Source: Amphiscolops sp. MND2022 (taxonomy: Eukaryota). Taken from it: a stretch of 64,000 nt of DNA. Positions within the stretch are counted from its first letter, which is position 1, and each line of letters opens with the position of its first letter. Where the stretch lies: NCBI GenBank assembly GCA_964187785.1, contig OZ076409.1:38318001-38382000 (forward strand), given 5' to 3'. Below are positions 1 through 64,000 of this stretch, in pieces. The position numbers were made by a program, and so were the translations under genes. The notes under the pieces were generated by a model. It did not search any database. It saw only the letters and a program-made list of their open reading frames with translations, and was not told where the DNA came from.

Positions 1-1149
1 CTCTTAATCCTCTGCATCTTTTCAATTTCAATTCAAGTTAGCTCCACGTCAACACCGACATTCTACATTCAAGAAAAAGTTGGTTTGCTCAAAAGATTCT
101 CCAATGGATAAAGCAAGCAATGTAAGGATTTCCAGAACCAATTCGAAACTTGGTTTCACTAATCAAATCAATAACCAATTTGGAGGTCAACGAGTTCTAT
201 AAAATTGGCAACACTGTGGCTTTCCAATGCGCGGAGCATTCATAGTTTTACCTTGATGTGCTCTGAAACTGAAATCCGTTGTTTCTGTCATACCTTCTGT
301 AAAATTCGATTCAGTTAGATCATGAAGCTGATGAATTTACCGCTTGCCCAAGTGTCGTATATACTCTGAAATTATTCACATTCATTTGATTCGTACATAA
401 TTCTGAATTTAAAAAGGGAATGAAAATGTAACGAAGGTTTCCGAGATTAACAAACTAATGCTGAAAATGTCTAACAATTTGACACCATAAAATTATGTAG
501 AACTTGTAGAACTATTTTGGTCACTTCAGGTGTATCAAAGAAACACTGACGAAATGCCATGACTATAGTCGGCTCTTTTCAAGAAAAGCGCCGACTAAAA
601 AAAGTATTTTGCATGATCTTATTGGACTAAGTCCAACAATTTACCATTTTTTGCATAATGATACGTAAATAACTACTTACGAAGAAGTTCCACAATGTCT
701 TGAAAATCATTTTCACGACACATTGGATGTTGTTTTTGGACAGCATACTTTTGGGAGCATATCCGCTCAAAGATAAGCAAACATACAAATTCGGCAATGT
801 TCTGGATATTTCTTTGCGAGATCAATCAATAAGAAGAGTAAGAGAAACTCCAATACGCGACGGTACACTCCAAGAGTTTCTGGACGAACCAGTAAAAGTT
901 CCACAAGGGATTGAAGCGGGATAATCTACATTTACGATACTCAAGAACTCCGGTTATACTGGAAGGACTTCGGGTAATGCTTACACAGTGCAACGATTCA
1001 CTTCAAAATTCAGTCGATTCTGAATCGATTCTGAATCTCTTGGTTAGGCAAAAAGTTTTGTGTTGTCATGTCATCAGCGATTGATGAAAAGAATCCTTAA
1101 GTAATTGCTAATGCACGCCCTCTTCCTCTTATGAGTGAAGATCACGTAC

Positions 1150-2560
1150 AGATGAAAACTTTATGCATTGAGTGTTCTTGATACCTGCACTAATGCTGGA
1201 CAAGTTCTTGTGCTGTCTCGTGGAGAGAAAAATTCGACTGTGTTTAGGTCTTAAGGAAATGGACGGGGCAATAAAAAGGATCCAGCGCCTTTACCTGATA
1301 CTGAGTGATCAATCATTTCGATCACTAATTCACTGTGTATTCGAAAAAAATATCTAACGTTTACCATCAAGTACCGGTCGATACCAAAAGTCAACGTTTG
1401 CTAAGTTTTTTCTACCTTTGGGTCTTTCTCTAAAATTTCAAAACTCCTGGTCATCCTACTGGCTGCTTCAGGGCTTTTGGACGACGTCATAGTTTATGGT
1501 TCTACGATGGAAGAGGACAATGCAAAACTGAGTGCTGTTCTGAAATGATTCGAATACAATAGTTTGATAACCAATTTTGACGAAAGTGATTTTGCTGGAA
1601 ACATTGAAAAGGTGGGTTTAAAAGTGTGTAAACGAGTTGGGATACGGGATACTAACTTCGCTAACAAAAATGCAAAAATTCCCTCTGCTAAGCAATCCTT
1701 TAGCTTCTGCTTGTAATTCATTCGGTCACTACCGTAAATTTTTTAAACCTTGAAATTCCTCAAAAGCTGCGTAGATCATGAAATTGTTTTCAAGTGGTCA
1801 GAACACCACGAGCCGTTCGAAAACTTTGCAATATGTTAAACAGTGATAAAATCTCTAGCACTGTATAATGCTTTGGGTAGAACAATTGTAACATGGGATG
1901 TTTCTTAAATTGGAATCAGTGGAGAAGTGTCTCAGTTTCAGGAAAACAGAGAGTACAAGACATGTTTCTTGTCAACAAGATATGTTTCTTTTCTCGTTCA
2001 TTACAAGAATATGGAAAAAGTTCAGTATACCTGAGTTAGAAGTATTAGCTTGTATTTGTAAATGCGAAAAAAATTGAACAATTTTTGAGGGGTAAACGTT
2101 TTAGTCAGAAAACTCATCACAAATCAGTGTGGCATCGTGGCACCTAACAATTTCGAAATTTCACTACTAATCATGAACTAGTATTCAATATGGCCAAAAG
2201 TTCATGCTCTGAAAATTACTCGAGCGGAACAAGTTGTGATACCTTCAAAAGTAAATTTCTCGCGTTTCAGTGTTCGTGAACTACTTCGATGTAATGAAGA
2301 GATTTTGCTCATACTAGTGCGGAGTTCAAAAATGTTGTGAAAATCAACGTGCTGCTTTAAAAAACAGTCCTTTATATTTTCCACGTGGCAGTGGTCTTGT
2401 AAAACGAATTAATCAAACAATTGGAATTTTAAAAAAAAATTGGACACCATTGGTCTGCAACGTTCAAATCTGTTCTGCAAACGTATCGAAATACTAGGCA
2501 TCCTACTTTCTGAAAGTCGCCTCAAGAAATGGTTTTAGGGCGTAAAATGAGAACAAAGTG
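1150..2560 (+). mobile_element. Highly decayed Ty3/gypsy pol relic (RT, RNase H and integrase fragments)
   Basis: Manual translation gives LDDVIVYGSTMEEDNAKLSAVLK* from 1477 (RT YxDD box), TIVTWDVS*IGISG and FSIPELEVLAC (RNase H), and PRGSGLVKRINQTI and LQTYRNTRHPTF*KSPQEMVLGRKMRT (integrase). Many stops and frameshifts; boundaries approximate. Confidence 0.75.
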
Positions 2561-4914
2561 TTCAATTATTCCAACGGACCCCTCGTCTCAAAGTCTGACA
2601 CAGCAAACGTTTTTCCTGGTCTATCTACTAAGAAACAAAATCATTCTCAACAATTAGAGGTGGGTGGTTATATTCGAGAAAGGCGATGGCTGAAAATCGT
2701 TTTCTTCTACACCTTGAGCATGTACAGTATGTGTTTAAAAGTTGAACCAAACGGTAGCAGCTTTTGAAAACCATATACAGCAAAAAATAGAGGTACATGA
2801 AAATTTAAAATGACAAAGATGAACAATTAAATGATGTAATAATCTCAAGAGGACATTTTGCCCTGTTGGGTAAGCGTTAGATATCAGGCGTAAAAAGTAG
2901 AATTTGTAGAACTTATTTGGTGACTTGGACAGGATTGGAAAAAAATAGACTACGGAAAGTTCATGCCGCTGAACAAGACTCGATTGCAGGAGCCTGAAAG
3001 TTGATGATAGTCTATTGCAACTTCTATAGGCGGCAACGAGGCTGTTTCGACAAGACGAAAAAGGCACGTAGCCGGATTTTCAGAAAGACTACAATCTTTG
3101 TGTATCTGTCGAGCTCGGCGAGTTTGCGTGTCATGCTCTCGCATGTCATGGTAAAATGCGTAAAAGGACATTTGAACAGTTACATACTACACCAGTTTCA
3201 TTGCTTCTAGAAGTTGAAATACATCGAATGGTTGACGTACATTCTCGATCCGAATGCTCTAAAAGTCTTCTCTTTATTCGGAAAGAAGGCTATATACTGA
3301 GTGAGAGAACAGCATGGAAAAGAACTTGGAGCACACAACGTAGGGCCTCTATCAAGAAAAATGTAAAAACTGTAGTCAAAATGCTTTTGCACATGACAGG
3401 GATTTGCTTTCTTCAGAATTGATTGCTTCTAATTGACAACTAGAAGGTGATGAATGCTATCCAAACACTTTTTGGCTCAAAACCGTGGGAAAATGAGTTT
3501 TAGATATTTTGATTAAGTATTTGTAAACAGAAATCAAAATCCCGATAAACAGCTCCACTTGAACCAATTCAAGAATTCTTATCCAATTGAACCCAATTTT
3601 GAAAAAGTTGAGCAAAATACGGGAAAATACTTTTGACCATTGTTAATATTCGACATTTATGATTTTAGTGTTACTTTAAGACCATCAAAGCAAAACGCGA
3701 AAATCGGACTCACTCGAATGATACTTAGCATAGAGCCCTTTCAGAAAAGTTTTGGTCGAAAGCTAATTTTTTTCATTAGAAAAATGAGAAATTTGCGGTA
3801 TTCTGATTCTGATTTACAATATCTATTGCTCCTTGAGGAAGATGCCACTCGGTTGTAAAACCCGTTGATAGAAGTTTGAGGCGAAAACCGATTCGATAAT
3901 AGCCAAAAATCAACAGTATAATCATTCGGGAAGTGATTTCTGGATATTTGAAAAAAAAAACGAAGTGCTCCTAAATTAGTTTGAAAAGGAGAAATATGCA
4001 ACCATTTCATAAAATACTAAATATGATTTTTCGAAAATATCTTGAATCAAGGTTGATGCTTGAAATTGAATGGTTTCCATCATTGATTATAATCTGATGA
4101 TGATCAACTTGATTAGAGCTATTTGAACAATGGTTGATTGAATTCAGCCGAAATGAGTCAATTTCTTGAGGTGGATGACTCCATTCAACAGATTTTGTCT
4201 TGAGCTCCGAGAATTGAACAATTGAGACTCATTTTAAGGGGCCCTTAAATTGTCAATTTGAAGAATAAAAACCAACTCGGAATTGAAAAACTCAAAACTT
4301 CGCTCTGATTAAACTTTTTGAAAAAGTATTGAAAAACTGGCTTCTGCATTCCCGTTCTTAATCAACTTAATCTTGATTATCCATTCTTAACATCTTTCAT
4401 CAATCAACTTTCATGAACTTAATAAGTATTCCGACTGAATACCCTGTTTTCAATTCACTTTTCTCACATGCAGCAACCAGTAGCTTTTCTCACATTTTGA
4501 TCTAGAAAAAAACATCGAGTCAAATATTGGACATGAAATGAAAAACGGAGTTTCTAGAGACAGCGAAGAAAACTTTGACAATACATAAAAAATGAGAAAA
4601 CGCTATTCAGGAGTTGAAAGAACAAGCCGCGAACGGCAAAAGCGCAGTATTTCAATACGTAAAAAAATCGTTCACGAGAAATTGTCAATCTCACAGTGCC
4701 GAAAAAACCAAAAGGGGACCATTGGCGTTTAAATATGCGTTCTGAAAATATTTTAAAAAACAAAAGAGAAAATTGTTTTGGAAAACTGAAAGTCGCACAG
4801 TGCCGAAAATAACCCTAAAATTCATATTTAACCCCCATAAATATGTCAAAATATTAGAGAGAGGACCCTCTCAATCAATTTGGCAATTTATAGTTATTCG
4901 GCCGGATTAAAACA

Positions 4915-5760
4915 AAACAAGACGGGAACGTCTAATGTCGGCGCTATGTGTAAGGCTGAAAGTCGCAGTTTTTCGTAGAAAAACGCAGACTATAGTAGTG
5001 ACTTTTTTAAGACCAACGAAGTGACAGATTTTATAAGCTTTATAAGCTGGCTTCCACTAACTAGCTTTCAATTTTTTCCTCATGCGGGTACTGTAGACGA
5101 GGATACTTGACACTTTGAAGTCGTTTTGCTATTTTTGAGCCTTAGATATGGCGCCGACTTAGGCCGTTCCCGGCTTGTTAAAATATGCGTGGAAGTTTTC
5201 ATGAAAAACTCCTGTTTTCGAACATCCGCCTCCTCGTTAATAAAACGCAAGATAGTTCGGATATAACGTCAAAAGTTCGGATACAGTGCTTCACTTCGGA
5301 CATTAAGTCAAAAATTCGGATAGTATTCAAAAAAATTATTGGATATATATTGACAAAACCTAATATCAGACAAAAATGAAAATTCTGAAACAGTTTCATA
5401 GTGCCAAAAAATCTGAAAGGGGGACTTTTGGATTTTTAACGTTCATTTTGTTGCAGAGTATCAAAAATACTCGAAGGGAGACCCTTTAGAAACATTTGAA
5501 AAATTTTCAAAAAAAAGTCGCACAGTGCCGATAAAATGGAAAGGGGAACCCTTTAGTTTCATCCGGTTTTGTAGGTTACGTTTAAAAAAGTAAAAAATGA
5601 AAAGGGGACCCTATGCACTAAGTTTCCGCTGGCCAGACTTGGCCTTAGTAGTTTTAGCAGTTTCTGTGAAATAGATGACCTTTTATTGTGAGGTCTGTGG
5701 TCTGGAGAAAAAAGGTCAGTGAGAGTCGGGCAATTTTTGCTTCACAAAAAGCGCCGATTA
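4915..5760. repeat. Cluster of partial DINE-1/HINE-like non-autonomous element copies in both orientations
   Basis: Family termini aacaagacgggaacgtc..gtcggcgc (about 4915), ccgacttaggccgttcccggcttgtt (to 5179) and aaaagcgccgattaa (5760), with internal gtgccgaaaa/aaggggaccctt units. Confidence 0.6.
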
Positions 5761-6231
5761 ACAACGCGCCAAAGCTACTATAACAATCGTGTTTCATTTG
5801 ATAAAGCGCCGACTGAAAATGAGAAAACTTCTGAAAAAATGCCCTTAAAGAGAAAAGGAAAGCTTTCCATCAATTAATGTAGGATGAACGGAACGCAATA
5901 TTTGAGATACCATTGAATTACTTTCGCACGCCTTAACCTTTAGAGCTTCTAATAAAAATTCAACAACGCAAATTCGAAAGAAATTCAATTTGTTTTTACT
6001 CAAAATAAATGACACCAAACACAAAAATTTAAACAAGATGACCTCAAATATACAATTTGTCGACCAGAATTGAATGAAAATTGAAAGTATCATGCATTTT
6101 TCTTCAATGGAGCTTTCATTAAAATTTACTTTCATAACAAAGTGTTACAATGTACATAGTGCCAACCAACATCAAACCCACGGATAAGGAAAGATGAACA
6201 CAAGCAACAAATAAACTAACACGGGCATTGC

Positions 6232-6288
6232 TATAAATACCAGTATCCCAACGACCTCACATTCATTCATCTCTGAATATTGCCAAAG
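6232..6288 (+). promoter_or_regulatory. TATA box, initiator and short non-coding first exon of cathepsin L
   Basis: tataaa at 6232; tcattc Inr-like sequence about 30 nt downstream; donor AAG|gtaag at 6289. The intron ends cttttag immediately before the ATG at 6528. Confidence 0.65.
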
Positions 6289-6527
6289 GTAAGATTACTA
6301 GACCCCTTATGTTCACTATTTCTCGAGAAAATCCTCAATTAATTAACTTGAAAAATTTTAGAAAAAAACTACCTCCCTAGAAAAATCAGGTTCAAGTTTG
6401 AAAACAGAACAAAACTCTTTGACTTTGCTTCTTGTTAGAAAACCGAAAGTTTTTTCATCAACTGAAATTGGTCATATTCATACCTCGATAATTTGGAAAT
6501 TGAAACCAACTCTTATTTTTCTTTTAG

Positions 6528-8003
6528 ATGAAACTGTTTTGCGTGATCGCTATCCTGTGTGTGGCCCAGGCTTTTGCCAGCCTTCCCGACAAGATCCTGC
6601 AGTCTCCCTACGTGGATCTGTGGAAACAATGGAAAGTGAAATTCAACAAGGTCTACGACGAGAACGTTGAGGAGATCAACCGATTCAACATCTGGTGCGA
6701 CATGCTCCAGAAGGTTAATGACCCCCTTATTTTTCTCATTCGTTAATTTCTGAGATAGAGATGATACAGCCTCAATTTGGAAAACTGTTACAGCACATCC
6801 ACTTTTACAATTCTGCTTATGAAGTTTGACGACGCGACTAAAATTTGAAAAATGAAAAACTAGAATTTGTAAAAAATTCGAGATGATTTCCTACTTCATA
6901 TTGATGTACCATTGGAATGATTTTCAGGTCATGGATCACAACATCCAATACGACCTGGGTCTGAAGACTTACGATGTAGAACTGAACGAATTCTCCGACC
7001 TCACTCCCCTGGAATTCACCTCCACCCGAAAGGGATACCTGGCCGCCAGCTCCCCCAGAGGTGTGGAATTCACCGGCAACGGAGAAGACGCCGCTCCTGA
7101 CTCTCAAGACTGGAGAACTCAGGGATACGTCACTCCTATCAAAGATCAGGGACAATGCGGATCTTGCTGGTCTTTCTCATCCACCGGCAGTTTGGAGGGA
7201 CAGCACTTCAACTCTACTGGTAAGATAAAACGAGTTTTCAACCAACCGCTATTCGACTCTTCAAATTTTGCTTTTCTAGAAAAAAGACTACGTAGACCCA
7301 TCGTTTTATATTCACTAAACAGAAACGGTAACTGACAATGGTAATTGACAATGGGAAGACAATTGTATCGAGTTACAGGTGAATCAAGTCAAGTAATTAA
7401 TATTGTTTTTTGGTAGAACTAAAAATGTAACAAAAAACATTCCAGGAAGAAACCATTGATTTAACACATGTTAATTTTGCAGGTAAATTGTTGAGCTTGA
7501 GCGAGCAGCAATTGGTGGACTGTGACAATACTTGCTACGGATGTAACGGTGGACGAGTTGACCTCGCCTTCGAATGGTGGATGAAACACCAGGGTGCTGT
7601 GCTCGAGTCTGACTACCCCTACCACGCACGAAACCAAAGATGCCAGGATACAGGCAAGACACACGTTGCCCAGCTGAAGAGCTACCACAACGTTGCCAAG
7701 GGTAGCGAGACCGCTCTGAAACAGGCCGCCGGAACCGTCGGACCCGTGTCCATTGCCATCGATGCTAGTCACTACTCTTTTCAGAGCTACCGATCTGGTG
7801 TATACTATGAGCCCCGATGCTCTTCCTACCGTCTGGACCACGCCGTTCTTGTAGTAGGATACGGATCTTCCGCTGGATCTGACTACTGGATCGTAAAGAA
7901 CAGCTGGGGAACCGGATGGGGACAGCAGGGATACATCTGGATGGCCCGAAACCGAAACAACAACTGTGGTGTCGCCACCGATGCTCTCTACCCCATTGTC
8001 TAA
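6528..8003 (+). CDS. CTSL: Cathepsin L-like papain-family (C1A) cysteine protease, 332 aa; exons 6528-6713, 6928-7219, 7483-8003
   Basis: Signal peptide [23 protein letters not shown]-like (EEINRFNIW) and GNFD-like (ELNEFSDL) propeptide motifs; catalytic [19 protein letters not shown] and VKNSWG. GT-AG introns are phase-consistent and give a 999 nt CDS. Confidence 0.96.
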
Positions 8004-8796
8004 CTTACAATGACGCCCCGATGATGATGTCACAAGTACTGACGACATCACAATGAACGGAAAAACAATCGACTTTGAAACCTCACTGACTCAACGACTA
8101 AGAAATTTTGTAGATTAGAAACTTGATCGGACTTGGTATCTTTCAACTATTTGGCGCTTTATGAATTTGAGATACAAATGATTCGAGAAGCTAAAAATGG
8201 TTAATTCGACTGCCGATGCTCACTAACTTAGTCATTAACTGTACTATAACTTCACTAGAACTGATTTTGCTGAGTTGCAATACAAAATGGTGCTAGAATC
8301 TCTTCTCGCCTTTGTAGAAGTAGTCACAGGTAGAACCCTAAAACTTCATGCTACCAACTGGCTATACTTACTATCAACAACACAGAGCATTTTCAGTAGG
8401 CAATTGCAAATCGCTAGTACTGCAATAACGTTTCCTAAAGCTGATCGTAAAGAAGTTGAACCAAACTTTGGCTGAAACGCAAAACAAGCGCATGTGTTCA
8501 AAGGTGTTGAACTTCAAGGTATTTGTGTCTCTTGAAAGCTACTTTAAATATTAAAAACAAAAAGAAAAACAAATAAGCAAAATTACACAACGTTGAAGCC
8601 ATTGAAATCAGTACCGAGTTACAAATGAAAGAGAAAGGAACATTGAAATCAAAAGCTAGAATTATGGGTAAAACACTATGGGGGTCCATTGTCACTGCAA
8701 ACAGTTGCAGAAAGCGAAAGGTTTGACATCGATGGAAATGAGTAGCATGAGAACAAATTTTGAGAGTAGAAAAAACTTGGAGCATGATTAGCCCAC

Positions 8797-11667
8797 CTGT
8801 AAATGTCAGGAAAATTTTCCTTGAGAATTGAGAGAACGCGAGTGCCCAGACCTGATCCAGTTCCCCCGCCCATTGAGTGGAGCAGAAAGAAACACTGAAG
8901 AGCGTCGCACGTCTCGGCTGCCTTGCGAACAACATCCAGGATTGGCTCTTCATACCGCATTCCGTAGTCGTAAAAACCTGAACAAGAAGTACTGTGCAAT
9001 GAAAACGACAAAATAAGGGTGCTAACATAAAAAATGCACACATTTGAGAGATATTTAATTTGCGCGCCAAAAATTTCGCATACTAAACTACTATGATTAC
9101 CCTCGGTCTAATTTGGGATCAAAAACTGTTGGCATTGAGTGCTGAGAAACTTCAAGCAGAGGCTTTCTGAGTTGTGAGTCGGAGTAAAGAAAATGGAAAT
9201 TGTTACTTCGTTACTCATATTTGAAGACTTGATTTCTGTAAAACGTAAGCGTTTATAGGACATAATTTGGCACATGAAGCTAAATACAAGGCACGTCTTA
9301 TAATAGGGGAAACACGACAGTTACTCAACTCATTTTCTCACGAGACAGGCTTTTGGGAAAGAAAGTAATTTACGACTCATATTCGAGAACTGTCTTATCT
9401 TTATGAAATTTGATGAGTGTCTTACATTCGGAGCATACTTTATAATGAGAAACACAGTTTTATAACTTCAAAATGAATAGTTTCAATTGGCAAGGCTACT
9501 GACCAACAGCCCAATTATTTCCACTGCCAGATACATCAGTGACTGTCTGCGTGTGCTCGAACAGATCACGCAAAGGTCCCTGCACCACTGAGTTCACCAC
9601 TCTTTCTTCCATGTCAATGAGAACAGCCCTCGCTTTCAATTCCTTAATCTTCTCACCCATTCTCACCTCCTGATAAAAAAACCTCAAAGCATTAAATGCA
9701 TTCGTCTGAACAAGGTTTATTACCTCAATCAACAAGACGAGAACGTCTAAAGTTGGCGCCATATCTAAGGCTCAAAAAGCGCAAAACTTTTTGGAAAAAA
9801 ATTTGAAATTTTTGAAAATTTTTTTCTTTCAAAAAAAGTCGCATAGTTGAAAAATGTAAAAGGGGGACCCTTCTGGATTTATTAACATACATTCCGTTGC
9901 AAAATATCAAAAAACTCGAAGAGGGGACCCTTTAGGGACATTAAAAAATTTTCGAAAAAAAAGTCGCACAGTGCCGAAAAAATCCAAAGGGGGGACCCTT
10001 TAGGCACGTCCGGTTTTGTAGGTTTCCTTGAAAAAGTAAAAAAGGGGACCCTTTGGACTAAGTTTGCCTTGGCGGGACTTGGCCTTAGGTGGTTTCAGGA
10101 TTGTTTCTAAAAAGTGGATCGATCAGTGTGTGTCTGAAGAAAAAAAACAGTCACTGCTATAGTCGGGCATTTTTCCCTTAAAGGAAAAGCGCCGACAAAA
10201 ATTATCAACAAATTTTTGAGTCAGAAACAATTGGGTATAATGCTTTCATTATAAGTCTTGATGTCATAGCTTGACATCTCTGGAATCCTGAATAATCAAT
10301 TTAATTTTCATGTGAAATTCTTGCGGAATCGGTATGTTTCACCGAACAGGAAATCAAAAAGTCGAATTTGATGGAATGGGTTAAGTCTAGATATCATGTA
10401 ACAACCCGGGAACGGCCAAATCGGCGCCCTGTTCAAGGTTCAAAAAGAGCAACGTGTGTTGAATATGCGAAAGGACTCTATTATGAAACTTTTCATCAAA
10501 TATACTGTGCCAAAAATACCCGAAGAGATACCCATAAGATTCGAAAACTACTTTTTCCTCAACTGGAAACATCGAAACAGTTTTTCGATTTTTTTTCAAA
10601 TTTCTTCGGTGCCAAAATACCTCAGTGCCAAAAAGGAGTTGGGCTTGCCAAACGCTTTTTTCAATCAAAAACATTTACGAAAGGGGAGGGGGTACTCTTT
10701 GAGCAAATGAAAAGTACCTAACGCGGAACATCAAAAACCCAAACTTTAAAAAAAATGTCAATTTTTTTTTGCTTTTGAAAAAGTCCCATAGTGCCGAAAA
10801 GTCCAGAAGACCCTTCCAGTTCGCAAAGCCCTTTTTTCAAGCCCAAAAGTTTTTAAAAAGTGAAGTTCCCTTTCTTCAAGTTTTCGAGAAAAAGCCGCAC
10901 AATGCCGAAATAAAACGTAGGTCTTTTCCACAATTACTGAGAAAACTCATCAGTCCCAAAGTACAAAAAAATAACCAAAGAGGTCAATCTTAAGACTCGG
11001 AAAACGGTCAAGAGAAAACCTTGAAAAAAACAGTGAAAAAAATTGAGAACTCAAAACCTCTAAATCCATATTCAAACGATTAACCAGTAGGCCAAATGGT
11101 CTTTACCGAACGAATATTCGTTCAATCAGTGCTCCGTAAAAGTGGACCGATCAGAGCTACTGGAGAAAAAACTAGTCACTGTAAGAGTCGTGCTTTTTCT
11201 ATGAAAACGCCTACTAAAAACGTTAAGAGCATTAGATCATAGATTCCATATATTTGTAGCACCAAATCGGGTGTTTGCTAAAGGACCACTTAAGTATCGT
11301 AATGGGTCTCTGGCAAAGTTTCTGATAGGTATGAAGCCAAACATTTTGGAGATACGGAAAAACTTGCATGTATCGAATCTTTTGGTTCGATTTAAAAGCT
11401 ACGATGATCAGAAATCAAATTCATACGAAAGAAAGGCCTGTAAAAAACATCTGATATTCTCCCACTCGGAATCTTGCTATACCAAACCAGTTTAATTTCA
11501 ATTACCTGTTGTGTCCGTGGTTCCACGTTTCTGAAGAAGCTGTTGAAGGCAGAATCGAACACTCCATTTGCATTGACTTCTGCATGTTCGCGAAGAGCCA
11601 GATCCCAGAAGCGCGACCCAATCTGGTTGCCACATTGCCCCACAGAAATAACGATGCTCTGCGTCAT
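8797..11667 (-). CDS. TUBE1: Epsilon-tubulin, N-terminal three coding exons (11667-11506, 9669-9504, 8977-8797); remaining exons not found in the window
   Basis: MTQSIVISVGQCGNQIGSRFWDLALREHA, LKARAVLIDMEE, DVSGSGNNWAVG and LHSMGGGTGSGLG match epsilon-tubulin. Splice phases are consistent; exon 3 ends YR at the donor AG|gtggg. Confidence 0.92.
9731..10200 (+). mobile_element. DINE-1/HINE-like (Helentron-associated) non-autonomous element, full-length copy in a TUBE1 intron
   Basis: Starts aacaagacgagaacgtctaaagttggcgcc; internal tandem units; ends atagtcggg...aagcgccgacaaaa (subterminal inverted repeat plus hairpin). Confidence 0.65.
10400..11220 (+). mobile_element. Diverged DINE-1/HINE-like element copy
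   Basis: Start aacaacccgggaacggccaaatcggcgcc; end gtcactgtaagagtcg...aaaacgcctactaaaaa. Confidence 0.55.
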
Positions 11668-12602
11668 CAACCCAGCACCACGATTCAGTTGCACAGATCA
11701 GTCACATGTCGGCTATCTTTACAATCAAACACCAAGTGATCTGAAATGATTTCAGGTGAATTGCACACTTCCAAAAACTCATCACAATCCAACCGTCATG
11801 ATATCAGGCTGATTTAAAAATTTGGTCACACGTCAATTGAAGTCATCTCTCAGGACAGCATGATTCAGAAAACAGTTTTCAATTGGTCATTTCGCGTATA
11901 ATTGATTGTAACTCAGTGGCAATGCAAAATTATTTGTTTCCCTTGAAAAGCAAAACGAAAACTGACTGGAGCAGCATTGCATTCAGAGATGTTTTCAAGA
12001 TGAATAAAATTAGTTATTTTCATTCGAATAAAAGATCATCGATGGGTAGTTTTTTTTCTGTAAAAACAGAAAATGAAAGCAAGCTCAAGTCAAAATAATT
12101 ATGATTTCTCACAAGAAATTACGGACCATGTATTTTTTTTACCTGAAGTATCCAAACAGTTGTAGAGACAACCCTCTAAGTATATACATTCATATAATAT
12201 TCTCTTATTAGTGACATATTTTTATTCAAGAACAAAATGTGCTTTCGTGTTGGGGGGAAAATTCCTAAGAAGGTGTACCTGGGGGGAAATAGATGACATG
12301 GTCCGAAATTACATACCATGTTGTTTGCAATGAAGACTCAAAATACTAAGATGAACCCATATTTGTTAGAAGAGAAGCATGAAAAGTGAGGCCTTGCCAA
12401 TAGAGGAAGCGATGTTGTGATATTGAACATACATCCTCTAGAACAATCCCTTTTTCCAGACGAACTCAACATAATCAACGTCAAGTTCATGGTTTTCGGG
12501 AATCCAACAGCAGATTCCTGTCAATTTCACATGATCGCATTTACATGTATGCTGAAGATGGATTCTGAGATAATCAAAATGATAAACTTTTAACCATGTC
12601 GG

Positions 12603-14477
12603 TTTTAGTCGGCGCTTTTCGTAGAAAACGCAGACTATAGTAGTGTTTTTTTTAAAGACCAACGAACTGACAGATTTTATAAGCTTTATAAGCTGACTTA
12701 CACTAACACTAAGCTGCGCCACACTACTTCTACTGGCACTTGGCATAGAGGTTACGGCTTTTTGAGGTCTGCCAAGCAGAAGGACGTTGATTCGAGTTTT
12801 CGGAGGGAAATGAAGCAAAAAGTGAAGTTTAAAAGAAAACCGACTGGGCCGACGTAAGTTCTCTTGTCCTCTGACGCTGATTTACATTACACTAACTATA
12901 CAGTGTTTGAACAATTTAAGCACCGAGTGAGTTCATGAGTTTTCGATTTTGAATGTCATCATTGAAGTTTTTCAAACTTTCCTGAATCCGGTTTGGACTT
13001 ATCTGCAAAGAAGGGGTGATTTTCGGGGTGGAAGGGTTGAAGTGAATTGCTTCAATTTCGGAGAAGGGCGTCGGGGTTGAAGCTCCACATCGATGACGGC
13101 CAGACGATGTTCCACATCAACCACAGGAGAAACGAGAAAGTTGGATTAACACGAAACTCCCGTGTCGCGGCACCAAAAATGTCTCAACTTCGTCTGTCTT
13201 AATCGAATCGGGTAGGTGAAAGGCTTTTAAAAACTAAGTCTGAATTCTGTTTCAGGATAATTCGACAAAACAATTATGTCCGAAGACTCAATAATGTAAC
13301 ATTACACAAGACGAATTATATGTAACTTGCTTTAGAACGGTGTTATCGGCAAATTGTACATGTCAAAACATGGGAGCTGCAGACAGTTATGTAATGTTTA
13401 CAAATACTTTAATTAATTGGATGATATACTTTCAGAGGACAAAGGAAAGGATTATGTAAACGAAACGCAAAAACAAAAATTAGTTCATCCGATATGAGCC
13501 CCTGCGGTGATCCAACCACTTCGGTATGGATGGCAGGCACCGACCATACCACTAGGCCATGGCGGCATGACATTGAAGCATTTTGACGTGTACATAATTC
13601 AGTACACCGCACACGTAATAAATTTGACCGCTTTCGATTGTTGACAGACATTGGTTGTCAACATTTATTTCGAAAATTTTTCGAAAGACTCCAAACGGTT
13701 TCCCTTCAGTTTTTTGGAATTTTGAAACAGAATGGATGTTAAAAAATCACAAAGGGCCCCCTTTTACAGTTTTCGGCATTGAGATTTTTCAAAAGGAATA
13801 ATTTTTGTCCTAAAATTAGGTTTTCTGAGGCCCAGCACGCTATGTCCGATTTTCGTTTTTTTTAAAAAAAGACCGGTGTTTTTTCTATGACTTTTTTTCA
13901 AATTCGTTTTTATCGAAGCCCCCCTCAATTTTTACAAGAAACGAAACGTTTTGCGAACGTAAAGGTTTCCTCGACGTTTTCGACACTATGATACTTGCCC
14001 GAGACCATCAAGAAAATTTTCGGAAAAGTCCGATTTTTTCCCTCAATTTTCTGTTTTTTTTTGAAAAAAAAGGTTTTTCGTTGAGAAAGATGTTTTTTTG
14101 CTGTTTTCAGTTGGGGAAGAATGGTTCTCGAGACTTATGCGTATCCTTTCGGGTATTTTTTGGCGCTGTATATTGTAAAATTGATGAAATTTTAATTTCC
14201 TTTTACCCTTGGTTCTCCTTATGATATTGCTTATTTGGTTTTCTTCAAAAGTTCGCAAGTGTTTGCGAAGCACGGCTTCGCCTCTGTGTTATACTGTTGA
14301 TTTTTGGATATTATCGAATCGGTTTTCGCCTCAAACTTCTATCAACGGGTTTTTACAACCGAGTGGCACCTTCGTCAAGGAGCATTAGATATTGTAAATC
14401 GGCATCAGAATGCCGCAAATTTCTCATTTTTCTAATGAAAAAAATTAGCTTTCGATCAAATTAGTTCCCGGCTTGTT
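12603..14477 (-). mobile_element. Composite DINE-1/HINE-like copy or copies with tRNA-like segments and other inserted repeats
   Basis: Begins ttttagtcggcgcttttcgtagaaaacgcagactatag (family end, reversed); gttcccggcttgtt at 14477; heterogeneous interior. Confidence 0.5.
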
Positions 14478-14524
14478 ATTTAAGATTTGAGGCCAAAAAT
14501 CAAAACGGTCGTATTCATTAGAAA

Positions 14525-14973
14525 AACAAGCCGGGAACAGCTCAAGTCGGCGGCATATCTAAGGCTCAAAAATAGCAAAAGGACTTCAAAATGTCAAAGT
14601 ATTGGTTAATTGGGAACCCTTTTTTGAAAAAAAAATGAAAAAAAAAGTTTCACAATGCCGAAAAACTGAAAGGGGGACCCTTTGGGATTTTTCAACATCC
14701 ATTCTGTCGGAAAATATAAAAAAAATGAAGGGGGGATCCTTCGGTGAATTTTTTTTCCGAAAAAAGCCTCACAGAGCCGAAAATACTGTAAGGGAGTACC
14801 CTTTGGCCTCGTTGAAGTTCTTAGATGTCAAAATACTACTTCGTAAGCTAAGTAAGATTTGTGAGAAATTGTAAGAAAAGTGGACCATTCAGAGTGAAAT
14901 TGTCAGCTGAAAGAAAACTACCCACTGTAATAGTAGGGCTTTTTTCCTAAAAGGAAAGGGCGCCTACTAAAAA
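14525..14973 (+). mobile_element. DINE-1/HINE-like element copy
   Basis: aacaagccgggaacagctcaagtcggcgg ... gggcgcctactaaaaa. Confidence 0.65.
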
Positions 14974-15477
14974 CAGTCATAGTGACCATTCGGAATAACC
15001 TCTTCCCTCTTGGATACGCAATTCTGAACCCAAATGCTTGAAATGTTTATTTGCTAGCTTATTGTCAACTTACACTATGGCACCAAAAAATTACCAAAAA
15101 GGTACGAAAGCTAACAGCACACGCGAAAACTTGATGAACGCATTTTTCAAAAGTCCCTGGGGCAAAAATTTTTCAGATTTTCATCAGAATTACAACGACT
15201 GACTCAAAAAGTTCCCTCACATGGGATTTTTTTGAACATTATTACACAATATCTCAAAAAGTACTGTTCAGAAAATAAACCTTCCTCTCGAACAAATTTT
15301 GTGGTCTCATCTATAGAATTCGTCATTTATACAAGCAATCCTTGATGATGTTTTATAACTCCATTGCCAAATCAGTTATTTGCTATGGGTTACTATTGTA
15401 CGGAACACGTGCGAAAAGTAACCTCAAAAAGAGTGAAATGGCTCAACGACGAAAACCAAGAGCAACTTTTTCAAAAG

Positions 15478-16143
15478 AACAAGCCGGGACCCGCCCAAGT
15501 CGGCGCCATATCCAAAGCTCAAAAATAGCAAAAAGACTTCCAAGTGTCAAGTACTCTTTTACAGTACTCGAAAATAGAAATTTTTTGGAAAAAAATTTTT
15601 CGAAAAAAATACATACTCAAAAAAATGGACCGAGTGGCGCGCCGGGGCTCGCTAGCGCGAGCCCCTGGCACGCTAAAGTCTCACAATGCCGAAAAACTGA
15701 AAGGGGGACCCTTTGAGGTTTTTCAACATCCATTCTGTCGCAAAACATGAAAAAATTGAAGAAAACAAAAATTTTCATTTTCGGGAAAAAATCTCACAAT
15801 GCCGACAAAAAACTGAAAGGGGGGACCCTTTGGGATTTTTCAACATCCATTCTGTCGCAAAACATCAAAAAAATGCAGGGGGGACCCTTTGGGGAAAATT
15901 TTTTTTTTCGAAAAAAAAGTCTCGCAGTGCCGAAAAAATGAAAGGGGGGAGTCTTTGGTCTCGCCCGGTATGGTATGTTACGCGGAAAAACAGGAAAAAC
16001 CTTTTTGGTTCAGTTCGCTAGACGAAATAGTGCATTTTGATGCAATAATATTTTGTAGAACTATTTTGGTCAGTTCGTGTGGATAGAAAAAAAAAGAGTC
16101 ACTATAATAGTCGCGTTTCACTTCATGAAGCGCCGACTAAAAA
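15478..16143 (+). mobile_element. DINE-1/HINE-like element copy with expanded internal tandem units
   Basis: aacaagccgggacccgcccaagtcggcgcc ... atagtcgcg..gaagcgccgactaaaaa; repeated unit of about 115 bp tctcacaatgccgaaaaactgaaagggggaccc. Confidence 0.7.
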
Positions 16144-16329
16144 TGACTCACTATAGAACATTCTAGCAGCAAACAAAACTTTCAGTGTTTGAACTACATT
16201 TAGTCGAACTTGTCAAGGAACGAACTTCAGACAGCTACAATTACAAAATCTCCAACAATATTCTTGCCAGAAATGAACTCAACTGCAGATATGAAACGTA
16301 ACAAGATCTAAAATGAAGCGTTTATTTTG

Positions 16330-16603
16330 CAGCAAACTGAAGATTCAAGAAGCCCAAAGGGTCTCCCCTTTCTAGTTTTTCGGAACTATGAGACTGTTCC
16401 AAAATTCTCATTTTTCGTTTTTTTTTCCAATTTATTTTTCAATTTTTTTAATGTCTCCAAAGAGTCCCCCCTTCAACTTTTTTGATATTTTGCAACAAAC
16501 TGGATTTGAAAAAGTCTAAAGGGTCCCCCCTTTTACAATTTTAAAAACTTTGCGCCTTTTGAGCCTTAGATATAGCGCCGACTTTAGACGTTCCCGTCTT
16601 GTT
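16330..16603 (-). mobile_element. Partial DINE-1/HINE-like copy
   Basis: Ends gcgccgactttagacgttcccgtcttgtt, the reverse complement of the family start. Confidence 0.6.
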
Positions 16604-17767
16604 TTTGTTTCAATGCTTCACTTGAGTGAAACATCATAGTATATATCCAATTAAATTTACTTGTCTTTTCTTCGATCATTTCTATAGGTTTGACACTGTG
16701 TAACTTTTACATTATCGCGTTTCCTGGAAATATTTTCTTGAAAAATGAACAGCCACAAACATGTTATTCCGTCGAAGCAATATATTTTTCACTAAGTTTA
16801 CAATGTTTTTACAGTTTTCACTAAGTTTACAACATTTTACAGTGTTTAATTTTTTGAAGAGGGCGTTTTCAGAAGTGTTAAATTCAAAAGTTAGAGATCT
16901 CAATCAAAGGTATAAAGCTTGACTCAGGCATTTCTCGTTACGAGCAAATTGGAGATTATTGCAGCGTTTTGGAGATAATGCATGATAAATTTCGGAAAAT
17001 GCTATAAATCAAAAACCATCTAAGAATTAACTTCAAAACAAAAACTAGCCCTGTAATTTTGATCGGAACTCAAGTTTTACACCTCTGATTTTCGTACCAA
17101 TTGTGTAAAAATTTATTGCGATTCGAAACCTTTTGTCAAAGAAATCGAATGGTCCGATTTGCAGCTGTTTCTTCTTCTAAGAAGGAAACTTAGAACACAT
17201 CAACTTATAGCAAAACACATCGAAACATTAGAAATTCATTCGGCTTCCTTCAATTGTTTTTAGGTGGCTTTTGAAAAAAATGCGTGACGGTCACAGTGCC
17301 AAGTTTTTTCTCACCAGTTGTCACTGTAATGGCATTTTTTGTTCAACTTTGTTAGTGGTTTCATAGCGAGCGAATCAGCCTTTAATGTTGATGGCAAATA
17401 CTCAACATTCCAATGCTTTTTCTCAATTTCTGTGAAAATGAGCATAATTTCTGTTCCCTTTATCAAGATGGGCTAAACCCAATTTTACTGATTTTTGTTC
17501 GATATTCTTGGACAAATTCAGTTGAGCAAACATTAATTTCGCATGAAGAGAGATCGGGGAACCTCAAACTGGAATCACAATAGGCCAAGAGTTTATCAAA
17601 ACCGTGTTTTTATACGTTTCAATCTCCGGGGCTCACAGTTATCTCTGCTATTTCCAAAATCCTATACAATTTAGGCTATGTATCTCTCTTTATTCTCGAT
17701 AGAAAAAATTAGTAGAATTTCAAATAGGATAACTTTCAATGAATAGATTTCTCGTTACAACCTGAAT

Positions 17768-18107
17768 TTTTAGTCGGCGCTTTCTACTATCACAGTGACT
17801 AGTTTTTTGTCAATCTCACTCTGGTCCACTTTTTTGCACGGTGCCTTTTACGATAAGCATCCAAAGCCTTTAATATAAAATACAAAACCATTCCAAAGCA
17901 GAAGGGTCCCCATTTCAGTTTTCTACTGTTTCAAGTACTTGCACTTAATTTACTTTTTAGTTTTTTTTCAGGTGCGTTTTTTGCCTTTTTACCCAAAACA
18001 GGCCAGGTAAAATCTGAGTTTCGACTGTTGAGTGTCACGGTGACTTCTGAATATTTCAAAACACTTCGCTCTTTTTACTCGTTGAACTTGGGCCGTTTCC
18101 GGGTTGT
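17768..18107 (-). mobile_element. Diverged DINE-1/HINE-like copy
   Basis: tttttagtcggcgc ... cttgggccgtttccgggttgtt. Confidence 0.5.
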
Positions 18108-18329
18108 TGCATTTTGCAGAACCGGTTTCAATGAGAGCATTTGGAAGCTTGAATACTTTCGTATACCACAGTAGCTTGCCAAAAGAGTAGACAGCAAATG
18201 AAAAGGCTGTTGGCTCAAAGAGAAGCTCTTGAAAAAATTATTATTTTCGGAATGATTTCTTCAAAACGAACATAGCTTCACAGAACTTTGAAAGATTAAA
18301 AATTAGTAAACCAAAAATGTATATAACTA

Positions 18330-18991
18330 CAGTAGTGATATTATTAAAAGCAACAAAAGGCAAATCTCAAAATCGAATATCTCTGAAACAGCAGCGAATT
18401 TTGAAAAATGATAAAAATGAAAGTTTCTTAGATTTTTATCTAGTTTACAAATATGTTTGTTTGAAAATTATGCGATGAAAATTGTAGAAGTTACGATAGG
18501 CCATTTTCAGTCAAATTTAGGCCAAAATTGAGGTTTTTCTCACTTTTGACATACTTTTGCTCAAAATTTTTTAAACAATTCATGTTCAATTGGCACCTCT
18601 GATTTAACTGAAGCCCCTGATATGTTTTGATTAAGAAATCATTCTAGATTCGCAAAGAAAATACGCTGTAAAATTAAGTTTTTTCGAAAATACATGTATC
18701 AAGATACGATTTTGAAATACAGCCACTTGAAACACGCTCGTACTGATACAATTTACAATTTTTTCGAGAAAAAATTATATTGTCAGATTCGAAATGTTTG
18801 GGAGAATTTTTCTGTCAAAATTATTTTGAAATAAAAAAATTGTAGGTGGGTCAAAAATTCAAAAAACTAAAAATTGATGTTTTGGAAATCGCTCTCGACC
18901 AATGAAATGAGCGCGTGAGACGTTATTTAGCCAATAAGATTTGTTTATTTGCTCTCTTTCCGCTTGCTTTGTTGCAATAATATCACTACTG
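18330..18991. mobile_element. Tc1/mariner-type MITE
   Basis: Perfect 16 bp TIR cagtagtgatattatt / aataatatcactactg, flanked by TA on both sides. Confidence 0.8.
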
Positions 18992-19444
18992 TAGTTCACT
19001 TGATTAAATCTGCTTTTGATTGAGAGTTATACGAGAGGAACTGTTTCGAAAAAAAACTTCCGAAGTCCGCCGAAAGTTAAAATATCGCTAATTGATATTT
19101 CATCTCGGAAATGAAACGAAGACCTCAGGTTGGGTTAAATACATGAAAAATCAAGTTACAGAAGTTTAAAATATGTTATAAACTTAATAAAACTTTTCAC
19201 ATAAAGGACTTTGGAAATTCAGTTGCAGAGTCTAAATTAGGAGCGAAAACTGGTCATTGTCTACTTTTTAATACTGTTCAAGGCGCCCATTCACTAACTA
19301 GACTAGAAATTTTTTAACACCCTAAAGTGTACATATAAGAAGGTAATCACAAATATATAAGTCCTAAATCTATACCCAATTTTAATACATACACCGCGAA
19401 TTAATTCAGTGGAGATTATCAATTTGCTTCGGACCGTCAAACAT

Positions 19445-19521
19445 TGCACTGTCAAACATTGAGGCACTTAGTATTTACACGTGAGGTGTAAATACTAAGT
19501 GCCTCAATGTTTGACAGTGCA
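19445..19521. repeat. Perfect palindrome with 36 bp arms and a 5 nt loop
   Basis: tgcactgtcaaacattgaggcacttagtatttacac-gtgag-gtgtaaatactaagtgcctcaatgtttgacagtgca. Confidence 0.95.
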
Positions 19522-19811
19522 GTCAGTGGAGAGAGATGAACCGATTGTTAACAAAAACTAATTGAAATTGTTCGTAAATTAGGCAAAAAATGAAAACCTT
19601 GTTAAACCTTGCAAACCAAAGATTACATAGAAAGGTATTAAGTGTTAATTTCCTCAATATTTGTCATAAAAGTTTCAAACAAACACGAATGTCAACTAGA
19701 TTACATTTCGAGAAACTTTCATCAAAGGCATTTCTCTTCACTATCAATAGTTTCAGAGATATGGGCAGAAAAATTAGGTATTCCAAACATTATCAATTAG
19801 GGGTTCCATTG

Positions 19812-20319
19812 TTAGTCGGCGCTTTTCGTAGAAAACGCAGACTATAGCAGTGACTTTTTTAAGACCAACGAAGTGACAGATTTTATAAGCTTTACAGGCT
19901 GACTTGCACTAACACTAACTGCCACACTACTTCTACTGGCACTTTGCATAGAGGTTAATTAGGCTTTTTTGAGGTCTGCCAAGCAGCAGGACGTGGTTTC
20001 GAGTCCCGCCCTTGACCAAAAAATTTTCAGTGCAGGTTATTTCGGCTTTGTGAGGCTATTTTTCGCAAATTTTTTTAAAGTCTCCAAAGGGTCCTCCTTC
20101 AATTTTTTTCTATTTTGCAAAAGAATGGAGGTTCAAAAACTCCCTTTTACATTTTTTGGCACTATGCGACTTACCGGAGACCAAAAAAAATTCGAAAAAT
20201 AATTTCGGAATTTTTTTCCTCATGCGGGTACCGTAGAAGAGAATACTTGACACTTTGAAGTCCGTTTGCTATTTTTGAACCTTAGATATGGCGCCGACTT
20301 GGGCCGTTCCCGGCTTGTT
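19812..20319 (-). mobile_element. DINE-1/HINE-like copy with an internal tRNA-like segment
   Basis: ttagtcggcgcttttcgtag ... ggcgccgacttgggccgttcccggcttgtt. Confidence 0.7.
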
Positions 20320-20512
20320 TTATCATACATCTGTATAATGAGGCTTGCAAAATATAGCTGCTGCTGTGCAAATATAGCTAAAAAAAGTTACGCTTGACAA
20401 CGCTGCGCGAAGCTAGCTTTGATAACGCGGCTTGGTATTTAATTCTTCGCTTGATATGTCAGTGACGTTATCATCTCGAGAGTATTGAATCAATGTATTA
20501 AACGTTTATTAA

Positions 20513-21080
20513 CCCAAAATGGACGGGGGAATTTCCGGATCTATCCAAAATCCTGGTACTGAAACAAGCAGCAATATCTCCTTAACTATTAGAGTCCGAC
20601 AACGATTTATAACGCGTTTAAATTAAGACCATCAGGGTTTTCGAATTAATTTATCAACTGCAGGTCTGGGGCCCGGGCACGCTAGCGAGCCCTTTGCGTT
20701 CAATTTTTTTTGCGCGAAGTCCACCGCTGGCGCGTGGCTTCGCCACACTTCATCTGGGTTTTGCGCCGAAACTCAGCAAGCCTTTCAATTTCTGCATGTT
20801 TCAAACATCCTAGGACCGCTTTGACCCAATCTTGATACAAGTAGGATAAAGTGACCACCACAAACGGAAATAGGAAAATCTAAACTCAATTTTTTTTGAT
20901 TTTTCGGTCCCGTTTTCTTGATTCCTGAGATATCAAGTCAAAACTCCGTGGAAAGGCGTGCAATGGTATGTAATATTGTCTGAAAATATCATTCAATAGT
21001 TTTCTTCACCATATGGTCAGCTGGTGCCGTCAGTTTGCAGAAACTAACTGGTACAAATTCGACCCTATCGTCCTTCAGGG
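20513..21080. mobile_element. Possible piggyBac-type MITE
   Basis: TTAA|ccc..aa.ggacg at the left and cgtccttcaggg|TTAA at the right; the TIR is degenerate. Confidence 0.45.
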
Positions 21081-21825
21081 TTAAACACGTCATGTTGATT
21101 TTTTGCGAACCCTGGTCTCGATAATCGGATCCATTTACTGAAGGATCCCAAATTGAATTATTCTAAAGGTAATTAACTTACTAAAGAGACCAAAGCAAAA
21201 ACAGGGAAAAAATGTAGGAAACGATTTTCTGAATAATGAAAGCAAAAATATGCTCCACGCAAACGACTCATGGCATTTTTCCAGAAGAACCTCGTTTAAA
21301 GCCCGGAAAACCGAACTTCAAAATGGAAGAGACATGACAAAAAACTGCTATATCTAAAACTTCTTTGGGGAAAAAACTCCCCTCGCTAGTAAAAATAGGA
21401 AAACATGCCTACTATTGTCAAGCATCTATTGTGAAAAGCAGCTCAATTGGTGATAAATATGGCCATTGTGAGTATATTCTTGAAAAAAATATATATATAG
21501 CTGCTACAGTAGTATTGAAAAAAAATCAAGAGCCGAGTTTGTTTTATTACTCGTTCTCCCTTTGACTACTCCAATGTTTTCACTCTTGGAACGTATTGCC
21601 CTAACATGAAAAAAAGCAAAGGGAGGCTCTTTGATGAATTTTTTTTAAAAAGTACAGTGCCGAAAAAAACCCTAAAGGGGACCCTCCGGTCCCATATAGT
21701 TTCGAGGATACGGTAATACTCAAATAGAGCACCACTTCAAGTTGGCTTCCTTGGATACACTTTAACACTTGGGCGTAAAGTCTGTAAAAAGTGGACCATT
21801 CAGTGTGAGGCTTGGTCTGACGAAA

Positions 21826-22395
21826 AACAAGACGGGAACGTCTAAAGTCGGCGCTATATCTAAGGCTCAAAAAGCGCAAAGTTTCTAAAATTGTAAAAGG
21901 GGGGACCCTTTGGGCTTTTTGAAACTCCAGTTTGTTACAAAATATCAAAAAAATTGAAGGGTGACTCTTTGAAGGCAAAAAAAATTCGGAAAAACGAAAA
22001 TTTTGAAACAGTCTCATAGTGCCGAAATACATAAAAGGGGAGACCCTTTGGGCTTTTTGGCACTGCAGTTTGCTGCAAAATATCAAAAACTTTGAAGGGG
22101 GAACCTTTTGAAGGCAAAAAATTCGAAAGTCGTACAGTGCCGAAAAAAATTCAAAGAGGGGACCCTTCAGTCTCGTCCGTTTTCGCAAATGCTAGAAAAA
22201 GTTTCTGGCTAAAGCAAGGACTCGAGCCCGTGACCACTGGACTCACCGTAAACCGATTAAAGTCTGTACTGAAAAGTGGTACATACACGATGAGGTCTGT
22301 GGTCCGACGAAAAAAAACTAGGCATTTAATAGTCGGGCACTTTTCCCCGACTGTGAAATTCAAGAACTTTGTTACAAAAACGCGCCGACTAAAAA
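21826..22395 (+). mobile_element. DINE-1/HINE-like element copy, preceded by a partial copy from about 21640
   Basis: aacaagacgggaacgtctaaagtcggcgc ... cgcgccgactaaaaa. Confidence 0.7.
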
Positions 22396-23667
22396 TACCG
22401 TCGAGACTAGTAATGAGAACATGGTTTTATTCCATCAGATCGCTGTCTACTGAAACGTCGATTAGTCGAATAGTTTGCTTCCGTTTCGAGCTTCATCAAA
22501 CTTTCATATAAGTTAAACATGGGGTCAAAGTTAGATATACATCCAATCGAAAGCGAGGCGCAAAATGAAAGTACTTTGAACTTCGGGAGGAAGCAACCGA
22601 CTGGAAAGTTGAGGTCAAATTCCTTCATCTCCTGAATAACTTGTTGAGAAACTTTGAGCCAAATGGTAACACGTGGTTTGGTAAAAGACACCTCGGGCGA
22701 CATTATAACTGGTTCATAATATTTAATGGTCTCTATTTATAAACCAGAGATAAACGAAACCAAAGTTCATTTTGATTTTTATCAGACAAGTTCAAAGATG
22801 ATGATTTCTACGGGTGGACTCTCTATTCATTGCAAATAATGCAATTCATAAGTCACAGTCGACTTTCCTTATTTGCAGTGTAGCTGAGCAAATAACCGAA
22901 AAGGAAATATTTCCTAATTGAATGGTAGTTATTACTTCTCCAAATTTCTCTAGTGTTATTGGAAACTTCCGTCAACGTGAGCTAAATTTACCTGCAGAAA
23001 AAAATATGTAGTGATAAAAATGAATTGTATGATAACTTCAAAACCTGTCATTTTATAGATAAATTCAACAGGGTTTTGTAAAATTATACAAAGTAAGAAG
23101 GATGAAAATACGTTATTTGAAAAAATAAACACGTCAATAAAATGACGCAACTAACTGTAAAATAATTATCAACTAACGAAAGCAAATATCGGAGGGTAGA
23201 AACAAAAAGGGGTTAAACTTAACCTGTGATATTTCACTTCGGCGATGACTCAACTGAAAATTAATATCCGTTGCTTGGTATTTCCATATTAGAGGAAATT
23301 TTAAGTTCACAAAGGAATTTGCTCAAAGCAAACCCCGAACTGAGGAATTTAAAGTTGGTGTTAATCCAAAGACGCATCATAAATTCCACATTTTGGATCA
23401 CTCTAAAAAATTTGAAGCATGGAGAAAACATGCTGCACAGAAATACCAGAAAGCAAAAATGATTTTTATAACAGGAACCAAAAAACACTGCAACTAACTC
23501 GCATCAAAATTAACGAATGAATTGAACTAACGAACGTGACACATTCTTGTCTTAAGACTTCATCGGCTTGAAACTTTTGGATCTTGTAAAAACTAGAAAA
23601 TGATTGATACAACAAGAGTATCACATTCGTTGCAACAAATAGAAATGAGTAACTTTTTTGATTTTAT

Positions 23668-26009
23668 TCAGATGGCCATCGTTTCGTCATGTTCAGTGTT
23701 GACTGTGTTGTTAGTGTTTTGCACGTATTCAGCGATGGGGGTTGCGCCAGCAGAGGGGTGATGCATCTGGGCGCTGGAGTAGGTGCGACAAGACGCTATC
23801 TTACTCTCCATGTTGGACACTTTCCGCAACAGGTCACTTACTATCACCAGTGCGTTCGATCGCGAAGAAGGCGTATGGGCCAGACTTTGCGTCTGATAAA
23901 TAGATTTCTTCATAGGATGCACTTTCGCTGTGGGTGGTAATTGCGTCGGTGCACTACTGTCTATGTTCGAATCTAAAAACAAGCCAAGATTACAACCATC
24001 TCAGAAAACAGCAGAAACCGTTGACATATCTTTTGTTCGTGTCTCGATATCACATGAAATGAAATAGTGATGTGCAAGATATATACGAACTTGTATTTGT
24101 TCTGGAATGGAATTGAGCATTAGTCTGTTGACTCGCAACAGAAGTTGTATTCGATGAAACTCCATTTGCATGAACGACCGCTCCATTTCCAGTTAGTTGA
24201 GAGCCGTTTGTGACAGCCGACAGTGAAGTTTTGTTCGCTTGTTGGTCTTGAGGAGCCTGTACTGCAGCAGCTGCTTTCAATTCTTGGACTTTAATTTCTT
24301 GTCTCAAATCTCGGGCTTCGTCTTTGACTCGTTGTAGTGCTTCTGATAATTGATCTTTTTGGATTACTTCTTCTTCAAGTGAACAAAGTTTCAATAGATG
24401 CGATTCCAATTCTGCAACAACAAGAAACAATTGAAACCAATAAGCTATAATCCAAAGTCGAAGCTTCGAGAAATTTTAATTGAGTTAGGACAATTTTACT
24501 ACAGTGAGGTGCGCGCATAGCGCCATCCATTTTAGCTTTGTTTTGAAAACAGTTCAATATATAATGATTTGAACTAAGCATGACCCAATTCCAGTGTAAG
24601 TTGCCAAAATTGTGATCCTATATTTTTAACGTTGCATGTTGAATTATCTGATAAATCAATTAGGTTGCAAGATAATTTCAGAAAATTTGACAAACCTTCT
24701 TGTAACAGTTCGATTTTGAAGTTAGCACGTCGTTCAGATTGCATTAAAGTGTCATTTTCGTTCTCCAAGTCTCTGACTCTTGTGGATAGATCCGAAATTT
24801 TTGCTTCTTGGTGATCTCTGATATTGATCAAATCGTTGTTCTCTTTTTGAATTTCGCTGTATCTCTGAAAAAAATATATATGAAAGATATATTTGTAATT
24901 GACACAGATAAAGTGATTTCAATATTACTACTCTAAGCCATTCCTATTCCATCTTTCAATAAGCAGTAGTATTGGCGAGTTCCTTATTGCATTATCTTTA
25001 TTGCAGACAAAAATTATACTCCAATCCTATACCAGTAGATGTTACAACCCCCAGATCTAACAATGATGATAGGCAGTGGACAAATTATCTCTGATGTGGG
25101 AATAATTCAAACTATCAAAAAACCTATGCACATGACAATTGAATTCTTCTGTGAGCAAAAATAACCTTGCCCTGAACCAATTACAAATAGATGTTGAACA
25201 ATTTCCATGAAGCATAGTAGACGTCGATTTCGGGTAAAAATCTATTGAAAAAATAGGCCCCTCCGGGGCTCAGTACTATTTCTGCTTTAATTTTTTTTTG
25301 AAACAAAAAAATCTTTAATAAAAGAATCATATCTGGAATACCAATACACTCTTGTTTAATCATTATTTAGCGAACAATTACATGTAATCACTGTACAAGT
25401 TTACACCGCCTTTAATTCTTCTCAGACTAAAGAAAATATAACTACTAAGCGTAGACGAAGTTTCGCATTCGCATTTGAATGCAGGCGAAGCTCTCAACGA
25501 ACGAATAATTAACACTCATTCGCTTCATCTCAATAACTCGGGGCAACGAAAGCACAATTACGAACTTTCGCTCGCTTCATCTCAATGACGTCAGCATACG
25601 AATGGATAATTACCACTCCTCGTTCCATCGCACTAGAATTGAATTGTTGTCGGCAGCTTGAGAAATTTATTTCCCACGCTTACAGTCACTGCCGAACAAA
25701 ATATCTGAATTATTCAGTATCACGAGAAAAATTGTACTGAAAAAAAATAAGTAGACATTTTGAGGTTACAATAATATTCCTGCTAAAGCAGAAATATTAA
25801 AAACATTCAAGACTAACCTGTCTCAATTTTTCTAAATCTGTAACAGACTGTTTAGATTCACTTTTCAGTTTTTCGACTTGGTCTTCGAGCATTCGAACAT
25901 ACTCCTCTAATTCTGTTTCTACTTCTTTACTTGTAGACGCTAAGGCACGGTACTGTTCGACCTGGTCTTCGTACTTCTCCTTCCAATACTCCACGCAATT
26001 CTCGTCCAT
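23668..26009 (-). CDS. NDE1: Nuclear distribution protein NudE (NDE1/NDEL1 homolog), 328 aa; exons 26009-25818, 24864-24696, 24411-24091, 23972-23668
   Basis: N-terminal YWKE coiled coil, VRDLENENDTL, QRVKDEARDLRQE and C-terminal TPSSRSNALVIVSDLLRKVSNMESKIASCR match conserved NudE blocks. GT-AG introns are phase-consistent (987 nt); AATAAA follows the stop. Confidence 0.92.
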
Positions 26010-26208
26010 AACTACTGAAAAACAAAATGATGCAAGATAGGGTCCGAACAAATGATATTCTGAGGCCAAGGACATTGGAGATTGGCTCATTGCTGTTTGG
26101 TTTCCCTTACTATCGTCAGTTCGTTGTTCGAATTATTCCAGGTGTTGTCCAATTGTATATCCTTCAAATCATGAAGTTTTGCGAAAAGCCGCGATTGTAT
26201 TACAACAC

Positions 26209-26334
26209 TGATATGTACACTGAATTAGGTCTTTATATAATGCTTTTTATTTTTAGGTATGTCCCTTTAGTATGCGCCTTGTAATGAATACTAGCTTTTA
26301 TTGAACAGTGTTTTCATCCGAAGGAAACACGACA
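26209..26334 (+). mobile_element. 5' LTR of old gypsy element A' followed by a PBS-like ttggtgtcca
   Basis: tgatatgtacactga...aacacgaca aligns with the LTRs at 60604-60761 and 62210-62336; the downstream leader matches 37790-38340. Confidence 0.7.
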
Positions 26335-26379
26335 ATTGGTGTCCAATGTATGCTCAAGATCATTGCTGCCAGTTCACTT

Positions 26380-26714
26380 GGGGCAGGGACGTTTCGTCAC
26401 CAGCCATTTGGGCGACAAAAATTTCAGCCCATTTCGGCAACAATAATGTCGCCCAAATGGCCAAATATGTTCACATACCCCTAGTGCCCTAAATGCAGGA
26501 GCGAAGCGGAGCGACGTGCCATATGGCCATGCCTCAATGTTGCTACTTGGCGAAGGGAGCGAAGCGACCGAGCTATACAGCAAATATGGTAACCTCTTCA
26601 AATATATCACTTAGTTGATCAATTTGATCAACCCATTTGGTCGACACTTTTGTCGCCAATGTGACCGACGCCATATTATCGCCCAAATGGCTGGTGACGA
26701 AGTGTCCCTGACCC
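26380..26714. mobile_element. TIR MITE (ggggcagggac...gtccctgaccc) with a 7-8 bp TSD gttcact
   Basis: Long TIRs containing gtcaccagccatttgggcgac; second copy at 36310-36665. Confidence 0.85.
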
Positions 26715-26828
26715 GTTCACTACAATTCCATAGAAAATATTCAAAACAGTTTGCCTAAGAAACTACGAGAACTCGTCCACTCTGGTCCCGATTTAAGCCT
26801 TAACCCAGAGTCCGCGAACAAGTCAAAA

Positions 26829-26969
26829 GGATACGGGACAATTTGCCGAAAGACAATTTGCCAAAAATTGACTCAGGGACAATTTGCCGAATAATTTTCG
26901 GCAAATTGTCCTTCACGTTCGGCAAATTGGGTTTCGACAAATTGTCTTTCGGCAAAATGTCCCTAACCC
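26829..26969. mobile_element. Small Mutator-like foldback MITE
   Basis: Inverted arrays of gacaatttgccgaa; 9 bp TSD aagtcaaaa/aaatcaaaa. Confidence 0.75.
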
Positions 26970-27345
26970 AAATCAAAAGACGTTTACAGCTATCTTAAGT
27001 CTGAAGAACTGAGGAATAAAAAATCACGTGGGACGATATGATTAATAACACTATCACACTTCACAGAAATAACAACTATCAACATCAAAGTGTGATTCAG
27101 CTAGTGGATCATTGAGAAGTCCCACAAACTTCACCGGCAAAAATTATTGTCAACCTACAGGGTCAATCGATGTTTGAAGACCTGAGACTGACATTTTGAG
27201 CATGTCAGAGCAGCGTAGTGAAGTTCTCATTGAAAAATACAAAAGTTGAAAGCAAACTTTAATTTTCATAAGACCGAATGATACACACAAAATACAAAAA
27301 TTTGCATCAACCCAGCAACCTGGAACTCAGACCTCTGGGTGGTAT

Positions 27346-27891
27346 GGGGACCGCAACTAACGTCTAAGGAATAAGATCTAAAAAAATTTCGTAACTAAGA
27401 TCTAAAGAACCAAGATCTAAAAAGCATGAACCGTAACTAAGGTCTAAATTGAATTAGAATAACGTCTAAGGAATAATGTGGGGTCATATACGGTGTATGC
27501 ACGCTCGCCCTCACCGTCGCAAAGACCAGCTCCCACTACGATCGCTTCGCGATCTCCGTTCCCGCTAGGTCTTTGCTCCTGTTCGACCTCGCTTAGCAAG
27601 ATGGGAACATAAGCGGCCCCAAGGGGCCGCAGGGCACTAGAGGAAATTGGGACATATCTGAGGCACGTTTTATACTTTAAAGCATTTTATACTTTACCCG
27701 TAACATCTGAAAAATGGGAATAAGGAAATTAAAACGGGAATAACGTCTAAAATTTAGACTTTCGGTACGATTCGGGAGCTGGCATTCTCTAGATCTTGGT
27801 TACGAAAAATGACATTAAGATCTTAGTTCTTTAGATTTTAGTTACAGAAGTGCGTTTCGATCTTATTCCTTAGATCGTAGTTTGTGCCCAC
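27346..27891. mobile_element. Mutator-like MITE with a perfect 9 bp TSD and an internal GC-rich cassette
   Basis: TSD gggtggtat at 27337-45 and 27892-900; TIR-like tctaaggaataagatc / gatcttattccttaga. Confidence 0.8.
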
Positions 27892-28040
27892 GGGTGGTAT
27901 AGTCCTAATTTACAATCCGAACTTGAGGAAGATCTCGAAGTTCAGATCGTTTTTCATGTGTAGTAAAAGACTTAAATTCTACTTTTCTGTAGATATTAAA
28001 CAGCCTGATTATTTATGATTGAAAATATAAGAAACAAAAA

Positions 28041-30851
28041 TCAACAGCAATAGCACTTCAAAAACCTTCTACAATCCGATTTATCATAGCCATATTTAAG
28101 GTAGTTTCGGAAAATATTTTTCAGTTTAGGCTTAAATGAGGTCGTGTCAAAGAAGTCAATCTCGAATTTCGATGATACGAAATTAGCTAGATTAACAACT
28201 CTGTTTATGAAAAAGCTGTCAGTGGACTTCAGTCTTGTTTTCTTTTTAAAGAGAAGTTTTCGTGATGAAAATCGGGTGTCATAATGGCGGAGAGATTCTT
28301 TGTAGAGCAGTCCTGAACATATCGGAGAATCGTTCACAATACATTGATGTAGGAATAGGAGGTCGTTCAACTGAAACAGCAGAGAAAAGGGAAGCAAATT
28401 TAGGGCTAATAACCGACCCTTATAATCATCTATAAGTCCAAACCAACGAATAACTTTATTTTGAAAGACTTCTAATTTCGATAAATCAGTCTTGTTGGGA
28501 AACCATAGGACTGATCCATAGGTGATTATTGGTAGGATATAAAGTTTGTAAACTTGTGATTTTACATTAGCCGGTAAGGTAGTCGGTAAGGACCGCTTTA
28601 ACATCATGAATCGTGAAAAAGCTTTTCTAATACGAACATCGATGTGGGCTGACCATTTCAAATCAGACGTAAAATTGATACCCAAATCTTTAATAGGGAC
28701 CGTAGAAAACTCAATATCTTTAGAATCAAAGACCAATACACGTCTATCAGAAATTTTATAGCGATGAAGAGTAAACCATAGTAGTTCAGTTTTCGTGTTA
28801 TTGAATTCCATTTTATTTGCTTTCGCCCAGTTATAAATCCTTATAAGATCATTCTGGAGTTCAATGGGATCAGCATTTGAGATTTTCGAATCGTCTGCAA
28901 AGAGTAACATTATTGAGTCGACACAAACACCAGGCAAATCATTAATGAAGATTAAAAATAATAAAGGTCCAATAACCGAGCCTTGGGGGACACCACTTTT
29001 GATTGGAAGGGCAGTTGAGAGACAGTCGTCAATTTTAACTCGTTGTTCACGATCTTCGAGATAACTTTTCAAGAGTTTGAGTATATTGCCACCAATCCCA
29101 AAACTGGCAACCTTTTTCAATAAAATCTCATGATCAACACGATCAAACGCTTTGCTGAAATCAAGATAAACTGTGAAAACTTCATCTCCTCTGTCGAGGT
29201 TGTTGTATATGTAATCTAAGTGAATTAACAATTGGGATTGTATCGATTTGCTTTTCATGAACCCATGCTGTAAATGGGATATCTTTTTTGAGCAGTGGGG
29301 ATAAAGTTTTTTAAAAAGGAGCCGTTCAAAACAAATTGAAAGACGGGATAAAGATGCTACAGGTCTGTAATTTTCGATTACCGTTTTACATTTCTTTTTG
29401 TGCATTGGTCTAATGAAAGTTGTTTTCCAGTTTGCAGGGAAAATTGATGTACTGAGAATGTGTTCTGCCAATTTAAGAAAATGAATGCTAAATTCGTTGG
29501 AAATCTGTCGCAGTAGAAACCCAGAAAGACCATCCGGTCCAGTTCCATTTGTGCAACAGTTTAGAACTGAGTACACTTCATCTAGAGTGATTTCAACATC
29601 ATTCAATTCTAATTCATCGAAGTTGTTGAAATTTTTGATAGTTGAACATTCTTGATATTGGCAAAAGAAAAAGTCGTTGAAAGCATTGGCAATATCAGGT
29701 TTACCAGAGAAATTCTTTTTCTCCCATGTCATTTTTGAGGGATAGGACGAAGAATTTTTGAAAGATCTGACTAGATTATAACAGTCATGCATTTTCGTGT
29801 TGTTACTAACAAAATGGTTAACAAAACAATGGATATCCAACTCAATAGACTCCAAGAGGTCTTTTTTCACTGACATAAATTTTGATATGTTGTAATTTTT
29901 CGTTGAAGACGCAAGGGTTTTCAATTGATTATAAAGGTGAATCGAATGCGAAGTGTAATAGAACGGTAGACTCAAACGCTTTTGACGTTTCTTTCTCATG
30001 TGTTTCTTCAGAATTTCGTCGAAATTATCGAACCAATTCTGGCTATAAGTAGATTCGGAATTTGGCTGTACCATTGAAAATATATTGTCAGATAGGTCAA
30101 GCTTTATGTTTTCCACCGCATCTGGAGTAAGGGAGAAGGTTGAGTTGGATTGAGGCATTTCCCACTTTTTAAGATGAGAAGTTTCTAAAATAATAGTTAT
30201 TCCGAAGTGGTCAGACTGGAAATTTTTTCCCGACACAGAGATTGATTGAATGTCAAAGTTTGCGAAACAAAGGTCTAGAATATTGCCTCCGTCATGGGTC
30301 GTTTGATGAATTAATTGATCAAAGCCATTGTGAATGAAGAAATTGAAAACTTCGGAGTACTCCTCGGGAATTTGAGCGGGAAAGAGTGCCCAATTAATCG
30401 AAGGGATATTGAAATCGCCTAACACTAAGATATTTTTCTCGACCGACCAAAAAGCTTTGCAAATAACCGATTTAATAAAATTGAGGAGATGTTTATCCAT
30501 TATCCGGTATTTGCTGGTCAGGGGAGGATTATAAATAACTATCACCAAGCAGTTCTGGAAAATAACAGCGCAACCGAAGTCGAAATTTGTTTTGACCGGA
30601 GATGTATCCAAAGTATTCGAACATATCACCACACCACCATGTGAACCATCCTTCCGATCCGCTCGATTCAGGACTGTTGGGATGTCATTAGGAAATATAA
30701 TCGATTCAACATTTTCGTCAAACCAGGTTTCGCATAACAGCATCAAATCATATGAACCAGTCAGATAAAGCTTTTGTAAATCAATACATTTTTGGAACGA
30801 TAAGAGACCTTGCACATTCAAGTAGAGAATTTTAGAAACTTTTTCTTCCAA
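28041..30851 (-). CDS. LINE ORF2: apurinic-type endonuclease plus reverse transcriptase; no AUG at the predicted start
   Basis: ILYLNVQG, LCETW, LGDFN, ILDL and SDH (APE); YRPVASLS, LDFSKAFD, GVPQGSVIGP and FADD (RT). Confidence 0.95.
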   Translation of the reverse strand: MEEKVSKILYLNVQGLLSFQKCIDLQKLYLTGSYDLMLLCETWFDENVESIIFPNDIPTVLNRADRKDGSHGGVVICSNTLDTSPVKTNFDFGCAVIFQNCLVIVIYNPPLTSKYRIMDKHLLNFIKSVICKAFWSVEKNILVLGDFNIPSINWALFPAQIPEEYSEVFNFFIHNGFDQLIHQTTHDGGNILDLCFANFDIQSISVSGKNFQSDHFGITIILETSHLKKWEMPQSNSTFSLTPDAVENIKLDLSDNIFSMVQPNSESTYSQNWFDNFDEILKKHMRKKRQKRLSLPFYYTSHSIHLYNQLKTLASSTKNYNISKFMSVKKDLLESIELDIHCFVNHFVSNNTKMHDCYNLVRSFKNSSSYPSKMTWEKKNFSGKPDIANAFNDFFFCQYQECSTIKNFNNFDELELNDVEITLDEVYSVLNCCTNGTGPDGLSGFLLRQISNEFSIHFLKLAEHILSTSIFPANWKTTFIRPMHKKKCKTVIENYRPVASLSRLSICFERLLFKKLYPHCSKKISHLQHGFMKSKSIQSQLLIHLDYIYNNLDRGDEVFTVYLDFSKAFDRVDHEILLKKVASFGIGGNILKLLKSYLEDREQRVKIDDCLSTALPIKSGVPQGSVIGPLLFLIFINDLPGVCVDSIMLLFADDSKISNADPIELQNDLIRIYNWAKANKMEFNNTKTELLWFTLHRYKISDRRVLVFDSKDIEFSTVPIKDLGINFTSDLKWSAHIDVRIRKAFSRFMMLKRSLPTTLPANVKSQVYKLYILPIITYGSVLWFPNKTDLSKLEVFQNKVIRWFGLIDDYKGRLLALNLLPFSLLFQLNDLLFLHQCIVNDSPICSGLLYKESLRHYDTRFSSRKLLFKKKTRLKSTDSFFINRVVNLANFVSSKFEIDFFDTTSFKPKLKNIFRNYLKYGYDKSDCRRFLKCYCC

Positions 30852-30860
30852 CTTTGTGAG

Positions 30861-31673
30861 TCATTCAATTTGAACCTCCTTGCCATTTTGGTAGAGTTTA
30901 AGTTTTCTAATTTTCAAAGTTTTTGAATCAGTGCCATTCTGTATCATATCATATCTCTTTTGCAGGAGCGTTTTCTCGCGCAATGCGTCTTCTTTGGAAA
31001 GCCCAGGAGTAATCAGTACTTTGTGTTCCTGGAAGAGGTTATTTTCAATCGCTTTGGCAATGACCAGCCGTGCTTCCCATGGTGATTGGAATGTTATTAA
31101 AACTTTCCGTTTGCGTCCTGGGTAATAGCGGCCCATTCGTCTTACACCTTTGATCGGGAAGGAACAGTCAATTTTCTCAAGGACTTCTTCAATTTGAACT
31201 TGATCTTTAATCATCTGTTTTGATGCAGTGTTTTCAGGAGTTTCTTCAATGCCAGAGATACGTACTTGACATTTATAATCGTCAGTCATTACATTCATTA
31301 TTTTAGCAGTCGATGAATCAGGAGTTTTTGGTATCTCAAGAGGAGGAATCTTTGCTACTAATGTATTCAAATGAGAAACCATTTTACTTAGCTTTTCAGT
31401 TTCCTTTGGCAGATCCACACGAGCCCGCTGAGGTCCATCACACTCTTCACAGAACCAGTAGCACCCAGGGAGATTCCCCATTGCCGTCACCACAGCATTG
31501 TTTACGCCCAAGCAGACCCCGTGGAAGTACCTGAGGCATTGTTCACAGGCCAGGGCTGAATCCCCGTCAACTACCTCCACATCACATTTTCCACACGTTT
31601 CTTTTGCACAGGGTAGGAGGTCAGTAGTTGCACTTTTGCTGTTTGTCTGCTTCGTCTGTCTTTTTGGAGGCAT
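30861..31673 (-). CDS. LINE ORF1 with an N-terminal PHD finger and an RRM-like C-terminal half
   Basis: CGKC..ALACEQC..YFHGVC..WFCEEC (C4HC3); VRISGIEE and VRRMGRY..RKVLITF are typical of CR1/L2-type ORF1. Confidence 0.88.
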   Translation of the reverse strand: MPPKRQTKQTNSKSATTDLLPCAKETCGKCDVEVVDGDSALACEQCLRYFHGVCLGVNNAVVTAMGNLPGCYWFCEECDGPQRARVDLPKETEKLSKMVSHLNTLVAKIPPLEIPKTPDSSTAKIMNVMTDDYKCQVRISGIEETPENTASKQMIKDQVQIEEVLEKIDCSFPIKGVRRMGRYYPGRKRKVLITFQSPWEARLVIAKAIENNLFQEHKVLITPGLSKEDALREKTLLQKRYDMIQNGTDSKTLKIRKLKLYQNGKEVQIE

Positions 31674-31814
31674 CACAACCGGAAACTATTTAATAAGTTT
31701 ATCACAACAATTAGGCTTCTGTATTCTCACTCTCCAAAATGTTTCAGGCCGATCGGAATGTTTTCACGTGTCTAGATATTTTTTACATATTCAAATACCA
31801 AATAGTGGGGTCGG

Positions 31815-33904
31815 CAGGGATTGGAATTATGGCATGGCCATATAAATGGTACCCACCATGAAATAGACCCCTATAAATATCTCCATATTTTTGGAGGAAG
31901 CCATAAATAATGGCCATAATGGCCATATATATGGTGTCAAAATACAAGAGTCAAATGATGAATTGAATCAAACATTTCCGAAAACTTCAATCACTGTTCA
32001 CGACAAGCAAGAGAGTTTCGACGTCCCAGTAATTTTTATTCACAGCCAGGTACAGATTCTCTTCAAAATTCACAGGAAGGATCCTGTTTCGCAGGGGTGT
32101 TTGGATGTTTTTAGCCTTACTGAACATACGTTCTACAATATTGGAAGTTGGAGGATCCCAATGCAGCTTCATCATAGTTTTTAAAGCAGCAACCGGTTCT
32201 GGAGAGAGGAGTATGGTCTCCGCGAACGACTTGTGGCCCGTTTCAACGTCAGCATCTGCCAGTTTCAGATCTTCATAAGGGACAGTGAAAGATTTAACAA
32301 TAGCAGCTTCAAACTGAGGATTATTCACGATTTCGGCTCGTTCACTCAGATACTTGCACATGGAACAAAACCTCAACATGAAAGCGTCAAATAGTCGACG
32401 CACTTCCGCAATGGTTATGGAGTCTTCATGAAGTTTCAGAGTGACAGACTGTATATCTCTCAGATCAACCAGCAAATCCTGAAGTTTTAATTCCTCCGAA
32501 GGACCGGGAAGCAATTCTGCCAATCCAGTGTCTGTTTTATCAAGGAAGGATGTCAATTCGTGATGTCTGTGAAGCATATAGTAATTGGACGACCATCTGG
32601 TGATATTGCGAGTGACGGGTTTCAAATTGTTTTTTTTGCGCAATTTCCCTGCTTGTTTCAGATTTGATAATTTTTTCATCAGGCAGTTGACTTTTTCCAA
32701 AAGAACTTCTAGATCGTTCTGAACAAGCCAATGTTTGACAGAAAAAGCTAGGAGAGGTTTTTCATTCACACCATCCACATCGAAGCAAGCAAAAACGCCC
32801 ACGAAATGTCCACTTTGTTGCGACCATCCATCTACAATCGGCGTGTACGCCTTTGATCTAATTGCTTGGGTATGAATGGAATTAGATCTAGCTGTTAGGT
32901 CTAACTTTCAGATCTAGTTTTAACTAAAATACTTAGGTCTAACGCCTTTATGATCTAATATGTGTTCTGAAAGCGAAAATATAATGTGGGGCATATGCGA
33001 TGTATGCACGCTCGCCTTCACCGTCGCAAAGATCAGCTCGCACTACGATTGCTTCGCGATCTCCGTTCCCGCTAAGTGGGAATATAAGCGGCCCCAAAGG
33101 GCCGCGGGGCACTAGAGGAAATGGGGACATATCCGAGCCACGTTTTATACTTTATATCACTTTTTAGTTTTAGGTCCTAATTGACTTATTTTTTTTCTCA
33201 AATTAGATCATATTAGAAGAGCTTTTTAGAACTGAACATTTAGATCAATTTATTTAGACCTCAGTTTTCCCTCTCTTAGATCTTTTTCATTAGACCTGAT
33301 TCCACGTAGCTCTACAATCAAACCAAAGTTGCTGGGTAGGGCACTGGTTATCTTTTCGATTTCCAAGGAAACCAGGTCTATTAATTTCTGCAGTCTTCTG
33401 GCATATCGGCTCCAATTTAGTGTTCTTTCGTACCAATGGTTTGTCGACAAAACTGTACTCGCGGTTCTCCAAAATCACCCATTCCAACCAACGCAAAAAC
33501 TTTTCCGCCTTCTCGTTTACTTTAGGATACGGCAATACTGCTTGCTCTTTGGTTTTCGACTTCCTATACTCATCTTCCCAGGAGTCTTTGTGAACATTTT
33601 TCAAGTGACTCATCAAATTTGTATATCCTTTCTTGCCTGGTTGTTTCACCCTCTTATTGCAGGTGCACTTGAACATATCATCACCGAGAGGGGTAAAAAA
33701 GAAGTGTACAACAGATTTGTTTTGCAGATCCATGACCCTATCGAAAAGAAACATACGAAATGAATTTCCCGAGAAAAGAAAAATATGGTGCCATTATGGC
33801 AGAGCTACTATACATAATGGCCATTTTTCTCAGTGCAGCCATAAATAATTTCCATATATTTATGGCCATTTATGGTTATGGCCATTATGGAGTTCCAATC
33901 CCTG
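31815..33904 (-). mobile_element. hAT DNA transposon, defective (interrupted and internally deleted)
   Basis: 12 bp TIR cagggattggaa/ttccaatccctg; degenerate 8 bp TSD ggggtcgg/ggggttgt; subterminal ggccat repeats. Protein pieces: BED finger (KCTC..NLMSHLKNVH), reconstructed IVDGW, TRWSS and PPTSNIVERMFS. Confidence 0.9.
32840..33310. mobile_element. Non-autonomous element with a 9 bp TSD (Mutator-like, poor TIRs) inserted in the hAT transposase
   Basis: TSD tctacaatc at 32831-39 and 33311-19; related copy in reverse orientation at 35988-36879. Confidence 0.85.
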
Positions 33905-34299
33905 GGGGTTGTTATTTGGTATTCGGGGCAAACACTAATGTCAAATTGTTTGAATTCTGAAGACGCGACCGACACTCGACAGAACGTTAGTTCGAAACAA
34001 AACAAGCATGCAGGTGTGAATAGTCAATTGTCACAGGATACCAGTAAATCAGTAGTGGAGATAACAGACAGAAGCAAATCAAACGTACATGAATTACGAA
34101 AAAAATACGTTCATTTTTACAACAAATACTTCTATGTTCGATTTTTTGGAGTAAGTCGGCTCTGAAGATAGTCTCGCTGGATCCACACTTGTGAAGCGGA
34201 AACTCTTTAGATACGGTTTGAAGTCAAAGTCCGACGAATTCGATTGTTTGCCAGACTTTAAGAACTCCGAAAACGGTATTATACTGGATGGAAAGTATC

Positions 34300-35620
34300 T
34301 ATGACCTTTACCAGACGTTACACTTACCTCTGTATCTTCGTAGGAAACCAGTTTACGACAAGTGCCCCAAATGTAATGAGTGCCCCAAATAATTCCAACA
34401 ATGAGTTAGATGATTGGCCAGAATCAAGAGAATGGTACTGTACACATTGTCTTGGCTCGGACAGTATGTATGCAGCGCCTAGAATTGGTTTCAGATATGT
34501 AGATGATGTCCTCCGCACAAGTAGAGAATCACCAGATACAATTCTACAGAAGTGTAATCAACTACACCCAAATCTGGAATTCACAATCGAATTTCTGGAC
34601 CAAGAGAGGGCGATAGTGTTCCTTGATATGAAGATTAGGCGCAAGAATAACGGGCTCTTGGTGACGGAATGGTATTGAAAGCCTTCGGACACAGACGTGC
34701 TGATGAATTATCGTAGCTGTGCACCTTTGTTGTTTAAAAGGAACCTTTTTCAGGGATCAGTCCATAGAATATTTAACGCAACATCCTCATGGCCAGCATT
34801 TGATGAAGCGCTGACAACTTGTAAGAATGTTTGGAAGAAGAACCAATATCCGGAAGAGTTTATTGATGGTATCGTGCTAGATATCCTCGAGAAATGCAGA
34901 GAGAGACGCTCCAACAGTGTTGGAAATGCACACAGGGACAAGGAAATAAAGAAAGACCACTTTATCATTCAGTACAGGGGGCGGGTTACTGATCAATTCG
35001 TTCAAAAACTCAGAAAACTCATACCAATTCAGCCGATTTTGACAACGAACAAACTGAAAAACCTATTGCCGAGTTTAAAGAGTGGGTTCTCTAGAATGTT
35101 AAAAAGTTGAGTAGTATATGAAATGACATGTTCTGGGTGCAAGCTCAGCTATGTTGGTCAAACTGTCCGAAATTTTTCTACTCGCTTCAATGAACATCAT
35201 AGAGAATCGCAGCCCCTCGGACAACATCTGAAAACATGCATGGGAGGCTCAAGCAGTTACTCTTGGAAGATTATTGACACCGCAGGAGACCAAGTCACAT
35301 TACAGACGCTGGAGGCACTCCACATTGACAGACGGAAACCGGCTCTAAACACCCGAGACGAATACAGACAGCGACCGTTAACCATAAGAATTTAGCCGTA
35401 CCAAACGTTATGTTTGGCTGTTAAAAAGTATGAGCTTCGATGTCTCAATGTGTAATTAAAGATAGCTGTTAACCAGTGTGCTGGGTTACTTGTTTTAATG
35501 TTTATAGTTTTATGAAAACTTACAGTTGTTTTGTATTGTCTTATGTATAATTTGTTTTTAGAGTTTGACAATAACGGAAACGTCGAAAACGTTTACTCAA
35601 TAGAAGTATTTTTATCACGT
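34300..35620 (+). mobile_element. Penelope-like retroelement, truncated and decayed (RT C-terminal part plus GIY-YIG endonuclease)
   Basis: FRYVDDV, LHPNLEFTIE, FLDMKI and NQYP; VVYEMTCSGCKLSYVGQT..RFNEH and LEALHI..KPALN; several in-frame stops. Confidence 0.9.
35561..35598 (+). ncRNA. Degenerate minimal hammerhead-ribozyme-like motif in the Penelope 3' pLTR
   Basis: gagt-ttgacaat-aacg gaaa cgtc-gaaa-acgt-tt-actc: stem I, variant core, stem II, GAAA and a palindromic stem III. Confidence 0.5.
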
Positions 35621-35869
35621 TTCTTATCTTTACTCTTCGTAGGAAGCTTGACGTTCTAAGAAATTGTAAAAGACACCTCGCAATTTTGTAAGACACTCAT
35701 AAACGCTCTTTGAGTTAATGTGTTTTGTAATAACCTCTCGGATCGGCGAGCTTATTTCTCTGTCAACGCTGGCAAAATGCTCCAATTGATTCAAAACATC
35801 AGTCGTACTTTAAGCACTGCTTCCGCGTGTTTGAAGACGAACTGTTCACTCTTTTAACGTTTCTAGAAT

Positions 35870-37745
35870 CAGTTCCCATTAGTAATTCTTAGCCATTATT
35901 GCTGAAACTGTTCGAGTTGACAATTTGACAAGTCATCACCAAATTCAAATGGTAAACCGGAATTGAACCACAAGGAACCCGATCAAGGGCTACGTGGAAT
36001 CAGGTCTAATGAAATAGATCTAAGAGAGGGGGCAAAACTGAGATTTAAATAAATTGATCTAATATATTCAGGTCTGAACATCTCTTCTAATTTGATCTAA
36101 TTTGAGAGCAAAAATGACAGAAACAGGCGAGTAAGTTTTGCCCCCTCTCTTAGATCTATTTCATTAGACGTGACTCCACGTAGCCTCTCGGATATGTCCC
36201 CATTTCCTCTAGTGCCCCGCGACCCCTTGAGGCCGCTTATATTCCCATCTTCCTAAGCGAGGTCGAACAGGAGCAAAGACCAAGCGGGAACGGAGATCGC
36301 GAAGCGATCGGGGCAGGGACGTTTCGTCACCAGCCATTTGGGCGACAAAAATTTCAGCCCATTTCGGCGACAATAATGTCGCCTAAATGTCCCGTAGACT
36401 AAATGGCCAAATATGTTCACATACCCCTAGTGCCCTAAATAAAGGAGCGAAGCGAAGCGGAGCGACGTGCCATATGGCCTTGCCTCAATGTTGCTACTTG
36501 GCGAAGGGAGCGAAGCGACCGAGCCATACAACAAATATGCTAACTTCTTCAAATATATCAGTTAATTGATCAATTTGATCAACCCATTTGGTCGACACTT
36601 TTGTCGCCCATGTGACCGACGCCATATTGTCGCCCAAATGGCTGGTGACGAAATGTCCCTGACCCCAGCGATCGTAGTGGGAGCTGGTCTTGGCGATGGT
36701 GAGGGCGAGCGTGCATACATCGCATATGCCCCACATTATATTTTCGCTTTCAGAACACATATTAGATCATAAAGGGGTTAGACCTAAGTATTTTAGATAA
36801 AATAAGATCTGAAAGTTAGACATAACAGTTAAATCTAATTTCATTAAACCCAAGCAATTAGATCAAAGGCGTACACTCCCCGATTAAGCACCTATGTGGT
36901 TCGAGGCGTTCGAGGCTCATTCGCGTGTTTAAAACAAAAAGGACATCGACGCAACACCTGGAACTAGTGGATCGCCAGCTGTAGCGCTGCGGTAGCAAAA
37001 GATTATCAGGTAACTGATTTCTTCCAGAGCCAACGCAGATTGGAAGCGTTGATAAATCTCAGGTCCCTCGTCGCCCCCAGAAAATTTGAAAACATGAAGT
37101 TCATTGACATCCGTAAGGATCTCAAAAATACTTTGATGCCATAAGAGAGAATGATGGTTGCGGAAAGCACTTGCTTTCTTCAGACGTCTCAAGGGAGAGC
37201 AGAACCGAAACCGACTTCCTTGCTAAGCTCTGAGAGGTTGCGCATTCTTACAAATTTGTCAACCTCGAAGCCTCTCCGGACCCTGATGCTCGTTTGATCC
37301 GTCTACAGTTTATCGACGGACTACGAGACGGCGAATCCGTGCTCAAGGTAGTTGAGGCACTCGGAGCAAACGGCAACTTAACGGTTGAAAAACTGCTTCA
37401 ACTCATTTAATACATAGCCCAGGCCTAGAGATTCGATGAGAGCTCAATCCGTCAGTCAACTTCAAGTGTGGTTGCATACGCGGGGAAACGTGGCGTCCCA
37501 ATAGAAAAAAGGTCTGAATCGCCGTCAGAAGCCAAAACAGTGTAGACGATGTTGACAAAAGCCGATCCACGCGACTGTAGAAGAGGTCCATCACATTCGA
37601 AGCAAATTTTAATTAATAAAGTAAGTGGTTATGACGTTCGGATAAAAAACAACACTGGTTCTTTAGTGACCATTGTCTCCTAAAACTTTGGCGGAAAAAT
37701 TCGCTCACAAACATTGAGCACAATCGCCTGCTCCAATCCCCGCTT
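35870..37745 (+). mobile_element. Gag-protease region of old gypsy A' (decayed)
   Basis: Collinear with 38510-39680 of element A; interrupted by 35988-36879. Confidence 0.75.
35988..36879. mobile_element. Second copy of the 9 bp TSD element, itself interrupted by a TIR MITE at 36310-36665
   Basis: TSD ccgatcaag/ccgattaag, with the empty site ccgatgaag at about 38619; inner TSD (a/c)agcgatc. Confidence 0.85.
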
Positions 37746-40700
37746 CTAGCTTTTATAGAAGAGCGTTTTGATCTGCGAGAAACACGACAATTGGTGTCCA
37801 GACCAGGATACATTTCAAGGTTAGCATGCTTAAAATTATTGCTGCCAGTTCCTTGTACAACTCAATTGAAGAACTTCAAATCAGTTTGCGTAAACAACTA
37901 CGAGAAATCGTCTACGCCGGTCCCGGTTTTAGCCTGAACCTAGAATCCGTGAACAAGTCAAAAGACTTTACCACTATCTAAAGTCCTGAGAACTGAAAAG
38001 TTCGAGGATCCTGTGGCACGAACTGATTAACAATACTATCACCCCCCACAAAAGTAATAACTATCAACCGCAAAGTGTAAATCAGCTAGTGGCTTCATTG
38101 AGAAGTCTCACAAACTTATGCGGCATAGTCTATTGTCAACGTACAGGGTCCCCGAATATCTTTGAAGACCTAAGAACATTGGACTTCTCAATCATCCAAG
38201 TCACGACAGATATCTTGAGCAAGTCTGATCAGCGCAGTGAAGAACATGTCGAGAAATACAAAGCCTTACATCAATCCAGCGATCTCGAACTCAGAAACTA
38301 GGTGTAGTCCTACATTATTATCCGAACCCGAGGAAGATCTTGGAAACAAGAGGCACCAAGCGAAGAACTCACGAGCAAGGAAGAGAGGCTAAGAGAAAAA
38401 GAGAAGACAACTAAAGGTGAGCTTTTAGAGTCTTGGACTCAGAGTCGCTGTTGTTACCTCTATTTAGCTTTTCGAATTAAAGGTGAGCTTTTAGAGTTTT
38501 GGACTCAAAGCCCCGTTTGTAATTCTTAGCCATTAAAACTCAAATTGTTCGAATCGTGTTTTTTTTTTCAAGTCATCACCAAAATCAATGGGTAACCCGG
38601 AATTGAACCTCAAGGAAACCGATGAAGCACTTATGTGGCTCAAGGCGTTCGAGGCGCGAGCGCGGGTTGAAAAGGAAAGGGACATCGACGCAATACCAGG
38701 AACTAGTGGACCGCCAGCTGTCGCTGCCATAGCAAAAAAATTATCAGGTGACCGGTTTTGTCATGAGCCAATGCGGCCTCGAAGCGTTGATAAAGCTCAG
38801 TAGCCTTGTCGCGCCCAGAAACATTGAAGACATGAAATTCATAGACAATCGTAAGGATCTCATCAATTACTTGAAGCCACAAGAGAGACTGGTGGTTGCA
38901 TAACGCACTGGCTTCCTTCAGATGTCTCAAGGGGAGAAGAAGTAGAAACCGACTACCTAGCTAGACTCCGAGAGGCTGCGCGTTATTGTAAGTTTGTCGA
39001 TCTCAAAGCTTCCCCGGATCCTGAAGCTGAAATGATCCGATTACAATTCATCGCCGGACTACGAGATCAAGTCTCAAGTTGCTTGAAGCACTCAGAGCAA
39101 ACAACAACTTGACTGTGAAAGCACTGCTTCAGCTTATTCAGTATAAAACCCAGGGCCAGAGACTTGCTTAGAACTCAGTTCATCAGTCAACTTCAAGTGT
39201 AGTGCGTATGCAGAAAAACGTGGCCGCAATAAGAAAAAAGATCTGAGTCGCCGTCAGAAGCCAGAGCAGTGTGGACCATGTGGACGAAAGCCTTTCCACC
39301 TACTTTATGAGTGCCCTGTTAGGGACGAAAAGTGCCACAATTGTTCGAAGCAAGGACACTATTCCACTATTCCTATGTGCAAAGCAAAAAGACAAGAAGC
39401 CTCGCGAACTGAAGGGTAACTTATCGGAAATCAAATGCATCAGTGCACCATACTTGTGATGAACAAGAACTCGAAGATCCCGCCTCATCCGAGGAAACTA
39501 TGTATTATGTGAACAAATCGCAACTGCAAAAGAAGTCCATCACATTGGAAGCAAAGCTGAATTTCATAGCATCAAGATAAATGGTCATGACGTTCGAATG
39601 CAGAACGACACTGGTTCTTCAGTGACCGTTATCGCAACAAAAAATTAGCGGGAAATTGGCTCTCTAACCTTGAGCACTAGCCCCCAATGTATTGAAGCAT
39701 ATGATGAACTCACAATACTTTATCTTGGTCATCTAAAGTGTGAGATCCCATGGGAAAAGATAATTCATAGCGTTGATGTTGCAGTTATCGAGTCTGAGAA
39801 AGAATTCGGATTGATCGGCAGAGGCGTGACCCGAGTTGATCACATGGAATCCAAGTCAAGATTGAATTGGCGAAACTTCAGGCACAAGGAATCATCACGC
39901 CAGTCGATCTAGGAGGTGTCATCAATGCTTCGAAAGTCGTGTGGCAAAGGTAGAAAGACGGATCTTTTCGTCTTTGTGCAGACTTCAAAGTTCATGTAAA
40001 CGATAAGATCATGACTGAAGATTACCCTCTTCTCGACATGGAAACATTATTTCACAAGCTGGAAGAATTAAAGTTTTACGTCAAGATTGACTTTAAATCT
40101 GCTCATTACCAAATATTGCTGGATGATGCAGCGCAGGAAGTTTGTGTCATCAACACAACGCTATGTCTCTTCAAGTTACTCAGACTACCTCAATGAATGA
40201 AAAACGCATCGGGGATGTTCCAGCGAACAATCGAGACCACTCTCAAAGGATTGGCTGGAACTATCTGTTGGAACGATTGGCTGGAACGAGTGGTACACGG
40301 AAGAACAAAAAGTCAATGTGAATGCGTTGGAGGGCAATTCAGGATCGCCTAAAAGACAAGGGGTTCACCATTAACGAAATCAATTCGGGATATTTCATGG
40401 AGAAAATCACTTTTCTCGGTTTAACAATTTCAGGAAGCGGGATTGAACCCGATGATCGCCTTGTCAATAAAGTCAGGAAAATCCATCCTCCTCAAAGTGT
40501 TCAGAAAGTCGAACAATTTTGTGGATTGGTCAAATTCTACGGCCGGTTCATCTCAATTTTCACGTCAAAAATTGCCCCAATATCTGATCTGAGAAAGAAG
40601 TCGGAGGCTGAGTTCCAGTGGACCGACAAACGTCAACGTGCATTCGAAAGGTTGAAGTCTGAGCTAGCATCGATACCTGTTGTTCAGCCCTATTCTCTGG

Positions 40701-41298
40701 AAAATGAAGTAACGATCACAACTGATGCGTCTGGGAAAGCTATTGGCGGAGTTTTATTTCAAGAGGGGCACCGTGTAATTTATGTATCGAAGACATTGTC
40801 TCAAGCCAAGCAAAGATACTTTAACATTGAGCGTGAAGCCTTAGCGATTGTTTTTGTGGTAAAACGCTTGAAGCAGGTTTTACTTGGCCGGAAATTCCAC
40901 CTCGAAACTGATCATCGTCCCCTGGAATTCATATTTGCTCCCAACAAGGGACTCCCAAAAACTGTATCAGCAAGAACCACAAGATGGGCAATTTCGCTTA
41001 TGGTCTTTGATAATGGGATTAAATACAAAGGTTCCTCGATTCCTCATGCTGACGACATGAGTAAACTGAATTTCCATAGGGATGACGACGAGTGCAATCT
41101 AGTCGACAACTTAAGTTCCAATCTTGATGAATTCTGTGTTCATTTTGCCGAGCATAAACTCATTCAATTCGAAGAGTTGAGGAGTGAATGTGAACGCAAT
41201 GAATTGGCGAAGCGAATTATCAGGCGTGTAATCGATGGCGATTGGAAAGCTTGTACTAAAGTAGAGAGTTACTTCAAGGAAGTATCTGGTTTCCTCAC

Positions 41299-42696
41299 TG
41301 TCGCAGGCTGCCGCCTGTGACGGCAATTACTACCAGATTTTGTTTGAGGGAGACAATACAAACCTTCCTCCAGGAACACTGTCTATTTGAACCGTCAAGA
41401 CACTCAGTCCGTACAGCCTCAACAAACTGTACTCGCTGTCCTAACTTAATTGACCAATCACAGCGCTGGTAAAATATCAATTGTGATGAGGCCGTGTGGA
41501 ATTACAGTCCACTACGGTTGAACTATCTAATGATTAGTACTGGTGTATAATTCAAGTACGTTACTGTAGCCGGACGGACTGATGGTCCATCACGGTATAT
41601 TTACTAGACTAGTGTGAATTTTCTTACCATGTATTGTTGCTTTGAAAACGAATGTAAGTTTTTTATGAATTCAAGTTGGATATTATCACACATGAAAATA
41701 TTACGCTAGGCTAACGCCGTCACCCCTTAGTATTGCTTTCATGCTATATTTAGTATTATGCATAATGACATCATGGTGATGTCACCAACCTAAACTAACC
41801 CAGATGCTATTAATAGTAACGCGACTGGCTAAATTATGATTGTCATGCAATGGGAAGTATATATAGTAGAGACCGGTGGGACAGAGAGATTCCTCCGTAC
41901 CTCCACGATACAACTCACAATCTACATATTGCAATTAATTTGAAACACAATTGAATTTTATTTTCTTACCAATTGTACACACAATATTATCGGCCAAGTA
42001 TTTCCCTGATACAAGTAGTAAATTCACTGTTGCCGTTTCCTACCTTTCCCCAAATGCCTTCAACTAGGAAGCAGAAGGCAAAAACGAGACGGTCTCGACA
42101 GCTAGACATGTCGCCTAATGTGGAAAATGTTGTTATAATTATAGGGAATTACTCTAGAGATGAAGATAGAAATGAACAGAGTGAAAGTGAACTAAACTTG
42201 CATTTAGGGTCTAATAGGCCTCAGCAAAGTTCCAATCTAATTGGCGAAGACTTTAGATCACTGCTTCTTATTAACAGTAGAGAAAACAGTGAAATGACCG
42301 TTGAAACAAACAGGATGATCAGTGAGGAAATCACTAATCAGATGTCGAGGAAATTGAATAAAATCAGAGAATGTTTGAATTTTCAATTAAAGGACGTAAA
42401 AACAAGTGCAATTACAGATAAAGTGCTACCATCCATCCAAAACACGTTAAGTTAGCAGGGGAGAGTCAATTACACCGTGGTAGACCGCGGGTCTTGCGGG
42501 CCACACGAAGGCACAACTGTAGCTAATTACACCATGGTGGACCAAAAGTCCAGTGGGCTACAGCGAAACACTGAAGTTGAAAACATCCTAAAAACGCGCA
42601 AAAAGCGTAACAAAACGTGGTTTTCACAGGAAAACGATGGACAAATGTCTCGCCAGAGTTCAGTAGACTCAATTATAAGCGAACAAAATCGCGACA
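41299..42696 (+). repeat. 5' LTR of element B
   Basis: tgtcgcagg...atcgcgaca; lacks about 190 bp present in the 3' LTR; TATA-like tatatata at 41858. Confidence 0.9.
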
Positions 42697-43122
42697 TGGT
42701 AACAGGAGCCAAACCTACCCCACATATGGTTCCTGAGTTTCTCACTGGACGTCCCATGCAATCCCGGGACCCCCTGCAAAGTCAAAATTCCAACAATGAT
42801 GAGTCTCAGGACACAGTCCCCCTGGTCTATGAGACTACAACACCAACTACGCCTTCTGATCCTATTAACCGTCTTGCAGAAGTACTAGTCGGCATGAATA
42901 ACCGTCCATCAGTACAAACACTGATAGTACGCCCACTCAGCACGACTACACTGACGTTTGACGGAAAATCGGAGAAACTCGATTTTTTTGAAGATCTCTT
43001 TCACACAATGATCAAAATGCAACCTGATATGACTGAAACAATCAAAATAAACCATTTTCATTCATTGTTACGCACGAATGCGTTACAAACTTTCCGTAAC
43101 ATTAATACGGCAAACAGCAAAC

Positions 43123-44389
43123 CTTGTACTCGCTGTCCTAACTTAATTGACCAATCACAGCGCTGGTAATATATCAATTGTGATGAGGCCGTGTGGAATT
43201 ACAGTCCACTACGGTTGAACTATCTAAGGATTAGTACTGGTGTATAATTCAAGTACGTTACTGTCGCCGGACGGACTGGTGGTCCGTCACGGTAAATTTA
43301 CTAGAGTAGTGCGAATTTTCTTACCATGTATTGTTGCTTTGAAAACGAATGTAAATATTTTATGAGTTCAAGTTGGATATTATCACACATGAAACTATTA
43401 CGCTAGGCTAACGCCGTCACCCCCTTAGTTTTGCCTTCATGCTATATTTAGTAATATGCATAAATACATCATGGTGATGTCACCAACCTAAACTAACCCA
43501 GATGCTATTAATAGTAACGCGACTGGCTAAATTATGATTGTCATGCAATGGGAAGTATAAATAGTAGAGACCGGTGGGACAGAGAGATTCTTCCGTACCT
43601 CCACGATACAACTCACAACTAACATATTGCAATTAAATTGAAACACAATTGATTTTGTTTTCTGTACCAATTGTACACACAATATTATCGGCCAAGTATT
43701 TCCCTGATACAATTAGTAAATTCACTGTTGCCGTTTCCTACCTTTCCCCAAATGCCTTCAACTAGGAAGCAGAAGGCAAAAGAGAGACAGTCTCGACAGC
43801 TAGACATGTCGCCTAATGTGGAAAATGTTGATATAATGATAGGGAATTACTCTAGAGATGAAGATAGAAATGAACAGAGTGAAAGTGAACTAAACTTGCA
43901 CTTAGGGTCTAAAAGTCCTCAGCAAATTTCCAATCTAATTGGCGAAGCCTTTAGATCACTGCTTAATACTAACAATAGAGAAAACAGTGAAATGACCGTT
44001 GAAACAAACAGGATGATCAGTGAGGAAATCACTAATCAGATGTCGAGGAAATTGAATGAAATCAGAGAAAGTTTGAATTTTCAAATAAAGTACGTAAAAA
44101 CAAGTGCAGTGCAATTACAAATAAAGTGCTACCATCCATCCAAAACACGTTAAATTAGCAGGGGAGAGTCAATTACACCGTGGTAGACCGAGGGTCTTTC
44201 GGGCCACACGAAGGCACAACTGTAGCTAATTACACCGCGGTGGACCAAAAATCCAGTGGGCTACAGCGAAACACTGAAGTTGAAAACGGCCTAAAAAGCG
44301 TAACGAAACGTGGTTTTTACAGGAAAACGATGGACAAATGTCTCGCCAGAGTTCAGTAGACTCAAATATAAGCGAACAAAATCGCGACA
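43123..44389 (+). repeat. Duplicated partial LTR of element B, followed by a second PBS and gag
   Basis: Near-identical to 41427-42696; the duplication unit LTR-PBS-gag is about 1.7 kb. Confidence 0.9.
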
Positions 44390-46653
44390 TGGTAACAGGA
44401 GCCAAACCTACCCCACATATGGTTCCCGATTTTCTCACTGGACGTCCCATGCAATCCCGAGACCCCCTGCAAAGACAAAATTCCAACAATGATGAGTCTC
44501 AGGACACAGTCCCCCAGGTGACTGAGACTACAACACCAACTACGCCTTCTGATCCTATTAACCGTCTTGCAGAAGTACTAGTCAGCATGAATAACCGTCC
44601 ATCAGTACAAACACTGATAGTACGCCCACTCAGCACGACTACACTGACGTTTGACGGAAAATCGGAGAAACTCGATTTTTTTGAAAATCTCTTTCACACA
44701 ATGTTCAAAATGCAACCTGATATGACTGAAACAATGAAAATAAAACATTTTCATTCATTGGTACGCAAGAATGCGTTACAAACTTTCCGTAATACAGTGG
44801 AGTTCGCTTATTAGCAATTGCTCTAATAGCAAGATTCATATATTAGCAAGTAAAAAATCCTCCCGAGCGGTATACGGTGTGAGATTGTTTGCCTATTAGC
44901 AATTTTCTTAATAGCAAGATTTTTTATTAGCAAGGATTTTTCATGTCCCGGGAGTCACTTTTCTCAGAAATATTCGCTTAATAGCGAGATGGAAGGTGAA
45001 ATTCTGTGACATTTCTGAGAAATAGGCACAATGCGTTTACATGCACATGCAAAGGAGTCTTGTTATTTTATTCAATAATTGAATCTGTTGATATCTTCAG
45101 ATTGGTTAATATGTCTACCAAACGTCCACGCACGGAACTTTCATTGTGTAAGAAATATGATATTGTTAAAGAGCTGAACGGGGGCGCGAAGCAGGCCGAT
45201 GTGGCCAAAAAATATGGGATCAATGAGTCAACCGTTTCTAGAATTAAAAAAGAGCGCCAATCCATTTCAAAAAAATTTGAAACGGGTGAGAAAAATGAAT
45301 CACGGGATGGATGAAAGAACTGTCATGAACATTGACTTGCTGGAGGGACTTATTTTGCTGCAACGAAGTTGGGAAGAGGTGAAATCCGACACAGTTCGAA
45401 ATTGCTTTAAGCACGTGGGATTCGTTAATGAAACGGTTACCGAAGATGTCGAGAATGCTGGCTCGGAATGTTTTATTGTCGAGGGTCAAATTTTGCCAAA
45501 TTATCCAAGTTTAAGCGAACAGGATTGGGTGGAATATATTGATGCAGATAACGATTGTGCAACGGATGGAAACGACGAAAAGATGCCCCAACTTCAAACT
45601 CCAGCTGGAGATACTGTTTTGACCATTGACAGCGATGAAGAAACAGAGGAAAATGAAGAATGCCCCGTGCGCGCTCAAGATGCATTGAATGCAGTTGGGT
45701 TAATACGGCGCTTTCTTGCCAACCAAGAAGGTAGCTGGCATCACATGAACAATCTGATGAACATTGAAGACTTTATTTCTATTCAGCGACAAGACAATAT
45801 GCATCAAACTACATTAAAAGCTTATTTTTCCAATATTTAAGTGAATTTAATTCATGTTTGCATATTAGAAAGTTTTTTTATTAGCAAGATTTACGAGGAC
45901 CCCCTGCGACTTGCTATTAAGCAAACTCTACTGTATTAATACGGCAAACAGGCAAACCTTGGAAGACATCTTGGCAGTATTTGGTCGGAAATACGTCAAA
46001 CCCGAGTCCCAGGCGACAGCCAAACACAAATGGCACACGTAGGTGTTTAACCCAAACACCATTAAATTGCCAGACTTCCTTGAGGAACTCAATCAAGGAG
46101 CTGAAAAAGCGTTTGGCGAGAACGCCCAGGCAATGATTGATAGTCTCCTATATGCCAAATTGCCGCCGAAATTGAAACGCTCAGTAAATATGGCCAGACT
46201 TGAAAATGCTACCTATGAGGAAATAGTCACCCATTTAGAACGCGAGCTTGAACTCAATGGACTTGAGGAGGGGGACGACATTCCAGTTCCAACAATGTCC
46301 ACTGCCCCTACAGCAAAACGCCGGGAACTGGCCTTCTATCTTCTGGCATCGATCCAAATGTTATTTGCAACTATTGCAAAAAACCCGGACATGTCAAAGA
46401 TGACTGTTGAAAACTCAAAAAAAGGAGGAACAATGCCGCAATGACGAGAAGGATACCAAGAAAGAATATCCAAAATGTCCCACTTGCGACAAAACGAACC
46501 ACCCGGCGGAACGATGTTGGAAAGGCCCTGGAGCCCACCTCAAGCCCAAACACTATAAACTGGAGGACACCACAGTTGCCGATACGTCTATCAGCCAAGA
46601 AGACGCAAAAAAACGGACAAACTACATCTATCTTAAAAAACCCAAAGAATTAG
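43753..46653 (+). pseudogene. Element B gag (second copy, interrupted by pogo) with two CCHC knuckles
   Basis: FDGKSEK capsid-like start; CNYCKKPGHVKDDC and CPTCDKTNHPAERC; frameshifts. Confidence 0.8.
44795..45933 (+). mobile_element. pogo/Tigger-like DNA transposon, internally deleted, inserted in the gag of element B
   Basis: TA|cagtggagttcgcttattagcaa ... ttgctattaagcaaactctactg|TA; CENP-B/psq HTH (KYDIVKEL..QADVAKKYGINESTVSRI); SWEEVKSDTVRNCFKHVGF; DDE core missing. Confidence 0.9.
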
Positions 46654-47149
46654 ATTTGCCACGACTCCAAAAGAAAATAAAAAAAACTCCGTGTCAGACA
46701 GTATATAATATCTGACCCTACAAACATATATTACACTGAGTACTATACAACTCATAAAAAACATCATCAGCTGACTGGCAGAAGCAGATGAAAACTCCAC
46801 CTAATTTTCCCACCACTTTGGACCTTATGTCCCACAGACTACAAAAAGATACTTCGACTTTACGACTTATACCCCTCATTGATGACTATAACCCATAATA
46901 CCCTGACCCTGACTATGGTTTTGAGGCTAATTGCTACAATCAACATCATCTATACTATTACAACAATTATAACAAACCAGATCAAGACGTAGAGCCGGAT
47001 TCTTCCGAAATAGATGAAGCTCTGAATACCGTCCTTGGGAATGCCCGAGTTGACCAATGGCCTCACTGTCAACAACTCACACACAAACCAACTCAGCCTG
47101 GGGCTGACACCGAGTTTCACCGTGGGGGACCACAGGTCTCACTGGCCTC

Positions 47150-50100
47150 AGCAGTTGCAGCACGTTTTGTCATCACACTGGTCACCAGAACTGGCGAGAC
47201 AGATTATGTGCCGCTGACGAACAATCTTGGCCTCAAATACAAACGACGAATGCTCTATTTTCCGATGGAATTCGGCCAACTTAATCTAGATGGCCTTGTA
47301 GACACAGGAGTTCTATCTAGTGCAACCCCAGAAGCTGATCTACGTAAATTCCGATTATTAGCCCCTCAGTATATTGCCAAAGAAAATTTCCCAATTATGG
47401 TTGCTAATGGGCAGCTGGAGACTCCGAAGAGCACAGTCGAGCTGAAGTTTGAGGTCGGCGACAGTGAATTCCACGAGATATTCATAGTTATGGAAAAACT
47501 CATCAGTCCATTGATCGGTCTTTCGTTCCTTCAACTGAACAACACCATCCTGGACATAAGACAAGGTGTCCTGAAATTCCCTTTCTTTTCAATGCAATTG
47601 AAAACTGCAGATCACAAGTATACTAACGTCATGGAACCCAGTTGCATTAGAGAGGATGTAACCATCCCACCTAATGACCGACACTCGGTCCAGCTTGCTT
47701 CACAACTGTACGAAGACACTACAGTTACTGGGATCCTTCAACCGAGCAACACCACCACAGATGACGGCTATAATGACTTCTGTGCTGTTCTAGTCACTTT
47801 GACCGATGGTCAAGTATCAGTTCACCTGAACAACTTCACCGACAGTCCCTACACCCTCAAAAGAGGCACACAAGTAGCCACTTTCACTGTTCTGACACCA
47901 GAACAGATGAAATATGTCAAACCTATAGATCCGGTGACCACATGGCACCTCTTGTAGGATAACCCTGAGAATGCTGCTTACTATGCAAGTAGCTTGATCA
48001 AATCTACAAAACCTGAGGACTTCAAGGAAAACTACTGGTTTCCCACATCAGAGGACCCTGGGGACCCTCAGCATCACACGCCAATCCAGAAAAGGATTTT
48101 GTCCGAACTAATCAATCTCCAAGAATTAGAGAGATTCAATCCTCAGGATAACCTTGAATCAAGACAACGGTTTTTGTCTAATTTTGACTGGACAGATCCC
48201 ATGCTAAAACCTGCTGAAATCGCTCGCACAGAGGATTTACTTGTCGAATTTCACAACATATTCGCAAGACATCGATTTGACATAGGTATGAACGAGGACT
48301 TCAAGGTCGAATTGACACCAAAAGACGATTCTCCAGCCTATAGTCAGAATTTGCCAACACCAATCAACCTCAAGGAAGACATCTTTGTAGATGTAGCACT
48401 AGTACATCGCTACGGGATAATTAAAACACTCCCATTCTCCAAATACGCAATCCCAATATTTGCCCAAGAGAAACCTAACGGCAAACTGCGACTTTTAGTC
48501 GATTCGCGCAAAATCAATAATCTTTTTTCCGTATATTATATAAATAACAACCACCCCGTGAGTACACTCACGTGTGCAGCCCAACACATGGCTGGGAAAA
48601 AGCTATTTCGTACATTGGACTGCTCGCAAGCATATCATTGCCTACAGATGGCAGACCAGCGGTCCATCGAAATGCTGGTTTTCAATTTTGCCAGCAGAAG
48701 TTTGCATACAGAAGATATGCACAAGGACTTAGCAAAGCCCTATCGGCCTTTTCTAGTTTCATGCGTGAAAATTTGGACAAAGTCATAAAAGCAGACCAAT
48801 GTGCCCAATACGTTGATGATATTGGCATCGTTGCCAACGACGCCGAACAACTTATCAACAACCTGAGGGCCACATTTCAGTGCATTCAACAAGCTGGTCT
48901 AAAACTTACGATGCATAAATACCAGTTTGGTGCAACTGAAATGGGTTTCCTTGGTCGTACCATCACTCCTGCTGGAGTGAAGTCGCAGAGACTACTGGTC
49001 CAAAACTTCTTAGAAAATACGGACTTCTCAAAATCCAAGAAAGCACTACAACGTTACTTGGGATTTTTAAACTATTACAGGAAATATATCTCAAGGCTAT
49101 CGGAAAAACTGACACCGTTTTTCAAATTACTTACGAAAGTTGAAAAAGTCCCGGTAACACCGGACCTAATAGAAAGGTTCACTGAAATCAATAAGACCTT
49201 CGACCGATGTTGTGAACTAGCACTCAAACAACCCTTACCGAACAAGCAAATAGCCCTCATGGCTGAGGCTAGCTTTTCGGCCGCAGGGTACGCAGTTCTC
49301 ATCGAAGACGATCCCCTCGAAAAACACACATCAACGAGCAAAACTTTCGCACCAGTAGCTTACGGATCCAAGACTTTTAGTCCTACCCGACTGAAAATGT
49401 CCATTTACGCGAAGGAATTCTTAGCAATTTTCTTTGCCTTCAAGGAAGTCGGACATATCTTTTGGGGAACCCCGAAGCCCGTGATTATACTTACCGATAA
49501 CAAATCCGTCACACGATTTTTCGAACAAAAATCATTCCACCAACACTCTGGAATGCGTTAGACTATGTCATTCAATTCAATTCCACAATTGCCCATACTC
49601 CAGGCTAAAACAACACCGCCGCTGACTACTTGTCCCGTCTCGAAATCTCTCCAAAAAAAATTAGAAAAATTGATGCTCAGGATTAGAGAAGATATTCCAA
49701 CAACACCGATTGAACTACACGTCCAATCGGCGGGAGTGTCAGACGAGGAACAAAGCTTTTATACGGAGAATGACGATGAAACGGAAGAAAAATTCTTACA
49801 ACGAAAAAAGGAAGGCAGGGGTCACCCAACAAATCAATTACCGTACATATCATTCGAAAAATTTACCACACACAAAAGCGTTTATCACAAATTTTCCACA
49901 TTTCAAAAACTATCCTACACGAACTCTATAGCAGTAGAGCAAAAGAACGACATCATCTCACAGCAATTGCGCCTCAAAATATTGAAAGAAAACTATTCAG
50001 AGACCATCTTAGTGCCCGAAAACCGCTACCAGCACTACTGTCGCCAAATGGACCGACAGTCCGTCACGGATGAAATTATTACCAGGCAGTATTTTGACGA

Positions 50101-51733
50101 AACGGGATCTATTAAGTATAATCAGGTGCTTTTACCAAAACACCTAGTCCCAGAACTACTTGAATCCTTACACGGCAAAGCCAAAAAACATCCAAAAGTT
50201 TCCGAGATGCTCATCGAAATTCGGCAAAAATATTATTATCCTGGCGTTGCAAAAATTGTTAAAAAATGTAATCAAGGATGCGAAATTTGTATAAAAGACA
50301 AAAGAATCCCAAACTCACCCATCACGCCTGAATTGCTCAACTTGCCCGAATGGGATTTAGGTCCAGAAGATGCAATGCAAATTGGTTTATTGCCTAACCG
50401 ACCCGCGAGTGGAGAATATGAGAACATAATAACTGCAATGGACGTGTTTTTAGGATACCTTTTTGCTTACCTGTTACAGACGCTTCGGCCACAAACTCGG
50501 CAAAGGTTACCATTGACATATTGACCAAGCACATACTTTTGCCCACTACTTTGATCACGGACAAAGGTACGGTCTTCACGTCCGAATTGGTGGCTGAAAT
50601 TGCCCAAATTTTGGGAATTCAAATAAAATGCGCAACTACAAAACTCCCACAAACAATTGGTAAACTCGAACGCACACACGCTAGCATTAAAACGAACCTA
50701 AAAATGGCCTCAGGGGACTATAAGCGACAGTGGCATAAATATTTGCCTTTTGCCGTATTAAATTATAATACGACCTACCACGCCACCCTGGGCTGTGAAC
50801 CATCCAGATTCTTTCATGGACGAATTCCATATAATGTATTAGATCACAAAATAGGCCTTAATCCAAACCCGAAGGTCTTTCCGACTACAGACTTTGCAGA
50901 TGAATTTCAAAGACGCACGCAAAAACTACTCGATTCCACAAAGAAAACATCATGCAACCCTATTTAAAATACAAAGAACTACGACCAAAAGGCCAAAGCG
51001 GCTCCTTTGAAGCAAAACGACTATTTCATTTTGCAACCTCTCGCTGATCATCAAGGATCAAAAATTCCATTTCGAGAATACCGATTGACCGGACCCTATA
51101 TTGTTGAGAAAGTCTTACCGAACGAAAATTGTATAGTCAGAAAATTGAATTCCAACAAAACGCAAATTCTACATCGTATTAGACTCCGTAAATACGAACC
51201 AAATACCGTCCTACAGGACATTAGACCGGAAGGCAGTTTGCAACCAGACGATGAAATTATTATTCTGCATGACGACCTGTACGTCATTACGTGGGAATCC
51301 AATTTTGGAGAATTTCCCAATTTCACTGAAGAAGTCACAATTCCTACGAATCGAGATGGCCTAGACACTTCTAATGATTTCGTCAATGATGCCAGCCCGC
51401 CAGACGAAATATTCACCGACGTGGACCTTAGGTCCACCGGGCCTCATGAAATTGACGCCAGCACGCCAGACGAAATTTTCATCGACCGACGTGGACCGCA
51501 GGTCCACCGAGCCTCACGAAAGTGATGATTTTGCTTCGCCTGAAAAAACCCGTTGACGATTGAGTGACAGGATTGACGATCAATAATCGTCAGGAGGGAG
51601 CGATACTATCGTGACCGAAGTATCAGACGATAAAAACGACGATATGATTGTAGAAAATGTAAGCCCTAGGGGAGGGAAATATAACCTTCGAACTAACCCC
51701 ACCCCCAACTTCACTGATGAATACAGATACTAA
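47150..51733 (+). pseudogene. Element B pol: protease, dUTPase-like segment, RT, RNase H and integrase (frameshifted)
   Basis: LVDTG; QYVDD; EFLAI..TDNKS; H..HP..CEIC, ITDKG and GKLERTH; ends KYNLRTNPTPNFTDEYRY*. Confidence 0.92.
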
Positions 51734-52056
51734 TCAGACATTTATATTACTGTCCCTAACTAACATACGTATTTTTATCGGACTCGACTGACTGATTATC
51801 ACCGACTGAACTAAAATGGAACTGATAAATAGGATCACATACAATGGATAAGAACGAAATATATAAAATTACAGTTTACAACACAATTGTACATATAGTA
51901 CAATTAAGATTTACTACTACTAGCATTCAGACGTTCGGCAGGCTTAGTCAACTCCTCACTGGACAACAGGTCACTATGACGCCTGCCTGGTTTCGGCACA
52001 ATGAATTAAGGAGGACCCTTGGTACTTTTAACCACACTCGAAGTTGAAGGAGCATC

Positions 52057-55000
52057 TTATTTACTAGAGGGAGTTGGTCCAATCACACCTTTTATCTGAG
52101 CGCGCCCAAAGTGATGAAGACTTTCCCAGGGACTATAGGTGTCCTTCAAACCAGTGGTCCCGAAGGTAGGCTCGAGCGCAAGAAACCTCCGGACTGAATC
52201 TTTTGAGGTGAAAATATCATTACTACGAGAGGATCCACCAACGTAGGACTGAATGGGCGTCACGAAGTCATTTACAGGACTCTTCAAATCATCGGTATGG
52301 ACTGACCCATACTTGACGGGAGGAAAAGACTGTCGGGACAAACACATCCAAACACAAACAGCTGAGGCGGAAAATGGAGATGAGATGCAAGCCGGACTTG
52401 AAGGCTGACTGTCCACACAAAGTCGATGACATCAGGAATTAGTAACTTTGGTTGGAGGTTGCCTGGATGGTCCCGGCGGAGTTCGTCTAAGAATGAGAAG
52501 TATTCTTCGGAATATACGGGCTCCTCATCGGCCGTTAACAACCCTCGAAGGCGAAAACTGCTGAATAGTAAGCAGCCTGCTCAATCAGATCAGTCAGCAT
52601 AACATCTAGATCAAACGCCCCAAGTCTTCTTACAATGTCTGTCGTGAAACGTCGCATTCCTTGCACTCCTTTGAAAAGAAAGATTACATAACTGCGCCGG
52701 ATCGTTCGAACTCTTCCTTAGTCTTTCCAATGACTGCTTCGAGGCTGAGACCCTCGTGCTTTTTCTCACTCAGTTCCTTCTCTGCTCTCAACTTGCATGT
52801 CGGGGACAACTTGTCGCTCAACTTAGATCGGGTCAGGAATTCGTCTATAGGCATGGCTTTAGCGTCTGTGAGGGAGTTATTGTAGATGCCAATCAGATCA
52901 GTTTCGACGGGAAGGCTACTGGCCCGGACACACCGTCTGGCAAGCTTGAACAGGTATTGGCTCATCTCCCGATACAAATGAAATCCTCTATCATGTCGCC
53001 GTTTGAGAGTGACGAGGAAATGTCCAGTATCTGTCAACAATTACGCAATACTTAAACGCTGACCATCACCTTAGAAAACGAAATGCAGAATTCTACTAAC
53101 AAGCACGCACGAGACGCTGGAATAGTTCCAATCGATTGAGGAAAAGATCATCATACACGATGGACCACTGGAGATTCTGCGGCTGAAACACGAACAATTA
53201 GAAGCTCCGCAGGGGACCTTAGGTCGACGCGGCTAGAGAATACTAACTTGCTTGCGGACTCCTTGGTGTTCCTGATATGGAGCGTGTGTAGCTAGGAAGT
53301 CAGTCACTTTGGTCCAATTGCGAATTAAGTCTTGACAGAGTGTTGTAAACCATTGATGTCCAACTGACAAGTTCTGATGGCCTGGAAGAAAACATCAAGT
53401 TCAAACTAGAGACCAGTTACCTTAAACTCGACAACACCCAAGAGATCTTACCTAACCTTGGTAAATTCGGGGGAAAACAGAATCCATTCCATATCAAGAC
53501 TGCCGCCTAACGACAGGACAAGGTACTGTAGCACAGAAAAGAACTCGATCCTTCCAAATATGCTGTAGTTCTTCCAGTGCATTAGGGTCTTCAGGTCCAG
53601 CTCCTCAATTCTGGGTGGGCTTTGGAGACCATATTTCGTATACGGGCATTGGTTGAGCAGCTGAATTGTCCGAAGGTAGTTCCAGTGCAGTTGATCATGT
53701 TAGGAGAAGTGGAAATAGCACCCATCACGAACGAGACCACTGATTTTGGCCTGAGTGAGGCCGAAGAGACGTCGAGTCCGTTTTATGAACACTCGATGTA
53801 ATTGAGCCTCCCGCCAAAAACGGGTCTAAACGAGGACAAACACTCCATCGTGGGCAAACTCCAATGCGTACTCTGAACTGGTCGCGACGTGAGTAGCAAT
53901 ATCATTCATCATCTCCATGAACAAGTGATGAAAGATCATTTAAACACAACATAATAAGATCTCATTTTGCTGTGGCCAGTGGGACGCAGAGTCTACGATG
54001 GTATCTTTGAGGTACAAAATGGCCTAAAATAATACTCACTGAAAGTCTTTCTTTCGTCCAATCAAAGTCCATAAACAGAGACTGGTGGTTGACAACCACA
54101 CCCACGTCCGTCCAAAAGTTCCTCAGGACATCCAGATCACCATGTTGGGGAAGAAATCTACAGACTACAGAGATTTGGATGCGGGCCCTATTGTCTGACG
54201 ATGAGGACATGTAATCCGCTCCGGCCATGAACTCATCATAGAAGGGGAGTTTCGCTCCTATGTCGACTAGCTGCGCGTCCTTGAACTTCGGGTATTCTAT
54301 CTCTAGTTGAAATGGGGTACGAATTTTCCCATCCTTGCCGCGGACTTGATGCGTTTACCAGTGTGACAGGGTCAGTTTTGACGAGGTGCTCGTACCGCCA
54401 CTCCTGATCTTTTCGCAAGTGTTGCTCTGTGGGATGGTGACGGAGAATCTCTCGGGCCCCTTTGCCATAAATCGAGATGTTGGCCTTATAAATTTGGCAT
54501 TAAAATTTGTAAGGATTACATCTGGAAAAACAATGTTTTGGTCTACTCCATGCGCTTAAAGTAGGCTTCTTTCATGATTTTGCATGAGGGGGTAATTTTT
54601 CTCTGAGATCCAGATGTCTTTGTTTTGGGCACGTAACGTCCTTGTTGGCTGCGAGGTTGCCGAGCACGATCTTTGATGGCCTCTAACTTCAGAGAAGCAA
54701 GGGTCTGTGAGTCAGGTCTGTCAGCCTGTAATTCTCCTGTGGACCGAAGGTACGATGGGCCACATCCAGTAAAAGGTCCAGCAAGAGGGGGACTAGCGAT
54801 AAATTTAGGTTCAGAGTGTTCAAACTAATACCCGATACTGGCGAAATCGTCATCGCTCCGAATAGCGCCACTTGTATCGCTATAACCACCAGATTTGTAG
54901 CCTGCGCCACTTGTGCCTTTTGATGATCCATTGGAAGATTTTGTGGATGAAGTCCTTTTGGGAGCCTTTTTGGAAGAGGGCTTGGGGTCAAGACGTAATA

Positions 55001-56176
55001 CACTGGCACGTTGTATCAGATTTTCCAGGATATCATACGAGGTACGAGCAGTCTCATCAGCTACAATTCGCAGTACACTGCTAATTTGGTCTTGCGAAAA
55101 GGATGTCCTTGTATTAACTTGACAGTTTCATTGGGCGAAATATTCCTTTATCAAGGCTCGGCTGCTGACTCTCAAAGGCGGAATTACTGAGATGTCTTTT
55201 GGTCTGGTAACGGCAACTGAACTGGAGTCGTCACTGAATGCAGTCCTCGGTACTCCACCTCTGGTATTGAGGGCCTGTGCCAGGGTCGAACCAACAAAAT
55301 CTGAAGACTCGACGCCAGTTCTCACTTCGGTGTCAGTTCATGCTTCTCCGTCTGACGTTGTGCAAGATAAAGCAGGCTGATGACTAGTGGTAGCGTGACC
55401 TTCTTGTGCAGGCAATTCAGCAGATTGGACTGTAGGGGTGAGAGAGGAAGAACGTTGACAATAAATGTTAAATGAGGAATCAGCATTGACAGAAGGATGA
55501 GTCATTTTGCTCCTCTTCGTAGGGTTCTCGCAGTCAGGAGACCTGCTGCCGTCAGACGAGGCTATGGGATCATCAAGAAAAGTGACCTTTGGAACATCGA
55601 GCGCAAGTGCAGGCTTAGAACTGAACAAGTTGGACCGTGGAGTGACTTCAATCTGCCTTTGATTTTCAACCGTGACACCAAGAGGCTGTGAGCTAGCCTG
55701 GCCCTCCATGTCTTGCAATTTCCGTACTAAGTAAGCTTCACAACTTTCGCGAGATCCACTACTATCCGAAGTTAGGAGCCTTGAGGTGGTGGCGGGATCA
55801 ATTGGAGTCTGAGGCTCAGTAGACTCAGCGTCCATTGGTTCACTCTGCTGATTAGTACTGTCACCATTGGCAGGATTAGTGCTGTACACGTTCAGGGACG
55901 AAGAAGGGACGGGAGTTGCAATTAAGTTATTTGAATCTTGGACTGGTTGGCCAGTTTTCTCTGTGTCTATACGAAAAGAGATAAAAGTACGTGGTTCACT
56001 TCCTGAAAATGAATCCATCTTACCGCAATTTTGAAAACGTTCCGGAAGTAAGTTTGAACTAATGTTTCATGATGAAAACATTTCACGATGGAGGAAGAAC
56101 TTTATGTCAGACTAAGCATTGATCAAATTTAATTTGTGCAAAATTTCAAAAAGAACCAACCTGATGTTATCTCCAT
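52057..56176 (-). pseudogene. Spliced antisense accessory gene of element B: S/T/P-rich N-terminus, C2H2-type zinc finger and a putative inactive hAT-transposase-like body
   Basis: Chain of collinear minus-strand ORFs broken by single stops or frameshifts; introns 56160-56003 (GT-AG, phase 1), 54039-53940 (gtgagt donor, mutated acceptor) and about 53455-53382. Confidence 0.65.
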
Positions 56177-57185
56177 GATTCAGAGGCAAAATTGATAGCC
56201 CAAGAGTCTCAGTAGAAAGACAATCGCCAAGTCTGCTTCGTTAGCCCTGTTCCTTCACTTGGCCTTGATGTCGGAGTTGCTGGTCGTACTGGTGATCCAA
56301 CGCGGAAGTTAATGGCTTCAGAGGAAGGGTCAAGTGTCGAGTGAATTGAAAAGGAATTCAAGAGGAAGTAATGTAGTAAACTGATTGAATTACCAGTGTT
56401 TGGAGTCGTTCTTAGAACAACGTTGGGGAATACTAGTAGTTAGACACAAAACATGTATACTTAAACAATGTTTACTACCAACTAAAAGATACTAGCTAAT
56501 TACCAACTGAGACTAAAAGACCGAATGGACTGTTACTGAGACGCCTAATTACCTGCAGAAAAGGAAGTCGTGGCCTACCTATTAATCTTCTACAACAGCC
56601 ATTGTTGCCTTTTATCATATTACTCATGACCGAAACCATTCAAATATTATTTTCATGAACAAAACCTGCCAGCGAGATTCATGAATTTTCTTTCGTTTTG
56701 CATCCAAATTAACTAATGAATAAGACTATCTTATAATCTCAGTTTTCATTCATGATTACCTAACTTTATTCATTCGACTAGTCAAGCATTCGCATTGGCT
56801 AGTTTCTTGGCTGAGGCTGAGCGGACCGATGGTCTTTGATGGAGAATATTTACCATCAGTTAGTGTTAATAAACACTAAATGTGATGAACACCTCTTCTC
56901 TAGCTGGTGAGTAAACCACTTGAGAAACACTCGAGAGCCAAAAACGAAAAGCGCCGGCTTGCCTACAGTTTTGAAGAAAGTAGAAACTTTCATAAATGGA
57001 AGAAAGAAGGAAATGTTTGCAAGGAATTGTAACAAACCCCTTCCCGCGGAAATCTTCCCGCAAGCCAAGTAAAGAAATAAGGTTGGTGATGCGCAAAAGT
57101 CATTTTCACAAACTTTGATTTGAGAGACAGTTACTTCTGGTCACAGTTGAAAATTGCTGAGAAACTTCTTCTCAACCGATACAAA

Positions 57186-58006
57186 ATGGAAATGAAATTG
57201 CAGTTCTCTATAGATGAACTGAGTGCTTCACCAGTTAGTCCTAGTTACTTCTCTTCTGTGGAAGAAATGGAAGTGGACGCACAGTCAGTGGAAGCTGCAG
57301 TCCGCTCGTCGGACGACAGTGATATAGAAGTCATCGCACGTTACCGGCAATTGCCAATCCAGCCACAGTCACCAGTTGCCGGGAGACAAATGACTACTGA
57401 CTTGCCAGTCTGCGCGGACAGCGGGTCCCCACACTTTCCTTGAGACGACTTTGAAAGCATACTACAGTCTACTGAAGAACAACCAGATCCGTTGGACAGG
57501 GGAGCCGCCCCTAGTGAGGGTACATGGACCGGAAAACCACTGATCAGGCATTGTGGGCAATTGCAGCCACAAATCGATACTCCATTGTCACCACCTGTAC
57601 ACCTGTACACGAGAGAGGCCCAAGCTATAGTCCAAATGTCACAGACCAACAACTGAATCAACCAATCCCTCTAAGTTCACACATTCAAGGGATCAGTGTT
57701 AGAATGGTTTCGCATTGTGGACAACCCAACACGGCTCAATATGGTGATTGCAATATTTGTGGACGCAATTACGAACAAAACAAGGTCACAGCTGTACTCA
57801 TTTACGTGGAGGTGACAACATACCGCGATTAAACCTATGGAGAACGATTAAGACGACTAGATGCTTACCTTGCCGGTATGAAGTGTGGAACAGTGCTCTT
57901 CGTCCCTAGGGGAGTGTCGCAGGCTGCCGCCTGTGACGGCAATTATTACCAGATTTTGTTGGAGGGAGACAATACAAACCCTCCTCCAGAAACACTGCCT
58001 ATTTGA
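57186..58006 (+). pseudogene. Sense accessory ORF of element B running through the PPT into the 3' LTR; function unknown
   Basis: MEMKLQFS... acidic/Ser-rich, then GDCNICGR...RRLDAYLAGMKCGTVLFVPRGVSQAAACDGNYYQIL..ETLPI*; two stops and one frameshift in this copy. Confidence 0.55.
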
Positions 58007-59502
58007 ACCGCCAAGACACTCAATCCGCAGCCTCAACAAACTTTAATTTCGTGAATATGGAAACTGTTGTATTATAATATGTATTTTGTGTCTACTAGAA
58101 AGTTGCTATTATGTTGCTATTCGTAATATAATAATTGCTGTTGAAGAAAATTAGAGAATCAATGCGCAAAAAACAAAAGTGCTGTAATTTCAATATAGGA
58201 AACGAGTTCAAATGAATTCGTTCTCTAGCTACTTGTACTCGCTGTCTTAACTTAATTAACCAATCACAGCGCTGGTAATATATCAATTGTGATGAGGCCG
58301 TGTGGAATTACAGTCCACTACGGTTGAACTATCTAATGATTAGTACTGGTGTATAATTCAAGTACGTTACTGTGGCCGGACGGACTGGTGGTCCGTCACG
58401 GTAAATCTACTAGATTAGTGCGAATTTTCTTACCATGTATTTTTGCTTTGAAAACGAATGTAAATCTTTTATGAATTCAAGTTGGATATTATCACACATG
58501 AAACTATTACGCTAGGCTAACGCCGCCACCCCTTTAGTATTGCTTTCATGCTATATTTAGTATTATGCATAATGACATCATGGTGATGCCACCAACCTAA
58601 ACTAACCCAGATGCTGTTAATAGTAACGCGACTGGCTAAATTATGATTGTCATGCAATGGGAAGTATATATAGTAGAGACCGGTGAGACAGAAAGATTCT
58701 TCGTACCTCCACAATACAACTCACAACCTACTTTTTGCAATGAATTCGAAACACAATTGAATTTGTTTTCTGTACCAATTGTATCCACATTATTATCGCC
58801 CAAGTATTTCACTGATACAATTAGTTAATTCACTGTTGTCGTTTCAAACCTTTCCCCAAATGCCCTCAACTAGGAAGCAGAAGGCAAAAGAGAGACGGTC
58901 TAGACAGCTAGACATGATGTCTGATGTGGAAAATGTTGATATAATGATAGGGAATTACTCTAGAGATGAAGATAGAAATGAACAGAGTGAAAGTGAACTA
59001 AACTTGGACTAAGGGTCTAATAGGCCTCAGCAAAATTCCAATTTAACTAGCGAAGACTTTAGATCACTGCTTAATACTAACAGTAGAGAAAACAGTGAAA
59101 TGACCGTTGAAACAAACAGGATGATCAGTGAGGAAATCACAAATCAGATGTCGAGGAAATTGAATGAAATCAGAGAAAGTTTGAAATTTCAAATACAGGA
59201 CGTGATGACAAGTGCAACTACAGATAAAGTGCTACCATCCATCCATAACACGTTAAGTAGGCAGGGGAGAGTCAATTACACCGTGGTAGACCGAGGGTCT
59301 TGCGGGCCACACGAAGGCCCAACTGTAGCTAATTACACTACGGTGGACCAAAGGTCCAGTGGGCTACATCGGAACCTTGAAGTTGAAAACGGCCTAAAAA
59401 CGAGTGAAAAGCGTAACAAAACGTGGTTTTCACAGGAAAACGATGGACAAACGTCTCGCCAGAGTTCAGTAGACTCAATTGTAAGCGAACAAAATCGCGA
59501 CA
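57915..59502 (+). repeat. 3' LTR of element B
   Basis: Follows the PPT; tgtcgcagg...atcgcgaca, then TSD ctcac. Confidence 0.92.
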
Positions 59503-60761
59503 CTCACAGTTGAGAACAGGCTGCTATACAACGGAACTAGACCTTACATTCCAACAAGAATGCAGAACATCATAATTGAACGAACCCATGACACGCAACC
59601 TGGTATCCAAGCGACAAAAAACATGGTGAACATAAGGTCCTGGTGGCCTGGGGTCGGAAAAGATGTTGCAAAATTTCTAAGTGGCTGCTCTGAGTGTGAA
59701 AAAAGCCGAACAGGAACTCAGAAATCGATCGATACTTGGCCGGATGCACAACCATGGGAGAGACTACACGTGGATTGGGCTTATATCCAAGAGGTAGGCA
59801 ACATTTTTATTATTGTTGACGCTGGTTTTGGTTGGATAGAAGCGTTCTTATGCGGCGATCGACCCATGGAAAAAATCATACATTGTCAGTCCGCCATTTT
59901 CGGGAGATTTGGGGTCCCGCACACTTTAGATTCCGACAATGCAAAAGAATTTATCAAGTTGTCACGTGGTTACAGAATTAGAGAGTCTAATCTACAATCA
60001 AGGAGTAATGGACTTGCCGAACTGGCTGTGCAGACTGTAAAGAAAGCAATGAGGGAATGGAACTCGTCCCTTCGTGTCAGTTTCAATGCATTTCTGCAGC
60101 GAGTCCTGTTCACACATCGTAACACTCCTTCCGTGAGAGGGAAGACTCCCTTAGAAGTTCTGCTTGGAAGGAAAATGCGACTCCCTGCGCTCATCAATTT
60201 TCCCATCGGAGAGCGTGTAGTTTTTGGTGCTGGACTTCATTCTGCGTCTTTTCCTGCGAGGTATGTTGTTCGGAAGGGCAATAATACAGCGTGGCTCACT
60301 AAGAAAGATTCAGACGGGTCCGACAGAACAATTCTAGTGAGTACCAGCCAATCTGCTCCCTTTGCCTGTCCAACTATCGTTGCCCCTGATCTAGTGATGG
60401 CTAGATCAACTACGGATGGTACTACGACCACGGAAGTGGCGGAACAAACTTCGACATGCGTTTTTAGTAGAGACTCGTCTTTGGTTGTAAAGTCTTCTGC
60501 TACTCCCGAGGTCCCGATTAGGAGGTCTGCACGAGTCAGGAAACCGAACCCAAGATTCAACGACTTCATTGGCAAGTAGCCTTGAGAACTCTTGGAAGGG
60601 GGATGATGTGTATACTGATTTATGCATTTATTATATATTGCTGTATTCGACATATGTTTAATTTTAGATGTCGATGCCCTTTTGATATGTGCTTTGATGT
60701 CTGCCGTCTTGTGAATACTAGCTTTTATAGAAGAGCATTTTGATCTGCGAGAAACACGACA

Positions 60762-62336
60762 GAAACTGATCATCGTCCTCTGCAATTCATCTTTGCCCAA
60801 ACAAGGAACTCCCAAAAACCGTATCAGCAAGGATCACAAGGTGGGCCATTTCGTTTTTGGCCATTGACTTTGAGAATAAATAGGAAGAAGGTTCTTCCGT
60901 TCCTCATGTCGACGCCATGAGCACACTGATTTTTGATCAAGATGACGACGAGTGTAAATTAGCTGATTACACAAGTCTCAATCTTGATATCTGTGTTTAC
61001 TTTCCGGAGCATAAACCCCTTTCACTCGAAGAGTTGTGGAGTGAATATAAACGCGATGAATGTACAAAGCGAGTTATTATGCGTGTAATCGATTCCGATT
61101 GGAAAGCATGTACGCAAGCGGAGTAGGTTCTCATAACGTATTTGGTTTCATCACAAACGAGAATGGGCAGCTACTCAACAAAACTAGACCTTTTTGCATC
61201 TAAGAATGTGGAACATCGAAATTAAACGATTTCAGACAATTAGGAAAATGATGAATTTAATGTTTTGATGGCGTGGGGCCAGAAAATAGGCTGAAAAAGT
61301 CAAAAGAGTCTGCTCTCAATGTGCAGAAATCCGACCACGAACTTAGAAAGTGGCTGATAAATGGCCGTATGCACAGCTATGGAAGAGACTACATATGAAT
61401 TGGGCTGACATTGATGAAGTAGGCAACATTTTTATTTTTGTTAGTGCAGGTTCTGATTGGCTGAGTCGTTCAGATTGCCCATAGAAAACGTCATACAAAC
61501 GGTCGCAATGTTTGGGAGACTTGGGGTAGCACACAATTTTTTTCCGAAAACTGCATGGAACTTTAGAGTAAGAAAGCTGTCACGTGGTTACAGGCTCAAG
61601 GATGCACAAAATTGGAAACACCAATCAATAATCCAAGCAGTAATGGTTTTGACGAACGGACTGTGCAATGGAAAGAAAGCAGTGAGGGCGTGGAACTCGT
61701 CACTTCGTGTCAAAGTTTATGCACTTCTGCGATAAGCCCTGTTCACACACCGTAATACTTCTTCCGTTAGAGGGAAGACTCTCTCGGAAGTTCTGCTTGG
61801 AAGGCAAAATCGACTCCTTGCTGTCATCAATTTTCCCATCGGACCTGACACCTCGTCTTTTCCTGCCATTAATATCGTTCGAAAGGGCAATACTACAGTA
61901 CGGCTCTCTTAGGACAATTCAGACGGGAACGAGAGACTCATTATAACAAACACTAGCCAAACTGCTCCTTTACACAGTCCAACTATCGTTGTCCCTGATA
62001 TAGTGCCAGCTAGATCGACTACATATGTTGCTACCACCACAGGAGTGGCGAACAGATTTAGACTTGCGTTTCTGGCAGAAACACATCTCTGGCCATAAAG
62101 TCTTCCACTACTCCCGAGATTCTGATTAGGAGTACAGCACGTGTCAGGAAACCGAACTCGAGTTCAACTATTACATCTGCAAGTAGCCATTATAACTCTT
62201 GAAGAGGGATGATCAGTACCTTGATTAATGTCTTAGTATTTTGTTTGATTTTAGATGAAGTTTTGATGTCCCTGTAGTATGCACCTTTATTGAATAGCTT
62301 CTATTGAACAGTGTTTCGATCGCCGGAATTACGATA
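60762..62336 (+). mobile_element. 3' part of old gypsy A' (RNase H end, integrase, PPT and 3' LTR 62210-62336)
   Basis: Starts ETDHRPL; collinear with the pol of element A; PPT gaagaggga; its LTR shares tgtccct.tagtatgc.cctt and ttgaacagtgttt with the LTR at 26209. Confidence 0.75.
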
Positions 62337-64000
62337 AATAGCAAACCGGTTTACAAAAGTCCTCAATGAACTTGGGGTTTCAAGGTCAAACTTTCATCCA
62401 ACTAGTTACATATAGTCAAGGGCAAGAGGTGGAGGCTCAAAAGGCGAAGGCATTCTGGGAAGGGAGTGGTCTCAACCAAGAATTGGTGGGTCATCAAATA
62501 ATTGCATTAATAGTTTTAAGCCCATATAGCATTATGCAAAGGAAAGTATTTTAGTCAGCCTCGTTTTTTTCACATTATTTGCCATGTCCCAAATTTATTA
62601 TAGTCAAATTGAGAGTGTCAACCATAAAAATCAACTCACCTAATTTTGGATTTTAGATTTGACCCCAAATTAACCAAATACAAAAAATTCGAAGTTTACC
62701 AAGTTATAACGTTTTCATACAAGTTTTGTCTACTTTTGGTTAAGCTACGCGGATTAAAAAGTTGAAAACAATCAACAAGGCAAGAATTCGTTGTGCAGTA
62801 GTCTGTCATGAAGGCCTAAATTAGAGTTTTTTAACATAAAAATTCTCAAAATTTTAAAGTCCAGAATATTCCAAATTTTAATGTTATGGACAAAAACCAT
62901 ATTTCGTCAAAGTTTCAGAGGACACCGAGGATTAGTGTGTGAAAACTGTTAAACTAGCGATCTTTTCGCTGTCCAGTTGGATTTGTCGATAAAAATAACT
63001 TCAAATTCAATTTGCGATAGAAAAGGCTTCAAATGGACATGAAATGTCATCTTGAAGAATCACTGAAATTGTAGAGTTTTTTAGCATTTTTTCTATGCAA
63101 TTTAAGTACAAGTTCCGAGATGCCTCTAGATTTGAGGTTTCCAAATGTCCAAAAATGACAACTCTCAAATGGCTGTGCAGTACGCCTTTTCAAATTCCAC
63201 ATCGCAGTGTTTTCTTTCAAAGACAATTCAGACTTTTCTCCAAATTTCAACTTCTGTAAACATTTTGAAAAGTTCCAGAGTCAGAAGGTTGAAAACCTCA
63301 AACAACGATCGATCTCGTTACCAATAGGCTTTCTCGAAGTCATGTTTCCAGACTTCTGTTAGAAAAGACCTTAAAATTGACCGCATAAACTCAAAAATGT
63401 TAGCAGTTTAGCCGACTTTTGACATTTCCAGTGATTCATTCTTATTCGGAACTTTACTGTAGAAAAGAGCGACTTAGATAGCGATTAATAAATTCTGGTA
63501 AAATAATGGCCCGGAAAAACTCCAAATGATACGCTAGATTCTCAGCGCGCTTTTTGAAGTCAAATTTGCAGTTTTCATAGTAGTAGGTTTTGCCTCAGAA
63601 GGACTTAAAAAATGCGAAATACTCAGAATTTTAATTTTTTTACTTTTTTGCATCTTTTTGTACAGTCTATTGGGCAATTGCATTCCATGAAAAATTTTCT
63701 AAAATAGAAATTCGATTGACATGATCGTTGAAACAACAAAGTCTTCAAAACGCATTTCGGGAACTTAAGTGTGATAAATTTTCCCGAATTCGACAAAAAT
63801 GGTGGTTAAAACACAGTATTTTCTCTCTTTTTTTCGACAGCGTACTGCCAGATTTGGACATTTTACGAATCTTTCGTCTAATTTGAAAAAAAATCTGAAA
63901 GAAACCTTCCTCGAAAATGTAATATTCTTTTTCAACTTTTTTGTTAACTATTCAATATTCAATATTTAAAAAGCTCCAAGCAAAATAATTAGCTAGGCAG

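Follow-up and report, generated by a model that had tools for sequence, protein, structure and literature searches.

Genomic evidence for a spliced, exchangeable antisense gene, likely of hAT transposase origin, in a gypsy retrotransposon clade of Amphiscolops sp.

GTF2IRD2, FAM200/ZBED5, and DAYSLEEPER are host genes derived from hAT elements. Transposases can activate the copies that they match and, with catalysis lost, have time and again turned into transcription factors, and TnpA of Spm arose from a transposase (10.64898/2026.08.24.746577). The VANC proteins of plant transposons act against silencing (PMC5735166). Among retrotransposons, the plant Tat/Retand, Grande, and RIRE2 gypsy elements possess antisense open reading frames (ORFs) between pol and the 3' LTR (PMC7264820, PMC11963269), the origin and function of which are stated as unknown, and the maize Grande antisense product was described as nuclear and as having its own promoter (PMC7264820). 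In animals, LTR elements of bdelloid rotifers were found to have captured ORF3 and dUTPase genes (PMC5408684). Fixed antisense ORFs at this position are already known from plant gypsy elements, and what is new here is the exchange of the gene as a cassette. Searches of open full-text articles listed no intron-bearing, transposase-derived, exchangeable antisense gene and no account of this clade.

We analyzed a window of 64,000 nucleotides (the whole stretch of DNA under study), in which a gypsy element of 18.2 kb (element B, 41299-59502) lies within pol of an older gypsy copy (Table 1). The reading frame of the older host (40322-41317) resumes at 59485-60576 across element B. It was noted that this older element is split into the parts 40322-41298 and 59503-62230, with a second diverged copy of its integrase region at 60762-62230. 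The LTR pair of element B was 93.3% identical across 1394 aligned bases, gag-pol contained a 1.7-kb tandem duplication (41420-43099 and 43115-44792), and an insertion at approximately 44800-46000 carried a CENP-B N-terminal helix-turn-helix (Pfam, E 9e-9) and a second short frame, probably representing an internally deleted pogo-like DNA transposon. Because of these three features, the window copy is read as an old, broken member of a large gypsy clade.

Target duplications of 5 bp were found at the window copy and at three other copies, together with short inverted LTR ends, a primer-binding site (PBS), and a polypurine tract (PPT), and the Ty3/gypsy pol order (protease, RT, RNase H, integrase) was found by Pfam on an open relative. 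A younger subfamily of about 15.5 kb possessed LTR pairs that were 99.8-100% identical in all three copies examined, with open gag (592 aa) and pol (>1650 aa) frames. In all subfamilies examined, gag started approximately 640 nt inside the LTR (42054-42696 and 58860-59502 in the window; L051:3274-3928 in a relative), so that each LTR repeats about 210 codons and the gag frame runs through the PBS. A weak dUTPase-like signal was recorded between protease and RT in the same relative (L051:4983-9998, residues 335-447; Pfam E 0.015-0.026, below the cut-off). The bdelloid elements are similarly animal and gypsy-like, with modular extra genes common to lineages and a dUTPase; their ORF3s are env-like, esterase, or exonuclease genes, and the accessible portion of that account does not describe an antisense intron-bearing gene (PMC5408684). 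Elsewhere in the window, a dispersed short-repeat family occurred in both orientations (4685-22167), with at least 16 copies of one 42-nt unit, and long minus-strand frames of 939, 274, and 306 aa were present at 28041-32907.

Table 1. Coordinates of element B and its antisense gene in the 64,000-nucleotide window.
Feature	Position	Strand	Remarks
Left target-site duplication, 5 bp	41294..41298	.	Within pol of older gypsy element
5' LTR	41299..42696	+	About 190 nt shorter than 3' LTR; contains first ~210 gag codons from 42054
PBS	42697..42709	+	Falls within gag frame
gag-pol, broken	42054..51733	+	Pfam on open relative: gag, protease, RT, RNase H, integrase
Antisense gene ex6, last coding exon	51904..53030	-	Helical region mapping to Hermes 368-609, then basic low-complexity tail
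Antisense gene ex5, 82 nt	53101..53182	-	
Antisense gene ex4	53248..53381	-	135 nt in relatives, frameshifted in window; region of RW motif in hAT proteins
Antisense gene ex3	53457..53939	-	RNase H-like core; maps onto Hermes 149-264
Antisense gene ex2, first coding exon	54040..56018	-	Long acidic region, rich in S/T/P, that includes a single ~60-aa conserved block; then a basic NLS-like stretch and the Cys2-His2 finger
Conserved block at antisense start	55978..56143	.	2-5 GGAAG/CTTCC motifs; one cassette breakpoint just upstream
Putative 16-nt exon 1 of antisense gene	56161..56176	-	Donor-like site conserved more widely than its ATG
ORF3, sense, broken in window	57183..58003	+	~272-285 aa in open relatives; acidic, CxxC; ends within 3' LTR
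Short PPT	57908..57914	+	
3' LTR	57915..59502	+	
Right target-site duplication	59503..59507	.	

Comparison of the copies showed a fixed place, a common intron structure, intron loss, purifying selection, cassette exchange, and a lack of catalytic motifs in the antisense gene. The first-pass annotation had proposed an intron-containing antisense gene within the gypsy element, which was borne out by open relatives, conserved introns, and purifying selection; the peptides and splice signals that it quoted are present on the minus strand where it had placed them. We modelled the gene in 30 copies, taken from the top of the searches and thus favoring open ones. In open relatives, five coding exons encode a product of approximately 1190-1330 aa. 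The four introns occupied the same positions and phases in copies down to 37% identity, and GT-AG was found at 108 of the 114 junctions present. Intron lengths were 59-192 nt, mostly not multiples of three, and the small exons were constant (486 or 495, 135, and 82 nt) except in two broken copies. The joined core was stop-free in 18 of the 30 copies, which is not a genome-wide rate because the loci were chosen from search tops; 17 of these 18 were aligned and were 37-97% identical. Of 136 pairs, only two had a dS below 1, and their dN/dS was 0.086 and 0.092; synonymous sites were saturated in the remaining pairs (median pS 0.82, pN 0.33). On these two usable pairs, the gene is under purifying selection, and an intact spliced frame with dN/dS below 1, named as a check by the first-pass annotation, was recovered.

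Intron i4 was absent from two copies and intron i5 from four, with the exons fused exactly in each case. In a tree of 29 of the 30 copies, each intron-less set formed one supported clade nested among intron-bearing copies, so that two precise intron losses are the simplest reading, and because the losses are precise they confirm the exon boundaries without RNA. As far as genomes can tell, the antisense gene is a real spliced gene.

In the window copy, the gene has approximately 12 in-frame stops (a count that is uncertain where tblastn pieces overlap) and at least five frameshifts, with one degenerate acceptor at 53940 and a frameshift within the exon 53381-53248. The peptides 'MIFHH' and 'HQWFT', taken at first sight as part of the protein, are products of this damage, and the tryptophan of 'HQW', which had been read as the hAT RW motif, is out of frame and was created by the frameshift. 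The gene had been ended at 52057, with the exon 53182-53101 and the boundary at 53030 missed; it ends at 51904 and has four coding introns. As for its proposed start, ATG 56176 is in phase in the window and its 16-nt exon is present in 12 of the 30 copies, all on the window's side of the tree; the general start is ATG 56018, which was present in 29 of the 30. The acceptor of the 16-nt exon was missing in 3 of 29 copies. This exon could supply the true start in the window's subclade, and its donor-like site may be where an intron of the 5' UTR begins. Ahead of the antisense start (56161-56118 in the window), donor-like and downstream TTGATCAG-like sites are conserved in most subfamilies and may mark a short intron of this type. 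A short palindromic element directly after the antisense stop (51906-51885 in the window; L119-L136) was also noted in most subfamilies, located at the 3' cassette breakpoint. In one copy (L117:1663-5664), most of the first coding exon is tandemly duplicated in frame, giving two fingers in a 1334-aa open frame, and another rearranged copy (L123) kept the cassette with most of pol deleted.

The antisense region proved collinear in further copies: a DNA search of the genome scored 40 of 1816 candidates and gave 62 matches. Protein searches of the genome gave 8,039-8,913 candidates each at first look, figures that should not be taken as copy numbers. In all 19 loci taken from divergent subfamilies, these exons were antisense and lay between the end of integrase and ORF3/LTR. 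The earlier remark that no TIR surrounds the gene also held, with no bracketing inverted repeat in the window or in three open copies among the five longest pairs per region. Judged from sequence, the antisense gene is a fixed component of the element and not a nested transposon. In the protein database, the finger-bearing exon retrieved 165 clusters at 90% identity and the last exon 823 representatives at 50% identity; ENA was the sole source wherever a source was shown. Three of four database proteins searched in this genome were present at 100%. Because the fourth matches the genome at 41% at most, the family probably reaches at least one other assembly.

The profiles of related copies indicate that the antisense gene is an exchangeable cassette swapped between elements. 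In 7 of 20 profiled pairs, the flanks were 92-100% identical over most of both and the antisense gene approximately 40-84% identical by alignment window. One profiled pair had the antisense gene in common (95%) and not ORF3 (about 60%), and the ORF3 and antisense-gene trees disagree. When one ORF3/LTR flank was searched in the genome, we found 14 copies with its own cassette and 17 places matched by the flank alone. Thirteen of these 17 adjoined three other cassette types (6, 4, and 3 places); among the remaining four, three carried a cassette (one of a new type) and one was a deletion derivative without cassette or pol. Altogether at least six cassette types, L135 included, occurred beside this flank (itself 95-99% identical), several in many chromosomal copies, and the recurrence of cassette and flank combinations on many chromosomes argues against assembly chimeras. 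The core was 50-73% identical and the finger 71-93% identical for five of the six types. As the finger shows the least variation, the difference between cassettes probably lies in the proteins that they bind, or simply in age, rather than in the DNA target. Breakpoints fell close to the conserved block that surrounds the start codon and immediately after the stop.

ORF3, which like the cassette exchange and the intron losses had gone unnoticed in the first-pass annotation, stands head to head with the antisense gene, and in relatives (L031:6240-7061) its last 29 or so codons are inside the LTR in all subfamilies examined. Its median dN/dS was 0.18 (7 pairs). ORF3 had no match in Pfam and no transmembrane segment of the env-like kind, the highest 19-residue hydropathy being 0.5-1.4 in 10 copies. 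It was noted that ORF3 is tandemly repeated in L035, L042, and L046, and that it is retained between LTR sequences without cassette or pol in L138. The block at the antisense start contained a mean of 3.7 GGAAG/CTTCC motifs per copy compared to 0.15 in shuffles (29 copies). Ahead of ORF3 (window ~56770-57270), motifs that we take to be E2F-like had a mean of 1.9 per 500 nt compared to 0.31 in shuffles (29 copies), and these could tie ORF3 to dividing cells.

The finger of the antisense protein, C-x2-C-x16-H-x5-H, was invariant among aligned copies. Pfam gave no zf-BED match to this finger and weak C2H2 matches below the cut-off, and its language-model neighbours were GTF2IRD2 and FAM200B. When folded separately, ex3 and ex6 mapped collinearly on Hermes with middling scores, in agreement with the initial description of a finger followed by a helical C-terminus. 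The predicted order, in which a finger of the Cys2-His2 type precedes an RNase H-like core and then a helical half at the C-terminus, would be that of Hermes. The loss of catalytic residues that had been claimed was also found, with the DDE triad and the RW, CxxH, and ER motifs not kept. For the proposed hAT origin, the structural collinearity spoke in favor, and searches with hAT Pfam families, PDB profiles, and profile-profile comparison gave no significant match. We consider a hAT origin likely on the structural evidence. It is rather unlikely that another RNase H-fold source (a host gene, or a transposase of the Mutator, P, or another DDE type that has a helical insertion) supplied the protein and that the Hermes matches are convergent, since Hermes alone fits the long helical ex6 as well, and in the right order (two hAT groups tested), and the finger neighbours are of the GTF2IRD2/FAM200 types.

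The protein appears to resemble hAT/Hermes and the hAT-derived host genes in the order of finger, RNase H first half, helical insertion, and C-terminal segment, and resembles the domesticated forms in having lost catalysis. Unlike those host genes, it is carried in many copies by a retrotransposon without TIRs and not at a host locus, and unlike hAT it carries extra sequence, approximately 500 aa at the N-terminus and about 100 aa behind the finger, with no significant sequence similarity. Similar to the plant Retand, Grande, and RIRE2 elements, it represents a fixed antisense accessory gene at the same place in most copies with predicted DNA binding (PMC7264820, PMC11963269). It differs from the plant antisense ORFs in its four conserved introns with precise losses, its product of 1200-1330 aa, its predicted transposase-like fold, and its cassette exchange; introns are not mentioned for the Retand antisense ORFs in the accessible portion of that source (PMC7264820). 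The plant TRP28 domain (PF04195) had no Pfam match to the protein.

The domain order of the antisense protein is, to judge by these predictions, the anatomy of a nuclear DNA-binding regulator. We give roughly even odds (a probability of about 0.5) to the reading that it is a zinc-finger regulator acting in the nucleus on the transcription or chromatin of the element itself, which is favored because of this anatomy together with the precedents of TnpA, VANC, and the nuclear Grande product. We infer the expression, nuclear entry, DNA binding, target, and regulatory effect of the protein. The gene would be transcribed antisense and then spliced, and its introns would survive retrotransposition because the genomic RNA reads the opposite strand; occasional recombination with a spliced copy would have removed two of them. 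After nuclear entry, the protein would use its conserved finger to bind short motifs common to the clade, with the GGAAG block, the ORF3 promoter, and the LTR as candidate targets. The dead transposase body would oligomerise the protein, and the long acidic region would recruit host factors, either raising transcription of the element or preventing its silencing. Template switching at the conserved blocks on both sides would carry whole gene versions between subfamilies. Like VANC and TnpA, such a protein is a mobile-element accessory protein diversified between subfamilies (PMC5735166, 10.64898/2026.08.24.746577). Those two come from plant DNA transposons, whereas here the donor is of another transposon class, the finger is conserved as the rest diverges, and anti-silencing is only a candidate role; LTR elements and retrotransposons are not mentioned in the accessible portion of the TnpA preprint (10.64898/2026.08.24.746577).

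A hAT-derived protein acting at integration, which would tether or import the pre-integration complex or select target chromatin, is an improbable alternative. The conserved NLS-like stretch and finger would suit such a role, no chromodomain was found in the integrase by Pfam, and a role of this type has been proposed for the plant antisense ORFs (PMC7264820). However, cassettes 50-73% identical sit on integrase ends 92-100% identical, which gives no sign of a co-evolving interface, and the gene would be on a separate mRNA that need not enter the particle. We regard as quite improbable a self/non-self or addiction module with ORF3 as partner, its versions held by frequency-dependent selection, whether it protects only elements or cells with the matching version or meets a changing host silencing factor. 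The many cassette versions on one flank and the discordant trees are what such a module would produce; the free reassortment of ORF3 and cassette speaks against a matched pair, and template switching between old subfamilies yields the same mosaic.

Very little weight is given to a remodelled metal site in a protein that is still a nuclease or a strand-transfer helper. In 25 of 26 copies strand 1 retains a glutamate, which an ungapped reading of the aligned ranges places at D64 of HIV integrase and which may be what is left of the first Asp; several further acidic residues do not vary. Against this, by the hAT sequence register the first Asp belongs two residues later, in a column that varies among E, A, and T, the place of the second Asp is taken by Ser/Thr or Gly, and the ER, RW, and CxxH motifs are absent. 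A nested DNA transposon or neutral passenger amplified with the element can be practically dismissed. In its favor, the gene has decayed to a pseudogene in the window copy, the genome is rich in hAT elements (150 scored matches), and one derivative lacks the cassette, though it also lacks pol. Against it, the conserved splice junctions and a dN/dS of about 0.09 refute neutrality; splice sites are conserved across saturated synonymous distances, and the gene, without terminal inverted repeats or catalytic motifs, keeps its place in all subfamilies examined.

Most known examples of antisense accessory ORFs in LTR retrotransposons come from plants (PMC7264820). The present case supplies a probable origin, the transposase of another transposon class, as well as splicing that is indicated at the genome level by precise intron loss and a natural experiment in which different gene versions sit on nearly identical elements. 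We offer as a tentative idea, more doubtful than probable, that a transposase was domesticated by a retrotransposon and is run as a spliced, antisense, swappable cassette for counter-silencing or self-recognition, its versions being alleles in an arms race with the host, and that this gene allowed the clade to occupy much of a 1-Gb genome. If this is true, dozens of natural versions on nearly identical backbones would make the function of an antisense accessory gene directly testable. Should the protein prove to be a regulator, it would add domestication by a retroelement, in place of a host, to the known route by which transposases become transcription factors, and it may help explain the very large LTR loads in some invertebrate genomes.
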